Positions 1 through 64,000 of a stretch of DNA of 64,000 nt are shown in pieces (the stretch's first letter is position 1; each line of letters starts with the position of its first letter). Origin of the DNA: Thermoplasmatales archaeon (lineage in GTDB: Archaea; Thermoplasmatota; Thermoplasmata; Thermoplasmatales; Thermoplasmataceae). The DNA is taken from positions 1 to 64,000 of the forward strand of contig DAIDBH010000010.1 in NCBI GenBank assembly GCA_027310185.1. Direction: 5' to 3'. The translations under genes were made by a program, and so were the position numbers. The notes beneath the pieces were generated by a model. That model saw only the letters and a program-made list of their open reading frames with translations, searched no databases and was not told where the DNA came from.

Positions 1-193
1 CTGAGAGTTGTGATACCTCCATCGTCTGTTATCTTTGATGATCCTGATAGTTTCCATGTCATTGTGGATGGTAATGTGCTCATGATATCATTTGTTTCTG
101 ATGCTGGTGAGGATTGGGCCTGTATTCCTGAAAGAGAGAGAAGAATGCAAACACACTTATCAGGATCATTATTTTTGTGATCTTATTTGCCAT
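1..193 (-). pseudogene. 5' end of a probable secreted protein running off the window, apparently frameshifted in its signal peptide
   Basis: ATG at 193 gives MANKITKIMILISVFAFFSL then hits a stop. Another frame continues SGIQAQSSPASETNDIMSTLPSTMTWKLSG to the window edge. The shift falls at an (AG)4 tract at 133-140. Confidence 0.45.
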
Positions 194-252
194 GAAAATT
201 ATAATGGGTTATTGTATTTTAAGTTTATTTTAACATTTTTGTTGAATTAGGT

Positions 253-2130
253 TTAATTCCCTTCCCTCAACTTGCTTATGCTTTCTATTATCGAAGGGTC
301 TTCAAGACCACTTACGTCCCCTGGATCCTGCCCAAGGTATGCAGCCTTTAGCACCCTCCTCATTATCTTCCCGTTTTTGGTCTTTGGTAGTTCATTTATA
401 TTCAATATCTTCTCAGGACTGAATGACTTTCCCTGAGATTTCTCAACTTCCTTCTTGATATGTTCCCTAACGTCATGGTTGTCATTCCCCTTGTAGAAAA
501 TAACAATTGCCTCACCTTTCTTCTCGTGAGGTACTCCTATGGCTGCAGACTCAACGACGCCTGAAACCCTGTCAGCTGCATCTTCAATCTCTCCTGGACC
601 TATCCTCTTTCCCGAGGTTTTTATGATATCATCTGCCCTTCCATAAAGGAAGAAATACCCATCCCTGCTCTGCATTGCCCAGTCACCCTGTGACCAGAAA
701 CCTGGAAATTGGGACCAGTATGATGTCCTGTATCTTTCTTCATTGTTCCAAACGCCACGGGTCATTGATGGCAGGTGCTCCTTTGATACAAGGTAGCCTA
801 TCTGATCATAGATTTCCCTCCCAGAGCTATCAAAAACTGTTATTGCCATGCCAAGGCCCTTGAAGAGGCATTTTGGCTTAAGGGGAGTCACAGGAGTTGA
901 TGCAAGAAAACATCCTATGATGTCCGTTCCACCAGATACATTGCATATGGGGACCTTGCTTTCACCCCATACCCTGAATACATATTCCCATGATTCCCTG
1001 TCCCATGGTTCACCGGTAGAACCGAAAGCCTTCAGGTTTTTGAATGGCCTGTCAACACCGTTGAACTTCATTGTTCTTGCGAACGTTGGTGATATGCCAA
1101 GCACCGTTATTCCATGTTCTTCCACAAGATCCCATACTCTGTCATTTTTTGGATAATCCACTGCACCTGGATAGAGAAATAAAGTTCCTCCAAGAGCATT
1201 GGCACCCATAATTTCCCAAGGTCCCATCATCCAGCCAAGATCGGTGATCCAGAAAATCGTATCATCTTCCTTGAAATCGAGATAGTATTTCACTTCCTTA
1301 ACAATATTGATGAAAGATCCACCGTGTACATGAACTGTACCCTTTGGCTTGCCCGTTGTTCCAGAGGTGTAGAGCATGATTGCACCATCCTCTGAACCTG
1401 TTCTTTCACTTTCCGTGTATTCTCCACTTTCAAGAAGCGTGTTGAAGTCCAGTTCATCTTTGTTGTTACTATCCAGTGTTATGAGCTTGATTCCTTCTAT
1501 ATCTTTTATATTGGAAGTCATCTTTATTTCCCGTCCTTTCCTCGTGTAGCTCTCAACGCTGAAAATATATTTGATGCCACTATCATTTACTCTTGTTTCC
1601 ACAGCTTCCCTCCCATATCCAGAGAACATGGGCACAGCAATAGCACCTATTCTCATTATGGAATACATGGAGATAATTGCCTCTGGAACCATAGGCATGT
1701 ATATTCCTACCCTGTCTCCCTTCTCAATACCGAGATTTTTCATTGCACCTGATAATTTTCCTGTCAACATGTCAAGTTCTTCATAAGAAATGCTTCTGAA
1801 ACTACCATCCTCATAAACACATTTTATTGCCGCTTTTTTGCTCTTCTTATACCTTTCCACACAGTTGAAAGCTATATTTATCTCACCATCAACAAACCAT
1901 TTTGAAAATTCCTTCCCTCCTGAACTGTCCCTTACCTTTGTATATGGTCTTGAAAACCAGATGCCTGAGTGCCTGGCCACTGAATCGTAGAACTGTTCCA
2001 TATGGCTATCTGAAAATACATAGAGTTCATCAATGGTCTTCAGCCCGATGAAGTTTTTTAGGGCGTTAATATTGCTGTCATTGATTGTTTTCTGATCTGG
2101 AAAAAATACTGTTTCACTCTGTGTGTCCAT
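253..2130 (-). CDS. AMP-forming acyl-CoA synthetase (acetate-CoA ligase family)
   Basis: YTSGTTGKPKG AMP-binding motif, GRADD, LPKTKNGKIMRR. Confidence 0.9.
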   Translation of the reverse strand: MDTQSETVFFPDQKTINDSNINALKNFIGLKTIDELYVFSDSHMEQFYDSVARHSGIWFSRPYTKVRDSSGGKEFSKWFVDGEINIAFNCVERYKKSKKAAIKCVYEDGSFRSISYEELDMLTGKLSGAMKNLGIEKGDRVGIYMPMVPEAIISMYSIMRIGAIAVPMFSGYGREAVETRVNDSGIKYIFSVESYTRKGREIKMTSNIKDIEGIKLITLDSNNKDELDFNTLLESGEYTESERTGSEDGAIMLYTSGTTGKPKGTVHVHGGSFINIVKEVKYYLDFKEDDTIFWITDLGWMMGPWEIMGANALGGTLFLYPGAVDYPKNDRVWDLVEEHGITVLGISPTFARTMKFNGVDRPFKNLKAFGSTGEPWDRESWEYVFRVWGESKVPICNVSGGTDIIGCFLASTPVTPLKPKCLFKGLGMAITVFDSSGREIYDQIGYLVSKEHLPSMTRGVWNNEERYRTSYWSQFPGFWSQGDWAMQSRDGYFFLYGRADDIIKTSGKRIGPGEIEDAADRVSGVVESAAIGVPHEKKGEAIVIFYKGNDNHDVREHIKKEVEKSQGKSFSPEKILNINELPKTKNGKIMRRVLKAAYLGQDPGDVSGLEDPSIIESISKLREGN

Positions 2131-2314
2131 AATTCAATAGATAAAAATCCTTTATTTTAAACTATGCGGCTTTTAAAAATGCCATATGGAGATGAATGAA
2201 TGAAGACTGTTAGTTAGCATTTACAAACATTCCTGCAAAATGATTACCGCTTGGATGATGTGCTTTCATTGGTATGCAGAGAAAATTTCTATACGTATAA
2301 GGCATTAACACGGG

Positions 2315-2836
2315 TTGAATGGAAGTATTTATGAAAGGGAGCTGGTATCCATATTATCCGGGAGCCAGAAAGTTATTGGAAAGGTGTCTAAAAAGCTTGA
2401 TTTCCTGTCCAGGGAAGCTTATGAACATCTGATAAAATATCCCTTTTTCGTGACCAGGGCAGCCGGTTCCAAGGGGGCAGACCTTATTGCTGTCAGATTT
2501 GATATGTCCATGGTCATCGAGGTAAAGAGTTCCCAGAATCCAGTGCTTGCCTTTTCCTCCTCCTCTGGGAAGAACCAGGATCAGGCGGAGAGGCTTGCAA
2601 AGAAGTGCCTGAATTCTGGTATCTTCTTAATTTATGCCTTCAGGCTGAAAAATACAGATGGCGACCCATGGAGAATGTTCAAGGTTCCTGGAGAACCCAT
2701 GGGCAGATACAGGAACCTTTACAATATACTCCCTCAAATTGAGATAACCAGAAATGAAAATTTTGTAATGAAGTGGGAAGATGGCGCACCATTGAATAAT
2801 ATGTTAAAATATTTGATGGAAAGCAATTCAAAGTGA
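2315..2836 (+). CDS. hjc: Archaeal Holliday junction resolvase Hjc-like
   Basis: N-terminal G..YEREL, RAAGS.GADLIA and IEVKS PD-(D/E)XK motifs; TTG start. Confidence 0.8.
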   Translation: MNGSIYERELVSILSGSQKVIGKVSKKLDFLSREAYEHLIKYPFFVTRAAGSKGADLIAVRFDMSMVIEVKSSQNPVLAFSSSSGKNQDQAERLAKKCLNSGIFLIYAFRLKNTDGDPWRMFKVPGEPMGRYRNLYNILPQIEITRNENFVMKWEDGAPLNNMLKYLMESNSK

Positions 2837-4186
2837 TTGCTTTATTGCTTTCTCAAGACATTCCATTCCTTCATCTATCTGCTCATCGGTGATTATCAGG
2901 GGTGGAATCAGTCTTATTGCACTTTCTCCAGTTCCCAGAAGTATGATTCCATTCTGGAAGCCTTTATACTCCACATCGTTCCTCAGCTTCACTGCAGGTT
3001 CCTTTGTCCTCCTGTCCTTCACAAAGTCGATTGCCTGCATGAGACCGATACCTCTTACATCTCCTATGACATCATACCTTTCCTTGAGTTCTTCCAGTCT
3101 CTGCCTGAGATGCTTTCCTCTTTTTGCAGCATTTTCCACTGCACCCTCTTTCTTCATTGCCTCTATGGTTGCCCTGCTTGCAACTGATGCAAGGAGGTTT
3201 CCGCCGTATGTGTTGGAGTGAAGTCCGAGTTCAGGGAAGTCAAGTTTTGAATCCACCACGACTGCACCCATTGGAAGTCCATTAGCTATTGCCTTGGCAA
3301 GTGTAATAATCTGTGGTTCAACACCGAAATGTTCTGATGCAAAGAATTTTCCTGTTCTCCCAAAGCCTGCCTGAACTTCATCCATTACTACAAGCATGTT
3401 GTTTTCGTCTGCCAGTTTCCTGAGCTTCTTGTGGAAGTCCATGGGTGGAACTATATACCCGCCTTCTCCCTGTATAGGTTCAACTACAAATGCAGCAACA
3501 TTCTCTGGAGGCATGTACATTTTCAGTGTGTATTTTTCTATGAAATCAAGTGCAGCATTTGTAAGCTCCTGAGGATGTTCATAGCCATCTATTCCGAAAA
3601 TGTTCCTGTATGGGTTAGGGAATGGAACATGTTCCACTCCTGGCATTGATGGGAAAAGGTACTTTTTCTGTATTCCCTTTGAAGCTGTCAGGGAAAGTGA
3701 TCCCTGTGATCTTCCATGGAACGCTCCTATGAATGAGATAAATTCCTGCTTCCTCGTTGCGACCTTGGCAAACTTGATTGCGGCCTCAACGCTTTCTGTT
3801 CCACTGTTAGTGAAGAAGACCTTCTTCTTGAACTTCCCGGGCGTTACACCTGATATTGCTTTTGCTGCATCTACCTGTTCCTGATAATAAAAGTCGGTAC
3901 CAGCAAAATGCCAGAGCTTGAAAAGCTGCTCCTGGACCTTTTCAGTAATATAGGGATGAATATGCCCCATATTGTTGACTCCAATACCTGCTGCGAAGTC
4001 AATATACACATTTTCATCAACATCCTGTATATAAACTCCTTTTCCTCTCTTAGCCACTATTGGAAGTGACTTGGAACTTGTAGCAAGATATTCAGTGTCT
4101 TCCTCCACTATTTTCTTACCTTTTGGTCCGGGTGGCACTACCTTTATGTTTACTTTCATCTCGAAATCGTTTTCATTTGCCTGCAT
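2828..4186 (-). CDS. Class III PLP aminotransferase (acetylornithine/4-aminobutyrate family)
   Basis: NSGTESVE, FHGRS, EPIQGEGG, DEVQAGFGRTG, TLAKA. Start moved to ATG 4186 because an AGGTGA SD precedes it. Confidence 0.9.
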   Translation of the reverse strand: MQANENDFEMKVNIKVVPPGPKGKKIVEEDTEYLATSSKSLPIVAKRGKGVYIQDVDENVYIDFAAGIGVNNMGHIHPYITEKVQEQLFKLWHFAGTDFYYQEQVDAAKAISGVTPGKFKKKVFFTNSGTESVEAAIKFAKVATRKQEFISFIGAFHGRSQGSLSLTASKGIQKKYLFPSMPGVEHVPFPNPYRNIFGIDGYEHPQELTNAALDFIEKYTLKMYMPPENVAAFVVEPIQGEGGYIVPPMDFHKKLRKLADENNMLVVMDEVQAGFGRTGKFFASEHFGVEPQIITLAKAIANGLPMGAVVVDSKLDFPELGLHSNTYGGNLLASVASRATIEAMKKEGAVENAAKRGKHLRQRLEELKERYDVIGDVRGIGLMQAIDFVKDRRTKEPAVKLRNDVEYKGFQNGIILLGTGESAIRLIPPLIITDEQIDEGMECLEKAIKQSL

Positions 4187-4432
4187 AAATTCACCTGTAT
4201 TAAGATGACAATTGAAAATATATAGCTTATTGAATGAAAAACGAAACAATACTACGAATTTCGTAACAAATATCTGGGTCGATTCACGAATGATGAAACT
4301 TCTGCCTCATTGAATTGTCCTGTATCGCAAGATGTATTTCCTGATGTGTGAACTGCTTAAAATGTAAGGAAATCCTTATTTGATTTAACATGCAATATAA
4401 AATTATTAATATTCTTGTACAATTCTACCTGA

Positions 4433-5422
4433 ATGACTGGGGAAGAAGAGAAACTAGTTTCAGAATTCTACAGAGATGAGATTACCGATAGGGAGTTCTA
4501 CAGGAAACTTGCCAAAAGATCCCGAAATAAAGTTTTGAAGGAGAAACTTGATTATCTTGCTGAAATGGAGGAATCACATTCTGAGTTCTGGATGGACAGG
4601 CTCAGGAAGATAACTTCCGTGAAAAAAGAGATCAAGCCCAGGAATGTAAAGATTTTCTTTCTCCTCTTCCTAACAAGAATATTAGGCAATAATCTGACCG
4701 TCAATCTTCTGGAAAGGGGAGAAGTAGAAAGCATCAGAAAATACAGAGACTTCCTGAAGACGATGAAAGATGTTGAAGAGGGAAATGCATTAAAGTCGAT
4801 TATAAATGATGAGATTGGCCATGAAAATGTCTTTGAACAGATGGGAATTAACAGGGAAGCCTATCTGGACAGGATCCAGGCTTTCATCTATGGGATGAGC
4901 GATGGACTTGTAGAAGTTCTGGCGGCCATAGCTGGGTTGACTGCAATTATAAGCAACAATTTCATAATCGCAATGAGTGGACTGGTTATAGGCGTTGGTG
5001 GAACCATAAGCATGACACTTGGTGCATATCTTTCAAAATCATCTGAGATTGAGTACCGGATAAGGAATATAAAAAGGGAGAGCCTCATAACAAACACAAG
5101 CACTCACAAAATGAATAAAGAAATTGAAAATGAGGAGAACCGTACGAAGGTTTCAGCAGGAACAACCGGCCTTTCCTATATTGCGGGGGCCGCATTCCCA
5201 ATTATCCCTTTCCTGTTTCCCCTGGGTATTCTTTCACTGATCATAGCCGTTATACTCGTGGCAGCCGTCCAGGCCATCAGCAATTCAATTATAGCAATAG
5301 CACTGAACATTTCCATATTGAAATCATCAAGCAGGGCAGCTATTTTATCACTTCTCGCTGCGGCAATCACTTACACAATCGGATTTGTATTCCACACATA
5401 TTTCCATATATACATAGGTTAG
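4433..5422 (+). CDS. Rubrerythrin/ferritin-like domain fused to VIT1/CCC1 transporter (MbfA-like iron exporter)
   Basis: ExxH pairs (EESH, EIGH) in the N-terminal domain; YGMSDGL VIT1 motif; C-terminal TM helices. Confidence 0.85.
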   Translation: MTGEEEKLVSEFYRDEITDREFYRKLAKRSRNKVLKEKLDYLAEMEESHSEFWMDRLRKITSVKKEIKPRNVKIFFLLFLTRILGNNLTVNLLERGEVESIRKYRDFLKTMKDVEEGNALKSIINDEIGHENVFEQMGINREAYLDRIQAFIYGMSDGLVEVLAAIAGLTAIISNNFIIAMSGLVIGVGGTISMTLGAYLSKSSEIEYRIRNIKRESLITNTSTHKMNKEIENEENRTKVSAGTTGLSYIAGAAFPIIPFLFPLGILSLIIAVILVAAVQAISNSIIAIALNISILKSSSRAAILSLLAAAITYTIGFVFHTYFHIYIG

Positions 5423-5525
5423 GTGAATCACCGGAATACATTATCCTGGTTTATGAGTTGAACCATCTATATCCCAAGTCCATTGGCTTTCATGACATAA
5501 TCATTGCAAGTCAATCAGGTCTGTT

Positions 5526-6029
5526 TTAGAATCTCTTGCTTCTCCTTACAGTTTCCCTCTTCTGTACATTGAAGAAATATAGGATGAATACTATCCCAAG
5601 GACAAGAATTGTAATACCAAAATATAAACCTGCCTCAAGGTAATATGAAATCTGCCCAAGGTGTATTTTCATGGCTGAACTGTTTTTTTCCAGATTTTCC
5701 ACGTGAAAGACCCATTGCCCGGATACAGGTGCCACTATGGATTTAGAAATGCCTGAACCGGTAAAATTTGATTCCACAACCGTAATCCCTGATGGCTCAG
5801 TGAACCATGCCCTGTAGTTTCCTGAAGAATTTGCAGTTATTGTGTACGTGAGAAGAAGTCCGGATGTTACGTTTATATCCATAGATTTCTCAGAATCCCC
5901 CGCAATTACAGTATTTTTTGTAGCTGAGGATGATGTATAAAATCCGAAGGCGGAATAACCTAATATTAAAATGGATGCAACTACCAGTATCATTCCTATT
6001 TTTACTGCTCTTTCAGGTGTGAGATACAT
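5526..6029 (-). CDS. Hypothetical membrane protein (two TM helices flanking a beta-rich external domain)
   Basis: Hydrophobic N- and C-terminal segments, Ser/Thr/Asn-rich middle. Confidence 0.7.
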   Translation of the reverse strand: MYLTPERAVKIGMILVVASILILGYSAFGFYTSSSATKNTVIAGDSEKSMDINVTSGLLLTYTITANSSGNYRAWFTEPSGITVVESNFTGSGISKSIVAPVSGQWVFHVENLEKNSSAMKIHLGQISYYLEAGLYFGITILVLGIVFILYFFNVQKRETVRRSKRF

Positions 6030-6086
6030 TTCAAGCCTTTCCTATCATGTTATCCAATGTATTTTAATTTACGCAGGTGTATGAAG

Positions 6087-8432
6087 CTAATCAAGCATTG
6101 CCTCAATATTGATCTCCTTATCTTTCCTGAACACCAGGTTTTCCTCCCTCAGTGTTTCCCTGATGACCCTTTTTTCAAAGTCATCCATTTCAACCGGTGA
6201 TGAGATTATAAACCCATTATATGCCTTTCTTCCAGATTTCAGCTTGCTTCTTTCGGTTCTGATCCCTGAGATAATGGATATTACATTGCTGAATGTTTCT
6301 GCGTCCTTTTCATAATCTGCCAGAGGTGCAGGCCACTCCTGTTCATGTATTGAGCCTTCCATCCCTAGCATTTCATATCCTTTTTCAGTGATAAAAGGCG
6401 CAATTGGAGCGTAAAGTTTCATCACATCCATTGCTACTTCTCTTGCAACATATGCAATTTCATCTCTTTCTTCATCTGATCCTCTTGAAACAAAGGATTT
6501 TATTATCTCGAGATAGTTATCGCAGAACATTGTCCAGAAGAAGTTGTCAATCTCTGTCCTCGCCCTGGCAAAGTCATTGACTGAATAGTGTTCTTCTGCC
6601 CTCTTCATGGTTCTGTTCATCTCCTGTGCTATCCACCTGTTGAATGGTAATTTAATTTCTTTCTTTCCCTTGCTTACCAGCCCACTGACAAGATTTACGG
6701 CATTGTATATCTTTATTATTGTTCTCCTTCCCCTCGTCAATTCCTGTTCCTTGAGTGATATGTCGTCCCATGTGGATGAGGATGTACCCCAAAGCCGGAC
6801 ACCATCAGCCCCATACTTTTCCACAAGTTCCATTGGATAGATCACGTTTCCCTTGCTTTTGCTCATTTTTTGCCCCTTGGAATCAAAAACGTTGCCGCTT
6901 ATTATGATATTATCCCATGGTATTTTCTGGAAATGAATCATGTACCTGTAAATCGTTGTGAATGCCCAGGTAGTTATTATGTCGTGTCCCTGGAATCTTG
7001 CACTCATTGGAACTCCGTTCTTTTCTATGGGGGTATCCTTCATGGAAATTGTGGGTGATGTTGATGATGTGAACCATGTATCAAGTACATCTGTTTCTGG
7101 TGTTACATCATCAGAGGAACATTTAGGGCACTTTCTCTTCCCATCGAACCTTGGGTCCACCGGTAGCTCACTCCTGTCTGGAAGAATGACTTCACCGCAA
7201 TTGTTGCAGTACCAGACGGGAATTGATATCCCCATTATTCTCTGCCTGGATATGCACCAGTCCCACTTCAGCCCATTTACCCAGTTCTCGTACCTTATTC
7301 TCATGAAGTCAGGTGTCCATTTTATCTTTCTTCCCTGTAGTACCAGATCCTCCTTCATGTCAAGATATCGTAGATACCACTGTTTGCTCACGCCGATCTC
7401 TATGGGTGTGCCGCATCTCTCATGGGTATTGACAGAGTGTTTTATTTTCTCAATGGATTTCAGGTCTCCTGATTCTTTCAGAAGGTTCTTTACCTTCTTT
7501 CTTCCCTCTTCCACCTTGAGGCCTTCAAGGAGGCTTCCATCTCTTATGAATCCCCTTTCATCAAGTAATCTTACAAGTTTGAGTGAGTGTTCCTTCCATA
7601 TTTCGTAATCTGTCTGATCTCCAAAGGTGCATACCATTTCAGCACCCGTTCCCTTATCCATCAGAACCCTCTGATCTGTTATAATTTCAACTTCATGGCC
7701 GTACAGAGGTACCCTGAATTTCTTTCCAGAATATTTTTTTGCCCTCTCGTCCCCAGGATTCATGGCAATGGCTACACACGCTGCAAGCATTTCAGGCCTG
7801 GTTGTTGCTATCTGAACGACCGTTCCATCATCCGACCTGAAATCGAGATAAACAAAATCTGTTTCCCTTTCACTATCTTCCATTTCAATCTGTGAAATTG
7901 CAGTTCTGCATGTTGGGCAGCTTATGGTCATTCCCTCGTTCCTGTATGCTATGCCTTTTTTGAACAGGTCAAGAAAGAAGCCCTGTGAAATTTTCCATGA
8001 ATCCTTTGAATAAGTAATGTAGGAATTATTGAAATTCTGTGAGAGACCAAGCCTGATGAACGATTTCTTCATTTCGCCTATTGCCTCACCAGAGATAGTT
8101 TCACACTTTTCAATTGCCTCCTTTACAGGGAGATTATTAAGGCTCAGTTTCAGAGTTTTTTCAACAAATCTTTCCGTTGCCAATCCATTATTATCAAAAC
8201 CGGATGGGTAAAACACATAATACCCCATCATTCTTCGAAATCTTGCAGCTATATCCTGATGCGGGTAAGAATATGCATGGCCTATATGTATTTCTCCTGA
8301 AACTGTTGGTGGAGGCGTGTCTATTGAGTATATTCTTCCGGACTTGATAGCATCCTCATTCAATTTAGACAGATCATATTTTTCCCATTTTTTCAGTATC
8401 TCTTTTTCCATTTCTGGAATGTCGAAGTCCAT
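6087..8432 (-). CDS. valS: Valyl-tRNA synthetase
   Basis: DTPPPTVSG.HIGH, DWCISRQR, KMSKS. Confidence 0.95.
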   Translation of the reverse strand: MDFDIPEMEKEILKKWEKYDLSKLNEDAIKSGRIYSIDTPPPTVSGEIHIGHAYSYPHQDIAARFRRMMGYYVFYPSGFDNNGLATERFVEKTLKLSLNNLPVKEAIEKCETISGEAIGEMKKSFIRLGLSQNFNNSYITYSKDSWKISQGFFLDLFKKGIAYRNEGMTISCPTCRTAISQIEMEDSERETDFVYLDFRSDDGTVVQIATTRPEMLAACVAIAMNPGDERAKKYSGKKFRVPLYGHEVEIITDQRVLMDKGTGAEMVCTFGDQTDYEIWKEHSLKLVRLLDERGFIRDGSLLEGLKVEEGRKKVKNLLKESGDLKSIEKIKHSVNTHERCGTPIEIGVSKQWYLRYLDMKEDLVLQGRKIKWTPDFMRIRYENWVNGLKWDWCISRQRIMGISIPVWYCNNCGEVILPDRSELPVDPRFDGKRKCPKCSSDDVTPETDVLDTWFTSSTSPTISMKDTPIEKNGVPMSARFQGHDIITTWAFTTIYRYMIHFQKIPWDNIIISGNVFDSKGQKMSKSKGNVIYPMELVEKYGADGVRLWGTSSSTWDDISLKEQELTRGRRTIIKIYNAVNLVSGLVSKGKKEIKLPFNRWIAQEMNRTMKRAEEHYSVNDFARARTEIDNFFWTMFCDNYLEIIKSFVSRGSDEERDEIAYVAREVAMDVMKLYAPIAPFITEKGYEMLGMEGSIHEQEWPAPLADYEKDAETFSNVISIISGIRTERSKLKSGRKAYNGFIISSPVEMDDFEKRVIRETLREENLVFRKDKEINIEAMLD

Positions 8433-8477
8433 TGGGTTGTTATCTCAAAAGTTTTTAAAACACTTTCCATATTAGGT

Positions 8478-8909
8478 ATGGGAGTGAATATGAATAGGGA
8501 AGATGAGTTAATTAATGAAATTTCAAACAGTAATTTAAAAATTCAGGAGCAGCTTAAGGATATCAGGGATGAAACTTTTCACAATAATATTTCAATGATA
8601 GTGGATTATTTTATAGCAAATTTGAAGAGCATGAATGATGCACTTAAAAGGAAGGAATCACTTGTGAAACTTGAAAGGGGGCCTGATATCAGGATATACA
8701 ACCACAGGAAGGTGGAAGAACCAGATCCAGAGAGTATCCAGAGCGTTCTTCTCTTCATCTCAAGCACCCTTGGAAGGGAGCACGACATTGTTCTTGGAAC
8801 TATCAGGAAATATGAGGAGGGAAAGGATTATCTTGAAAATTATGCAAGCAACATTGAAAGACTCAGAATAAGGAGCGAGAACCTCTATCACGACCTGGTG
8901 GAAAGATAA
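8478..8909 (+). CDS. Hypothetical helical protein, possibly degenerate ferritin-like
   Basis: 143-aa ORF with genome-like composition; stop overlaps the dtdA start (TAATG). Confidence 0.65.
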   Translation: MGVNMNREDELINEISNSNLKIQEQLKDIRDETFHNNISMIVDYFIANLKSMNDALKRKESLVKLERGPDIRIYNHRKVEEPDPESIQSVLLFISSTLGREHDIVLGTIRKYEEGKDYLENYASNIERLRIRSENLYHDLVER

Positions 8910-9664
8910 TGGAATACGATCCTGTCTTTATTGCAACAAAGAGTGACGAGGCCAGCTTGAGTATTTACAACTATTTCATTTCCAACGGTCCCGATCTGGG
9001 AAAATATATACTTACTGAGGGGAGACTGCCAATGCTGGAATTCCCTGAGAAACTGATAAATAATGAGGATAAGGTTATTATTTTTCTAAGCAGGCATTCA
9101 TCGAAGGCAAAGGTGAATTCCATTACGGTACACCCAGTGGGGAACTTCTCAACAAATGATATTGGTGGCAGGGAAAGGAATATTGCAAGAAGTGCACCCG
9201 AAATACAGACTGCAATACTGAGAAAGATGAGTGAGGTATACAGTGGAGAAAAATATCAGGTGACCTTTGAGGCAACTCATCACGGTCCAGAGTCCGGTAA
9301 TAGACTTATATTTGCAGAGATAGGCACTGAACCGGAAAACTGGAAAGACAGTGAGGCATTGCGGACCCTGTTCCTGGGCGTGAGGGATGCTTCACCGAAA
9401 AATTACCCGAATTATGTTGGTGCTGGAGGAGGGCATTATGCGCCAAAGTTTTCCTCCTACGTGCTGAAGGAAAACGTCAATGTTGGCCATATTATTTCCA
9501 AGTTCAGGATGGATGAGATCGGAAAAGATGAAGTCCTGATGGCGGTTGAAAAAACAGAAAAATGCAAGGGATTCCTCGTTGATAAGAAAGGAATAAAGTC
9601 TGCGGGCATGGGCATGATAAGGGAAGTCGCAGATCAACTTGGCCTGGAAATCATAACAATATAA
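8909..9664 (+). CDS. dtdA: D-aminoacyl-tRNA deacylase (archaeal DTD2)
   Basis: SRHSS, TVHPVGN, EATHHGP, EIGT, GGGHYAP. Confidence 0.92.
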   Translation: MEYDPVFIATKSDEASLSIYNYFISNGPDLGKYILTEGRLPMLEFPEKLINNEDKVIIFLSRHSSKAKVNSITVHPVGNFSTNDIGGRERNIARSAPEIQTAILRKMSEVYSGEKYQVTFEATHHGPESGNRLIFAEIGTEPENWKDSEALRTLFLGVRDASPKNYPNYVGAGGGHYAPKFSSYVLKENVNVGHIISKFRMDEIGKDEVLMAVEKTEKCKGFLVDKKGIKSAGMGMIREVADQLGLEIITI

Positions 9665-9912
9665 ACTTCTTCAGTTTCCTGTATATAACGGAGAAAATGA
9701 GCGAAATTTCGACTCGAAGACTCCTTAATAATTTTTAAGAGAAATAAAAATTAATTATATAATATAATAATTTATATATTTATATGTATAGATATTTAAA
9801 ACTACCGGAAAACAGCAATTTTACCGCTTATAGATACGTTGAAATTTTAATAAGATATATTTAAATAGAATGTATTCATTATTACATGACCGAGTGGTCG
9901 GTGTATTAAATA

Positions 9913-10866
9913 ATGGAACAGATTACAGAGGAAGAAAAACCTCCTGGATTGACACCTCTTTTCAGGGCCAGAAATATAGAAAGGTTCCTGAAAATGAATA
10001 AAGTATTTTTTAAGTTTGAGGGTGCCAGCATCACGGGAACACAAAAGGACAGGATTTCAAGCCTTCATGTCAGGAGGGCAATAGAACTGGGTTACGATAC
10101 CATCGCAGTTGCAACATGTGGTAATTACGGGGCATCAGTATCTTATTTTGCATCTGCTTATAAGATAAACTCTGTTGTAGCGATTCCTTCCTTCTATACT
10201 AACGCAAGAAGTGATGAAATTTATGGAAACGGAGCAAAGATCATCCAGAAGAACATGAAATATGAGGATCTCGTTGAGTATATAAAGGACAAATCAAGGG
10301 ATGAGAACTGGTATGACTGCAGCCCTGGATCTGTAAATTCAATAGTAGACATACTTGGTTATGAGAGTATTGCAAATGAGATAGTACAGCAACTTGGACA
10401 TTCACCAGCATATGTTGCAGCACCGGTAGGTAATGGAACCACACTTGCCGGAATATTTAGCGGTTTCAAGAAATTGTATCTGAAGGGTATAATCAATAAT
10501 ATCCCGAAATTCATTGCTTCCTCAACATCACTTGGCAATCCTGTTGTTTATTCCTGGAAACACGGATTCAGGAAGATACAGGAACTTGAGCCATCAACAA
10601 TAATTGAGACAGAAACCAATGAACCACTTGTTTCATTCCGTGCCATGGATGGCCAAAAAGCACTGAATGCAATTTATGAAAGCAAGGGGGTTGCAATAGG
10701 GGTGAATGATCAGGAAATGGTGAAGTTTTCAAAGATGATAGAGAATCAGCAATCCATCCAGGTTCTTCCAGCCTCTGCATCAGCCCTGGCAGCAGCTCAT
10801 AAGAACTTAAACAGCAGAAATGTCAGTGGCGAGGTTGTTGCTGTGCTGACCGGAAGGGGTCATTAA
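9913..10866 (+). CDS. Threonine-synthase-like fold type II PLP enzyme
   Basis: KFEG..ITGTQKDR (PLP Lys), ATCGNYGAS, PVGNGTT, VLTGR. Confidence 0.85.
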   Translation: MEQITEEEKPPGLTPLFRARNIERFLKMNKVFFKFEGASITGTQKDRISSLHVRRAIELGYDTIAVATCGNYGASVSYFASAYKINSVVAIPSFYTNARSDEIYGNGAKIIQKNMKYEDLVEYIKDKSRDENWYDCSPGSVNSIVDILGYESIANEIVQQLGHSPAYVAAPVGNGTTLAGIFSGFKKLYLKGIINNIPKFIASSTSLGNPVVYSWKHGFRKIQELEPSTIIETETNEPLVSFRAMDGQKALNAIYESKGVAIGVNDQEMVKFSKMIENQQSIQVLPASASALAAAHKNLNSRNVSGEVVAVLTGRGH

Positions 10867-11897
10867 TGGGCGGAGCAGTTATACTCGCAGAAGGGTTCCT
10901 TGGCTCCACCTATGGGAAAACTGCAAATGGCCTGTGCAGGTTTTCAAGGAGATATAATATACTGGGTGTCATAGACAGCACCCATTCTGGGGCAGATATA
11001 CAGGAGATTGTGCCAAAGGCCAGGCCCGATATAAAGATCATCTCAACAATGGGGGAAGCCATAGACCTGGGTGCAGACACCTTGATAGTGGGTGTTGCAA
11101 CAGATGGAGGTTTTCTTCCTGAATATTTCAGGCCTTTTGTATCAAGGGCAATAAGGGAGAAGATGACTGTTGTCAGTGGCTTGCATCAGTTCATATCAGA
11201 TGATCCAGAATTCAAAAAACTCAGTGAACAATCCGGTTCCGAGATAGTTGATGTCAGGAAGATGTTCATGATGAGGAGGGACTTTTTTACAGGCAAGATC
11301 TGGGATGTCAAGTCTAAAAAGGTTGCAGTACTGGGTACAGACAGCGCCATAGGTAAGAGGACAACTGCAGTTTACCTCAATGAAGAGGTAAAGAAGCTCG
11401 GTAAGAGTTCGGTAATGATAGGTACAGGCCAGACTGCATGGATGCAGGGATTTCCATATACAGTGGTAATCGACTCAATGATAAACGATTTTGTGGCAGG
11501 TGGAATAGAAAGTGCCATAGTTGAGGCGTGGGAGAAGGAATCGCCAGATTTCATGTTCCTTGAGGGGCAGGGTTCAGTTCTGCATCCTGCATATCCTGGA
11601 AGCTTTGAAATAATCGCGGCAGGGAAACCTGATGGCATAATACTGCAGCATGCTCCAACAAGGGTTGATTATGACGGTTTTCCTGGAATAAAGATTCCGC
11701 CGGTTGAAAAGTTTATCAGGATACTGGAGGAGTTATCAGACAAAAAAGTGATGGGCATTGCGATCAACAGGGAAGGAATGACTGAGAAGGAGATTAGCGA
11801 TGCTAAGAATGATCTGGAAAACAGGTATGGTCTCCCGGCCTTCGATCCCCTCTATGACTCAAAGAGAATGGCAGAAATCATAGTTTCAGGGTTGTGA
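10866..11897 (+). CDS. DUF1611 family P-loop protein (DgcN-related)
   Basis: GKTANGL, SGLH, GTDSAIGKRTT, TGQT, EGQGS..HPAY. Confidence 0.85.
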   Translation: MGGAVILAEGFLGSTYGKTANGLCRFSRRYNILGVIDSTHSGADIQEIVPKARPDIKIISTMGEAIDLGADTLIVGVATDGGFLPEYFRPFVSRAIREKMTVVSGLHQFISDDPEFKKLSEQSGSEIVDVRKMFMMRRDFFTGKIWDVKSKKVAVLGTDSAIGKRTTAVYLNEEVKKLGKSSVMIGTGQTAWMQGFPYTVVIDSMINDFVAGGIESAIVEAWEKESPDFMFLEGQGSVLHPAYPGSFEIIAAGKPDGIILQHAPTRVDYDGFPGIKIPPVEKFIRILEELSDKKVMGIAINREGMTEKEISDAKNDLENRYGLPAFDPLYDSKRMAEIIVSGL

Positions 11898-13291
11898 TCT
11901 TGCTTTTCCTGGATAGGATCAGGTGCTTTGATGCACTTGAGATAAAAGTTGATTCCATCTCTAAAAATTTTGCAAAGATCAATATTATTTTGGATGACAA
12001 GGAAAAATTCCTCCTGGAATTCAAGTATGATCATGATGTCGAGCTCAATGAAAACCTCGCAGGTCTTATGGGTGCCGTAGCAGCCATCAATTATTCCCTG
12101 TTTACAGGAGAAATAATATTTGATTTCCCAACGTCTGAAGTTGACCGGGATATGATAGAAGAAATGGTGAAAATCAATAATACTGAAGTCTTTGTAAACC
12201 GTCTCTGCAGGATAAGATACCCGTTCTTCAGAAGCGAATTTCTGCCCACAGAAGAAGAAATAACAAAGGAAAATGCAATTGGAAAGACAAGACTCACATT
12301 TAAGTCTGGATATGTTGATAATTATTCGGGGAGCGGGAACAGCAGATCTGCAATAATGCTTTCTGGAGGAAAGGAAAGTCTTCTTTCATATGGAATGATG
12401 AGGGAGATCACTGGAAATGCACTGCCATATTTCTTCAATGAATCTGGAGGTCACTGGAAAGCAGCCAAGCATTCACATGATTATCTGAGCAGGGTTACTG
12501 AGAGTGCGAGGGTATGGTCTAACATTGACAGGTTCTATAATTTCATGAATCACAGGATGCCAATTCTTGATCCGGTGGTTTCATTTTCATGGGCTGACGA
12601 TTATCCTGTACAGCTCTTCCTGTTTCCTATTTACCTGTTTGCAACACTACCTTCTCTCAGGGTTAAGGGAATAACTGATATCATAATGGGAAATGAAATG
12701 GATGATCCTGCAGAGGAACCACCATACAAGGGAATAAAACACTATTTTGGAGTGTATGATCAGAGTCCTGATTTTCAGAGGAGATTTTCCAGGTATACTC
12801 AGGAAAAGGGTTTCGGTATAACCCTCTGGTCAGCCCTTTACAATATCTATGGCTCCGTGGTTGAGGATATACTGGTGAACAGGTATCATGATCTGTACTT
12901 ACTGCAGAGATCATGCCATTCATGCAGGTATGAGAATGGGGATGTCTATCCATGTGGAAAATGTAGTAAATGCCTTGGTGTTAGGTTGTTTATCGAGTAC
13001 GCTAATGGAGACCCTGAAGAAATCCACTATCCATCGAAAGACAGTCTTCTGAACATGGTAAAAAACGAAAGAATGAAACTTGATCCTGAAGAACTCATAT
13101 TTCTCACAGATGGAATTAAGAATGGATACTACGATATGGATACACAGATAAGAGGCATTCACCTGCTTCCGGGAGAGAATGAGATAATGGAGCAGGTACC
13201 GGTGGAATACAGGGAGGGCATATATTCCATAATATCAGAATATACAAATGGAAACTGGAAACTTGATGGTGATGAATGGATCAGGTACTAG
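11894..13291 (+). CDS. Uncharacterised PP-loop ATP pyrophosphatase with Cys cluster (MurL/QueC-like architecture)
   Basis: MLSGGKESL PP-loop, MGNE, QRSCHSC...PCGKCSKC; GTG start overlaps the upstream TGA. Confidence 0.7.
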   Translation: MILLFLDRIRCFDALEIKVDSISKNFAKINIILDDKEKFLLEFKYDHDVELNENLAGLMGAVAAINYSLFTGEIIFDFPTSEVDRDMIEEMVKINNTEVFVNRLCRIRYPFFRSEFLPTEEEITKENAIGKTRLTFKSGYVDNYSGSGNSRSAIMLSGGKESLLSYGMMREITGNALPYFFNESGGHWKAAKHSHDYLSRVTESARVWSNIDRFYNFMNHRMPILDPVVSFSWADDYPVQLFLFPIYLFATLPSLRVKGITDIIMGNEMDDPAEEPPYKGIKHYFGVYDQSPDFQRRFSRYTQEKGFGITLWSALYNIYGSVVEDILVNRYHDLYLLQRSCHSCRYENGDVYPCGKCSKCLGVRLFIEYANGDPEEIHYPSKDSLLNMVKNERMKLDPEELIFLTDGIKNGYYDMDTQIRGIHLLPGENEIMEQVPVEYREGIYSIISEYTNGNWKLDGDEWIRY

Positions 13292-13844
13292 AATCTATGT
13301 CAAAGTCAAGGTAAACCTTTTCAAGATCATCCGCGCTCTGGCATCCTGCATAGGATTTAAGCAGTTCTATGTTCAGTTCCATGAAGGTATGACCCCATGT
13401 GAATTTTCCCATTACCTCCTTTGCCTGATCAGCGTATCCCGTTATGAAAAGGGCAGCCGCCACAGCTTCAACAGAAGATAGCTTATTGAATTTCCCGAAA
13501 TTAACCGGATTTCCAGCCATCAGTACCGGAAGCTTCCTTTCAGTCCCTTTCCTGTAGGAGCCTAGAAGATCACCCAGATTCCATGAACCTTCTATAATAC
13601 ATATCCCCTTCCGGCTTACCTGTGATCTGTCCACAGGCAATAATGTTTTTTCCGCATCGTACCTCAATACGACATATCCACCCATCTTGTCCCTGTTTAT
13701 CTGTTCAGCTAAATTGAATTTCTGTAATTTCTTCATGGTTGATTTTGCAGGATCGTCCTGATGAAGATATATGAATCCTATTCGGACACTTTTTTTTATA
13801 TTTTTTTCCAAGGAAGAAATTATCACCTTCAGACATATAACCAT
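13281..13844 (-). CDS. tsr3: 16S rRNA aminocarboxypropyltransferase Tsr3 (DUF367)
   Basis: HQDDPAKST.KKL, EGSW, RKLP.LMAGNPVNFGK..KLSSVEA, FTWGHTF; start uncertain. Confidence 0.9.
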   Translation of the reverse strand: MVICLKVIISSLEKNIKKSVRIGFIYLHQDDPAKSTMKKLQKFNLAEQINRDKMGGYVVLRYDAEKTLLPVDRSQVSRKGICIIEGSWNLGDLLGSYRKGTERKLPVLMAGNPVNFGKFNKLSSVEAVAAALFITGYADQAKEVMGKFTWGHTFMELNIELLKSYAGCQSADDLEKVYLDFDIDSST

Positions 13845-13967
13845 ATTCCTTACTTTCCCGATTTCTTCACGGTGGAGTCGTTTGCAGAATAGAAATAATT
13901 ACTAAATGAATTCAGTTCCAGGCAAGATCATAGCATAATTTATTTAATTCTCCATTCATATTGATGC

Positions 13968-14213
13968 ATGAATTTTCTGTCTCCCGTAAATATTTACGGA
14001 GCTATAGTTCTCGTAATAATGATGGTATTCTACTTTCGCGAGCCAGTTGGGAAGATTTACACACTTCTATTTGGATTGACATGTTTCTTCTCTTCCTCCT
14101 ATGGTTTTCTTTCGGGTGCATGGCCCTTTGGAGTTATAGAACTGGTCTGGGGTGTTATGACCCTGAGAAAGTATGGCCAGATCAGGTTAAATAAGAATTA
14201 CCAATTAGATTGA
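13968..14213 (+). CDS. Small hydrophobic membrane protein
   Basis: 81 aa, three hydrophobic segments, YGFLSGAWPFGVIELVW. Confidence 0.65.
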   Translation: MNFLSPVNIYGAIVLVIMMVFYFREPVGKIYTLLFGLTCFFSSSYGFLSGAWPFGVIELVWGVMTLRKYGQIRLNKNYQLD

Positions 14214-14254
14214 ATACTGTTTAACCAGGGATGTGCCATCAGTGATTGAAGAAA

Positions 14255-15049
14255 TCAGAAAACGTTCCTGAATTGGGGATCATCCACTTCACCACTGACT
14301 GTTACGATCTCGTTCTTCTGATCGTGACTCATGACTAGATTGAATTCTTCCCTGATTGCCTTCTTTAATAGTATCTTTTTTGCATTCATTGATTTCAGGG
14401 GTTCCGAATCTATGGCAGTTAACCTGTTTGGCTTAAGCTGGAATGTTGTCGGCGCAAGATCGCCCAGAAACATTAACTTCAGGTTTTCACTGTTGAAGAT
14501 TATTGCCATATGCCCTGTCGTGTGACCTCCGGTGTGAATTAATTCAAAATTTCCTGTCCTGGTATCGGAAAAAATGGGGATGAGGTTAGAAATGTTTTGC
14601 TCGCTGTTTTTGTATGTATAACTTGCTGCAGCGAAGTCTTCAGGTTTCATGAAATTATCAATCTCAAGATGATGTGCATATGATTTGCTTCCAGAAAGGT
14701 CTGTGAATGAGTGGCCCATATGATCAAAATGAAGATGGGTGTGAAAAATTGCATCAAATTTATCTATTCCATTTTTTTTCATGTAATTTTCCAGGTTCCT
14801 GTTAGGTTTTGCGGCGAACCACTTTTCCAGGTATTTCCCTGGATTATTTCCAATACCCGAGTCTATGAGATAATGCCTGTCATCTATTGAGATTACACAT
14901 ACATTGCAGTTCAGGCCTATTCTATAATTATCATTTGGCTGAAATTCCTTTGACCATACATTTTTAGGTGTAACTCCGAATGCAGCCCCTGGATCAAGAG
15001 AGAAGGTCCCATCGTTTATAACATCGAATTTTGTGGTCTCACTACTCAT
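14255..15049 (-). CDS. MBL-fold metallo-hydrolase (YtnP-like)
   Basis: LDPGAAFGV.PK..W, THLHFDH, GGHT.GH, GD, SHD. Confidence 0.9.
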   Translation of the reverse strand: MSSETTKFDVINDGTFSLDPGAAFGVTPKNVWSKEFQPNDNYRIGLNCNVCVISIDDRHYLIDSGIGNNPGKYLEKWFAAKPNRNLENYMKKNGIDKFDAIFHTHLHFDHMGHSFTDLSGSKSYAHHLEIDNFMKPEDFAAASYTYKNSEQNISNLIPIFSDTRTGNFELIHTGGHTTGHMAIIFNSENLKLMFLGDLAPTTFQLKPNRLTAIDSEPLKSMNAKKILLKKAIREEFNLVMSHDQKNEIVTVSGEVDDPQFRNVF

Positions 15050-15495
15050 GGCAGATCATCTTCAATCAGGCTTAATTTTTTCTGTTGTACTTGATCAACA
15101 TTGAATGATATTACTTTGTATCATGACAATCCGGATTTTTCCCTTATTTCATTGACTCCGTCTTAATGCTTAATATTCCTTGCGAAATTGCTTCAGTTCT
15201 GCCGAATCCCCCAACATTTTTCATTCCTATATTCTGGTGTTTGAACGTACCAGATTAGCGAATCTGGTTCCACAGGTTTTAATTTTCAGTTATTGTCTTA
15301 TGGTTTTTTTCCTATTGAGACAAAGATGAAAAACATGATTTAGAAATAACTTTGATTGGTCGGCTGCCCAACCCTATACTGTATATACAAAACCTATTTC
15401 GTGGAATATTAAAAAAAGAACCATTTATATTTAAAAATTAACCTTAATGCTGAGTAATTAAAAAAGACTAAAAATTGTTCTGGAAGATACCAGGA

Positions 15496-16698
15496 TTAGA
15501 ATACCGGTATTTTTCCTTCCACAAATCCCTGTGTCAGATCAAATATGTGTTCAAGTTCATAGTCTGTAATGGCTTCTATGTTCTTCTTGTGCTTTGATGG
15601 ATCAACGTTATCTCCGTAGATGATCTGCAGGCTTGCTACATGAGGGTTGTCAATGCTTCTTCCTATCTGTGAAACAATTCTTACCAGTACTTCCACAATG
15701 TCTCCGCCTTCCTCCTTGACTACATGTTCAGCAATCTTGTTCGAAAGAACATTGTATAATTTTCCTACGTGTGTTACCGGATTCTTTCCTGCAGCTGCTT
15801 CCATACTCATTGGCTTGTAAGGAGTTATTATTCCGTTTACCCTGTTTCCCCTTCCAACAGATCCGTCATCTCCATTCTCCTGTGAAAGACCAGTTACTGT
15901 AAGATAATGGCTTGTTATTTTGTCTCCATCCTTGTCTGCTGTGTTTATAAATATATTTACGTCCTCGTCTGATATCTTGCTCGCATTGTCCTCGACAAGC
16001 TGCTGGAACTGCTCCTTTATGGCAAAGTATTCGTTGCTATCCTTGACAAATTTATCAACATATGCAGCCGCAACTGTAAGGTTAATTGTCCTGTCCTGCC
16101 TGTAACCCATTACCTTTATATCATAACCAATAGCTGGCAGCTTCTTCTTCATTTCTCCATTGATGAACTTCTCTGTTCCCTTCACAAGCTTTTCAGTGTC
16201 AGTAAATGGTGCAAAGCCGACTCCAAATGATGTATCATTGGCCCTGTGTTTTGCTGTATCATAAACATCCCTCAGATCAACTGAACCATGCCCGATCCTG
16301 GAGTCTATCATTATATCGCTGTCCATGTCCAGATGCTTGAAATTACTCTGGAGATATTCCTTTGCAGCCTTAATTGCAACTGCCTTCACTGGAATCCTCT
16401 CCCCATCAACTGTTGTTGTTGCCCTTCCGCTTAGGAGAATATACACTGGATCAAGAACTGCTCCTCCACCAAATTTAGGTGCTGACTGACCTCCTACAAG
16501 CTCCACCTGGTCAGTGTTATGATGCAGAATTTTTCCAAAATGTTTTATGTAATATTTACTCAATTCCCTGCTAACTGATTCTGCTATTCCGTCTGATACA
16601 CTATCTGGATGACCGATACCTTTTCTCTCTACTAGTTCAACGCCTCTAAGGCTAGTTGGAACCTGGTTGATTGCTTCAACTGAAATATTTCTAACCAT
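15496..16698 (-). CDS. mat: Archaeal S-adenosylmethionine synthetase
   Basis: VELVERKGIGHPDS, HHNTD, ANDTSFGVG, GDDGSVGRGNR, GKNPVTHVGK. Confidence 0.96.
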   Translation of the reverse strand: MVRNISVEAINQVPTSLRGVELVERKGIGHPDSVSDGIAESVSRELSKYYIKHFGKILHHNTDQVELVGGQSAPKFGGGAVLDPVYILLSGRATTTVDGERIPVKAVAIKAAKEYLQSNFKHLDMDSDIMIDSRIGHGSVDLRDVYDTAKHRANDTSFGVGFAPFTDTEKLVKGTEKFINGEMKKKLPAIGYDIKVMGYRQDRTINLTVAAAYVDKFVKDSNEYFAIKEQFQQLVEDNASKISDEDVNIFINTADKDGDKITSHYLTVTGLSQENGDDGSVGRGNRVNGIITPYKPMSMEAAAGKNPVTHVGKLYNVLSNKIAEHVVKEEGGDIVEVLVRIVSQIGRSIDNPHVASLQIIYGDNVDPSKHKKNIEAITDYELEHIFDLTQGFVEGKIPVF

Positions 16699-16966
16699 TT
16701 GTTTACCTAAACCGCTAAGATTTCTTTTTTATAAAATCTTTTGTCAACTTTAAAAATAAATTACAGAAACATATTTACAATTACTACCAGTAATAAAACT
16801 GTTATAAGATTACACAATCAATCCCATTTTTCAAACAATTATGGTCCATAACATGATACATTTGTTTGATTTTAGGAACATATAAACCCATATGTGTGAA
16901 ATGTGTGCTCCATCATTTTGGCATTGAAATTCTTAAAGCATATTAAAAATGAAGTGTTTAGAGATC

Positions 16967-18436
16967 ATGAATGTGCTTGCATCCCTCACGGATAAATCAG
17001 GTTCCGATGAGTTTTTAAAGGCTATAAAAGGAAAAGTAGAAAAAATTTACGCCTCAGAAGGTACAGGAAAGTACCTGGAGGAAAATGGTGTGAAGAGTAT
17101 TTCCCTTTCGGAACTTACTGGCTTTGATGATTTGTTAGGAGGAAGGGTCAAGACACTGCACCCAGCTATTTTTTCTGGAATATTAATGCGTGATAATGAT
17201 GAGGACAGAAGGCAGGTTGAAGAAAGGGGTTATTTTCCCTTCGATGTGGTGATGTGCAATCTCTATGACTTCAGTAAATATATGAATGGGACTGAGGAAG
17301 AGAAGATAGAACATATAGATATTGGCGGTGTTTCTTTATTACGGGCAGCAGCAAAAAACTGGAAAAGAGTGACCGTTGTCAAGAACAGGAAAGATTATGA
17401 ACTTGTAGAGAGGGACATTGCTGAACATGGAATGATCAGGGAAGAAACTAGGAAAACCCTTGCCATAGATGCTTTCAAGCTGACCTACAGGTATGACATG
17501 ATGATTTATAATTCCCTAAATGACAAGGGAGAAGTGAGGCTCATCGAACTTGAAAATGGAAAGAAGCTTAGATATGGTGAAAACCCCGATCAGGAAGGTT
17601 TTATCTATGAGATTCCAGAATATGGAAAAATGGAAGTCTTCCACGGAAAGGAGATGTCCTATAACAATTACGTAGATGCGTCTTCGGCCATTGAGACTGC
17701 CCTTGATTTCTCAGATCCATTCGCGGTTGTTATAAAACATAATACTCCGTGTGGAGCGGCTACGGGAATTAACCATGGAGATGCCCTGGAGAAAGCCATA
17801 GATGCTGATAGGGAATCTGCTTACGGGTCGGTTATATGCATTAATGGCACTGCGGATAAAAGAGTGGCTGCGGCAATGAAAGACCTGTTTGTGGAGATAA
17901 TAATTGCAAAGGATTTTGATAGCGATGCCCAGCAGATAATAGGAAAGAAGAAGAACATAAGAATGATAAAATACTCCGGCAATGGCCCTGAAAGGAGCTT
18001 CAAAACATTATTCAATGGAATCCTTGAACAGACAAGAATGAATACCAGTATCGATCAGATGAAGGAGGTTGTTAAGACCGGAAGAGAATTTTCGACAAAG
18101 GAAATAGAATTTGCATGGAAAATAGCCGCCCACTGCAGAAGCAATGCAGTAGTTCTGACCAAAGACTGTGTTACAGTTGGTGTTGGGGCAGGCCAGACGT
18201 CCCGTGTTGAGGCAACGAAGATAGCATGCAGCAGAGCAGGAGAAAAGGCACGGGGGTCCATAATGGCTTCGGATGCGTATCTGCCATTTTCTGATAACGT
18301 GGATGTTGCAGGTGAAAATGGCATTGCCGCCATAGTAGAACCGGGTGGATCAATCAGGGATCAGGATGTTATTGAATCGTGCCAGAAGCAAAAAATCTCT
18401 CTTTATTTCACCGGGAGGAGAGTGTTCCTTCATTGA
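16967..18436 (+). CDS. purH: Bifunctional AICAR transformylase/IMP cyclohydrolase
   Basis: GGRVKTLHP, IDIGG, LRYGENP, KHNTPCG, PGGSIRD, RVFLH; ATG 16967 preferred over 16949. Confidence 0.93.
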   Translation: MNVLASLTDKSGSDEFLKAIKGKVEKIYASEGTGKYLEENGVKSISLSELTGFDDLLGGRVKTLHPAIFSGILMRDNDEDRRQVEERGYFPFDVVMCNLYDFSKYMNGTEEEKIEHIDIGGVSLLRAAAKNWKRVTVVKNRKDYELVERDIAEHGMIREETRKTLAIDAFKLTYRYDMMIYNSLNDKGEVRLIELENGKKLRYGENPDQEGFIYEIPEYGKMEVFHGKEMSYNNYVDASSAIETALDFSDPFAVVIKHNTPCGAATGINHGDALEKAIDADRESAYGSVICINGTADKRVAAAMKDLFVEIIIAKDFDSDAQQIIGKKKNIRMIKYSGNGPERSFKTLFNGILEQTRMNTSIDQMKEVVKTGREFSTKEIEFAWKIAAHCRSNAVVLTKDCVTVGVGAGQTSRVEATKIACSRAGEKARGSIMASDAYLPFSDNVDVAGENGIAAIVEPGGSIRDQDVIESCQKQKISLYFTGRRVFLH

Positions 18437-18438
18437 TA

Positions 18439-21400
18439 CTATCTCCTCCTTTTTGAATTTATAACAACGGCAGCTGCTATTATTATGACCAGTACGATCA
18501 GGGTTAAGTAAAGGTATATATAATTTGGACTCTGCTGCTTGCTTTCTGACAGCGAGATATTAACTCCATATGATCTGCCTTTCTGAACCGTAATATTCAG
18601 GTATTTCGCGTTATAACCAGAGGATGATGCCTTGAGAACAAAGCTTCCATAGGTGGTGGTTATATTGAAGTGGCCATTTACTGATACCTTTACAAGCTTT
18701 CCGTTGAAGAATAGTGTCGCGTCAGAAGGGGAAACCGTACCGTGAATGTATGAATATCGTATGTAATCGATCTGTACTGTTATATTCCTACCACTTATGG
18801 ATATGAATTTGTTGAAATTCTGGTTGTAAAAGAGTGTTGTGTTCCAGGCATGGTATGAATAGGTTCCGTTGGCTGCATATACAGTTATGTTATTTCTGTC
18901 AGATGAATATGCTGTCCCGTCAAATGTAATGTTCCATACTGTTCCCTTCGTAAGATTTGCCTCAATGAAATTTACAATGAATTTTACCTTTCCAGTTGCC
19001 ATGTAGAGAACCAGTCCCTGTTCCTGGCTTCCTGATTTAATGCCAATACTGTAACTGCCGGTTCCATTCTGCGAATAGATCAGGTTTGTTGCACTTTCAC
19101 CTGTCTGATCAATCGATTCATTGAATGGACTTATCCGGGGAATTATCCATTGCCCTTCTTCATTTTCAACATAACTCTTAACATTAGCGGATGTTGAATT
19201 ACTGAATGTTCCAAGGTATCCTGAAGGCCCTCCAACAAGACCGAATTCAGGGTCCAGACCACCCTGATATTTATTGTTGGGAAATGGCCCGTTGTAAATC
19301 AGTTTACTTTGATAATAATATGAATAGTTTCTTTCCCCTATTATGAATGCAGCCCCTGTAACGTTCATTTTTATCTCTTGCCTGTTAACGAAAAACTTGA
19401 GATAGCTATTCATAGGGTTTCCACTGTTTATGAGCTGTGTTGAAATATTGAAGCTGTGCGGTAGAGTGATTATCCTACCTGAAGGGAAGGTATAGTGATA
19501 TACCGTGGAAGTTTGATATATACCAAAAAATGGGTAATTAACCCAACCAGTATAATTCACCACATATCCTCCTGAAACTGTTCTGTTCAAATAAATTACG
19601 TTCTGGATCCAGTAGAGCGGCTGTCCCATCTCATTGGAGAGAAATAGATTTTGTTGAATGGACGCGTTATAGAAAGTGTTTAGAGAACCTGTTGAGTTGT
19701 ATGACCTGACATTGAGTGACTTCAGTGTGAAATTGTTATCAACTCCCAAAAGATCAGATTGATTGTGCCTGAAATTTCTGTTCAGGACATAAACGGTTAG
19801 GTTATAGGCATTGATTGAACCCCATCCATCAAGTAAACTGTATCCGTATCTTGCCTGGTATAAGTGATTCCTTCCTGTAGAAACAGGAAGGAATGGAAGT
19901 GCAGGTAACGTGGAATTGTATATTCCTGTATCTATATATCCTGATGTGCTGTTGGAAACTTCCTTTTCGAACTGTTCTGTTCCAAGCTTATACAGCAATG
20001 GATCCAGGAAGCCGAGCCGGCTGTCATTGTTCTCGCCTAACACAAAATCGATATCTGCAATTATTCCAGCTGTGACCGGTGATGCAACACTTGTTCCCCA
20101 TGCGTATTCAAAACGTCCGCCATAGGATGCGTTAGTTGCGTCGTAGGTATAACCTGATATTGAAATCGTTAAGAGAGTGTTATTGGCTATGGCTGAAACA
20201 TCAGGAACCCCTCTTCCCTTTCCCTGTATTACATTATTTGCTGACGAATCGCTTTGCCAGACAGGTTCCTTGAGACATGTGTCGATCCCAGAGCTTGTGC
20301 CGTATGGACCGCCTAACTGTGTATCTCCTTTCGGCACATACCAGTTTTCCTGTGACTGTATTTCAAGAGATACTGGGTTCAATTTGAAGCTTGTTCCTCC
20401 AACTGCAACAACACCAAAATTGTTGTACCCAATTACTGATGGGAACTCCACATCTGTTCCAACCCACTTTGTACTGTTAGCATTATCTCCAGCATCACCT
20501 GAAGATGCCAGAACGGTGATCCCCCTTGCCTGTGATTCCATTACGTCTTCATAGTAAGCCGTACAGTTCGAGTTACAGCCCCCCCAAGAATTAGATATGA
20601 CTGAAACATTGTTTAACTTTGATTTTTGGCTGCCCGGGTTCAGTATGTAGTTGAAGGCAAGATCTAGATTGTAATAGGAAGAACTGTTTCCGTATACGTT
20701 GTATATGGTTGACCCTGGTGCTGTACTTCCAAGCATTTCCATGTCCAGTGTGTTTTCGATATTTGCTCCAGTGCTGTCATACTGTGCAAGATGCCCGGGT
20801 GATACTGCTCCGTTGAGTGGAACCCCGATAACCGTGGGGTGGGGTTCCCCTGCAGGCATTGTTTCGTTGAAATAACCATACACATTTGATGGTACAAATG
20901 ATCCTACTCTTTCATCATGCACAAGATTTCCATATGGTGTGCTCATGCTTGTTCCATTGTACTCTCCACCCCATAAAATTGTGGCTTCAACCGATGAAGT
21001 GGGATAGCCATATTCCCTGAAGAGTGTTCCCTCATTATAAGCAGACTGGAATTCAGGCCCATAGAAATACTGGGTATTGCCTACGCAGGCTGGAGAGATA
21101 ATACTTCCCTGCAATAAGGTGTTCACTGAAGTGTTCTGCTGAATCATGACTTTGTGGTTGAGGTTAGTGCCCAGCACATATTGTGAATAATTCGAGAGTC
21201 CCGTTATGGATGTTATTTGATTGTTGAAGAATGAGGGTATCTCAGGGATTCCTGTAGCTGCATAATAGTTCTGTGACCCATTTACAAAATCTGCTGTTTG
21301 CACCCTGAACAAATTATCCACCGATTGCGTCGTGGAGCTGAATGTAAGTATAGATCTTCCTCTGTATGATGTTATATGATCTATTCCGTTTGCCTGAAGA

Positions 21401-21825
21401 TACTTTATGAAATCATTATAGATTGTCTTTGATGGTTCAAATTTCCTGTCAAACTGAGTTCGTGAAAGATACTGGTGATATTGTGATGAGTTTTTATCTG
21501 ATATATTTGACAGTAAGTTTTCCAGTGCTGAAATATTTGAAAATTCAAAGCTTACAAGAATATTTTCGCTGTTGTTACCCTCTGTTGCGTTAACTTCTTT
21601 CGGACTCTCTATATGGTATTTTTTGGATGCGCTAACATAGTTTCTATAAGGAACTAAATTTGAGAAAATGACACTATCATTCTCCATTGATTTTTTTTGT
21701 GAACCGGATGAATGGACAATCAGTCCTGAAATCTGCTCCTGTCCTGATAGTACTGCCATGGATGAAATAATAAAAACAAGAACCATAAGGATGGAAATGA
21801 TTTTTTTCATGCTTTTCAACATCAT
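18439..21825 (-). CDS. Membrane-anchored S53 (sedolisin/kumamolisin) serine-carboxyl protease with pro-domain and thermopsin-like/PEGA extensions
   Basis: Signal peptide, pro-kumamolisin-like YHQYLS...F, ENTLDME, SSGDAG, GTSVASP, SIQQN/YWIQNV segment, C-terminal TM followed by KRRR. Confidence 0.88.
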   Translation of the reverse strand: MMLKSMKKIISILMVLVFIISSMAVLSGQEQISGLIVHSSGSQKKSMENDSVIFSNLVPYRNYVSASKKYHIESPKEVNATEGNNSENILVSFEFSNISALENLLSNISDKNSSQYHQYLSRTQFDRKFEPSKTIYNDFIKYLQANGIDHITSYRGRSILTFSSTTQSVDNLFRVQTADFVNGSQNYYAATGIPEIPSFFNNQITSITGLSNYSQYVLGTNLNHKVMIQQNTSVNTLLQGSIISPACVGNTQYFYGPEFQSAYNEGTLFREYGYPTSSVEATILWGGEYNGTSMSTPYGNLVHDERVGSFVPSNVYGYFNETMPAGEPHPTVIGVPLNGAVSPGHLAQYDSTGANIENTLDMEMLGSTAPGSTIYNVYGNSSSYYNLDLAFNYILNPGSQKSKLNNVSVISNSWGGCNSNCTAYYEDVMESQARGITVLASSGDAGDNANSTKWVGTDVEFPSVIGYNNFGVVAVGGTSFKLNPVSLEIQSQENWYVPKGDTQLGGPYGTSSGIDTCLKEPVWQSDSSANNVIQGKGRGVPDVSAIANNTLLTISISGYTYDATNASYGGRFEYAWGTSVASPVTAGIIADIDFVLGENNDSRLGFLDPLLYKLGTEQFEKEVSNSTSGYIDTGIYNSTLPALPFLPVSTGRNHLYQARYGYSLLDGWGSINAYNLTVYVLNRNFRHNQSDLLGVDNNFTLKSLNVRSYNSTGSLNTFYNASIQQNLFLSNEMGQPLYWIQNVIYLNRTVSGGYVVNYTGWVNYPFFGIYQTSTVYHYTFPSGRIITLPHSFNISTQLINSGNPMNSYLKFFVNRQEIKMNVTGAAFIIGERNYSYYYQSKLIYNGPFPNNKYQGGLDPEFGLVGGPSGYLGTFSNSTSANVKSYVENEEGQWIIPRISPFNESIDQTGESATNLIYSQNGTGSYSIGIKSGSQEQGLVLYMATGKVKFIVNFIEANLTKGTVWNITFDGTAYSSDRNNITVYAANGTYSYHAWNTTLFYNQNFNKFISISGRNITVQIDYIRYSYIHGTVSPSDATLFFNGKLVKVSVNGHFNITTTYGSFVLKASSSGYNAKYLNITVQKGRSYGVNISLSESKQQSPNYIYLYLTLIVLVIIIAAAVVINSKRRR

Positions 21826-21877
21826 CAGTTAAAATATTCTGATCCTATAAAATGCTTCTGTGACATCCTCCCTCCAG

Positions 21878-22090
21878 CTAACAGGGAGCTTCCCGTTTCA
21901 TTGATCGGAGTTCCCATTGCTGGCAGAGCTCCGATCTCCACGGACGTGATTTTTGGAGTGCCCATCCTACGGCGATCAATCCGGCATTATGGATATTTAT
22001 TGCTGCTTTCAGGGTACGGTCCAATGTAATACTGCATACTTTGCAGTTGTATATGCGATCTGATAGTTTCAGTTCCTTCCTTATGTTACG
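21878..22090 (-). pseudogene. tnpB: tnpB C-terminal fragment
   Basis: ELKLSDRIYNCKVCSITLDRTLKAAINI resembles the TnpB Zn-ribbon and RuvC-III (DRD.NAA.NI), with the catalytic Asp lost. Confidence 0.8.
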
Positions 22091-22117
22091 AGGAAGTATG
22101 AAGGGGGCCACGACTTC

Positions 22118-22423
22118 CCCTTCCACAGTTCTATCTTAACTTCTGGGAAGTTACGCTGTATCTTCCTTGATGTTATTGTTTTGACTGCGTTGATGAATGT
22201 AAAGGAGAGGTGTGGTTTTGAAAAGCATGTGGAAGTGATCCATATCGCATTCTATGTCCAGAATATCAACATTGAATGTTTCTGCTATTTCCATGGTTTT
22301 TGTCCTGAGAAGATCCACGATGGCATCATTGGCAAATACCTTCCTCCTTTACTTTACAACCTGTATGAAGTGGTAGTATAATGAATATACAGAATGTGCC
22401 CCTTTATCCAGTTTATATGGAAT
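22118..22423 (-). pseudogene. tnpA: IS200-type Y1 transposase tnpA pseudogene
   Basis: Manual translation PYKLDKGAHSVYSLYYHFIQVVK*RRKVF...DHFHMLF (HUH motif), then a frameshift into FINAVKTITSRKIQRNFPEVK..LWKG. Start is ATT, stop at 22349-22351, catalytic Tyr helix deleted. Confidence 0.88.
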
Positions 22424-22619
22424 AGTTACTGTATTATATAATATATCATTAGGATTTAGTTCGCCTTCATCCTCTCTCTTGCGAAAGGGGACTTCTCGCC
22501 CACATATGTTAAACTGATTTCATCTATCGTTTTTCGTTTGATGTTTTAAATCTAGAATGGGTATAAAAATTAAAGATTCCATTGAAAATGGCTATATAAT
22601 ATAATTACACTACAGAACA

Positions 22620-25600
22620 ATGGTATTTTACAAACATGCGCCAGACATCATGGGTAACGAATTTCTTTTTGTTTCCAATGACAAGATCTGGGTAGGTGAT
22701 TTGAATAGTGGAACCTCAAGAGTTGTAGTGTCCAATGAAGGCATAATAAATAATGCAAGATTTTCTCCAGACGGAAATAAGATAATTTTCAGGTCAATGC
22801 GGGGTAAGGATGCATCGCTAGCCGATCTGTATGTGTATGACAGGGTCGGTGGCATTGTCAAAAGAGTCACTTTCCTTAACGGTAAAAGTGTCCCGAGAAG
22901 AATGTTCACAGATATAGCAGGATGGAAAGGAAGTACACCTATCATCTCAACAGATGCTATGTCATCCTTTGGGGCACTTACCTTCTTTTATGAACTTGAT
23001 GCAGACACGCTCAACCTGAGTCCCCTCAATCTTGGCCCCGGTTCTCACATAATGTTCCATGGAGACGATGTGGTCATAGGAAGATATACATATGATATGC
23101 CACACTGGAAGGGCTATAAAGGTGGAACCAGAGGTGTTATCTGGTCAGGAAAACAGGGAGGCAAATTCAGCAAGATAGTTGACCTGGATGGACATGTGTC
23201 ATCCCCATGCATCCTTAAAGATAGGGTCTTCTTTGTTTCCGATCACGAGGGAACTGGACAGATATATTCCATTGGAATAAAGGGAGGAAAATTGACAAAG
23301 CATTCAGACTTCAAGACATATTATCCGAGGCATCTTTCATCCAATGGGGTACTACTTATGTATTCAATGGGTGGAGAGCTATTCACACTGAACCCTGAAA
23401 AAAAGGAGGAGAAGAGGCTGGAGATCAGGATGAGTTCCGGGATAACTGTTCCCAGACCAAAGTTTCCGGATCCTGCAAATTATCTTGAGGAATATTCCCT
23501 GAACGGAAACGATGATACATATGGATTCGTCCTTAGAGGGAGGGGTGTCTTTACATCGGAAGAAATGGCTCCACAGTTACATATCCCATCACACGGAAGA
23601 GTTAGGCTGATCAGGTTCCTGGATGAAAAAAGGGTCTCTTACGTAAGGCAGGATAAGGATGGAGAATTTCTATGCATTTCTGAAATTTCAGATCTGTCGA
23701 AGCACACTCAGCTGGAGAAAAACATTGGATTGATAGATAACATATTTCCCTCACCGGATGGAAAGAAGATAGCGGTGACAAATATCCTGTTTGAACTTTA
23801 TATGGTAAACCTGGAGAATATGTCATGCGATCTGGTTGATGAAAGTGAAGCTGGAAAGATAAGGGATGTTGCATGGTCAAGTGACTCCAGCAGGATTGCG
23901 TATACGTTCCCGTACATGACTGGAGGATTCGGGCAGAGAGACGGTTCCATTGTTAAAAGTGCAATCCTTGATAAGATGGAGAAGAAGGAAGTAACAGAGA
24001 GAACAGCTAATGATTACTCACCATCCTTCGATCCATCCGGTTCCTATCTTTATTACCTTTCTGATAGAACGTTTGATCCAGTGGAGGACAGGGCAACTTT
24101 CAACTATTCGTTCCCCCTGATGACCAGACCGTATTACCTGAAGATGGACGATAGAGAGTTTTCACCTACGGTCAGGATACCTGAAGCAATGAAATTAAAA
24201 CCAGAGAGGGAGAACGCAGGCTCTTTTACTGACTCATTACCCATAGATTCTGGCAATTACAATTCCCTTAAGGCCATAAAGGGAGGACTGCTTTACCTCT
24301 CCTACAGGGCAGAGGGCCTGTTGAAGAACGCAGCTTCTGGAAGGCAGAGAGCTGGTAAACTTGTTTTCTTCAGTTTTGAAACAAAGAAACCAAAGACTGT
24401 TGCAGAAAAAGTCCTCGATTTCAGAGTTTCCAGGGATGAGAAGTCAGTCCTGATCAGGAAGGAAAAGAACAAGCTGTTCAGGCTGCAGGTGAAAATTACA
24501 AAGGATTTGGTGAGTGGCTTTGATGAGGAAAAGGAGATCCACCTTAAGAACCTGAAGATAAGGATCGAGCCCCAGGAGGAGTGGAGACAGATGTTCAACG
24601 AGACATGGCTCCTGGCAACAAGCTTCTTCTGGAAGGAGGAATTTGCAACGAGGAATGCGAGAGAAATATATGAGAAATATGAGCCACTTGTCAGCATGAT
24701 CACTACGAGATTTGAACTGTCTGAAATACTGAGAGAAATGCAGGGGGAGTTCAGGACTTCACATTCATATGAAACAGGAGGAGACTTCCTTTCTTCTGAT
24801 GCCATTCCCATAGGGCAACTGGGAGCTGATTTCCTCTTCAAGGGAAAGAAATACTACATAAAGAAGATCTATCACGGAGACCTCTCAAACGATAATGAGA
24901 AGAGTCCATTGCTTCTTGGTGGTTTCAGGGAAGGTGACGAGATCGTTTCAATTAATGGTGAATCCCCAGGAAATGAGGGAAAAACAATAGATGAAATATT
25001 ACTGAACCTACCTTCGGATATAATCAGGATTGACGTTAAAACTACTGACAAAAAGATGTTTTCCAACTACGTTAAAACCATTCCTGATGACAGGTATCTG
25101 AGATACAGGAACTGGGTGGAGGAGAACAGGAAGATGGTGCATGAAAAAACTGGTGGAAAGGTTGGATACGTTCATATACCCAACATGATGCTTGATGGAC
25201 TTGCAGAATTCTACAGGCTCTATACAAGGGAATTCAAGAGATTTGGCCTCATTGTTGATGTCAGGTTTAACGGAGGTGGGAATGTTTCGCAACTCGTCCT
25301 TGAAAAACTCATGAGGGAGAGAATTGCCCTTACCCACCCCAGAATGGGACAGGATTCTCCCTATCCATCATATTCTGTTGAGGGGCCAATGATTGCACTC
25401 ACCAATGAGAATGCAGGATCAGACGGGGATATATTCAGCCACTCATTCAAGTTGCTGAGCCTGGGACCGCTCATCGGCACAAGAACATGGGGAGGCGTGA
25501 TTGGGATAAGTCCTGAAAGAAGGCTTGCGGACGGCACTCAGGTGACCCAGCCAAGGTTTGGGATGAAGTTCAGGGATGTTGGATTTGGTGTTGAAAATTA

Positions 25601-25727
25601 CGGAACAGACCCCACTTATGAAGTAGAGATCAGCCCAGAGGACTGGAACAATGGAAAAGACGCACAAATGGAGCTGGCCCTGAGCAAAATAATGGAAATG
25701 ATCGAACTCAGCGAAAAGAAGAAATGA
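22620..25727 (+). CDS. tri: Tricorn protease (S41 family)
   Basis: PHWKGYKGGTRG, beta-propellers, TSHSYE, PDZ, DVRFNGGG, AGSDGD, RTWGG. Confidence 0.95.
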   Translation: MVFYKHAPDIMGNEFLFVSNDKIWVGDLNSGTSRVVVSNEGIINNARFSPDGNKIIFRSMRGKDASLADLYVYDRVGGIVKRVTFLNGKSVPRRMFTDIAGWKGSTPIISTDAMSSFGALTFFYELDADTLNLSPLNLGPGSHIMFHGDDVVIGRYTYDMPHWKGYKGGTRGVIWSGKQGGKFSKIVDLDGHVSSPCILKDRVFFVSDHEGTGQIYSIGIKGGKLTKHSDFKTYYPRHLSSNGVLLMYSMGGELFTLNPEKKEEKRLEIRMSSGITVPRPKFPDPANYLEEYSLNGNDDTYGFVLRGRGVFTSEEMAPQLHIPSHGRVRLIRFLDEKRVSYVRQDKDGEFLCISEISDLSKHTQLEKNIGLIDNIFPSPDGKKIAVTNILFELYMVNLENMSCDLVDESEAGKIRDVAWSSDSSRIAYTFPYMTGGFGQRDGSIVKSAILDKMEKKEVTERTANDYSPSFDPSGSYLYYLSDRTFDPVEDRATFNYSFPLMTRPYYLKMDDREFSPTVRIPEAMKLKPERENAGSFTDSLPIDSGNYNSLKAIKGGLLYLSYRAEGLLKNAASGRQRAGKLVFFSFETKKPKTVAEKVLDFRVSRDEKSVLIRKEKNKLFRLQVKITKDLVSGFDEEKEIHLKNLKIRIEPQEEWRQMFNETWLLATSFFWKEEFATRNAREIYEKYEPLVSMITTRFELSEILREMQGEFRTSHSYETGGDFLSSDAIPIGQLGADFLFKGKKYYIKKIYHGDLSNDNEKSPLLLGGFREGDEIVSINGESPGNEGKTIDEILLNLPSDIIRIDVKTTDKKMFSNYVKTIPDDRYLRYRNWVEENRKMVHEKTGGKVGYVHIPNMMLDGLAEFYRLYTREFKRFGLIVDVRFNGGGNVSQLVLEKLMRERIALTHPRMGQDSPYPSYSVEGPMIALTNENAGSDGDIFSHSFKLLSLGPLIGTRTWGGVIGISPERRLADGTQVTQPRFGMKFRDVGFGVENYGTDPTYEVEISPEDWNNGKDAQMELALSKIMEMIELSEKKK

Positions 25728-25789
25728 AACATTTCATTTCTAAAATAAATTTTTCCCACTAACTAAAGTAGATTAATTTTTCAGGAGTA

Positions 25790-26674
25790 TCAGACTCCCC
25801 TGAGGGCGAGTGCAATTATAAATCCTATTAGAACCCCGGTGTTAAGGAATGGCAATCCTGGAGCAGGTCTTTTAATGAAGCTGAAGAGGATGAACATTGC
25901 TATTATACCTCCAAGGAGCGGTAGTATGAAAAATGAAAGGCTGGAGGTGGTTGCCCCGGAGTAGAGGAATGATGAAATTACCATGACGTTTGGAATTGCG
26001 ATATCCCCGAAACCTATCATTATTGCACCTCTTTCCCTTCCCTCTTCTCGTGGTGTGTCTATATCTGCATCCTTCATGTCAAAGTTCATGTTTTCAGGCA
26101 CTATGAAAAATAATGGCATGTTTGAGGATGTTGTGGCTCTTGCAATATCAAGCATGTGTTTTGTCTTGTAAACTGCAATATAGTCATAGATGGCAAAAAC
26201 GATCATGAGAACAATTGCTGCGTAAAGCCCAAGATCTACACCCCATATGGCTGCCAGGCCGGCGGCCGTGAGGATTCCTGCAATATTTATAACAATCCAG
26301 TTCTGCCTGAAAAGGAGCAGGTAGAGGAAGAGTACAGGTGTTCCGAAACTAAGGAAATAATATTCAGGGTACGTGATTGGAAGAAGTGCATAAAGAAGAC
26401 TTGATACTATATAGATCACAAAAACCATGGACAGGACAAAAATAATCCTGAGTATTCCAAGCCTCTTCTTTTTTGAGATATAGAGAATCACGACTGACAT
26501 CAGTATAACTGCAACTATGAAATATATCACGTATCCAAATCCTGCAGAGGTGTTCTGGCTTGGGTTCGTAGGACTGACGCTCTCCAGCTCAAGTGCCATC
26601 ACGAGGCCGATCAGAGATGCCACCAGAAACAATACTGCTGTACCGATTTCTGTTGCTATTCTCCTGTTAAGCAT
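25790..26674 (-). CDS. Presenilin-family intramembrane aspartyl protease (PSH)
   Basis: IYDYIAV.KTKHM, GFGD, PGLPFL, about nine TM helices. Confidence 0.9.
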   Translation of the reverse strand: MLNRRIATEIGTAVLFLVASLIGLVMALELESVSPTNPSQNTSAGFGYVIYFIVAVILMSVVILYISKKKRLGILRIIFVLSMVFVIYIVSSLLYALLPITYPEYYFLSFGTPVLFLYLLLFRQNWIVINIAGILTAAGLAAIWGVDLGLYAAIVLMIVFAIYDYIAVYKTKHMLDIARATTSSNMPLFFIVPENMNFDMKDADIDTPREEGRERGAIMIGFGDIAIPNVMVISSFLYSGATTSSLSFFILPLLGGIIAMFILFSFIKRPAPGLPFLNTGVLIGFIIALALRGV

Positions 26675-29066
26675 TTTTTACACTCTTCCTGACTCTTTTT
26701 GTTTTAGTTGCACCTGAAGCTGGTCTTTTTGTACTCTTCTTCTGGATCGATGGTTTCTTCACTGCAGTACTTTTCACTTTTTCCATATCTGATTTTGGCT
26801 TTTTATTACTTTCGCATGATATGTTCGGACACATTTCCCTGAATCCGCTTCCGAAAGAAACAGCTATTATTGGTGCGTGACAGTATTCACATATCTTTCC
26901 TGTCATCTTAATTTCACCCTTCTGCGGGAGCGCATATGTCTGCCTGCACTTTGGAAAGTTTGAGCATCCAAGAAATCTCTTCCCGTATTTTGATTGCCTG
27001 ATTATCATGTGCCCGCCATCAAGAGGACAGAGACCGATGTCTTTCTTTTCCGTGTTGAACTTGCATGAAGGATCAATGCATAATTTTTCCGGTGATTGAC
27101 CTCTTCTTATCACAGTTATTACAGGTTTTCCACATACCTCACAGTTCTCTTCAGAAGGCTTGATCAATCCCCTAATCTTATGATAATAGTCAATACAGTT
27201 TTCCCTCTCACACCTGAACCTTATTGTGTCCCTGATCTTTATGGCCTGTATCTTTGTTCCATCAATATTGCATGTACCGACCACTGTTCCTGTTTCAAGC
27301 GCCCCCCTTATTATTTTCGCTATGGAATCCTTATTATTTTCCAGTTCCTCCAATACACTTGAAAGCATGTTCCTGGATGTTGAAACGACTGAATCCTTTG
27401 TTTTCTCCCCCGCAGCGATGTTGTTCATGAACGATTCTAGCTCTGCAGTCATATCAGGCTCAGCTATCTTTGAATCCACTGTTGTAACTCCCACTATGAG
27501 AGATGAGCCAAGGGCTGTTGGCCTGACAGGGTTACCTTCAATGAACCCCCTGCTCTGAAGCTTATCTATAATATCATGCCTCGTACTCTTCGTTCCAAGA
27601 TTGAGGTTTTCCATCTCCTTGATGAGCGAGGCCATATCAAATCTTGATGGTGGCTTTGTTTCACCTTCTTCATTTCTCCAGTTTTCAGCCTTTACTTTCT
27701 CGTCTTTCTCAAGATCGGGGTGAAAGATGTCCTTGAATTTTCTATATGTATATATTGACAGCCATCCAGGATCAACCACCCTCGTTCCGTTTGTCTTGAA
27801 ATCATAACTTTCAATAGCTATCTTTGATGACTTTACCTCCCTTGTACCTTCCCTGTAAAGTGTGGCCAGAAATCTCCTTGCTATGAGTTCATAGACCTTG
27901 GCTTCATCTGCTCTCAGGCTCCCACTCTTTGGAACCTCTGTTGGATAGATTGGTGGATGATCTGTTGCCTCCATCCTGCCCCTTGATGGGATTATTTTCT
28001 CCTGGGAAAGAACCATTTCAGCCTCTTTCTTCCATTCGCTATTTTTCAGCTTCTCAACAACGGCCTTGAGGTTTATGCTTCTCTGATATACCGTGTTGTC
28101 TGTTCTCGGATAGCTAATGAATCCCTTCACATATAGTGATTCGGCGATCTTCATTGCTCTTGACGGCATGACTCCTATTCTCGAAGCCTCTCTCATGAAC
28201 TCAGTTGTATTGAAAGGTGCAGGCTTGTATATCCTCTCCATTCCTTTTTCGAACTCCTTTACAATTCCATCCTTTCCGATGATGTTATCAAGGATTTCCT
28301 TTGCCCTTTTCTCATCCTTTATTCTTCCTTCCTCGTAAATACCGGTAAAAACATCATCCTTGAGAAAATCAACCTTGACCTCCCAGAACTTTTCCGGGAT
28401 GAAGTTTTCTATCTCTCTTTCCCTCTTAACGATCAGTCCAAGAGTGGGTGTCTGCACCCTTCCTATGGATAGAAAATTCTTTCCCAGCCTGTTCGTTATG
28501 AGTGAGAAAAACCTTGTAAGTACTGCTCCCCAGTAAAGATCGATCTCTTCCCTTGCAGCAGCTGAATCTGAAAGGTTATAATCCACATCTATGAAGTTTG
28601 CAAAAGCGTCCTTGATTTCCTTGCCTGTCAGGGCACTGAACTTTGCCCTTTTAATTTCTCCGTTGAAAGATTTGTCCTTCTTGACAATATCCAGTGCTTC
28701 TGTACCGATGAGTTCCCCTTCCCTATCATAATCTGTAGCAATTATGACTCTTTTGACGCCCACTGAAAGTGTTTTTAGACTCTCATAGGCAGTCTTGTTC
28801 TTTACATTATGAATGACGTTAGATGAAATGAGTTCTTTCAGGTTTTCCAGTTTCCAGTCCTTGAGTGTTTTTGGAAAATCAATTTCGACAATGTGCCCAC
28901 TCAGAGGGACTAGATAGAATCCACCAACGTCATTCTCATATTCTATGTAACTCAGGCCCTTGGATCTTTTCTGTTTTGATTTACCATCGGATAGAAAATA
29001 GGCAATTCTTCTTCCTGCATCAGCTTTCTCTGAAATTATTAATGTATCTGGCAATAGATATCCCAA
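26667..29066 (-). CDS. topA: DNA topoisomerase IA
   Basis: IISEK, ATDYDREGE, SIGRVQTP, ISYPRTD, GTKSTR, C-terminal Zn ribbons, Lys-rich tail. Confidence 0.95.
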   Translation of the reverse strand: MGYLLPDTLIISEKADAGRRIAYFLSDGKSKQKRSKGLSYIEYENDVGGFYLVPLSGHIVEIDFPKTLKDWKLENLKELISSNVIHNVKNKTAYESLKTLSVGVKRVIIATDYDREGELIGTEALDIVKKDKSFNGEIKRAKFSALTGKEIKDAFANFIDVDYNLSDSAAAREEIDLYWGAVLTRFFSLITNRLGKNFLSIGRVQTPTLGLIVKREREIENFIPEKFWEVKVDFLKDDVFTGIYEEGRIKDEKRAKEILDNIIGKDGIVKEFEKGMERIYKPAPFNTTEFMREASRIGVMPSRAMKIAESLYVKGFISYPRTDNTVYQRSINLKAVVEKLKNSEWKKEAEMVLSQEKIIPSRGRMEATDHPPIYPTEVPKSGSLRADEAKVYELIARRFLATLYREGTREVKSSKIAIESYDFKTNGTRVVDPGWLSIYTYRKFKDIFHPDLEKDEKVKAENWRNEEGETKPPSRFDMASLIKEMENLNLGTKSTRHDIIDKLQSRGFIEGNPVRPTALGSSLIVGVTTVDSKIAEPDMTAELESFMNNIAAGEKTKDSVVSTSRNMLSSVLEELENNKDSIAKIIRGALETGTVVGTCNIDGTKIQAIKIRDTIRFRCERENCIDYYHKIRGLIKPSEENCEVCGKPVITVIRRGQSPEKLCIDPSCKFNTEKKDIGLCPLDGGHMIIRQSKYGKRFLGCSNFPKCRQTYALPQKGEIKMTGKICEYCHAPIIAVSFGSGFREMCPNISCESNKKPKSDMEKVKSTAVKKPSIQKKSTKRPASGATKTKRVRKSVKNA

Positions 29067-29149
29067 TGTATTTTTATGATATATAATATTTTTTATTCAA
29101 TCCTCTTATTTTAGGAAACATTTAAAATTAGATTGAAATATGATGACTC

Positions 29150-30358
29150 ATGGCAGGAAAGATAAAAGAGATAGAAATATACAATGTAAGCGAGAAAACA
29201 TCTGAAAAATCATCACCATGGAGTTCTACCATGATCATTGTCAAGGTAACAACGAGTGACGGCATAGTTGGATACGGAGAGGCACCAACAACCCTGATGA
29301 CACTTCCAGTGAAGGAAAGTGCTGAGGAAGTAAAAAGGGTTTTCCTGAATAAGGATGTAAATGAAATCTACAAAAACACAATGGAGTTTTACAAGCATTC
29401 ATTCTATCTTTCAAGGTCCATGGAAGCTACATCAGCCCTGAGTGCTGTGGAAATGGCATGCTGGGATATAGTTGGGAAAAGCTGCAAGGAACCCGTTTAC
29501 AATCTTCTCGGAGGCAAGATGAGGGATAGTGTCAGGGCTTACAGCAATGGCTGGTATTCCGATTGTGTCACCGCTGATGACTTCGTAGACAAGGCAAAGG
29601 AGATAAGGAAGAAGGGTTTTGATGCCGTAAAGTTCGATCCCTTTGGAAATAATTATGATACAATTAACAAGAAAGGACTGGAAAGCGCAGAGAACATTGT
29701 TTCAGGTCTAAGGGAATCATTTGGGGACTCCATGGACCTGCTAATAGAATTTCATGGAAGATTCTCCATGGAAGCTGCAAAAAAGGCCACACAGATCCTT
29801 GAGCCATACGACTGCTTCTTCTTTGAGGAACCCCTTCATCCTGAACTTGAAATGAGGCTTCCTGAGCTGAGAAGTACTGTGAATACTCCAATAGCACTTG
29901 GAGAAAGAGTTCTTAATGCAAGAGATTTCATGAGGAATATTGTTGAAGGCAAGGTGGATATAATCCAGCCAGATGTAACGAACTCAAGAGGAATTCTTGA
30001 ATCCTTCAAGATTGCCACAATTGCTGATGCATGGGGAATTCCAGTGGCATATCACAATGCCTTTGGACCAGTCCAGACTGCAGCCACCCTTAACCTTGAT
30101 ACAACAATTAATAATTTCATCATACAGGAGAGTTTTGAGGAATCCTGGCCAGACTGGAAGAAAAAGCTGCTTAAAAGTGGATATAAGCTGGAAAACGGTC
30201 ATTTCAAGCTATCTGGGAAACCAGGTCTTGGAATTGAGATGGATGAAAAGTCTTTAAAGGATCATATGGTTAATGGAATGGAACCGTTTGATCCAGAATC
30301 ACCCCCATGGGTAGTGTCTGGTACATATGTAGGGGAGGGAACCGATGGAAAGCAATGA
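29150..30358 (+). CDS. gad: Gluconate/galactonate dehydratase (enolase superfamily)
   Basis: SSPWSST, YSNGWY, KFDPFG, IEFHGRF, EEP, GER, HNAFGP. Confidence 0.85.
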   Translation: MAGKIKEIEIYNVSEKTSEKSSPWSSTMIIVKVTTSDGIVGYGEAPTTLMTLPVKESAEEVKRVFLNKDVNEIYKNTMEFYKHSFYLSRSMEATSALSAVEMACWDIVGKSCKEPVYNLLGGKMRDSVRAYSNGWYSDCVTADDFVDKAKEIRKKGFDAVKFDPFGNNYDTINKKGLESAENIVSGLRESFGDSMDLLIEFHGRFSMEAAKKATQILEPYDCFFFEEPLHPELEMRLPELRSTVNTPIALGERVLNARDFMRNIVEGKVDIIQPDVTNSRGILESFKIATIADAWGIPVAYHNAFGPVQTAATLNLDTTINNFIIQESFEESWPDWKKKLLKSGYKLENGHFKLSGKPGLGIEMDEKSLKDHMVNGMEPFDPESPPWVVSGTYVGEGTDGKQ

Positions 30359-31298
30359 GATTGGAATTAAGATAGCCGAACTGCAACAGGTCAAGGAAAA
30401 CCTGGAAAAAACCATTAAGATGGCAGAAGAGAAGAAGAGGGAAATAGAAAACATGCTCCAGGGTCTGGTGAAGATAGACTCTGCTTCTGTGCCACAGGTA
30501 AAGGTGGAAGAGGCGAAGAAAGTGCTTGTGGATCTGAAAGAGCCAATGGTACCCAGAAAAAACCAGAAAATTTCAACAGGTATTTCCAAGATAGATGAAT
30601 TGCTTCTAGGTGGTTTACCCATGCCGTCGAACGTTGTTCTGTTTGGTGCGCCATTCACCTCGAAGGATATACTTGCAACTAATTTCATGGCTAATTCTAT
30701 CAAGGAAAACGTTCCAGTGGTAATAATCACAGCAGATAAAGATCTTAACCAGGTAAAATATGAAATAGCACAGACGCTCAGTGTAGAACCGGAAGTTGTT
30801 GACGGTTTCGAAGATGATGGGATGATTAGGTTTGTTGACCTTTATTCAAAATCGATCCAGTCCCAGAGCCCGTCAAAAAGAGCGGTTGTTATAGATAACA
30901 TATCTAACCTCAGCGTTCTTTTGAAATCTGTGGAGACCATTGAACAGGAATTGCTCAGGACCTATCCTTTTTACAGACTTGTATTCATTTCTCTTACAGC
31001 CTTCGTTCCGCAGTTTGACGAGAAGGTTTTCATGAAATTCACGCAGCAGTTCACACAGAAGAGGAAGGCAAACAGGTGCACAGCACTGTATATGCTTGAA
31101 GATGGACTCTTTGATCAGAAGGTTTTTGAAACAATCAGCTACATAATGGATGGCACCATAGAATTCAAGATAGTGAATGCAAAACAGTATGTAAAAGTGG
31201 TCGGTTTATCAAATGCAAGAACAAGAGAATGGGTTGAAGTCTACAACAGGGGAGAAACCTTTGATCTTGGATCCTTCTCACTGGAAAGAGTGAGATAA
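30345..31298 (+). CDS. RAD55/KaiC-like RecA-fold protein with degenerate Walker A
   Basis: ISTGISKIDELLLGGLP, GAPFTSKD, IMDGTIEF; N-terminal coiled coil. Confidence 0.8.
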   Translation: MESNEIGIKIAELQQVKENLEKTIKMAEEKKREIENMLQGLVKIDSASVPQVKVEEAKKVLVDLKEPMVPRKNQKISTGISKIDELLLGGLPMPSNVVLFGAPFTSKDILATNFMANSIKENVPVVIITADKDLNQVKYEIAQTLSVEPEVVDGFEDDGMIRFVDLYSKSIQSQSPSKRAVVIDNISNLSVLLKSVETIEQELLRTYPFYRLVFISLTAFVPQFDEKVFMKFTQQFTQKRKANRCTALYMLEDGLFDQKVFETISYIMDGTIEFKIVNAKQYVKVVGLSNARTREWVEVYNRGETFDLGSFSLERVR

Positions 31299-31339
31299 AC
31301 CAAATTTTTGTCCACTCACCTTAGTTTCAGATTAATTTT

Positions 31340-31401
31340 AACCGCTCAGTCTGCCTGTCATTCATCACAAATCAGTCAAGGCTGAATTCATCACAGCGGT
31401 T
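31340..31401 (-). ncRNA. Box C/D 2'-O-methylation guide sRNA
   Basis: AACCGCU-GUGAUGA(C)-12 nt-CUGA(D')-UUU-GUGAUGA(C')-12 nt-CUGA(D)-GCGGUU; all four boxes are consensus, with a terminal stem. Confidence 0.9.
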
Positions 31402-31546
31402 GTATAGGTATTGGATACCTTTTCTTAAGTGTTCGCTGTCCTGGTTCCAGATAATACAAGTTCGTGAAAGCAAGATAGATGACTAAAAGATGGACATATT
31501 ATTTCTGCTCACCATATGTTAAAATATTTCCCACGCATCAATATCT

Positions 31547-32836
31547 ATGGATAAATTTTTCAAGGATGCGTTGGAAATCAGGGAACTTGCAAAGGAACAT
31601 AATAAACTGTTTGAAGAAAGCGTTCCCCTGATCGCCTCAGAAAATGTGATGAGTCCGCTTGCAATGGAGATGCTTCTCACTGACTTTGGTCACAGGTATG
31701 CAGAAGGGTTGCCTCACCAGAGATACTACCAGGGAAACTTCTTTGTAGATCAGCTTGAAGATAAGGTTATAGAACTGGGAAAGAAGCTGTATAATGCACC
31801 ACAGTTTGACCCCAGGCCAGTATCTGGAACAAATGCTAATATGGGAGTTATTTTTGGGCTTACAAAACCCATGGAGAAGATCTGTGCCCCAGATCTTTCA
31901 GGTGGTGGCCATATAAGTGCTGCAAAATTCGGCGCACTTGGATTCAGGGGTCTTGATATCGTGAATTACCCATATGATGAGGAAACAATGACTATTGATG
32001 TTGACGGTGCAAGAAAAACAATTCTTGAGACAAAGCCAAATTTGTGTTTATTCGGGCAATCTGTATTCTTATTCCCTGCACCGCTGAAGGAACTGAGAGA
32101 CACCTTTCAGGAAGTTGGCTGCAAGGTGTGGTATGATGGTGCCCACGTAGCAGGACTAATAGCAGGAAAGAAGTTCCAGGATCCCCTGAGAGAAGGGGCT
32201 GATGTCATAACTGGTTCTACTCACAAAACCCTTCCTGGGCCTCAGCATGGCATGGTAATTGGGAATACTGATGACAGGACATGGAAAAAGGTTCAGAAGG
32301 GAGTATTCCCTGGAGTCCTGAGCAATCATCATCTTAATACAATGGCAGCTCTCGGTATAACACTCGCAGAAATGTTGGATTATGGAGAAGCATATGCACA
32401 GAAGATAATAGATAATGCAAGAACTCTTGCAGAGGAGCTTCACGCGCTTGGTATGGATGTCCTGGCAGAGAAAAGAGGTTTTACAAGATCACACACACTG
32501 GTGGCTGATGTTAGAAAATTCGGAGGGGGGAAGGAAGTTGCTGAAAAGCTTGAAAGATGTAACATCATACTAAACAAGAACCTCATTCCTGTTGATAAAA
32601 ATAGAAATTCACAGGATCCAAGTGGCATAAGAATTGGAACTCAGGAGATCACAAGAATAGGATTTGAAAAGAATGATGTTAAAGCCCTTGCAGAAATTAT
32701 GATGAAGATCCTCAATAACAATCTCAGTGAAGAAAAAGCAAAAGAAGAGGTCATGAATTTGAAATCCGGGTTTAAAGAAGTTAAATTCTGTTATGGAAAG
32801 GCAAATCCATATGAATATATAGAATTATTCAAATAA
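31547..32836 (+). CDS. glyA: Serine hydroxymethyltransferase
   Basis: LIASEN, YAEGLP, GGHIS, DGAH, STHKT.PGP, SGIRIGT. Confidence 0.96.
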   Translation: MDKFFKDALEIRELAKEHNKLFEESVPLIASENVMSPLAMEMLLTDFGHRYAEGLPHQRYYQGNFFVDQLEDKVIELGKKLYNAPQFDPRPVSGTNANMGVIFGLTKPMEKICAPDLSGGGHISAAKFGALGFRGLDIVNYPYDEETMTIDVDGARKTILETKPNLCLFGQSVFLFPAPLKELRDTFQEVGCKVWYDGAHVAGLIAGKKFQDPLREGADVITGSTHKTLPGPQHGMVIGNTDDRTWKKVQKGVFPGVLSNHHLNTMAALGITLAEMLDYGEAYAQKIIDNARTLAEELHALGMDVLAEKRGFTRSHTLVADVRKFGGGKEVAEKLERCNIILNKNLIPVDKNRNSQDPSGIRIGTQEITRIGFEKNDVKALAEIMMKILNNNLSEEKAKEEVMNLKSGFKEVKFCYGKANPYEYIELFK

Positions 32837-32909
32837 TTTTTTCATTTAACCATACATAAATCAATCAAGTATTTCATAACTATTTTTAACCTATTCAAAA
32901 TGCTGTTGT

Positions 32910-33533
32910 GTGAAGATTGGTGTAATTGGGTTCCAGGGTGATGTGGAAGAGCATATCAATATCCTGAAGAGGCTCCATGATAAGGGAGAAGATATAGAAC
33001 CAGTAAGGGTGAAGAATAAAGATCAGTTAAGGGAAGTTTCCGCCATAATAATACCAGGAGGAGAAAGTACAACTATTTATAAGCTCATAAAAGAGTATGG
33101 AATTTATGAAGATATAATAAGTTCTGTGAAGGGAGGGAAACCATTAATGGGTACCTGTGCTGGTATCATTCTGGCGTCAGCAAAAACCAATGATACAAGA
33201 GTTGAAGGAATGGGTTTGCTTGATGTTGAGATAGAAAGGAATGCCTACGGAAGGCAGGGAGAATCTTTCATTGATTATGTTGAAATTAAAAATGTTGGGA
33301 ACTACATGGCTGTTTTTATAAGAGCCCCAATTATTAAATCAGTTAACCATGGTGATATAATGGCATACCAGGCTGGAAAACCAGTAATGGTAAAAGATGG
33401 AAATGTCCTAGGACTCACGTTTCATCCAGAATTAACAGATGATACGAGGATACATGAATATTTTATAAAGATGATAGGGGGAGAGGGGGGTATTTCCAAT
33501 GGAACAAATGAAGAGAGGGTGACTGTAAAATGA
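32910..33533 (+). CDS. pdxT: PLP synthase glutaminase subunit
   Basis: FQGDVEEH, PGGESTT, GTCAG, RNAYGRQ, FIRAP, FHPEL. Confidence 0.95.
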   Translation: MKIGVIGFQGDVEEHINILKRLHDKGEDIEPVRVKNKDQLREVSAIIIPGGESTTIYKLIKEYGIYEDIISSVKGGKPLMGTCAGIILASAKTNDTRVEGMGLLDVEIERNAYGRQGESFIDYVEIKNVGNYMAVFIRAPIIKSVNHGDIMAYQAGKPVMVKDGNVLGLTFHPELTDDTRIHEYFIKMIGGEGGISNGTNEERVTVK

Positions 33534-34579
33534 GAACGATTCTATACGATGAACATGTAAAAATGAATGCAAATATTGTCGACTTTCACGGTTGGGATAT
33601 GCCACTATATTATGAATCAATAATAAAGGAACATATGTATGTTAGACAGAAGTGTGGAGTTTTTGATGTTTCCCATATGGGTGACGTATTCATAACCGGT
33701 GCAGGGGCTGAAGAAACTCTCATGAAACTTCTACCATCAGATATATCAAAAATGAATGATGGAGACTGTTTATACACTGCGTTCCTCAATAATGATGGAA
33801 ATATGATTGATGATACAATAATATATAGATTTAGTAAACAAAAATTTCTATGTGTTCCCAATGCTGCAACCACAGACAGGATACTGGATCATATAATAAA
33901 AAATAAGATGAACAACTGTGAAGTTAAGAATTCTTCAAATGAATTATCATGTATAGCAATTCAGGGTAAGGATTCTGTAGATATCATGAAACATCTCGAC
34001 TTAAAGTTTCCAGAACCTTTCAAGTTTTACGAAGAAAAAGGAATGATAATTTCAGGCACTGGATATACCGGTGAAACAGGATGTGAAATAATTATAAGAA
34101 ATAGTGAAGCAGTGAATTTATGGGAAAAAATAGTGAATGACTTGCGGAAGATTGGATGCGGTCCATGTGGTTTGGGTGCCAGAGATACATTGAGAATGGA
34201 AAAGGGAATGCTTCTTTCAGGCCAGGACTTCAATTCAGATAGAAATCCATATGAAGCTTCTGTTTCCTTCATTGTAAATAATGATCATGAGTATATTGGA
34301 AAAGAGAATCTTTTATCAAAACAGAAACCTGAAAGAATATTCAGAGGAATTGTGATGGATGAAAAGGGTTCATTTCCAAGACATGGTAATTTAATTTATG
34401 ATGAATCTGGCAAGGAAATAGGTCTAATCACAAGTGGCAGTATTTCACCAATTCTTGGAAAGGGAATAGGCCTCGGTTACATAAACAGGAATAATTCAAA
34501 AAGTGATACTTCAATCATGGTTGGTATAAGGGATAAAAAATTCAATGGAAAAGTTTCAAGGCCAAGGATAGTTCCTTAG
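33530..34579 (+). CDS. gcvT: Glycine cleavage system T protein (aminomethyltransferase)
   Basis: FHGWDMP, FDVSHMG, TGYTGE.G.E, GLGARDTLRMEKG. Confidence 0.93.
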   Translation: MRTILYDEHVKMNANIVDFHGWDMPLYYESIIKEHMYVRQKCGVFDVSHMGDVFITGAGAEETLMKLLPSDISKMNDGDCLYTAFLNNDGNMIDDTIIYRFSKQKFLCVPNAATTDRILDHIIKNKMNNCEVKNSSNELSCIAIQGKDSVDIMKHLDLKFPEPFKFYEEKGMIISGTGYTGETGCEIIIRNSEAVNLWEKIVNDLRKIGCGPCGLGARDTLRMEKGMLLSGQDFNSDRNPYEASVSFIVNNDHEYIGKENLLSKQKPERIFRGIVMDEKGSFPRHGNLIYDESGKEIGLITSGSISPILGKGIGLGYINRNNSKSDTSIMVGIRDKKFNGKVSRPRIVP

Positions 34580-34607
34580 GCTCCACTTGAAACATACCCC
34601 CCTCCCC

Positions 34608-34775
34608 CTAATATAATTGATTTACAATTTCTTCTTTCTTCTTTTTCCAGAGATCTATTTCATAATTATAATATCCCTGCTGGTCTCTATTCTGTCTGAT
34701 CTGGTCAAGCCTCTCATTAACATAGGCGAGCTCACCCTGGAGCTTCATTCTCATTTGTTTATCTACAACAGGCAT
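34608..34775 (-). CDS. Small (55 aa) helical protein not in the ORF track
   Basis: MPVVDKQMRMKLQGELAYVNERLDQIRQNRDQQGYYNYEIDLWKKKKEEIVNQLY*; fills the gcvT-nrdJ gap; TATA-like element about 25 nt upstream. Confidence 0.65.
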   Translation of the reverse strand: MPVVDKQMRMKLQGELAYVNERLDQIRQNRDQQGYYNYEIDLWKKKKEEIVNQLY

Positions 34776-34830
34776 GATCTGTAATTGCAGATTATATGAA
34801 TAAGTTTACTATTTTATGGAATGTTTTTTT

Positions 34831-34856
34831 ATATGTTATCAAATATGATAACATAT
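34831..34856. promoter_or_regulatory. Perfect 11-4-11 inverted repeat, candidate operator upstream of nrdJ
   Basis: ATATGTTATCA-AATA-TGATAACATAT. Confidence 0.55.
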
Positions 34857-34955
34857 TGTTACCTTTTTCAAAATTAATTTTGATATTTATAATGGTATTA
34901 AAATTGCTATCAGTGTTACATTAAAATTAAATAGAAACACAACATCTAATTTGTA

Positions 34956-37307
34956 ATGATAAAATCAATCAAAAAAAGAGACGGAAAGATCGAGGATTTC
35001 GATCAAACAAAAATATCAAGGGCAATCTACAAAGCAATGCTTTCATTGAAGTTCGGTAATATGCACGATGCAGAAATTCTATCTGATAAAGTAGTGAAGG
35101 AATTGAGTGCAAGGAAGGAAATTCCAACAGTAGAGAATATACAGGACACAGTAGAATCTGTTCTTATGGAAACACAAATAGATGGAAGAAAATTCAACGA
35201 GGTTGCAAAGGCTTACATACTATACAGGGAAAAGAGGAGATTCATCAGAGAGGAGAAGGAAAGGCTTGGTGTGAAAGATGATCTCAAATTAACCCTGAAT
35301 GCTGTAAAGGTTCTTGAAGCCAGATATTTACTCAAGGACGAGGAAGGCAAGATCATAGAAACTCCTGACCAGATGTTCAGGAGAGTGGCAAACCACGTTG
35401 GAGTTATTGATGCGCTTTATGATTACGCCAACTACCAGAAAAAAGGAACAGTAAGGGAGGATGGAAAGAAGATATCAAACCTCTTAAACACCCAGATTGA
35501 AGTTCTTGAAAGAGGATTCAATGAGCTTGTAAATGATGGTGTACTGAAAGGAACGTTTGGACAGTTCATGGATTTCATATACACAAAGCCAACCAGTGCA
35601 GAGGACACAATTGAAAAATTCCACAAAATGATGAAGAGCCTGGAATATGTTCCAAACTCACCAACAATGATGAATGCAGGTGCAAGACTGGGTCAGCTTT
35701 CAGCATGTTTCGTTCTACCAGTTGGAGACAGTATAGAAGAAATTTTCGAAGCAGTGAAACAGACAGCAGAAATTCACAAGTCTGGAGGAGGTACAGGGTT
35801 CTCATTCTCCAGACTGAGAAATAAGGATGACATTGTTGGTTCTACCAAGGGAGTAGCATCAGGCCCGGTATCATTCATGAAAATTTTCGATACCACAACA
35901 GAAGTCATTAAGCAGGGAGGAAAGAGAAGAGGAGCCAACATGGGAATCCTCAGGTATGATCATCCAGACATAATGGAATTCATAACAAGCAAGGACTCTG
36001 AAAATACCATTCTTAGAAATTTCAACATTTCAGTGGGAATGGAAGACGAATTCTTTGAAAAACTTGACAGTGACGGATATGTTGATCTCAAGAACCCGAA
36101 GACTGGAAAGGTCGTATCAAGAATAAAGGCAAGAACCATGTGGGATTCCATAATAACTCATGCATGGAAAACTGCGGACCCTGGACTGATTTTCCTTGAT
36201 GAAATCAACAGGGCAAATCCTGTAAAAAATATAGCGGATATCGAGGCAACAAACCCATGTGGTGAACAGCCTCTCATGCCATATGAATCATGCAATCTTG
36301 GATCAATAAATCTCGCAAAGTTTGTCAAGGAAGACAACACAATTGACTGGGAAAGATTGAGGGACACAGTTCATTTATCAACAAGATTCCTTGATAATGT
36401 TGTGGATGCCAATAACTTTCCAGTTAGGCAGATAAAGGAAATGACAAGAAAAACAAGAAAGATTGGACTTGGAATAATGGGCTTTGCAGATATGCTCATC
36501 ATGCTGGGTGTTCCATATGACAGTGAGGAAGCATTGAAGATAGCTGAGAATGTAATGAGCTTCCTGGATATAGAATCACACAAGGAATCTCAGAATCTTG
36601 CTAACGAAAGGGGAGTATTCCCGGGATGGTATGGTTCAGAATATGAAAAGGAAGACATACTCATGAGGAACTCCACAACCACAACAATAGCACCAACAGG
36701 TACAATTTCCATTATAGCTGGTTGTTCTTCCTCAATAGAACCTCTCTTTGCTATCGCATTCATGAGGCATGTATTGAATGGCCAGGAGCTTATCGAAGTG
36801 AACCCACTGTTTGAAGAGGTAATGAAAAAGAGAAATCTATACTCTGAGAAGCTGATGCAGGATGTAGCAACAACTGGAAACCTTTCAAAGATAGACCTTC
36901 CCCTGGATCTCAAGAGACTCTTCAAAACTGCCCACGAGATTGATCCAGAATGGCATGTACTGATGCAGGCAACATTCCAGAAATATTGTGACTCAGGTGT
37001 TTCAAAGACAATCAATCTGCCTAACGATGCAACACCGGAAGATATCGGTAAGGCTTACAGGCTGGCCAAGGACCTTCACTGCAAAGGAATAACTGTGTAC
37101 AGGGACAGAAGCAAGACAGAACAGGTTCTATATTCTGGAACATCGGGTAAGAAGGAGGAAGCTTCAAAAGAAGAGAAAAAGGAAAAAATCGCCATTATAG
37201 AAAAGATGACCTCTGAGGGAAAGGAGAGAAAGAAGATGGATACTAAGTACCTCAGACTTGAGGCTACTTTCGATCCAGCATGCCCAGACGGAAAGTGCGA
37301 TAAGTAG
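34956..37307 (+). CDS. nrdJ: Class II (B12-dependent) ribonucleotide reductase with ATP cone
   Basis: IKKRDG ATP cone, [32 protein letters not shown]-terminal CPDGKC. Confidence 0.95.
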
Positions 37308-37618
37308 TGGGCTTCCAGGAGATTAAGGAGGAGGTAATATCCAGAAAACTCCTCAATTATTCGGATGAAATACACACATTAAAACCATTGATCAACGAGA
37401 TGCTTATAGGTCTGTCAAGAAAGAATATATTTCTGACTGCTGTTAGAGATTACAGCAACGATTTCAACGTAAGGGAATTTTCAATTTTTCTTGAATCACT
37501 TCTGGAGGGAAAGGGAGATGAATACCAGAAGAAACTCTATTACGAAGAAAATTTTGATGGAATAATCCAATCATCAATAGAATGGATAAAGGGTCATACA
37601 AAAGAAAACAAGATCTGA
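37307..37618 (+). CDS. Hypothetical protein
   Basis: 103-aa ORF whose GTG start overlaps the nrdJ stop. Confidence 0.6.
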   Translation: MGFQEIKEEVISRKLLNYSDEIHTLKPLINEMLIGLSRKNIFLTAVRDYSNDFNVREFSIFLESLLEGKGDEYQKKLYYEENFDGIIQSSIEWIKGHTKENKI

Positions 37619-37675
37619 TAAATCATAATCAATGTAAAAAGAAAATCTTATTAGCGCAAAACTCATTTATCTGTA

Positions 37676-38161
37676 TTGGCAATAGAATCATTCCTAAACA
37701 GTAATGTCACGGTGGTGTACGATGGCAACATGACCCGCCTAGTCTGTACTCTTCTTACCTATGATGACATGGGCATAATGGTAGCTTATCGAAATCACAA
37801 GTTATTCATCCCGTGGAGATTTATTGAGGAAATAAGGGATGTAACGGAACAGGACAGAATTGAAGACTCAAACAAAATGAAAGAGGAAACGAAGAAAAAG
37901 ACAAATCCTGTGATCATCTTTTCTATCACAACACTGTTCATAGGTGGTCTAGTTACTTATCTTGCCTACACATTCCTGAGCCAAATACCACAGTATGGTT
38001 TTCAGAGAGGAGTGACCGCGGCAATTGCATCACCAATAATAGTTGTAGGGATTCTAGGAACGTTCCTGGCAATGTTTGCAGGAAAGGGAAAAATAGCCAC
38101 AGTTCTTTCAATGGTTTCGGTAATCGCCGTAGTAATAATATTGATATTTTTTGGCTCCTGA
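37676..38161 (+). CDS. Hypothetical protein: Sm/Hfq-like N-terminal domain plus three TM helices
   Basis: VTVVY....L.CTLLTYDD.GIMV....KLFIPW..IEEI pattern, charged linker, hydrophobic C-terminus; TTG start. Confidence 0.6.
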   Translation: MAIESFLNSNVTVVYDGNMTRLVCTLLTYDDMGIMVAYRNHKLFIPWRFIEEIRDVTEQDRIEDSNKMKEETKKKTNPVIIFSITTLFIGGLVTYLAYTFLSQIPQYGFQRGVTAAIASPIIVVGILGTFLAMFAGKGKIATVLSMVSVIAVVIILIFFGS

Positions 38162-38177
38162 AAATCTCAAAATTTTA

Positions 38178-38882
38178 CTATGAGGTTTCAGGCACATTGA
38201 GTTTCTTCAGTCCATGTATTGAAAAGGCATAAACCGCCAGGAAGAAGACAATGAAGAACGGTATTATCAAAAGCTCATCTATAGGTTTCACAGTTTCTAT
38301 GTACCAGAATGCGGAAAATGAGAACAGTAAGGATGAAACGACCACTTTCATTATTGCCTGCTTGATCTTCCTTATCTGTGATCTCAATACTATGGAGAAA
38401 ACTATTACAATTCCAATTCCGAGGAATATTCCATATGCAGTAGAGGAATAACTTTCAGGATAGAGCCCAACAAGTACAATAGCAGCCTCGAAAGCTTCTA
38501 TAACTCCGGCTGTGTAAGCTGTAAGGGAAACACCAGAATCAGTTGGCTCTTCCTTATGGGATTTGGGGAAGCTTTTCAGGTGCTGAAATTTCATGGACCT
38601 TTTGGCACTCTTGGCCAGTCTTTGAGCGAAATACAGCAGGAGAGTGGCGGAAACAAGTCTCACATAAATCAGTGGAAGCAGTGAAATTGCACTACCTATA
38701 AATGCCGTAGGAATAAGAACAGTAATTACGCCAAGAGACGCAGCCAGTAGTGGAATATTGCTCTTAGCATCAACTGACAGGGACATGGAAATTGCAGATG
38801 CTTCTGACATTTCCAGTACTATTATACCAGTTGCTGCAAGGAATATGGCAGGATCGAAATATGACACGTTGCAGCATGACAT
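38178..38882 (-). CDS. COG4280-type membrane protein (duplicated ExxE motifs; putative divalent metal transporter)
   Basis: Two homologous halves with VLEMSEA and IEAFEAAIV, about seven TM helices, N-terminal MSCC. Confidence 0.7.
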   Translation of the reverse strand: MSCCNVSYFDPAIFLAATGIIVLEMSEASAISMSLSVDAKSNIPLLAASLGVITVLIPTAFIGSAISLLPLIYVRLVSATLLLYFAQRLAKSAKRSMKFQHLKSFPKSHKEEPTDSGVSLTAYTAGVIEAFEAAIVLVGLYPESYSSTAYGIFLGIGIVIVFSIVLRSQIRKIKQAIMKVVVSSLLFSFSAFWYIETVKPIDELLIIPFFIVFFLAVYAFSIHGLKKLNVPETS

Positions 38883-38923
38883 TCAAATTAAAAAGTTTTT
38901 ATGTTACGACACTATGGCAATTA

Positions 38924-39043
38924 ATGTGTTCTGATTGTTTCGAGGAGCAGTGCACATGCGAATACTGTGTGGAATACAGGCATCAGCAGGCATGCCCCGT
39001 ATGTGGTCACCTTGTATTCCTGGACTGCTGCCAGGGATTTTAG
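38924..39043 (+). CDS. Cys-rich 39-aa microprotein (metallothionein/zinc-finger-like)
   Basis: MCSDCFEEQCTCEYCVEYRHQQACPVCGHLVFLDCCQGF*, 9 Cys and 2 His; TTTTTATG box at 38896-38903 fits a leaderless start. Confidence 0.7.
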   Translation: MCSDCFEEQCTCEYCVEYRHQQACPVCGHLVFLDCCQGF

Positions 39044-39160
39044 GAAGAAAACGTGAATAAAAAATGCATTATGCAATATGATGTTTTCCAGTGATTTTTT
39101 TGGAGTGAGAATCAGTGATAAAAGAGAAAAATTATATTTCCAATCTGAAATTATCCATGG

Positions 39161-40189
39161 TTGGTTGACCTACAGACATTCATATTAAGGGTAAAAAAGG
39201 CATTAAAACACAATATAGGTAAAACCATACTTATGGCAGTGTTAGTACTAATATACAGCGTGTTCTCTGAATATTACATAGAAAACCCAATTGGAAGCTC
39301 CGGCATTCACTCTCTTTTCGAATCGCTCTGGTGGACAATGCAGACAGTTACGACGGTTGGGTATGGGGACGTAACAATTGTTGGATTCATGGGAAAATTA
39401 AATGCCATATTCATAATGATTATCGGTGTGGGAAGTTTCAGTCTATTGCTCGTGTCAATAGGAGCTGAACTTATAGACGCCAAGCTTCTCAGAAGATTTG
39501 GAGAGGTGAGAACAAAAATGAAGGATCATGTAATAATATGTAATTACTCAGAAAAGCAGGCAGACATAATTGAGGCCATAATGAAGGATAAGAATCCCTT
39601 TATAGTACTTGGTCAGGATCCCCCGGCAAAGGAAAAGGAAAACATGGAGTTTGTGAAGGGAAACCCCCTGGATTATAATGACCTCAAGAGGGCTGGTATT
39701 GAAAACAGTCACACAGCAATAATTTTTCCAAACGAGAAATATGGCTCAGAAAATTCACTTGCTGTAGATGCTGAATCGATTCTTATCGTGATGACAGTCA
39801 AAAAATTAAATCCGGAAATCAACACGATTGTGGAACTCATGAATAAATCAAGCAGAGAGCATGCCATTGAATCAGGCGCAGACGAAATTATAGTGAGAGG
39901 GGATATGAGTTCCTCAGCTATTGTTAAACTGATAAATAATCCCGGGTCCTGGAAATTCATTTCAAAAATATTTTCTCAATCAGACGGCATGGACTTCATA
40001 GAAACAACAGAAGATGATTATAAGGGAAAAAGTTTCAGTGAACTATACCGGTCAGTGGAAAATGACTGGAGGAAAATAATTGCCATTAGAAAGGGTGATG
40101 ATTACCTGTTAAGGCCTGATGAGAACTCTATATATCAGGGAGAATTACTCATTATTCTGGAGAAATCCAAGAAAACAATGAAAAATTAA
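39161..40189 (+). CDS. Potassium channel with RCK domain (MthK/Kch-like)
   Basis: TTVGYGD selectivity filter, two TM helices, TrkA-N/RCK domain. Confidence 0.92.
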   Translation: MVDLQTFILRVKKALKHNIGKTILMAVLVLIYSVFSEYYIENPIGSSGIHSLFESLWWTMQTVTTVGYGDVTIVGFMGKLNAIFIMIIGVGSFSLLLVSIGAELIDAKLLRRFGEVRTKMKDHVIICNYSEKQADIIEAIMKDKNPFIVLGQDPPAKEKENMEFVKGNPLDYNDLKRAGIENSHTAIIFPNEKYGSENSLAVDAESILIVMTVKKLNPEINTIVELMNKSSREHAIESGADEIIVRGDMSSSAIVKLINNPGSWKFISKIFSQSDGMDFIETTEDDYKGKSFSELYRSVENDWRKIIAIRKGDDYLLRPDENSIYQGELLIILEKSKKTMKN

Positions 40190-40220
40190 ATAAGGTTTGC
40201 AACATTGCAGTAAAAAAGAA

Positions 40221-40305
40221 GCAGAGGTTGTCGAGATTGGTCAAAGGCGCCAGATTGAGGGTCTGGTTTCGTAGGGATACGAGGGTTCAAATCCCTCCCT
40301 CTGCA
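40221..40305 (+). tRNA. tRNA-Leu(GAG)
   Basis: GCAGAGG/CCTCTGC acceptor stem, CCAGA-TTGAGGG-TCTGG anticodon arm, long variable arm, GGTTCAAATCC; no encoded CCA. Confidence 0.95.
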
Positions 40306-40407
40306 TAGTTGTTTTTATGAATCTACTTAGATATCTTCCCTAAAAACTATATTTTGAACTGATTAAAACCAGATATATACACAAATTAAATTGTTATTCA
40401 AATAAAA

Positions 40408-40554
40408 CTACTTGTCAAGCTTCTTCTTCAGGTCATTAATTTCATTCTGAATATTCTTGTCCTTTGGATTTCGCCTTGCCCTTTCTTCCAGTTCCTCGAT
40501 CTTTGATTCTATACTCTTTTTCTTTCTTGTGAGATCTCTTTTGCTAAGCCCCAT
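40408..40554 (-). CDS. Small (48 aa) highly charged coiled-coil protein not in the ORF track
   Basis: MGLSKRDLTRKKKSIESKIEELEERARRNPKDKNIQNEINDLKKKLDK*; purine-rich codons; TATA-like element upstream. Confidence 0.7.
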   Translation of the reverse strand: MGLSKRDLTRKKKSIESKIEELEERARRNPKDKNIQNEINDLKKKLDK

Positions 40555-40678
40555 ACGTACTAATTTAATCAGGTAAAATAAATATTTGCATTTGGAAGAA
40601 TATTCAAATTCAATAATTACTATTAAAATGACTGTGGCAAAACAATAAAGTTTTACACATTAAATTCATAGTGGAACT

Positions 40679-43060
40679 ATGGAAGTTCTAAACTACTGGA
40701 TAAAACTGGAATATGATCACAGTAACAAGACATATAGTGGAAAGGAAAAGATACAGCTTGAAGGAAAGGAAGACAAACTAATTCTGAACACTCTGGAACA
40801 GAAAATAAGCAAGATAACTCTTGACGGAAAGAATGTGGAACTTCTGGCAGGCAGGAGGGACGACGAAAAGGTGATCGAGGCAAAATTAAATGGAAAATCA
40901 CTTCTTGAAATCGAATTCACTTCAAAACTTAATGACGCATTAACTGGACTTTATCTGGCAAGGGCATCAGACGGCTCAGAGATGGCAACTACCCAGTTCG
41001 AGTCCATAGGTGCCAGAAGGGCGTTTCCATGTTTTGACAATCCATCCATGAAAGCAACTTTTGATATAGAGATCACCACAGGCTCAGATCTTGATGTGAT
41101 TTCCAATATGCCTGAAAAGGAGGTAGTCAAATCAGGCAGCGTGAAGACTGTCAAGTTCCAGAGAACACCAAGAATGTCAACCTACCTTGTTTACATAGGA
41201 ATAGGAAAGTTCGAGACAAAGGAGAGCAGCTTTGAAAATGTAAAGTTATATCTTTCTGGACTCAGGGGAAACCTTGATACTACAGATTTCCCTCTGGTAA
41301 TGGCAGCACAGTCTCTCGAATTTTTTAACAAATACTTCGGAATAAAATACCCATTGCCAAAGATGCATCTCATATCTGTTCCAGAATTTGCAGCAGGTGC
41401 GATGGAAAACTGGGGCGCAATAACATTCAGGGAGGTTGCAATCCTGGTCAACAAGAGTACCGGAGGGGCAACAAAAAAGAGGGTTGCAGCTGTAATTGCT
41501 CACGAGATAGCACATCAGTGGTTCGGGAACCTTGTAACAATGAAATGGTGGAATGATCTGTGGCTGAATGAGAGTTTTGCAACATTCATGATGTATAAGG
41601 TCGTGGAAAATTACTATCCTGAATGGAAGGTTACCGGTGATATGCTATTATCAAGGGGAAGAGGGGCTTTCACCGATGACTCACTTGAAAGCACTCACCC
41701 AATAGAAGCTAATGTGAAGGAACCCGAAGAAATTGAGCAGATATTCGATCAGATAAGCTATGGAAAGGGGGGAATGATCCTGAGAATGATTGAATCCTAC
41801 GCAGGCAATGAGAGCTTCCAGGATGGGTTACACAATTATCTGGAGAAATTTTCATACTCAAACGCAGAAGGACAGGACCTCTGGAAAAGCATTGCTAAAT
41901 CATCAGGAAAGCCGGTTGATAGAATAATGGAATCCTGGGTGAAGAGGGAAGGGTACCCCATGTTGAAATTAAAATATGATTCCAACAGGATAAAGATAAC
42001 CCAGTCAAGGTTCTATCTTGATGGCAGGGAAGGCAGGGATATATGGCCTGTTCCACTTACTGTTCTGAGGGAAAACGGCGTAGAAAGCAACCTTATGGAA
42101 ACAAGGGAAATCACGATTCCAGGAGATGGATTTGTTAAGCTGAACGTTGGAGAAACAGGATTCTATAGGGTACTTTATCCTGAGGAATTTTACGCAAACA
42201 TTTACAGCAGATCAGAAGAGCTCGACTACAAGGATTTCATAGGAATACTGTCTGATCTTTATGCATTTGTTGTATCCGGGAAGATAGATCTAAAGGTATA
42301 CCTTGATGTGGTAAAGCAATTCTCAAATTCCTCAGATCTTAATGTTGTAACCCAGATATCAAACGACCTCGCAGAATTGAGAAACATATTAACATCCAGT
42401 AATGCCCTTGATGAAACGTACCTAAACTTCCACAGGGAGCAGGTAAGGAGACTCGAAGCAAAGAAATCAACAGACGTAAATGATTCTATTCTATACGGAA
42501 CAGTACTCAGAAGACTTGTTGATGTTGATGGCGAGAAGGCAGGGGAAATGGCTGCAAAATTCAAAAATATGGAAAACGAAATTCCCGATATAAGAGATTC
42601 CATAGCAGTTGCATATGCAAAGGAGACAAAGAACCTGCAGGAAATACAAAAGAAGATGTTTGCACTTAAGAGCGATGAAGATAAGGTAAAGCTCATAGTG
42701 GCCGCAGGGCATATTCCAGGGGAGGACGCATTCAATTCAATGTACGGTCTGATAGAAGAGGGAAAGATAAAGAAACAGGATGTGGCTTCATACTTTACCT
42801 CATTTGGGGCCTATAGAGAGAACAGGGACCTTGCGATGAAGGAATTCGGCAAAATGGTTTCAAAACTTCAGGACATCTTCAGTGGATCTGGAACCGCATC
42901 AAACCTGGTCTTTGCCCTTGCACCCCTTGTTGGCCTTAACAGGGTTAAGGAAATGGAAACTCTTCTAAACAGCATACGAAATCCGAAGGTGGAAAGAGGA
43001 ATAATGAAAGGCATGGAAAGACTGAAAATAAACCAAAAACTTCTGGATAGAATGCAGTGA
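40679..43060 (+). CDS. M1 aminopeptidase, tricorn-interacting factor F2/F3 type
   Basis: TQFE..GARRAFPCFD, GAMENWG, HEIAHQWFGN...LWLNE, ISYGKG. Confidence 0.93.
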   Translation: MEVLNYWIKLEYDHSNKTYSGKEKIQLEGKEDKLILNTLEQKISKITLDGKNVELLAGRRDDEKVIEAKLNGKSLLEIEFTSKLNDALTGLYLARASDGSEMATTQFESIGARRAFPCFDNPSMKATFDIEITTGSDLDVISNMPEKEVVKSGSVKTVKFQRTPRMSTYLVYIGIGKFETKESSFENVKLYLSGLRGNLDTTDFPLVMAAQSLEFFNKYFGIKYPLPKMHLISVPEFAAGAMENWGAITFREVAILVNKSTGGATKKRVAAVIAHEIAHQWFGNLVTMKWWNDLWLNESFATFMMYKVVENYYPEWKVTGDMLLSRGRGAFTDDSLESTHPIEANVKEPEEIEQIFDQISYGKGGMILRMIESYAGNESFQDGLHNYLEKFSYSNAEGQDLWKSIAKSSGKPVDRIMESWVKREGYPMLKLKYDSNRIKITQSRFYLDGREGRDIWPVPLTVLRENGVESNLMETREITIPGDGFVKLNVGETGFYRVLYPEEFYANIYSRSEELDYKDFIGILSDLYAFVVSGKIDLKVYLDVVKQFSNSSDLNVVTQISNDLAELRNILTSSNALDETYLNFHREQVRRLEAKKSTDVNDSILYGTVLRRLVDVDGEKAGEMAAKFKNMENEIPDIRDSIAVAYAKETKNLQEIQKKMFALKSDEDKVKLIVAAGHIPGEDAFNSMYGLIEEGKIKKQDVASYFTSFGAYRENRDLAMKEFGKMVSKLQDIFSGSGTASNLVFALAPLVGLNRVKEMETLLNSIRNPKVERGIMKGMERLKINQKLLDRMQ

Positions 43061-43152
43061 AGAATCAAAATTTTCATTATTTTCATCCTAATAATGCAAA
43101 GCCAATGGGGAGAATTATAAAGAATATCAACATGAAGTTAGAGGTGTGAACT

Positions 43153-43713
43153 TTGAGTGGAGAATTAACAAGAAGTCAGAAAAATTTTTTGAACAAACTT
43201 ATGGAGGAATCCTCTGAAAGACTTGAAGCTTCAGAAAAATTCATGAGAAATCTTGGAAAGGGAGAGATATCTGAACTGAGTGTACAGGAGGCATCCAGAC
43301 TTATTGATGAACTGCAAAAGATAAAGACTGAGGGTGGCAGTTCCATTGGAGGCAATGGGCCAACGAAGAAGCAGAAAACATTCATTTCAAACTTGCAGGA
43401 TAGTGAAGAGAGAATAGCGTTCACAAGAAAGTATCTCGAGAAGGCTGGGAAGAAAAGTGTAGATGAGTTGAATGTGAAGGAGGCATCGGCCCTTATAGAC
43501 GGTCTAATGGAAAAGAAAGGAGATCCTGAAAGATCAAGGGCACAGACAGATTTCCAGGCAACACCAAAGCAGATAAATTATATCAGGAGTCTTCAGAAAT
43601 CTGAAAAAGATCAAAAAACAGTTACAGAGTACCTGAAATCAATAGGCAAGAAGTCCCTGGATGAGATCACGAGAACAGAGGCAAGTACAATTATTGAAAA
43701 ACTTAAAATTTAG
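43153..43713 (+). CDS. Hypothetical protein made of three ~60-aa tandem repeats
   Basis: Motif T..Q..(F/Y)(I/L)..L ... GK....EL...EAS.LI..L occurs three times; GAGGTG SD before TTG. Confidence 0.8.
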   Translation: MSGELTRSQKNFLNKLMEESSERLEASEKFMRNLGKGEISELSVQEASRLIDELQKIKTEGGSSIGGNGPTKKQKTFISNLQDSEERIAFTRKYLEKAGKKSVDELNVKEASALIDGLMEKKGDPERSRAQTDFQATPKQINYIRSLQKSEKDQKTVTEYLKSIGKKSLDEITRTEASTIIEKLKI

Positions 43714-43809
43714 AACCGTTTTCAAAGAAATTTTTAAAAATCCATATGACTTCATGATTTTTTCAATTAATCACAGATATGATTTTATTTCCATATAGTA
43801 TCAGGTATT

Positions 43810-44376
43810 ATGAAAGGAGTCAATAATGCAACAGATCTGATAATTGAAAACAATCCCATGTACTCACTCATGATAAAGAGTGGTATTGTGAATTATACAA
43901 GTCTCGCAAGGAAGATAAAGAAGCAGGTAGAATCAATGACCGGAAAAGAGGTAAAACTCAATACACTTGTAAAATACATCACATCCATAACACCAAGTGA
44001 AAAGGAGGATTACCAGATCAACTACCTGAAGAAATCCAATCTAGATGTGGAATTCAAGTTTGCAGAAAAGGAGGGAAAGGAATTTGATCCTGAACGGGAA
44101 GACATATTCCTGGTTTATAAAACACAGGATGGCTTCAAGTTTCTGGTCAGAAATGATCCCGAAGGAAATCTGGCATGTATACGAATAACCCTTCCCCCAG
44201 AGGCAAAGAAGGCGCCAGGAATAACTCTTTTTGTTGTGGAATTCCTCAGCATGCAACAGATTTCGATTGAAAAGATATACAGGTTTGATCTTGAAATCAT
44301 TCTTGTATGCGCAGTGGATGTAGCAAGCAAGGTAATATCAAGCCTGAGTGATCTGATATTCAAATCCTACCTCTGA
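43810..44376 (+). CDS. Archaeal HTH plus ACT domain putative regulator
   Basis: GIVNYTSLARKI N-terminal motif, PGIT ACT-like C-terminus. Confidence 0.65.
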   Translation: MKGVNNATDLIIENNPMYSLMIKSGIVNYTSLARKIKKQVESMTGKEVKLNTLVKYITSITPSEKEDYQINYLKKSNLDVEFKFAEKEGKEFDPEREDIFLVYKTQDGFKFLVRNDPEGNLACIRITLPPEAKKAPGITLFVVEFLSMQQISIEKIYRFDLEIILVCAVDVASKVISSLSDLIFKSYL

Positions 44377-44575
44377 CATCCTCTCAATTGACAGTACCAT
44401 CAAAAACCAATCTGAAATTTGCTTTCCTGCCAGAATGTTCAAAAGGTTGGAATGTAATTGATTAGACATACCAGTCTATGATTTCAGGGGATCATCTTAA
44501 TATTTTGAAAAGTAAAATTACTCACACTAATTTTTTATAATTTAAAAACTTAATACAAAGCCAATATATGAAAAA

Positions 44576-45388
44576 GTGCAGATTTCAAATTTCCAGAGCA
44601 GGCAGAAAATACTTAAATCAGTTGAAATAGTTCCAAGAAGGAACGGGAATATTGACGATCTGCTGGAAGCAAGGGAAATTTTCTCAGATCTTGCCGACAT
44701 GGTTACAGCTCCAGAAAATCAGATGGGAAGGCCTGGAATAGATCCGCTTGCTGCACTTTATATAATCACTCAGGGAACGAACATGGTTGCTATGCCACAC
44801 GTTACCCCGCGAGACAAGAACTCTCTTTATATATCGTCCCAGGTTCTGACATCGATGAAACTTGGAATCAATCATTTCTTTGTAATCGGGGGAGATCCAA
44901 TATCAAATAATATGGGGAGGGAAGTAAGGGAACTGGATACTAATGAAACTATCAGGCACATCAGGAAGGTTTCTCTGGGACTTGAACTGAATATGGAGGC
45001 AGTAATAGGAGGTGCACTGAATCCATACAGGAATTCAGAAGAGGAAATAGTCGGTTCAAAAATAGATTCTGGTGCCACACTATTCATAAGCCAGATGTGT
45101 TATAACAGTGAACCGTTCAAGAAGAAATGGATCAGGCAGAGAAAATTCAAGCTCTTCATAGGTTTTATGCCAATCCTGAAGAAAAGCAGCGTGGAATCCC
45201 TATCTAAAATGGGAGTTGTACTGCCAGAAAGCATAAAATCACTTATCGAGGATTCAGAAAATCTGAGAGACACATCCATGAAACTCATAGATGACCTTGT
45301 GAATGACTTGAAAGGATATATTGATGGAATTCATATTATGCCAATTGGAAATAATGAAATTGCAAAAGAAATAATGGAGATCTTATAA
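44576..45388 (+). CDS. metF: Methylenetetrahydrofolate reductase family
   Basis: EIVP, PEN.MG, PHVTPRDKN, IGGDP, FISQ, GIHIM; upstream of metE genes. Confidence 0.8.
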   Translation: MQISNFQSRQKILKSVEIVPRRNGNIDDLLEAREIFSDLADMVTAPENQMGRPGIDPLAALYIITQGTNMVAMPHVTPRDKNSLYISSQVLTSMKLGINHFFVIGGDPISNNMGREVRELDTNETIRHIRKVSLGLELNMEAVIGGALNPYRNSEEEIVGSKIDSGATLFISQMCYNSEPFKKKWIRQRKFKLFIGFMPILKKSSVESLSKMGVVLPESIKSLIEDSENLRDTSMKLIDDLVNDLKGYIDGIHIMPIGNNEIAKEIMEIL

Positions 45389-46288
45389 ATGAATGTTAAA
45401 ACACTTGTATATGGAATATACCCGAGAAGTGACAGGCTGAGACTGGATTATGGAAGACATGAAAGAGGAGTACTTTCTACTGAAAAGTTGAAAGCCATAA
45501 TCAGAGAGGAAAAGGAGACATTCTACGGATTGACTGATGGAATCGATCTTGTAACGGATCCTCTCTTCAACTGGTATGACATTTTCAGGCCAATAGTCCT
45601 ATCTGTGGGGGGAATACAGTTAGGGCCACTGAGAAGGTATGGGGAGACAAACACATTTTACAGGGAACCCCTAATCGAGGGGAAAGGAGAACTGAAGCTT
45701 GATGTTTTCACCGAGCATGAATTTGAGGAAAACCCACCTTTCCCAATGTTCTACGGAGGCAGGAGAAAAATTATACCAATTTTTCCTTCGCCGGTAGTGA
45801 TGTACAGAATGTCATCCAGTGAAGGAAATTATTCCGTCCAGGACTTTTCAGAAAATCTGCTTGAAATATATGGTAAATTGGCTGACAGGATGGGGTCAAG
45901 AAAAATATTGATATTCTCACCACAAATTGTTGAAAATGATATTTCATCTATGAAAAAAATATGCTCAACACATGAGATCATACTCCTTTCACCAGAAGGG
46001 ATAAGGCATGAGGATTTTCATAGCATCAACTTCAAGTTTAACTCTATTATTGTCAACAGGAAAGAGGATTTACATGTGGCAGGGGATCATTCCATGACTC
46101 CGGGTTTCGGGATCCTTGATGCACACAATACAAGAGTAGAATCTGGGAAAGACATAGAAAAACTGATAGGGGAAATTGAAAATGAATTCAGCTTCAATGA
46201 TCTGATAGCAACCCATAACGATTACATGGATTTCCTTCCAAGAACAATAGCAGACAGGAAGGTTAAGATACTTAAGGAGGTAAATTAG
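45389..46288 (+). CDS. Split MetE folate-binding subunit (MetE N-terminal-half homologue)
   Basis: GIYPRS, TDPLFNWYDIFRP, LRRYGETNTFYR.P, ILDAHNTRVE, DFLP..IA.RK; no Zn ligands. Confidence 0.8.
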   Translation: MNVKTLVYGIYPRSDRLRLDYGRHERGVLSTEKLKAIIREEKETFYGLTDGIDLVTDPLFNWYDIFRPIVLSVGGIQLGPLRRYGETNTFYREPLIEGKGELKLDVFTEHEFEENPPFPMFYGGRRKIIPIFPSPVVMYRMSSSEGNYSVQDFSENLLEIYGKLADRMGSRKILIFSPQIVENDISSMKKICSTHEIILLSPEGIRHEDFHSINFKFNSIIVNRKEDLHVAGDHSMTPGFGILDAHNTRVESGKDIEKLIGEIENEFSFNDLIATHNDYMDFLPRTIADRKVKILKEVN

Positions 46289-47320
46289 ATGTCAGAGAGA
46301 CTTATAACACAGGAGATAGGAAGTTTCAGGAAGCCAGAATACCTGAGCAGGAAATTTCACAGCATAGAGGGAACAGATGAATACAGTGAACTCTGCCAGA
46401 AAGCAACGGATGAAACTCTGGAAACGTTCAACAGGGCAGGTCTTCATAACGTAGGAGTTGGTGGGGAAATGTACAGGTGGGAAATGTATGAACATTTTGC
46501 TAAAAGGGTTTCAAACATTGAATTTTACGGTCTGGTAAGATCATTTGATAACAGGTATTACAAGAAGGGAAGCGTGATGGGAATTCCTGAAAGAAAAACA
46601 TCACTTCATCTTGAAGAACTAGAATATTTACTGAGGACAACCAGGAAACCTTTGAAGGTTCCAATCACAGGTGCCTATACAATGATGGACTGGTCTTTCA
46701 ATGAACATTACCACAGCAGGAGGGAACTGGCCATGAGATTTGCAGAACTAATCCACGAGGAAATAGAAACACTTCAGAATTCATGGAACAAATCAGGCAG
46801 AAAGGAGAAGCTGGAGATACAGATAGATGAGCCAGCAACAACAACACATCCATCAGAAATGGATATAGTGGTAGATTCCATGAATGCATCCATGGAAAAA
46901 TTCAGGAATATTGAGTTCACGATCCATGTGTGTTACAGCAAGGATTATCGTATTCTCTATGACAGAATTCCTGAAATGGGATTTCATGGATATAACCTGG
47001 AATATGCCAACAGGGATTCCCTTTCAGTCAATAAGAAGATCAGGGAAGGATATGAGGACCTGAAATATTTCAGGGACATTAACGACACACTTCAGGAAAA
47101 GAGGTTCATAGGACTTGGAGTCACGGATGTACATATTGACACCATTGAATCTCCCGAATTGATTGAAAACAGGATTCATTATGCACTGGATATACTTCAG
47201 GATCCAGAACTCGTGAGGATAAATCCAGATTGCGGATTGAGAACCAGATCCAGGGAAGTAGGATTTGAGAAACTAGCCAACATGGTAGAGGCAGCTAACA
47301 GGATTGGAGAAAAACTCTGA
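46289..47320 (+). CDS. metE: Cobalamin-independent methionine synthase, catalytic subunit
   Basis: IGSFRKP, KVPITGAYT, QIDEPA, HVC and NPDCGL Zn ligands. Confidence 0.92.
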   Translation: MSERLITQEIGSFRKPEYLSRKFHSIEGTDEYSELCQKATDETLETFNRAGLHNVGVGGEMYRWEMYEHFAKRVSNIEFYGLVRSFDNRYYKKGSVMGIPERKTSLHLEELEYLLRTTRKPLKVPITGAYTMMDWSFNEHYHSRRELAMRFAELIHEEIETLQNSWNKSGRKEKLEIQIDEPATTTHPSEMDIVVDSMNASMEKFRNIEFTIHVCYSKDYRILYDRIPEMGFHGYNLEYANRDSLSVNKKIREGYEDLKYFRDINDTLQEKRFIGLGVTDVHIDTIESPELIENRIHYALDILQDPELVRINPDCGLRTRSREVGFEKLANMVEAANRIGEKL

Positions 47321-47382
47321 GGATTCAACAAATCCATAACCGAACTGTGAAAAATTTATAATCATAACAGCCATAGGAAAGC

Positions 47383-48255
47383 ATGAAGGACCAGAATCCA
47401 ATTGAGAGACTATCTTTTGCCGAACTCAAGACAATTGCAAAAAAATCCGGACTAAAAACAATTCCCAGGACCTACAAAAAAGCTGACCTGATAAAATATA
47501 TTACAGAAAATTCAACAGAAGAGAAAAGAAAATCATGGATCGACGAACTTTCAGAAGGCGAAAGGATAGTAGATGGTAGAGACAGGACCGCTACAAGAAA
47601 GGATGAGAAGAATGAAACATTCTCAAGAAAGGAATATATGGTGGATCTTCAAAAAGAAAAGATACACAGAATTGTGGTTGAGGCAGCATGTGAACATTTC
47701 AAGGAGCCTCTGCCAAAGGGTACCGGTGTCAATTTTTATGATGGAATGAGTGACGAACTCCTAAAGCATCTCCATGATGTATTTGTAAAAAAGCTGGACG
47801 ATCCTGAAGGAAAAAACTTTGAGCTTAGGAGTGCAAACTGGCTCGTATACAGGGTCAAGGAGGTTGGCGCAATCAGGACAAGGCACACATTGCCAAATAC
47901 CCAGGAATTACGGCTTGTAGGTTTTGATGTTGAGGGATTGCCTTACTTTATCGGGGAATTTTCAAACGTGGGAATGACAGATCAAAATTTCAGGAAGGGA
48001 ATTGAAAACGCCAGGAAGGTTCTGGAAAACTACGGTCCAAGGCTTATGAAGAAATACAAAAGTGCCTGGATGAGAGTTTACTATTTTGTTCCAGAGGAGC
48101 ATTCTGATAACTTCCTCAAGCTTATCACCAGTGATAAATCCATAGCTGGTGATGGAACAATAAGGGTGAAGCGGGGATTCCTGAAGCAGGACTATTTCAT
48201 AAAGATTTCAGCATTTAAGGTCAACGGGAACAAATATACTGAGATCCATCCCTGA
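47383..48255 (+). CDS. Hypothetical protein: Rho-N/HeH-like N-terminus plus restriction-endonuclease-like C-terminus
   Basis: LSFAELKTIAKKSGL...KKADLI; GKNFE....WL / ELRLVG / FIGEF pattern. Confidence 0.6.
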   Translation: MKDQNPIERLSFAELKTIAKKSGLKTIPRTYKKADLIKYITENSTEEKRKSWIDELSEGERIVDGRDRTATRKDEKNETFSRKEYMVDLQKEKIHRIVVEAACEHFKEPLPKGTGVNFYDGMSDELLKHLHDVFVKKLDDPEGKNFELRSANWLVYRVKEVGAIRTRHTLPNTQELRLVGFDVEGLPYFIGEFSNVGMTDQNFRKGIENARKVLENYGPRLMKKYKSAWMRVYYFVPEEHSDNFLKLITSDKSIAGDGTIRVKRGFLKQDYFIKISAFKVNGNKYTEIHP

Positions 48256-48341
48256 TAATTTTTTTTATTCTATACGAAAAATCCCCATTTCTCCCTATAA
48301 AAATCTCTTAAGTTTTATTAACAGATTTGAAATTGAAGAAA

Positions 48342-49484
48342 ATGAGAAAAGGGTTCCTGGTCATCGGAATTCTAATTATGTCAATGAATTCTCTATATCA
48401 GTACTCCTGGAATGTTTTTGAACCATTGCTCAAAACTGGCCTTGGCGTTACTCTTATCCAGGTTCAGGTTGGATTTTCACTTTTTGCAATATTTTCCACA
48501 GGATTTCAGGGAATTGGCGGGTATTTTGCAGACAAGAATGGCCCTAGGAATATTGGCATACTTTCATCATTTCTTTCAGCTGCGGGATTCCTTGGCACGT
48601 CCGTAAGTGGCAATCTTGCAATGTTCTATATATTCTGGTCCATTGGAAGTATAGGAGAAGGCATTCTGTATGGTATTGCCACCAACCTTGCAGTAAAGTG
48701 GTTCAAGGAAAACCGTGGACTTGCAGTTGGTTTCGTATCCTTTGGATTTGGACTCGGTGCAGCTGTGGCCAATATATTCCTCCTGAAGGCAACAAGTTTC
48801 AGGGAACCTATGCTCATTATCGGCCTGACTGAATTGGTTCTCTTCCCCATACTCCTCAGCATGGTAAAGTATCCAGAAACACAGGTAACTGGTGATAGAC
48901 CGTCAAGAAACCTAAGAAACAGGAGATTCTGGATATTATATGTCTCATTTGTACTTGGTGCTGTACCACTGATAGTGATATCATCCTCCCTTGGAATTCT
49001 TGGCGAGAGGATACCCATAGTCGAATTTGCAATCCTAGTATCTTTATTTCCATTGCTAAGTGGAATGAGCAGGCCTATTCTTGGGTTTTTATCAGACAGA
49101 ATTGGAAGGATCAGGATGGTTTCAATAATCGACATTTTTCTCATTGCAGGGTCATTGCTTCTCCTCAACGGCTATCTTCTGGAATCAATCATTCTTATCG
49201 GATTCTTTGGAGGATCAATGATTTCCCAGTACATGTCTTTGATAGGAGACGTTTTTGGCACGAAGTTCTCAACATCAAACAATGGTGTATTCTACACGGG
49301 AAAAGCAATTTCAGGGTTCATAGGAAGCACATTCTTTTCGGCACTTTTTATAGTAAATGAGGCAGAATCGTTTCAGTTCATATTGATATGTATAGTCGTT
49401 GCACTGGCATTTCTTCTTCTTTCCACCTACGATCCGGAAAAACGAAAAAGAGGTTCAGGAGAGAATGCAGTAGATTTAACATGA
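48342..49484 (+). CDS. OFA (oxalate/formate antiporter) family MFS transporter
   Basis: YQYSWN, GYFADKNGPR, KWF..NRGLA.G, SDRIGR, YTGKA. Confidence 0.88.
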   Translation: MRKGFLVIGILIMSMNSLYQYSWNVFEPLLKTGLGVTLIQVQVGFSLFAIFSTGFQGIGGYFADKNGPRNIGILSSFLSAAGFLGTSVSGNLAMFYIFWSIGSIGEGILYGIATNLAVKWFKENRGLAVGFVSFGFGLGAAVANIFLLKATSFREPMLIIGLTELVLFPILLSMVKYPETQVTGDRPSRNLRNRRFWILYVSFVLGAVPLIVISSSLGILGERIPIVEFAILVSLFPLLSGMSRPILGFLSDRIGRIRMVSIIDIFLIAGSLLLLNGYLLESIILIGFFGGSMISQYMSLIGDVFGTKFSTSNNGVFYTGKAISGFIGSTFFSALFIVNEAESFQFILICIVVALAFLLLSTYDPEKRKRGSGENAVDLT

Positions 49485-49510
49485 GTATTATGGAATGACA
49501 TCATCTAAAA

Positions 49511-50314
49511 TTAATGGAAAATAAGCTTGTCAAGCCCCCTGGTCAGCCCTTTCATGTTTATGACATTTCTTGTTGCCATCAGGGTACCTTCAACGTATGT
49601 ATCTGGCTTCGTTCCAGCGTCAAATTTTAAAGTCAATCTTTCATCATCTCCTCCAAATATTACATCTGTCCCTATGATGAATCCGGGGAGTCTCACAGAA
49701 TGGACCCTTGTACCTCCAAGATCCACACCCCTGCTTTCTTTCAACCCTGTCATCTGTTCATCTGAAACCCTGATCTCAGGCCTGCTGATTGAAGACAATC
49801 TGCTGGCAATTTCAAGTGCAGTACCACTGGGAGAGTCTATTTTATTCCAGGACGCGTAGTCTATAATTTCCCAGCCAGGCATATACCTGGATGCAATTGA
49901 CGAAAAGTGAAGAAGCAGTGCAGCCGAAATTGCAAAGTTCCCTGCAGCGAAAACTCCAACATTCCTGTTCTTTGCCCTACGGTCAATTTCTCCATAATCT
50001 TCATCAATAAGACCAGATGTGCCCACAACAACATTGACACCATGATCAATGGCATAAAGCACATTTTCCTTAACAACATCGGGAGATGTATAATCAATCA
50101 GGACATCAGTTTCTTCATTTAGAGCCCTTTTTACTGAAGGCTCAAATTTCAACTCTTTACCGCTTCCTGGAAAAACACTTCTCAAATTCATCCCTGAAGC
50201 TTTTCTTGAAACTGCTCCGGAAAGATTGAGATCACTTGATTCAAGGACTTTTTCTGTGAGGACTTTTCCAACCCATCCTGTTGCTCCTGCTATGCAGACA
50301 TTAATTCTTTTCAT
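49511..50314 (-). CDS. dapB: 4-hydroxy-tetrahydrodipicolinate reductase
   Basis: GATGWVG, DVLIDYT, VVGTSG, NFAI, KIDSPSGTA, HSVRLPG. Confidence 0.88.
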   Translation of the reverse strand: MKRINVCIAGATGWVGKVLTEKVLESSDLNLSGAVSRKASGMNLRSVFPGSGKELKFEPSVKRALNEETDVLIDYTSPDVVKENVLYAIDHGVNVVVGTSGLIDEDYGEIDRRAKNRNVGVFAAGNFAISAALLLHFSSIASRYMPGWEIIDYASWNKIDSPSGTALEIASRLSSISRPEIRVSDEQMTGLKESRGVDLGGTRVHSVRLPGFIIGTDVIFGGDDERLTLKFDAGTKPDTYVEGTLMATRNVINMKGLTRGLDKLIFH

Positions 50315-50465
50315 AATGTTTCATCAATGATACTATGTATATATGTTCATTCCTGATGTTTGAACCTTTCTTTAAAATGAAAATGCCAGGCTTACAGATG
50401 TTGATATTAGGGATTAATTGAATCGTAAAAAGATTGGAAGAAATTTACTTATGTTCAAACAGTTT

Positions 50466-52415
50466 TTATCTGCTTGTTTCTTTCTTGAATGTTTCTATGG
50501 CTGCCCTTATCTCATCAACCGATACGGAACTCTCAAGGGTACTGATATCTCCTGGCAGTTGACCAAGGAACACCGCTTTCACCACCCTCCTCATTATCTT
50601 TCCACTTCTTGTTTTAGGAAGGGTGTTTACAATGTGTATCTCGTCCGGAACATATATTGGTCCAAGTTCTTCCCTGATTCTCTTACGGAGAGTGGATATA
50701 ATTTCAGGGGTTCCCCTGAATTCATCCTTAATGACCACAAAAGTCACTATACTCTCTCCCTTTGTCTCGTCGGGTTTACCAAATGCGGCAGCTTCTGCAA
50801 CTTCCCTTGAGGAAATGAGTGCGTCCTCTATTTCTATTGTACCCAGCCTGTGGCCAGACACCTTGAGAACTTCATCTGCTCTTCCAAGCAACCAGTAATA
50901 TCCATCGCTGTCCTTAACCGCATAGTCACCGCAATAATACTTTCCGTTAAACTTCTCAAAGTATACACTCTTGAATCTACCAGGATCATTATTCAGTGTC
51001 AGAAACATTCCAGGCCACGGTTTCCTGTAGGCTATGAATCCCTTCTCACCAGTCTTTACCTCCTTTCCGTTATCGTCCAGAATTACCGGGTCAATGCCGG
51101 GCATTGGGAAAGTTGCTGATCCTGGTTTCAGAGGTGGCAGCCCTATTCCCAGGGCAGGAGCAATTACAAAGCCTCCTGTTTCTGTCTGCCAGTAAGTGTC
51201 AATGATTGGGCACTTTGAATTGCCTATATTCTCATAGTACCATTTCCATGCGGCAGGGTTTATTGGTTCTCCAACGGTTCCAAGCGTTTTCAGCGTAGAC
51301 AGATCGTGCATTTTTGGATACTTTTCTCCAAAACGCATGAGAGTCCTGATTGCGGTTGGGGAAGTATACAGTATATTCACCCTGTAACGCTCTATAATCT
51401 CCCACATCCGATCAGGTTCTGGATATGTTATTGATCCCTCATACATTACTGAGGTGAGGCCAAGGATAAGGGGGGCAAAAACAATATAACTGTGACCAGT
51501 AACCCATCCTATATCTGCTGCACACCACCACCTGTCATCCTCATCGGGATTAAAAGCCCATTTCAGCGTATTTGCAACCCACACTGCATATCCACCGTTT
51601 CCATGGACAACACCCTTTGGCTTCCCTGTTGTTCCAGAGGTGTAAAGAATATACAGGGGATCATTAGAGTCCATTTCTACAGGCTTTACATAGTTCATCC
51701 CATCCCTTACTACATCATGATACCATATATCCCTGTCTTCCTGCATGGATACGTTATGGCCCGTTCTTCTTACAACTATGACGTTTGATACAGTGGAGGT
51801 CTGTTCCAGCGCTTCATCAATAATCTTCTTCAGTTCCACGATTTTTCCGTTCCTGTAACCTCCGTCTGCTGTTATTACCATCTTCGCCTTCGCATCTTCA
51901 ATCCTTTCCGCCACTGCTGAGGCCCCAAAACCTGCAAAGACGAATGAGAAAGTTGCTCCTATCCTTGCTGCTGCAAGCATTGCAACTGGAGCTTCAAGAA
52001 TCATTGGAAGATAAATCAGTATCCTGTCTCCCTTCTTTATTCCAAGATTCAGAAGTGCAAAGGCAAGATTGTTAACCCTTCTGTAAAGACCATCATATGT
52101 TATGATCTTTTCCTCCCCATTCTCGCCTACCCAAATGAAGGCGGCCTTGTTCCTCCTGTGTGAAAGCAGGTGTCTGTCTACTGCATTATAAGAAACATTC
52201 AATTTTCCATTGACAAACCATCTGTAAAATGGAGGGTTGCTATCATCCAGAACCATATCCCAGCGCCTGTCCCAGTCAAGAATTGTGGCTGCCTTGGACC
52301 AGAATTCATCAGGATGTTCTATGGAATCCCTGTATGTCCTTTCAAAGGAACCCATGCCGGGGTGATATCTCTCTTCAGTTGGAAGTACTTCCCTGTTTTC
52401 AGTTCTTTCTGCCAT
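50466..52415 (-). CDS. acs: Acetyl-CoA synthetase (AMP-forming)
   Basis: YTSGTTGKPKG, GEPINP, DTYWQTETG, GHRLGT.EIE, LPKTRSGKIMRR. Confidence 0.95.
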   Translation of the reverse strand: MAERTENREVLPTEERYHPGMGSFERTYRDSIEHPDEFWSKAATILDWDRRWDMVLDDSNPPFYRWFVNGKLNVSYNAVDRHLLSHRRNKAAFIWVGENGEEKIITYDGLYRRVNNLAFALLNLGIKKGDRILIYLPMILEAPVAMLAAARIGATFSFVFAGFGASAVAERIEDAKAKMVITADGGYRNGKIVELKKIIDEALEQTSTVSNVIVVRRTGHNVSMQEDRDIWYHDVVRDGMNYVKPVEMDSNDPLYILYTSGTTGKPKGVVHGNGGYAVWVANTLKWAFNPDEDDRWWCAADIGWVTGHSYIVFAPLILGLTSVMYEGSITYPEPDRMWEIIERYRVNILYTSPTAIRTLMRFGEKYPKMHDLSTLKTLGTVGEPINPAAWKWYYENIGNSKCPIIDTYWQTETGGFVIAPALGIGLPPLKPGSATFPMPGIDPVILDDNGKEVKTGEKGFIAYRKPWPGMFLTLNNDPGRFKSVYFEKFNGKYYCGDYAVKDSDGYYWLLGRADEVLKVSGHRLGTIEIEDALISSREVAEAAAFGKPDETKGESIVTFVVIKDEFRGTPEIISTLRKRIREELGPIYVPDEIHIVNTLPKTRSGKIMRRVVKAVFLGQLPGDISTLESSVSVDEIRAAIETFKKETSR

Positions 52416-52541
52416 ATAGCTTCTATTAAAAGAATTGTACTTAAACCTTCGCCCATCTGCTAAAAAATTAAATATGAATCATATGTATATTTTGTATGGC
52501 AAAGAATTGTTCTATCTTGCTGAAAGGAAGGTGGTAGGTTT

Positions 52542-53156
52542 ATGGAAACTACAGAAGCAAACCCATTTAACAAAGCACTTGCTGCTGACCCGGCTCCACT
52601 GGGTCTTGCAGCTTTTGCTTTTACAACATTCCTGTTGAGCTTTATAAACGCTGGTTTTATAAGCTCAGCGGGTGTCGGAGTTGTGGTTCCCCTAGCAGTT
52701 GCCTACGGTGGATTAGCACAGCTTATCGCTGGCTCCTGGGAAATGAGACGTGGAAACACTTTTGGATTTACTGCATTCAGCAGTTATGGAGCATTCTGGT
52801 TATTCTATGCTTTTCTCAACCTGCTCGCAGACACGCATATTGTATCTACTTTACCAGCGGTCGCTGTAGGATGGGCACTTGTATTATGGGGAATATTTAC
52901 GCTTTATATGTGGGCTGGGGCAATGATGCTAAACGTGACTCTGAATCTGACATTCCTTACCCTCTGGATTACATTCATACTGCTCGGGGCAGGCGCAATT
53001 TATAACAGCACAATAATGACACATCTTGGAGGATACTTTGGAATACTTGCAGCATTTTTCGCGGCTTATACCAGTTTTGCAATTATTGTTAACAGCATAA
53101 GACCCAGGACAATTCCAGTGGGTCCGGGTTTAAAATTCTCAAAAAAATCTCCATAA
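52542..53156 (+). CDS. Acetate uptake transporter (SatP/GPR1/FUN34/YaaH)
   Basis: ADPAPLGL.AF, YGGLAQ, GNTFG.TAFSSYGAFW. Confidence 0.92.
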   Translation: METTEANPFNKALAADPAPLGLAAFAFTTFLLSFINAGFISSAGVGVVVPLAVAYGGLAQLIAGSWEMRRGNTFGFTAFSSYGAFWLFYAFLNLLADTHIVSTLPAVAVGWALVLWGIFTLYMWAGAMMLNVTLNLTFLTLWITFILLGAGAIYNSTIMTHLGGYFGILAAFFAAYTSFAIIVNSIRPRTIPVGPGLKFSKKSP

Positions 53157-53284
53157 GACATAGATTATCAAATTCATTTTTAAGATACTACAATTTTTTT
53201 ATGTTCTTATTTAAAAACATTTACCAGACCATCCTATTTCATATGGTAAAGATAATTTTATACTAAACTTTTTAATAAGGAAAC

Positions 53285-54223
53285 ATGGAGTATATGTCTT
53301 TAGGTGGAAACAAAGAATTAAAGGTTTCAAGAGTTGGCATGGGGTTATGGCAGGCAAGCAATGCCTGGAATGCTGATGAAGATGGTGTTATAGAAGCAGT
53401 AGGTGAGGCAAAGAAGAATGGAATCAATTTTGTGGATACGGCAGAGCAATATGGAAATGGAAACAGTGAAAAGGTACTGGGAAGGGCATTAAAAAAATAT
53501 GGCAGGGAAAATTTCTTCGTGGCAACAAAAGTCTATGGGGCGCACCTCAGATATGATGAACTGCAAAGGGCTGCAAGTGCTAGTATTCAGAGACTCGGTA
53601 TAGACCATATAGATCTTTATCAGATTCACTGGCCAGATCCATGGGAACAGATCCCTCTTAGCCATACGTTTAAAGCTATGAAAAAACTATACGAAGAGGG
53701 TAAAATCAGGGCAATAGGGGTAAGCAACTTTGCAGTCAGGGACATAGAAGAGGCGAGAGGGATACTGGGAGACGTTCCAATAGTCTCAAATCAGGTAAGG
53801 TATAATTTGCTGCAGAGAAACATAGAAGAAGAGGTGATTCCATACTGTAGAAAGCACCACATAAGCATAATTGCATGGAGTCCACTGGCACAGGGTGTTC
53901 TGACCGGAAAGTACAACACGGGCAATATACCAAAAGGTGACGTTAGGGAAGGAAATGAGCTTTTTGCCCCAAAGAATCTCGAAGCCGTAAAGGATGTCCT
54001 TACCCTGTTAAGGTCCCTAGGTGAGAAATACTCAAAGACACCAGCGCAGATTGCTCTGAACTGGTTGATTTCAAAGAAGGATGTTATACCAATTCCAGGT
54101 GCTAAGAACATTAAGCAGGCAAAGGAAAATGCTGATTCAGTATCATTCAAACTTACGGGAAGTGAGATTTCAGAAATGGAATCGTTATCTAGTGCTGCGT
54201 TGATTGACTATCTGCCGCAATGA
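53285..54223 (+). CDS. Aldo/keto reductase
   Basis: DTAEQYG, ATK, IDLYQIHWP, IGVSNF, WSPLAQG, PIPG. Confidence 0.93.
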   Translation: MEYMSLGGNKELKVSRVGMGLWQASNAWNADEDGVIEAVGEAKKNGINFVDTAEQYGNGNSEKVLGRALKKYGRENFFVATKVYGAHLRYDELQRAASASIQRLGIDHIDLYQIHWPDPWEQIPLSHTFKAMKKLYEEGKIRAIGVSNFAVRDIEEARGILGDVPIVSNQVRYNLLQRNIEEEVIPYCRKHHISIIAWSPLAQGVLTGKYNTGNIPKGDVREGNELFAPKNLEAVKDVLTLLRSLGEKYSKTPAQIALNWLISKKDVIPIPGAKNIKQAKENADSVSFKLTGSEISEMESLSSAALIDYLPQ

Positions 54224-54372
54224 CATGATATAAGTGGCATTTCTTATATTTTCTACATCTTAATTATAAACTCATAAAAATTGAGAATTACAGAAATGAT
54301 ATCCTTTGATAATGAGAATATCATCCCAAGGAGTGGCAATTAAGCTTATATAACCCGGGCAAATGAATATTC

Positions 54373-54900
54373 ATGAGCTACAGGGACTCAATGAATTTTA
54401 AAGGCTCTAAAGCAACACAGTTATTGAGGGATCAGCATTATACGACAGTTGGAATAACAGAGGATTTCCTGGGCAACAAAATTGATATCACTGAATTTTT
54501 AAAGCATATCGATTATACGATAAAAGTTCATTTTTCACTGGAAGATACTGTTCTCATACCCATATTTAGCCCCTATCTGAGGCAATATATGGAATTCGAG
54601 GAGCCCATACGAATAATTTCTGCAGAACACGTATCTGTGAAAAGTATGTTCAACGGAATTCATAAACCAAGGATATATGAAGGAGAACAGGAAATAGCAC
54701 CTACACAGGAGGAGATAATAGGCAAAAGTGGGCAGATTGCAAGGATAATGCTTCAGCATGTTTACAAGGAAGAAAACGGGCTTTTTGGACTTGTGGAACA
54801 GTATCTACCTGGACCTGAAAAGGACAATGTAGCCAACCAGTTGACTGCGAAGTTCACAACACTGGACAGTGAGTACAGAAGCAGATCAAAAACTCAATAG
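54373..54900 (+). CDS. Hemerythrin-like domain protein
   Basis: DQH, HFSLED, EH, HVYKEE..LF. Confidence 0.8.
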   Translation: MSYRDSMNFKGSKATQLLRDQHYTTVGITEDFLGNKIDITEFLKHIDYTIKVHFSLEDTVLIPIFSPYLRQYMEFEEPIRIISAEHVSVKSMFNGIHKPRIYEGEQEIAPTQEEIIGKSGQIARIMLQHVYKEENGLFGLVEQYLPGPEKDNVANQLTAKFTTLDSEYRSRSKTQ

Positions 54901-55225
54901 GGCTAAAATGGAAAATCATCATCTACTTGGGTTGTAAATATCCATTTAATCAGGATTATTTTGCTTGTTTAGGATGGCAAAAAAGACTTACAGCTAATTA
55001 AATTGAGTGAAAAAAGTACTTCAGTCGTTATATTCACAGGACCTGATGAAAAAATGACGATGACTGAGGGACCTGAACCAAACAGTCATCAACATGAAAA
55101 TAAAGTGATGGAAGAAATTTACTGGGGATCACTTCGTGGCCACTATGAATGGCTGTTCAAGTATCATTTCAAGGAGGACTATTTTCAGGATTAATTATCC
55201 CCAGATTTTAGGTTTGGGAGTTAAT

Positions 55226-56206
55226 TTATCCAACAATTTCCTTCAATTTTCTCACATTCTTTATCAATCTCGAGAACCCATTGAAATCTAGCTGTTGTTT
55301 TGCATCAGAAAGAGCCTTATCAGGATTGTTATGTACTTCGATTTCCAGCATATCCGCTCCAGAAGCTACTGCTGCCATAGCGAGAGTCTCTACATACTCT
55401 CTCTTTCCTGCAGGATGGCTTGGATCTGCACAAACTGGTAAATGCGATCTTTCCCTGAGGACAGGTACGGCACCACTATCCATCATGAATCGTGTGCTGT
55501 CCTCGAAGCTTCTCACACCGCGATAGCACATTACAACGTTTCCATTACCACCTGAGAGAATGTATTCAGCAGAGTTGAGCCATTCTGATATTGTATTTCC
55601 CATTCCGTTCTTCAGAAGTACCGGCACTTCTCTCTGGCCGAGGAATCGCAGAAGTGAAAAGTTCTGTGAATTCCTTGAGCCTACCTGAAGCATGTCAATA
55701 TTTCCTTCAAAATGCTTGTAATCTGATATATCCATAATTTCAGAAACAGTTGGGAGTCCAGTGGAATCACTAACTTTCTTCATCATTTTAATTCCTTTCA
55801 TCCCGAGACCCTGGAAGGAATATGGAGTTGTCCTGGGTTTGAAAGCTCCACCCCTCAGCAAGTCTGCACCCAATTCCTTAACCCTCTCACCAATTTCCAT
55901 CAACTGTTCATCCGATTCAACTGCGCATGGCCCAGCAGCAACCACAAGTTTCCCGCTGCCTATCTTCACGTTTCCCACAGTGACAAAAGTAGACTCCTGT
56001 TTTACCTTTCTTGAATAAAGGCCATCAGGGATCACCGTTGCATCCTTGATAGGTATGTATTCCACATCTGTGGAGGAGTAATTAGTGATGAAAAGGCTCT
56101 TTCCATAAAGATTGACCTTCCGGAACGTCATTGAAGAATCCATAAGTGCATCTTTCACGAAGGGTTCATTCGCTTCATCATTCGGTATTATTATCAAAGA
56201 TCTCAC
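55226..56206 (-). CDS. aroF: DAHP synthase (type I-beta)
   Basis: AGPCAVES, RGGAFKPRT.PYSFQG, QVGSRN, DPSH, EVH.NPD.ALSD. Confidence 0.93.
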   Translation of the reverse strand: MRSLIIIPNDEANEPFVKDALMDSSMTFRKVNLYGKSLFITNYSSTDVEYIPIKDATVIPDGLYSRKVKQESTFVTVGNVKIGSGKLVVAAGPCAVESDEQLMEIGERVKELGADLLRGGAFKPRTTPYSFQGLGMKGIKMMKKVSDSTGLPTVSEIMDISDYKHFEGNIDMLQVGSRNSQNFSLLRFLGQREVPVLLKNGMGNTISEWLNSAEYILSGGNGNVVMCYRGVRSFEDSTRFMMDSGAVPVLRERSHLPVCADPSHPAGKREYVETLAMAAVASGADMLEIEVHNNPDKALSDAKQQLDFNGFSRLIKNVRKLKEIVG

Positions 56207-56849
56207 CTCTCAGATCATCAATGGTTCTTCTCATTGTCTCTAGTGCGTCATTTGAAAATGGATTCAATCTGATGGTGTCAATAAGTGTTGAGGGACCCTG
56301 CAGCGAACAGATATCAGACACCTGATCCATAATGATTCTCGATCTTGTTTTCAGTTCAGTTTTATTGGAAATTCTTGAAGATAACATGGAAATCAGGTAT
56401 GGGATTACCTGGAGTTCTATCATCAGGCGATCATGCTCTTCAGACTTCATGGAAATGACATTATAACCCGGGAATAGGGTGGAGATAATATCTTCTGAGC
56501 CATGAAATGAAATGTCTGTAATAAACAGGATATTTCTTAATTTCTGGTCATCTATTGAAAGAGGGCCAAAAAGTGGATGTATACTTATTATCCTGTCTGC
56601 AAATTTCCGGAACGGATCCTTCGAGGAAGATACTTCGATAATCTTCCTGGAAGCCCCAAACTTTTCTATAATGTCCATAGCAACAGAAGCTGGAACGGCC
56701 AGAAAGATGAAATCAGATTTTTTCATTTCTTCGTTTAACATCCCGTAATTCTGGATATCCACCCCTTCCACATCATGACCATAGTTACTGAATAAATGCA
56801 TCAAGGTGGTACCAAACCTACCGGAAGAACCCACGATCAGTATCTTCAT
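56178..56849 (-). CDS. tyrA: Prephenate dehydrogenase
   Basis: MKILIVGSSGRFG Rossmann fold, SIHPLFGP, EHDRLM..LQ. Confidence 0.85.
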   Translation of the reverse strand: MKILIVGSSGRFGTTLMHLFSNYGHDVEGVDIQNYGMLNEEMKKSDFIFLAVPASVAMDIIEKFGASRKIIEVSSSKDPFRKFADRIISIHPLFGPLSIDDQKLRNILFITDISFHGSEDIISTLFPGYNVISMKSEEHDRLMIELQVIPYLISMLSSRISNKTELKTRSRIIMDQVSDICSLQGPSTLIDTIRLNPFSNDALETMRRTIDDLRGEIFDNNTE

Positions 56850-56850
56850 T

Positions 56851-57432
56851 TCAGTCACACTCCACAAGAATTTTCTTGAATCCGCCCTTTTCCATCAAAC
56901 TATCAAAGGAAAATTTCCTCAGTTCACTATTGAAAGCATCTATCCTGAGATTTAGCTCATCTGTTTTTATACTGATTTTTAGGTCATAATTATCAGTGCT
57001 CCCCCTTATTATATGCGAACCTCTTGAAATTGCCGCCTTAATGAAGGGATGCTCCCTGTCACAAGTGTGGTATATTTCATCTCCTGTAAGACAGACAATT
57101 CTTCCAATTTCATATTCTGCCGTCCTGCATTCACGCTCCTCTGGGGAATATTCGCTTATCAACCCAGCCTGGGCACGGGTAGTGAGTTCAAACAACGCAT
57201 TAATAAAACTGCGCTCCTCAGCTGACCGTACACCAATTCTCCGGATGACTTTCAATTCCTGGTTCCTGTCCCGGAGATCAGCCCCTTTCCTTAGTTTTTC
57301 CTGAAATATAAGGCGTGATATCTCTATCCTCTTCCTGAACATTTCTGTAATTTCTCTGGTGTTCGATAGAAGCTCTTCCCTTAATTTTTCAAGATTGTCC
57401 TCTGCTTTTTCATTACCTATAAAATAAACCAC
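56851..57432 (-). CDS. Chorismate mutase (AroQ) with C-terminal extension
   Basis: LEKLREEL..NTREI..MF.KR..IS..I..EK....LRD..QE; operon context; start uncertain. Confidence 0.75.
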   Translation of the reverse strand: MVYFIGNEKAEDNLEKLREELLSNTREITEMFRKRIEISRLIFQEKLRKGADLRDRNQELKVIRRIGVRSAEERSFINALFELTTRAQAGLISEYSPEERECRTAEYEIGRIVCLTGDEIYHTCDREHPFIKAAISRGSHIIRGSTDNYDLKISIKTDELNLRIDAFNSELRKFSFDSLMEKGGFKKILVECD

Positions 57433-57450
57433 TTCTTTTTGTGTTCATCG

Positions 57451-57469
57451 TGCTAGATATTATCTAGCA
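57451..57469. promoter_or_regulatory. Perfect 9-1-9 palindrome between the TATA box and start of the aro operon
   Basis: TGCTAGATA-T-TATCTAGCA directly next to the minus-strand TTTATATT box. Confidence 0.65.
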
Positions 57470-57752
57470 ATATAAACTTTTCTTTAAAAGATTTCACTAT
57501 GATTTCATCACGAATCAGCATTGTTTTTACATAAAATCCAAAATATATCTCATGCAGTCATATCCAATGGGCATTACTTACTGACACTCAAATTCTTAAT
57601 ACACACGTTTGTTGTTTCGCTTTTCAACAGAGAGTCAAATAACCATGAATAAGCCACTCCAGAGTTGGACTTCTTCCCATCAAGTACCTATCTAATATAA
57701 AATACAACTACAATCTATAATTATGTCAAAGGAAGACTTTGAGATAAACTTC

Positions 57753-58964
57753 CTACCTACTATACTGAATGGTCTGAGGAATTTTAACAGATGAAGCATT
57801 CAGGAATTCTGACAGCAAATTTATGGATTCAGTCATTGCTCCCAGTGTCCTCTTCCTGGAAAAATTTCTACCTTCATCATAGATCGCATTTATCTTAAGC
57901 TCTCTATTCTTGCGATCTAATTTAAGGTCAACTCTTCCTACAATTTTATCACCATGAAGGAACGGCATGCAGTAGAAGCCGTATTTTCTTTTTTGCTCTG
58001 GAACATACATTTCCATCCTGCTATCAAAATTGAATATCTCCTGTGTCCTCTTCCTGTCTATAGTTAAATTATCAAAGGGGGAAAGTAATACAGATACCGG
58101 TCTCCAATTATTTTCCAGTTTTTCTAGATTTGGTAAATCCTTTTTCAGTATGAACCATTTCTTCCTTGTCCCTGAACTATTTTCTTTTATCTCTACAGGT
58201 ACTATCACTGATCCATCCTGAAGTTCTTTCACAACCTGCATCAGATGGGGAAAAGTAACAGGAGCATAATGCCTGCTGATCTGTTCTGGAGTAGCAATTC
58301 CCAGCGCCTCAAGAGATTTCTGGAACACTATCTTTTCTGCCTCCTTCCTTTCAATCAAGTCCTTCTTCATTGAGCAGTCGAAGTAATTTTCAGGAATATC
58401 CCACACTTTCTGGTTTGATGATGTCCTATCACTTACAATGAGATCACCAGTCCTGTGCATCAGATCAAGAAGTAGGTTCACCTTTCTTTCATGCCCCCAC
58501 CCACTGAGTTCTGATTTGATTTTTAACTCTGAAAGTTTATTTGAAGTAGTAGGACCATTAGATCTTACAAACTCTTTAATTTCATCAATTGAAGACTTAA
58601 TCTCAGGATGTGCCATCAAGTAATTCTTCCTTCTTTCATTCATACTCATTCTCAAGATATGGAAATCCTCAGCAATTGAAATAGATGCCTGATGAGCATA
58701 GGACTCAACCAGAAGATGATCTCTGTATATCAGGTCCAGAAGGTTCTGCCTGTTGAAACTACCAATTCTGCTCCAGAGGGTAAGGTAATGACTTCTTTCA
58801 ACTGTATATACAGGATCCAGCTGGACGTATTTTAAATCATGAAAAACTTCTAAAATTTTTTGCTTTTCATTCGACTTCTTGCGGTTGCTTCCAGAGAGAT
58901 GCTGTCGCAAGATAGAAAATCTGGCAACATCTTTCATCGATACCTGAACAACATCACTTCCCAT
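57753..58964 (-). CDS. YcaQ/AlkZ-family (HTH_42) crosslink-repair DNA glycosylase
   Basis: VQLDP..VERSH...LWSR, LLSPFD.L..DR.R, E.Y.P..KR.YG.Y, VGRVDLK.DR. Confidence 0.88.
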   Translation of the reverse strand: MGSDVVQVSMKDVARFSILRQHLSGSNRKKSNEKQKILEVFHDLKYVQLDPVYTVERSHYLTLWSRIGSFNRQNLLDLIYRDHLLVESYAHQASISIAEDFHILRMSMNERRKNYLMAHPEIKSSIDEIKEFVRSNGPTTSNKLSELKIKSELSGWGHERKVNLLLDLMHRTGDLIVSDRTSSNQKVWDIPENYFDCSMKKDLIERKEAEKIVFQKSLEALGIATPEQISRHYAPVTFPHLMQVVKELQDGSVIVPVEIKENSSGTRKKWFILKKDLPNLEKLENNWRPVSVLLSPFDNLTIDRKRTQEIFNFDSRMEMYVPEQKRKYGFYCMPFLHGDKIVGRVDLKLDRKNRELKINAIYDEGRNFSRKRTLGAMTESINLLSEFLNASSVKIPQTIQYSR

Positions 58965-59146
58965 TTTGAATGCATAATATACAGTATAATAATAAAGAGA
59001 TCATTTGTTTCAATGGAAATTCATTCATGTGACATCTTCCGATCCGTATGTGGGATTTTGCTTCCAATCAACGCCAGATTAAATTTTCAACAGGCATTCT
59101 CCGTGGAAGGTATAGGAGACTAAATTAGAATGATAGACCAGTCCAT

Positions 59147-59884
59147 TCAGGCATTTCCAAATTTATCAATTTTTTCAATTATTGAGTTCTGAACTCCCCT
59201 TGAATCAAACGAAATCATGTATCTGTCAAAGTATTTTTGGAGAGAAGATAACCCCTTAATAAGGGCACTTCTTGCCTCCTCCAATCTTAACCACGGAGGG
59301 ATACCAAGTCGATCCGCTCTGATTGCATCCGCCAGATCAATGAACCATGGCTCATCATCCAACACAAGTATGTTGAAAGGACTCAGATCTGTATGTATAA
59401 TCCCTGCTACTGCCAATTGTTCAATTCCGTTCAAGGTCAGCTTCATGAAATTATCCGGATCTCTGAGTTCAACTCGTTGAAGTAAAGGTGCAGGAGACAT
59501 TTCTGTTCCAAGATATTGCATGGAAAACATATTTTCAACTCTCTTAAATGGTTCCGGAACACTCGCACCTCCTTGATACGCGTAATTAAGAAGTTCAAAT
59601 TCTCTTACGGCTATATTGCTTATTGTGTCCAGCTTTATTGTGCTATGATCCCTGTGAGATGTCCTGTATTGACGATATACTTTTACAGAGATGAGATCGT
59701 TCCTATCCATGCACAGATAAACATCGGCCTCCTTTCCAGAGCCCAATAGTTTCCCTACTCTTGTCGCGAGTCCACTGTCAATTATTGCTTCTGTCACATC
59801 GCTGTATGATGGCTCCTCGAAGCTGATCTTGCCATTCTTTATCTTCCATTTTGTACTTTTGTCTAGATATTCCCTATTAGGCAT
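59147..59884 (-). CDS. RIO1-family atypical Ser/Thr kinase
   Basis: SGKEADVY, KVYR, IHTDLSPFNIL, IDLADA; GGAGG SD. Confidence 0.88.
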   Translation of the reverse strand: MPNREYLDKSTKWKIKNGKISFEEPSYSDVTEAIIDSGLATRVGKLLGSGKEADVYLCMDRNDLISVKVYRQYRTSHRDHSTIKLDTISNIAVREFELLNYAYQGGASVPEPFKRVENMFSMQYLGTEMSPAPLLQRVELRDPDNFMKLTLNGIEQLAVAGIIHTDLSPFNILVLDDEPWFIDLADAIRADRLGIPPWLRLEEARSALIKGLSSLQKYFDRYMISFDSRGVQNSIIEKIDKFGNA

Positions 59885-60245
59885 TTTTCCTCCCTTAAAA
59901 AGATGAATAGAACACGTTTTTCATTCCGTAAAGTTAAAGGAAGCATGTACGCACCATAATGCAACCCAATCTATTGATTTCAAAAACCTGATCTTTTGGA
60001 AATCTAAAAATCATTCAACACAAAACCAGGCATCTAACTTAACTGAAACGTTACTATAATAAAACATGTCATTCAAACCTCCTGGCTTTTTGCCATATAT
60101 ATATTTCTAAATGTTATTTAATTATTTCCAGGAAACATTGAAAAAATTCAGAATCCTGTCCTAAATGGCCGGTTGTTTCATTTTTGATCTAGTGTCTATG
60201 GGGGGTTAATATTTTTCATTCATTGGGAAATAATTTATACTTAGA

Positions 60246-60599
60246 ATGTTTTTAAGGATCATGATGTCTGTAACAGTATCAGGAAAGATAGAGCATGGAG
60301 ATTTGGAAAATATTTTCAGCAGGAATGTTCAGGAAGTGTCATTCACAAAATTCTATAAATCTGGAAATGTGGAAGCACTAAATATGGCAGGCTCAACCTT
60401 TTTCTTCAGAAGTAACGATACAATTGGATTCATCTTTCTATCTTTCTATGATGGCTCTGAGCAGAAGATAGATTTTGGCAGAGTAGGGGGTGGATCAGGC
60501 ATTCTTAACATACGATGGGGTGCAGGAAACAAACTTGAAGAAAATATACTTCAGGAAATTAAACAGGCAGCTGATGGTGCTGGGGTCACAGTAACCTAA
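60246..60599 (+). CDS. Hypothetical protein
   Basis: 117-aa ORF with FFFRSN and GGGSG.L...WGA motifs. Confidence 0.65.
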   Translation: MFLRIMMSVTVSGKIEHGDLENIFSRNVQEVSFTKFYKSGNVEALNMAGSTFFFRSNDTIGFIFLSFYDGSEQKIDFGRVGGGSGILNIRWGAGNKLEENILQEIKQAADGAGVTVT

Positions 60600-60741
60600 T
60601 CTTCCTGGGAAGTTCTGTCAACGAACTTCTCTAGATGGCATTGAAAAAATCTCCACGTCATGATCATCTCTGGTGAACTAGAACAGTGAATTCCTTAAAC
60701 AAGCGGCTCTTTTGAATATTTTGCTAATAAGTCTCTGATAG

Positions 60742-60756
60742 GTTCAAAATTTGAAC
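60742..60756. promoter_or_regulatory. 7-1-7 palindrome upstream of the ABC exporter promoter
   Basis: GTTCAAA-A-TTTGAAC just upstream of a TTTTAACT TATA-like box. Confidence 0.4.
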
Positions 60757-60795
60757 GCATCTGACAGGTTTTAACTAAGCGCATGATTAAGCTAT

Positions 60796-61647
60796 ATGAA
60801 CAGGACACTAGCAGTTGCAAGATATCAGGCATTGTTGGATCTAAAAGCGGTGAAAACATATGTATTGTTAGCTATAGTTGTATTTCTTTCCCTGTCTTAT
60901 GATTATCTGCTCCCAAAATTTGCTTCTGGTTACTTTTTTGTTTATGTGAGAACCACATCTGCATGGATGTATACCACTTCAGAAATCTTTACGACTATAA
61001 TAACCGGACTAATGGCACTATTTGTAGGAGGAATGCTTGGGACAGATGTCATGGCAGAGGAATTTGAAAATGGTACAATTTCTAAGTTGTTTTCCCTGCC
61101 ATTACATCGTAGTGAAATCTACCTTGGGAAACTTCTTGAAAAGTTTTTGCTCTCTTTATTGTATGGGTTGTTATTCATTACCATTTCCATTGCCTGTGCA
61201 TATATCTTATCAGGCCAGCAGGGTTATTTTGTATGGTCCCCTGTATTCCTGCTTGGGTTAACACTTCTACTTATTGGATTCGCATCACTAGGATTCCTCC
61301 TTGGGACTTTTATCAGGCAAACTTCCTTTGTTTTTGGGATACTCTTTGGTATATGGGTACTATTCACGGTAGTTTATGGCATTGTTACTCTGAAGGGTGG
61401 CACATTGTACGAAACCTTCGCAATTCCATTTGTAAATATGTCTCTGATTCCAGCCGCAATCCATGTTTACATAATCGACCCAAATAAAGTACTTCACTTT
61501 TCTTATACTGCATTAAACTCCACTACGAAATTAAATGTGCAGGCATGGAAATTTGCAGCATTAATCATTTCTTCTGCCTCAATTGAAGTATTTTTCATTT
61601 TGTTGGCAGGCTTCATCAAATTCCGTAAAATGGAATTGAAGGGATGA
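60796..61647 (+). CDS. ABC-2 type exporter permease
   Basis: AEEFENGTI..L.SLP..R.EIYLGK; six TM helices. Confidence 0.88.
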   Translation: MNRTLAVARYQALLDLKAVKTYVLLAIVVFLSLSYDYLLPKFASGYFFVYVRTTSAWMYTTSEIFTTIITGLMALFVGGMLGTDVMAEEFENGTISKLFSLPLHRSEIYLGKLLEKFLLSLLYGLLFITISIACAYILSGQQGYFVWSPVFLLGLTLLLIGFASLGFLLGTFIRQTSFVFGILFGIWVLFTVVYGIVTLKGGTLYETFAIPFVNMSLIPAAIHVYIIDPNKVLHFSYTALNSTTKLNVQAWKFAALIISSASIEVFFILLAGFIKFRKMELKG

Positions 61648-62591
61648 TGAAAATGGAAGCGTTAACTGTAGAAAATCTGAGTAAAATCTATTCAAACGGG
61701 AAAGGAATAAGAGAGGTAAATCTGAATGTTGAAAAGGGAAAAATACACGCCTTGCTGGGAAACAATGGCGCGGGGAAGAGCACAACCATGAAATGTATTA
61801 TGGGTATAATATTTCCTGAAAACGGAAGGATAGAAATAGATGGTGAAGAACTCATAAACAACAATCCAAAGGTAAAATCCCGAATTGGGTACTCATCAGA
61901 TATTCCATCTTTTCCCAGAAATTTAACGGGGAAGGAGTGCATGCAAACTTATGGGTATTTGAAGGGACTGGACAAAGCAGAGATTAAGAATGATACGAAC
62001 AATTTATTGGAGGAAGTTGATCTACTGGATGTTTCAGAAATAAAGGTTTCAAAGTACAGTAGAGGCATGATGCAAAGACTTGATCTTGCTGTTGCCATGC
62101 TGGGTAACCCAGATTTGCTAATTCTTGATGAACCTACAGCAGGTCTGGATCCATCTTCCGCCTCCAAATTAAGATATTTATTAAGAGAATTCGTTTCAGA
62201 AGGTAAGACTGTTCTACTCTCAGATCATCAGCTTACTGAAGTTGAGAAGTTATGTTCAAATGCGACAATTATAGATGGGGGTCGAACAGTGTTGCAGTCT
62301 AAAATGTCTGATCTTCTAAAAAACATGAAAGGGAGCTTCAAATATGTTGCAGAATTTTCTTTTTTAAACGATGAGATCATCAAGCTCATTGGTAAAATAG
62401 AGGGTGTTGTCAGTGTAGACATCGACAAAAATTTAAGAAATGTCATCTCTATCTATACTGAAAAACAGAATGGATATTTTGATGAAATTACAAGAATTTC
62501 TAGAAACACTGGAAGTTCTCTGTATTCATTAACCGAGGGCAAGATTTCACTGGAGGATATATTTCTATCAATTGTCAACAACGAAAAATAG
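61644..62591 (+). CDS. ABC transporter ATP-binding protein
   Basis: GNNGAGKST, YSRGM.QR, LILDEPTAGLDP, SDH. Confidence 0.94.
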   Translation: MMKMEALTVENLSKIYSNGKGIREVNLNVEKGKIHALLGNNGAGKSTTMKCIMGIIFPENGRIEIDGEELINNNPKVKSRIGYSSDIPSFPRNLTGKECMQTYGYLKGLDKAEIKNDTNNLLEEVDLLDVSEIKVSKYSRGMMQRLDLAVAMLGNPDLLILDEPTAGLDPSSASKLRYLLREFVSEGKTVLLSDHQLTEVEKLCSNATIIDGGRTVLQSKMSDLLKNMKGSFKYVAEFSFLNDEIIKLIGKIEGVVSVDIDKNLRNVISIYTEKQNGYFDEITRISRNTGSSLYSLTEGKISLEDIFLSIVNNEK

Positions 62592-62718
62592 ATGTCAAAC
62601 CAAATAAATATTTATGCATCATCTTCGTCATTACAAGAGGAGAAATAGAACAAAGTTGAACAAGAAATGGGAAACGTGAAAAAAAGGAATGTACTAGGGG
62701 AAAGTTAAACGAAGGCTA

Positions 62719-63462
62719 ATGAGGTACAGTAATATGGATGAAGATGTAGAGGACTCCACTCAAATATTGATGTCCGTGATGCAAATAAATGATCACGTTC
62801 TAGGGTTTCAAAATTATGTAATGCGACGGGTTTGGGGTATACTGTTTGGATTAATTGCAATTCTGGTTTTAGTTGACATTATATTTCTGCCACTAATCAG
62901 TTTTTTCATTAGTCCCGGTTATTGGATCAAAGCTCTAAACCAGGCAGTTCAGATAGGGACTTTCTTCCTGGTGATTTTTTATTGGTTCAGATTATTTGAG
63001 AATTTCAAGAGGATAGTTAAATTCAGGGAACGCACTGCTCAGAATCCTTCCTATCGGAACAGAAACAGAACAAAAGCTTGGAGAAATGTCATCCTCGGGT
63101 TATTTCTTCTATCTATTTTTGCAGCAATAGCTGTAAATATAATAGATATCCCCTTAAAAGGTGTAATATCTAACATAATCTTCATGCTCGTTTATTTGAT
63201 CTTTGATATTATACTCCTTCAGGGTCTTCTTAACACATTCGGAAAGGTCCCTTTTGAAGGATATACAGTCTTCTTTTCATATTTAGTTTTAGTAATTTTC
63301 AGCATCTTTAGTTCTATTGCAAGCACATATGTTTCTACAGTAAAGATACCAGAAATTGTCGCGTATCTAATAGTATGTGTTGTTCTATCAATTCTGCTGC
63401 TAAGTTCCTTCAGTTTTATTTATCATGCTCCAGATTACTTGGAGGGATTAAATGGGCAGTGA
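62719..63462 (+). CDS. Hypothetical membrane protein
   Basis: About six TM helices; overlaps the downstream regulator. Confidence 0.7.
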   Translation: MRYSNMDEDVEDSTQILMSVMQINDHVLGFQNYVMRRVWGILFGLIAILVLVDIIFLPLISFFISPGYWIKALNQAVQIGTFFLVIFYWFRLFENFKRIVKFRERTAQNPSYRNRNRTKAWRNVILGLFLLSIFAAIAVNIIDIPLKGVISNIIFMLVYLIFDIILLQGLLNTFGKVPFEGYTVFFSYLVLVIFSIFSSIASTYVSTVKIPEIVAYLIVCVVLSILLLSSFSFIYHAPDYLEGLNGQ

Positions 63463-63847
63463 ACCTGTTGATCCGGATAGCTTCAGGCGTTTCATTCTCT
63501 CTCAACTCGCAGAGGAGATAACCACAACACCTTTCAAATCTTCCATAAGACTTATTATAATCATGTCTCTTGGTATAGGTAAGAGAATGAGACTTACAGA
63601 TCTTATGAAACTTACTGGATGTGGGAAGGGGAGCATTTCAAACCATATTAACAAACTTGAGAAGTTTGGATTTGTAACTACTCGCGACGTTTCCATATTC
63701 ACCTCACCACGTATAGTTGTTGAAATAACGAACAAAGGTGAGGAATTTTATAACAGCTACCTTGATATGCTTGAAAGAATAATAAACGGTTCGAATCAAG
63801 TTTCCAGTGATAAGACAAGCACAGACCCGAAATCTGGAGGCAGTTGA
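63452..63847 (+). CDS. Winged-helix transcriptional regulator (ArsR/MarR-like)
   Basis: IRL.I..SL, L..LTG..KGSISNH..KLE..GFV, EIT.KG. Confidence 0.85.
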   Translation: MGSEPVDPDSFRRFILSQLAEEITTTPFKSSIRLIIIMSLGIGKRMRLTDLMKLTGCGKGSISNHINKLEKFGFVTTRDVSIFTSPRIVVEITNKGEEFYNSYLDMLERIINGSNQVSSDKTSTDPKSGGS

Positions 63848-63940
63848 AGTTTAGATCAATTCATTCTGCAACATTAGATTTATCATTTCATATCAAGTAG
63901 GATGATAATTCAAGGTTTCTTGCTTCATAAAGTAAAAAAG

Positions 63941-64000
63941 AGCCACTGGAGGGATTTGAACCCCCGACCTGCTGATTACAAATCAGCTGCTCTACCTACT
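63941..64000 (-). tRNA. tRNA-Thr(UGU), 5' end beyond the window
   Basis: Reverse complement: ...AGTAGGTAGAGCA GCTGA-TTTGTAA-TCAGC AGGTC GGGGGTTCAAATCCCT CCAGTGGC T. Confidence 0.92.

Follow-up and report, generated by a model that had tools for sequence, protein, structure and literature searches.

A conserved archaeal operon joins a ThrC-like PLP enzyme, a DUF1611 protein and a MurL-related PP-loop protein: a candidate amino-acid pathway

The DNA studied here, called the window below, is a 64,000-nt stretch of contig DAIDBH010000010.1 from a Thermoplasmatales archaeon (assembly GCA_027310185.1). Three genes lie head to tail on its forward strand: gene A (9913-10866, 317 aa), a ThrC-like PLP enzyme; gene B (10866-11897, 343 aa), a DUF1611 protein; and gene C (11894-13291, 465 aa, GTG start), a PP-loop/Cys protein. 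An earlier, sequence-only reading had described them as co-oriented behind dtdA, the gene for D-aminoacyl-tRNA deacylase, with overlapping stop and start codons. We confirmed this layout: the A stop and B start overlap in TAATG at 10864-10868, and the B stop and C start in GTGA at 11894-11897. C could alternatively start at an in-frame TTG (11900). The dtdA gene (8909-9664, forward strand; PF04414, E 8.1e-59) is separated from gene A by an AT-rich spacer of 248 bp, read from the sequence at 9665-9912 on the same strand, and is therefore not translationally coupled to A. The spacer is the probable promoter region of the A-B-C operon. A scan of it for sigma-70-type promoters gave nothing over chance, which is no surprise in an archaeon. 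RNA contigs from one metatranscriptomic sample span both the A-B and B-C junctions (9956-13803) with zero differences, a coverage that is not proof of one transcript.

All three genes co-occur outside the window, as a unit kept in Thermoplasmatota as well as at 3 loci of Bathyarchaeia. Gene C was found in 58 of 301 Thermoplasmatota genomes, and the best 58 B matches (at least 449 bits) come from those same 58 genomes, at adjacent coordinates. B is adjacent to C on the same strand in 72/74 loci. Among 80 GTDB species loci with C, B was present in all 74 that had room upstream, and A adjoined B in 66 of 71. Based on estimated start codons, A and B overlap or lie at most 10 nt apart in 67/68 loci, and B and C in 55/66. 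B-C is a strict pair and forms the core of the operon, and the A-B-C arrangement is far beyond chance. A accompanies B-C in 55/58 Thermoplasmatota genomes and is dispensable, since five related genomes (completeness unstated) have B-C and no A-type gene. The suggested link to dtdA stood only in part: dtdA precedes the operon, in the same orientation, in 49 of the 62 loci with room for it, but this is limited to Thermoplasmatales synteny, and the gene is absent upstream of the operon in the 3 Bathyarchaeia loci. No published account of the operon was found in the literature searched.

The family assignments proposed earlier (A as ThrC-like, B as DUF1611, C as a PP-loop/Cys protein related to MurL) held up. 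Gene A encodes a fold-type-II PLP enzyme that matches PALP in Pfam (E 1.6e-49), and its best solved relative is ThrC of T. thermophilus (1uim, E 1.4e-24). Alignment to 1uim bore out that A keeps the catalytic Lys, with TGTQKDR and ATCGNYG at the places of TGSFKDR and ASTGNT in T. thermophilus ThrC. Within the PLP-lysine motif T41-G-T-Q-K45-D-R47 (10033-10053, forward strand), K45 is the aligned counterpart of 1uim K61, and Gln44 replaces the ThrC Phe; both are kept in 71/71 A-family sequences. N174 aligns to N188 of the PLP-phosphate loop and, like K45, is invariant in those 71 sequences. Arg160 of T. thermophilus ThrC, which we take to be a ligand of the O-phosphohomoserine phosphate, corresponds to D146 in A (an approximate mapping, with a gap nearby in the alignment). 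This position is Asp in 64/71 A-family sequences; in A-like proteins encoded next to a remote C-like family, described below, it is Ser in 28/30 and Arg in 0/30.

Passage of NF004996 (PRK06381), a model named 'threonine synthase', at 426.4 bits against a cut-off of 266, would suit a reading of A as simply the organism's threonine synthase, sited by B and C for functionally unrelated reasons, and so would the fact that its nearest solved structures are ThrCs. We give this reading next to no weight. A falls below the TIGR00260 thrC cut-off (79.9 bits vs 167.1; 80.3 bits in the genome-wide scan), and a second ThrC paralogue in the same genome passes NF005035 (328.8 vs 301). NF004996 was passed in 0 of 14 control genomes and TIGR00260 in 14 of 14. 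We found no tested member of NF004996; 'threonine synthase' is an annotation name. A-type genes also track C, as counted above, recur with the remote C family and are found fused to GNAT. In a tree, A-type sequences form one clade (support 0.76), apart from the ThrC, CysK/M-like and IlvA paralogues of the genome. The earlier remark that no thr genes are nearby was likewise upheld, as no homoserine kinase or dehydrogenase domain occurs in the 52 window ORFs of at least 100 aa. With TIGR00260 failed, the Arg160 position changed, a second ThrC paralogue present and NF004996 missing from the controls, A is by its sequence a ThrC-like enzyme and not the housekeeping threonine synthase.

The loop T68-C69-G-N-Y72-G of A (10114-10131, forward strand) was mapped via the genome's own IlvA onto S81-S82-G83-N84 of 1v71, which puts Cys69 at the Ser82 position of S. 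pombe serine racemase. Lys57 and Ser82 are described as the acid/base pair of serine racemase (PMC6411801). Cys69 is kept in 71/71 A-family sequences, in 30/30 A-like proteins adjoining remote C relatives (all of which also have Q44 and K45) and in both GNAT-linked variants, for a total of 103/103. We infer from sequence that A may act as a racemase.

Gene B passes both DUF1611 domain models, PF07755 (E 4.2e-62, 209.6 bits vs a gathering score of 25) and PF17396 (E 5.6e-25, 88 bits vs 22.6), which correspond to a Rossmann-like N domain and a P-loop C domain. It falls below the DgcN equivalog NF041892 (163 bits vs a cut-off of 480). Its PDB matches are 2g0t (E 1e-54), 7xrj (3.7e-37) and 2obn (3.6e-35). 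An alignment of 30 B sequences placed a P-loop-like motif, G157-T-D-S-A-I-G-K-R-T-T167, at 11334-11366 (forward strand), with G157, D159, A161, G163, K164, R165 and T166 invariant in all 30. This P-loop presumably resembles that of BioD, and B could thus carry out ATP-dependent ligation in place of acyl-CoA transfer.

Gene C had no match at E up to 10 in a copy of Pfam that lacks PF26298/PF26299 (MurL), and it matched no NCBIfam family, QueC models included. Its predicted structure (AF2, pLDDT 92.7) comprises three parts: an N-terminal domain (residues 1-145), a PP-loop domain of QueC/Cap9 type that holds a Cys cluster, and a region at the C terminus. Residues 149-372 of the model superpose on Cap9 (9nto_B; Z 13.2, rmsd 2.6 Å, 176 aligned) and on QueC (3bl5; Z 12.9, rmsd 3.1 Å, 188 aligned), with 11-17% identity in structural alignments of this type. 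The PP-loop variant (SGGxDS-type) S157-G-G-K-E-S-L163 (12362-12382, forward strand) is invariant in 30/30 homologues, and this stretch gave a weak profile match to the PP-loop proteins MJ0690 and TtuA. The cysteine cluster C341-H-S-C344...P-C354-G-x-C357-x-K-C360 (12914-12973, forward strand) lies inside the part aligned with QueC and Cap9; C341, H342, C344, C354, C357 and C360 are invariant among 30 C homologues. By analogy with QueC, the cluster is probably a Zn site.

Foldseek placed QatC (E 1.7e-6) and Cap9 (E 4.5e-5) closest to C, and VIA-align returned TilS, TtuA and NcsA at Z 8.6-9.0. These matches raise the prospect that B and C modify a macromolecule (a protein terminus, tRNA or rRNA base), as Cap9, QatC, TilS and TtuA do, with A supplying a small-molecule donor. 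The neighbours of the operon would fit as well, being a class-I (Val/Ile/Leu-type) tRNA synthetase, dtdA and tsr3 in the window, and a KsgA-type methylase, DUF655 and Pus10 in loci that lack A. However, such translation and RNA-modification neighbours reflect lineage synteny and vary among lineages, and the fusion partners found in other lineages are small-molecule enzymes (amidohydrolase, methyltransferase, DUF1611). Pfam found neither THUMP nor PUA nor any other RNA-binding domain in the three proteins, and structure comparison of the N domain of C gave no clear match (best Z 5.6). We consider a macromolecular substrate improbable.

The connection between C and MurL runs through remote relatives. 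In the ESM Atlas, 27 of 30 matches to C carry the MurL Pfam set (score 0.96). The C profile aligns to that of a remote C-like family (hhalign probability 100, E 1.7e-40, 219 columns), and 13 of the 20 remote C-like proteins scanned weakly match NF041275, the MurL model (E 1e-10 to 1e-3). Since NF041275 has no match in this genome even at E 10, and none for C, which itself lacks any NCBIfam match, the link to MurL is at the superfamily level only. Amides or nitriles, not epimers, are the products of QueC, Cap9 and PP-loop enzymes of the asparagine-synthetase type, and the PP-loop fold modelled for C cannot separate epimerisation from amide or nitrile formation.

Fusions and neighbours in other lineages give further clues to function. 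B and C are fused in one metagenomic protein (P0136). Of 14 long proteins scanned, 5 have C joined to a creatininase-family domain; such a fusion also occurs in locus L088, where the best NCBIfam match of the amidohydrolase part is the peptidase MftE (164 bits). The gene order in L088 is A, B, C-amidohydrolase and then an enolase-superfamily gene that scores 222 bits as L-Ala-D/L-Glu epimerase and 158 bits as DgcA, both under cut-off. A is fused to a GNAT domain in L092, and L091 has an A-B-GNAT operon with an ArgE/DapE-type deacylase near; this fusion and this operon tie A to N-acylation. A-like proteins, with 39-46% identity to A of the window, adjoin remote C relatives in 30 of 80 loci. In nine hand-picked (and so non-random) loci of those 80, neighbour ORFs identified by Pfam include a Ddl-like ATP-grasp ligase in 8 and GNAT in 5. 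This genome has no creatininase-family gene, so a deacylase step is without a candidate in the operon. The operon likewise contains no enolase-superfamily N-acetyl-D-Glu racemase, and the one MR_MLE gene in the window (29150-30355) belongs to the gluconate/galactonate-dehydratase type.

Several of these observations would also fit an operon whose product, a capped amino-acid amide or a small peptide, forms with no inversion. In such a scheme, A would make the amino acid, B would acylate or ligate it, and C would adenylate the carboxylate and transfer it to ammonia or an amine, in the manner of QueC and of the amidotransferase that acts in N-acetylglutaminylglutamine amide synthesis. The product might serve as an osmolyte, as a cofactor tail or in building the envelope. 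The nearest solved folds of C are of the amide- or nitrile-forming QueC type. Remote C relatives adjoin ATP-grasp ligases and GNATs, along with lysine-2,3-aminomutase-like genes in L093 and L119, a make-up that we take to be that of compatible-solute clusters, by analogy with NAGGN and N-acetyl-beta-lysine. A C-methyltransferase fusion (P0137) points the same way, as does the housekeeping-like presence of C in 18/18 sampled genomes of the window organism's own family. Against this, the sole characterised sequence relative of C is the epimerase MurL, and the C-amidohydrolase fusion and dipeptide-epimerase-like neighbour suit cycling or inversion better than net amide synthesis. Nor would this scheme account for the Cys that all A-type proteins have at the racemase base position. 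We judge amide or peptide formation unlikely, though less so than a macromolecular substrate.

The reading we prefer, tentatively and as somewhat short of probable, is that A-B-C is a conserved archaeal operon in which B caps the amine of an amino acid while C adenylates its carboxylate and inverts Cα; we infer every step. B would N-acylate the alpha-amine, and C would adenylate the free alpha-carboxylate of the N-acyl amino acid, as suggested by its SGGKES PP-loop variant, Cys cluster and fold match to Cap9 and QueC. Adenylation would acidify C-alpha, so that the centre could be inverted and the adenylate then hydrolysed, and the net outcome would be a one-way, ATP-driven L/D interconversion. 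A, with Lys45 and Cys69 on opposite faces, may handle the free amino acid, by supply, racemisation or removal, and a deacylase, fused to C in some lineages, would complete the cycle. Racemase and epimerase roles sit awkwardly together, as C looks redundant if A racemises. The full version, a widespread and so far unrecognised ATP-driven L/D route of wall-less and other heterotrophic archaea (Thermoplasmatota, Bathyarchaeia) that combines a new Lys/Cys fold-type-II PLP racemase, a DUF1611 capper and a MurL-type epimerase acting on simple N-acyl amino acids, is possible but doubtful. As to direction, we slightly favour D-amino-acid salvage or detoxification, in wall-less archaea that scavenge peptides, over L-to-D synthesis.

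The D-amino-acid module proposed by the sequence-only reading is thus partly supported, and indirectly. In its favour are the C-amidohydrolase fusion and L-Ala-D/L-Glu-epimerase-like gene of L088, the Ddl-like ligases by remote C relatives, the Cys of A at the second-base position of serine racemase, and the frequent upstream dtdA. The low score of B against DgcN and the lack of a match between C and the MurL model count against it.

To our knowledge, MurL is the sole characterised member of its enzyme class, known from bacterial cell-wall synthesis only, and DgcN is the sole characterised DUF1611 protein. Here, relatives of both are coupled to each other and to a ThrC-like PLP enzyme with signature residues, in archaea without peptidoglycan. 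This points to an amino-acid pathway, so far undescribed, in lineages best known as scavengers of peptides and necromass. The three proteins are testable candidates for the handling or making of D-amino acids by archaea, and they offer a second, simpler system for the mechanism of ATP-dependent epimerisation. The assignment would also correct the 'threonine synthase' name that NF004996 has spread in archaeal genome annotations. If the full version of the preferred reading is true, MurL chemistry would be general and ancient, not a peptidoglycan oddity, and archaea would have a D-amino-acid metabolism of their own.

Among known systems, A is like ThrC and the fold-type-II racemases in its PALP fold, PLP lysine and PLP-phosphate loop. 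At the second-base position of serine racemase it has its invariant Cys, a nucleophilic or acidic residue; unlike serine racemase and IlvA, it falls outside that branch by score. QueC, Cap9 and QatC are the best structural matches to residues 149-372 of C, Cys-rich metal knuckle included, but C differs from them in its extra 145-aa N domain, its C-terminal region and its gene partners.

The DgcN-DgcA pathway was reportedly first described by Yu et al. 2023. B resembles DgcN in having both DUF1611 domains and in the proposed logic of capping the amine and then inverting the centre, and one gene of the relative locus L088 is similar to both DgcA and dipeptide epimerases. Unlike DgcN, B is closer to the uncharacterised TM0796 (2g0t). 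An ATP-consuming PP-loop enzyme also replaces the racemase partner, and a PLP enzyme is added. DgcN-DgcA is described as a D-glutamate catabolic system made up of a DUF1611 N-acetyltransferase and an enolase-superfamily N-acetyl-D-Glu racemase (PMC12363236, PMC10845958, PMC13759103).

Neither MurD2, the partner of MurL, nor DgcA is adjacent to the operon here. No Mur ligase adjoins C; B in this operon, and Ddl-like ATP-grasp ligases near remote relatives, may correspond by position to MurD2 beside MurL. C is further unlike MurL in its hosts (archaea without peptidoglycan), in its DUF1611 partner and in an N domain without a clear match, and it is tied to MurL via the ESM Atlas and a chain of profiles, with no match from the MurL HMM itself. 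Like C, MurL is about 450 aa long, with a PP-loop-like motif (G-K-[DE]-S) and a cluster of Cys residues towards the C terminus, as have those remote C-like relatives that weakly match its model. It follows an enzyme that forms an N-acyl bond, as C follows B, for which that role is proposed. MurL is described as requiring ATP and Mg, forming AMP and acting from L to D only, its target being the Glu at the C terminus of an N-acylated peptide (PMC5808125, PMC8788868). By analogy, we propose that C may likewise convert ATP to AMP as it acts on an N-acyl amino acid whose carboxylate is free.

The window comes from an archaeal genome of 1.88 Mb (19 contigs, 99.5% complete) with a GC content of about 0.36–0.44. 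In the ORF listing, dtdA, the D-aminoacyl-tRNA deacylase gene (8909–9664, +), is followed by gene A (ThrC-like PLP enzyme; 9913–10866, +, 317 aa), gene B (DUF1611 protein; 10866–11897, +, 343 aa), and gene C (QueC/Cap9-like PP-loop protein; 11894–13291, +, 465 aa, GTG start). The sequence-only reading had claimed overlapping stop and start codons in the three co-oriented genes, and these were read as stated: TAATG at 10864–10868 joins A to B, and GTGA at 11894–11897 joins B to C. C could alternatively start at an in-frame TTG at 11900. Since an AT-rich spacer of 248 bp separates dtdA from A, the A-B-C unit is compact and dtdA is merely its neighbor. A Tsr3-type gene (DUF367/Ribo_biogen_C; 13281–13844, −) is convergent with C, whose last 11 bases lie within it. 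Two genes downstream of C is an MBL-fold hydrolase (14255–15049, −; best match a YtnP-type lactonase, 136 bits against a cut-off of 425), which tblastn found only in the closest relatives, L005–L009. An ORF of 143 aa without a Pfam or NCBIfam match (8478–8909, +) ends at the dtdA ATG (8909) and is kept upstream of dtdA in 12 of 80 related loci by tblastn (e.g., L005 at 90% and L009–L013 at 33–35%).

Contigs of one metatranscriptomic sample bridged both junctions and covered 9956–13803 with zero differences, which is compatible with co-transcription of A-B-C without proving a single transcript. The interval between dtdA and A (9707–9907) was covered by no RNA contig of runs X1/X2 (one sample, one study), and this says nothing for separate transcripts. 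A scan of this archaeal DNA with a sigma-70-type promoter consensus gave 12 promoters against 15.2 expected, and a terminator scan gave 3 against 4.3, both at or below shuffled expectation.

We scanned GTDB with one genome per species and confirmed 325 relatives of C; the neighborhood counts that follow use the best 80 of those 325 loci. The sequence-only reading had named gene neighborhood as a check on the operon, and the three genes do co-occur: B was upstream of C in all 74 loci with room and adjoined it on the same strand in 72/74, and A adjoined B in 66/71. The A-B junction was overlapping or no longer than 10 nt in 67/68 loci and the B-C junction in 55/66 (start codons estimated). dtdA was upstream in 49/62 and tsr3 was present in 64/80. 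Three Bathyarchaeia loci (L072, L077, L078) have A-B-C and lack both dtdA and tsr3. The link to dtdA therefore reflects synteny within Thermoplasmatales.

Among 301 sampled Thermoplasmatota genomes, C was found in 58, including 18/18 of the window’s own family. The 58 best B matches (at least 449 bits) fell in exactly those 58 genomes at adjacent coordinates, which shows B and C to be a strict pair. A exceeded its cut-off in 55 of these 58 genomes; among the other three, G079 lacks A, G082 is cut off by a contig edge, and the G162 copy is split. In five more genomes (G096, G143, G191, G247, G274), an A-type gene is present and C is not. B-C without A was seen in five loci (L064, L069, L070, L079, L084), whose genomes, of completeness not given, had no match at E ≤ 1e-30 to NF004996, the PLP subfamily of A. 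Their downstream genes match in size among themselves and with those of the Aciduliprofundum locus L058, which has too little upstream sequence to test for A; in L064 they are an EamA transporter, a KsgA-type methylase, DUF655, and Pus10 by Pfam.

Gene C itself matched no Pfam family at E values up to 10, no NCBIfam family, and no PDB relative by sequence. Its homologs (337 at E ≤ 1e-3) are labelled ‘metal-binding protein’ or hypothetical, and those that are named belong to Thermoplasmata/Thermoplasmatota, plus one Bathyarchaeota. The motifs SGGKESL, NESGGHW, DRFY, E268-x-D-D, QRSCHSC, and PCGxCxKC were invariant in 30 homologs. An AlphaFold model built on a 30-homolog alignment had a pLDDT of 92.7 and a pTM of 0.91, and its residues 149–372 superposed on Cap9 (Z 13.2, rmsd 2.6 Å, 176 aligned) and on QueC (Z 12.9, rmsd 3.1 Å, 188 aligned); the other PP-loop enzymes TilS, TtuA, and NcsA gave Z 8–9. 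Foldseek put QatC, Cap9, and QueC in the top ranks. As modeled, C is shown to have a QueC-like, carboxylate-activating fold. The N-terminal 145 residues modeled alone had a pLDDT of 91.9, and their best VIA-align match was to RNase-H-like topologies at Z 5.6, an unclear match for which we do not claim a new fold.

An ESM Atlas search with C yielded MurL clusters (PF26298 + PF26299; score 0.96) in 27 of 30 matches. Searching 1.8 billion representatives with a profile gave 467 relatives at E ≤ 1e-3. The profile of C matched that of 16 remote C-like proteins of ~450 aa with probability 100 and E 1.7e-40, across the PP-loop and Cys-cluster core. When 20 remote proteins were scanned against NCBIfam, 13 weakly matched the MurL family NF041275 (E 1e-10 to 1e-3), all far under its 700-bit cut-off. 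The window’s own genome had no match to NF041275 even at E 10. Because the remote profile chain and the ESM Atlas result link C to MurL whereas the family match is absent, we regard C on sequence grounds as a distant MurL relative outside the MurL family. Excerpts of two papers (PMC5808125, PMC8788868) state that MurL requires ATP and Mg and releases AMP, that it converts only L to D, at the C-terminal Glu of an N-acylated peptide, and that it is thought to work via an alpha-carboxyl adenylate. In our best reading, C would adenylate a carboxylate and invert C-alpha. The main rival explanation is that C amidates instead of epimerising.

Gene A has a PALP fold (Pfam E 1.6e-49). It passes NF004996, named ‘threonine synthase’, at 426 bits against a cut-off of 266, and fails the classical thrC equivalog TIGR00260 at 80 bits against 167. 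Control genomes passed TIGR00260 in 14/14 and NF004996 in 0/14. The window’s own genome has a second ThrC-type paralog over cut-off (NF005035, 328.8 against 301), as well as IlvA and a CysK/M-like protein. On these grounds A was rejected as the housekeeping ThrC, from which it differs. An ESM Atlas search with A returned nothing more specific than generic PALP clusters and ones labelled ‘threonine synthase’. In the alignment with Thermus thermophilus ThrC (1uim; E 1.4e-24), ThrC K61 corresponds to A K45, S84-T85-G-N-T88 to T68-C69-G-N-Y72, N154 to G139, R160 to D146, and N188 to N174. Invariant positions in 71 A-family sequences were T41, G42, Q44, K45, D46, R47, C69, G70, N71, N174, G175, and T177, and D146 was kept in 64/71.

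The T68-C69-G-N stretch of A aligned by BLASTP with S-A-G-N of the own-genome IlvA. By HMMER, that IlvA stretch aligned with S81-S82-G83-N84 of Schizosaccharomyces pombe serine racemase (1v71), and the IlvA lysine with K57. An excerpt of a review (PMC6411801) gives Lys57 and Ser82 as the proposed acid/base pair of the racemase. C69 is aligned through IlvA to Ser82, and thus a Cys occupies the second-base position of fold-type-II racemases in every A-type protein seen (103/103). Cys69 may act as a base in A, judging from these alignments. An IlvA-rooted FastTree of the 103 A-type sequences with the own-genome ThrC, IlvA, and CysK/M paralogs (zero rows dropped) placed the A-type sequences in one clade (support 0.76).

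Gene B carries both DUF1611 domains by Pfam. It scored 163 bits against a cut-off of 480 on the equivalog for DgcN, the DUF1611 D-glutamate N-acetyltransferase, and its closest solved relative is the uncharacterized TM0796 (2g0t, E 1e-54). Some B proteins lie in open frames of ~525 aa (L084 4408–5979, +; also G079 and G227), and the L084 protein has an N-terminal extension of ~180–200 aa without a Pfam match.

Fusions were surveyed in 14 long C relatives. C was joined to a creatininase-family domain in five (P0135, P0138, P0167, P0168, P0182), to DUF1611 in one (P0136), and to a methyltransferase in one (P0137); the other seven had nothing beyond C. The gene order in L088 (68% GC) is A, B, C-creatininase (820 aa), and an enolase-superfamily gene. 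The best match of its creatininase domain is the peptidase MftE, at 164 bits where the cut-off is 172. The nearest matches of the enolase-type gene, L-Ala-D/L-Glu epimerase at 222 bits and DgcA at 158 bits, both fall short of their cut-offs. Amide hydrolases recur as partners of C, and one lineage adds a dipeptide-epimerase-like gene. L091, from a genome that lacks C, has an A-B-GNAT operon (2815–5220, −) with an ArgE/DapE-family deacylase and SAM synthetase nearby. In another lineage, L092 encodes an A-GNAT fusion of 491 aa (5165–6637, +). In the high-GC relative L085, a NACHT/pentapeptide-repeat gene of 901 aa (7882–10584, −) sits between A and B of an otherwise intact cluster.

Ten remote C-like proteins used as queries in a metagenome scan led to 407 loci. 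Among the best 80, an A-like PLP gene 39–46% identical to window A was present in 30 and DUF1611 in one. Q44 and C69 were kept in 30/30 of these A-like proteins, with Ser at the D146 position in 28/30; in the FastTree they grouped together (support 0.98) inside the A-type clade, among its other sequences. Pfam scans of neighboring ORFs in nine hand-picked loci, not a random sample of the 80, detected an ATP-grasp ligase of the Ddl family in eight (L148, L172, L120, L105, L155, L093, L119, L101) and GNAT in five (L148, L172, L120, L155, L101); the ninth, L150, has DUF1611 and DapF in place of the Ddl-type ligase and GNAT. Against NCBIfam, the ligases of L148 and L120, the two that were scanned, scored 179–196 bits, with a cut-off of 243. 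Partners of the A subfamily repeatedly include N-acyl transferases and members of both C-superfamily branches. In L093 (4784–6986) and L119 (3240–6783), which have no A-like gene, remote C-like genes follow both lysine-2,3-aminomutase-like radical-SAM genes and Ddl-like ligases (one or two); this arrangement may be a beta-amino-acid peptide cluster. Several neighbors were set aside as pathway support: the window MR_MLE gene (29150–30355) is gluconate/galactonate-dehydratase-like, that of L120 is of sugar-acid dehydratase type, the L093 amidohydrolase is HutI, and the L150 DapF is over the cut-off for true DapF and may serve ordinary lysine synthesis.

With C as a putative epimerase, we infer that B would cap the amine of an amino acid, A would handle the free amino acid, and a deacylase would act as the final step. 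The window’s own genome had no matches to the creatininase, Asp/Glu racemase, or alanine racemase families, and Ddl only below cut-off; it has no recognizable alanine or Asp/Glu racemase, yet keeps DtdA. Proteases cluster at 18442–25724 and 40679–43057 of the window (a 1128-aa sedolisin/kumamolisin-like protein, tricorn protease, and an M1 aminopeptidase), and this fits a peptide-scavenging lifestyle. A 186-aa ORF at 43153–43710 (+) has a phage Mu GemA domain match (E 7.7e-9), unusual on an archaeal chromosome. The pathway may run toward salvage or detoxification, as suggested by the precedent of DgcN, the neighboring dtdA, the amidohydrolases and epimerase-like gene found near C, the protease-rich window, and the lack of a recognizable alanine or Asp/Glu racemase and of Ddl over cut-off. 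It may also run toward synthesis, for which the L-to-D direction of MurL, the Ddl-like ligases beside remote C relatives, and the universality of C in the window’s own family argue.

A literature search, with most subscription journals outside its coverage, found no paper on the A-B-C operon, archaeal MurL relatives, or what the NF004996 subfamily does. The parts come from known superfamilies; their combination and host range are undescribed. MurL is the only known ATP-dependent peptide epimerase, and C is remotely akin to it.
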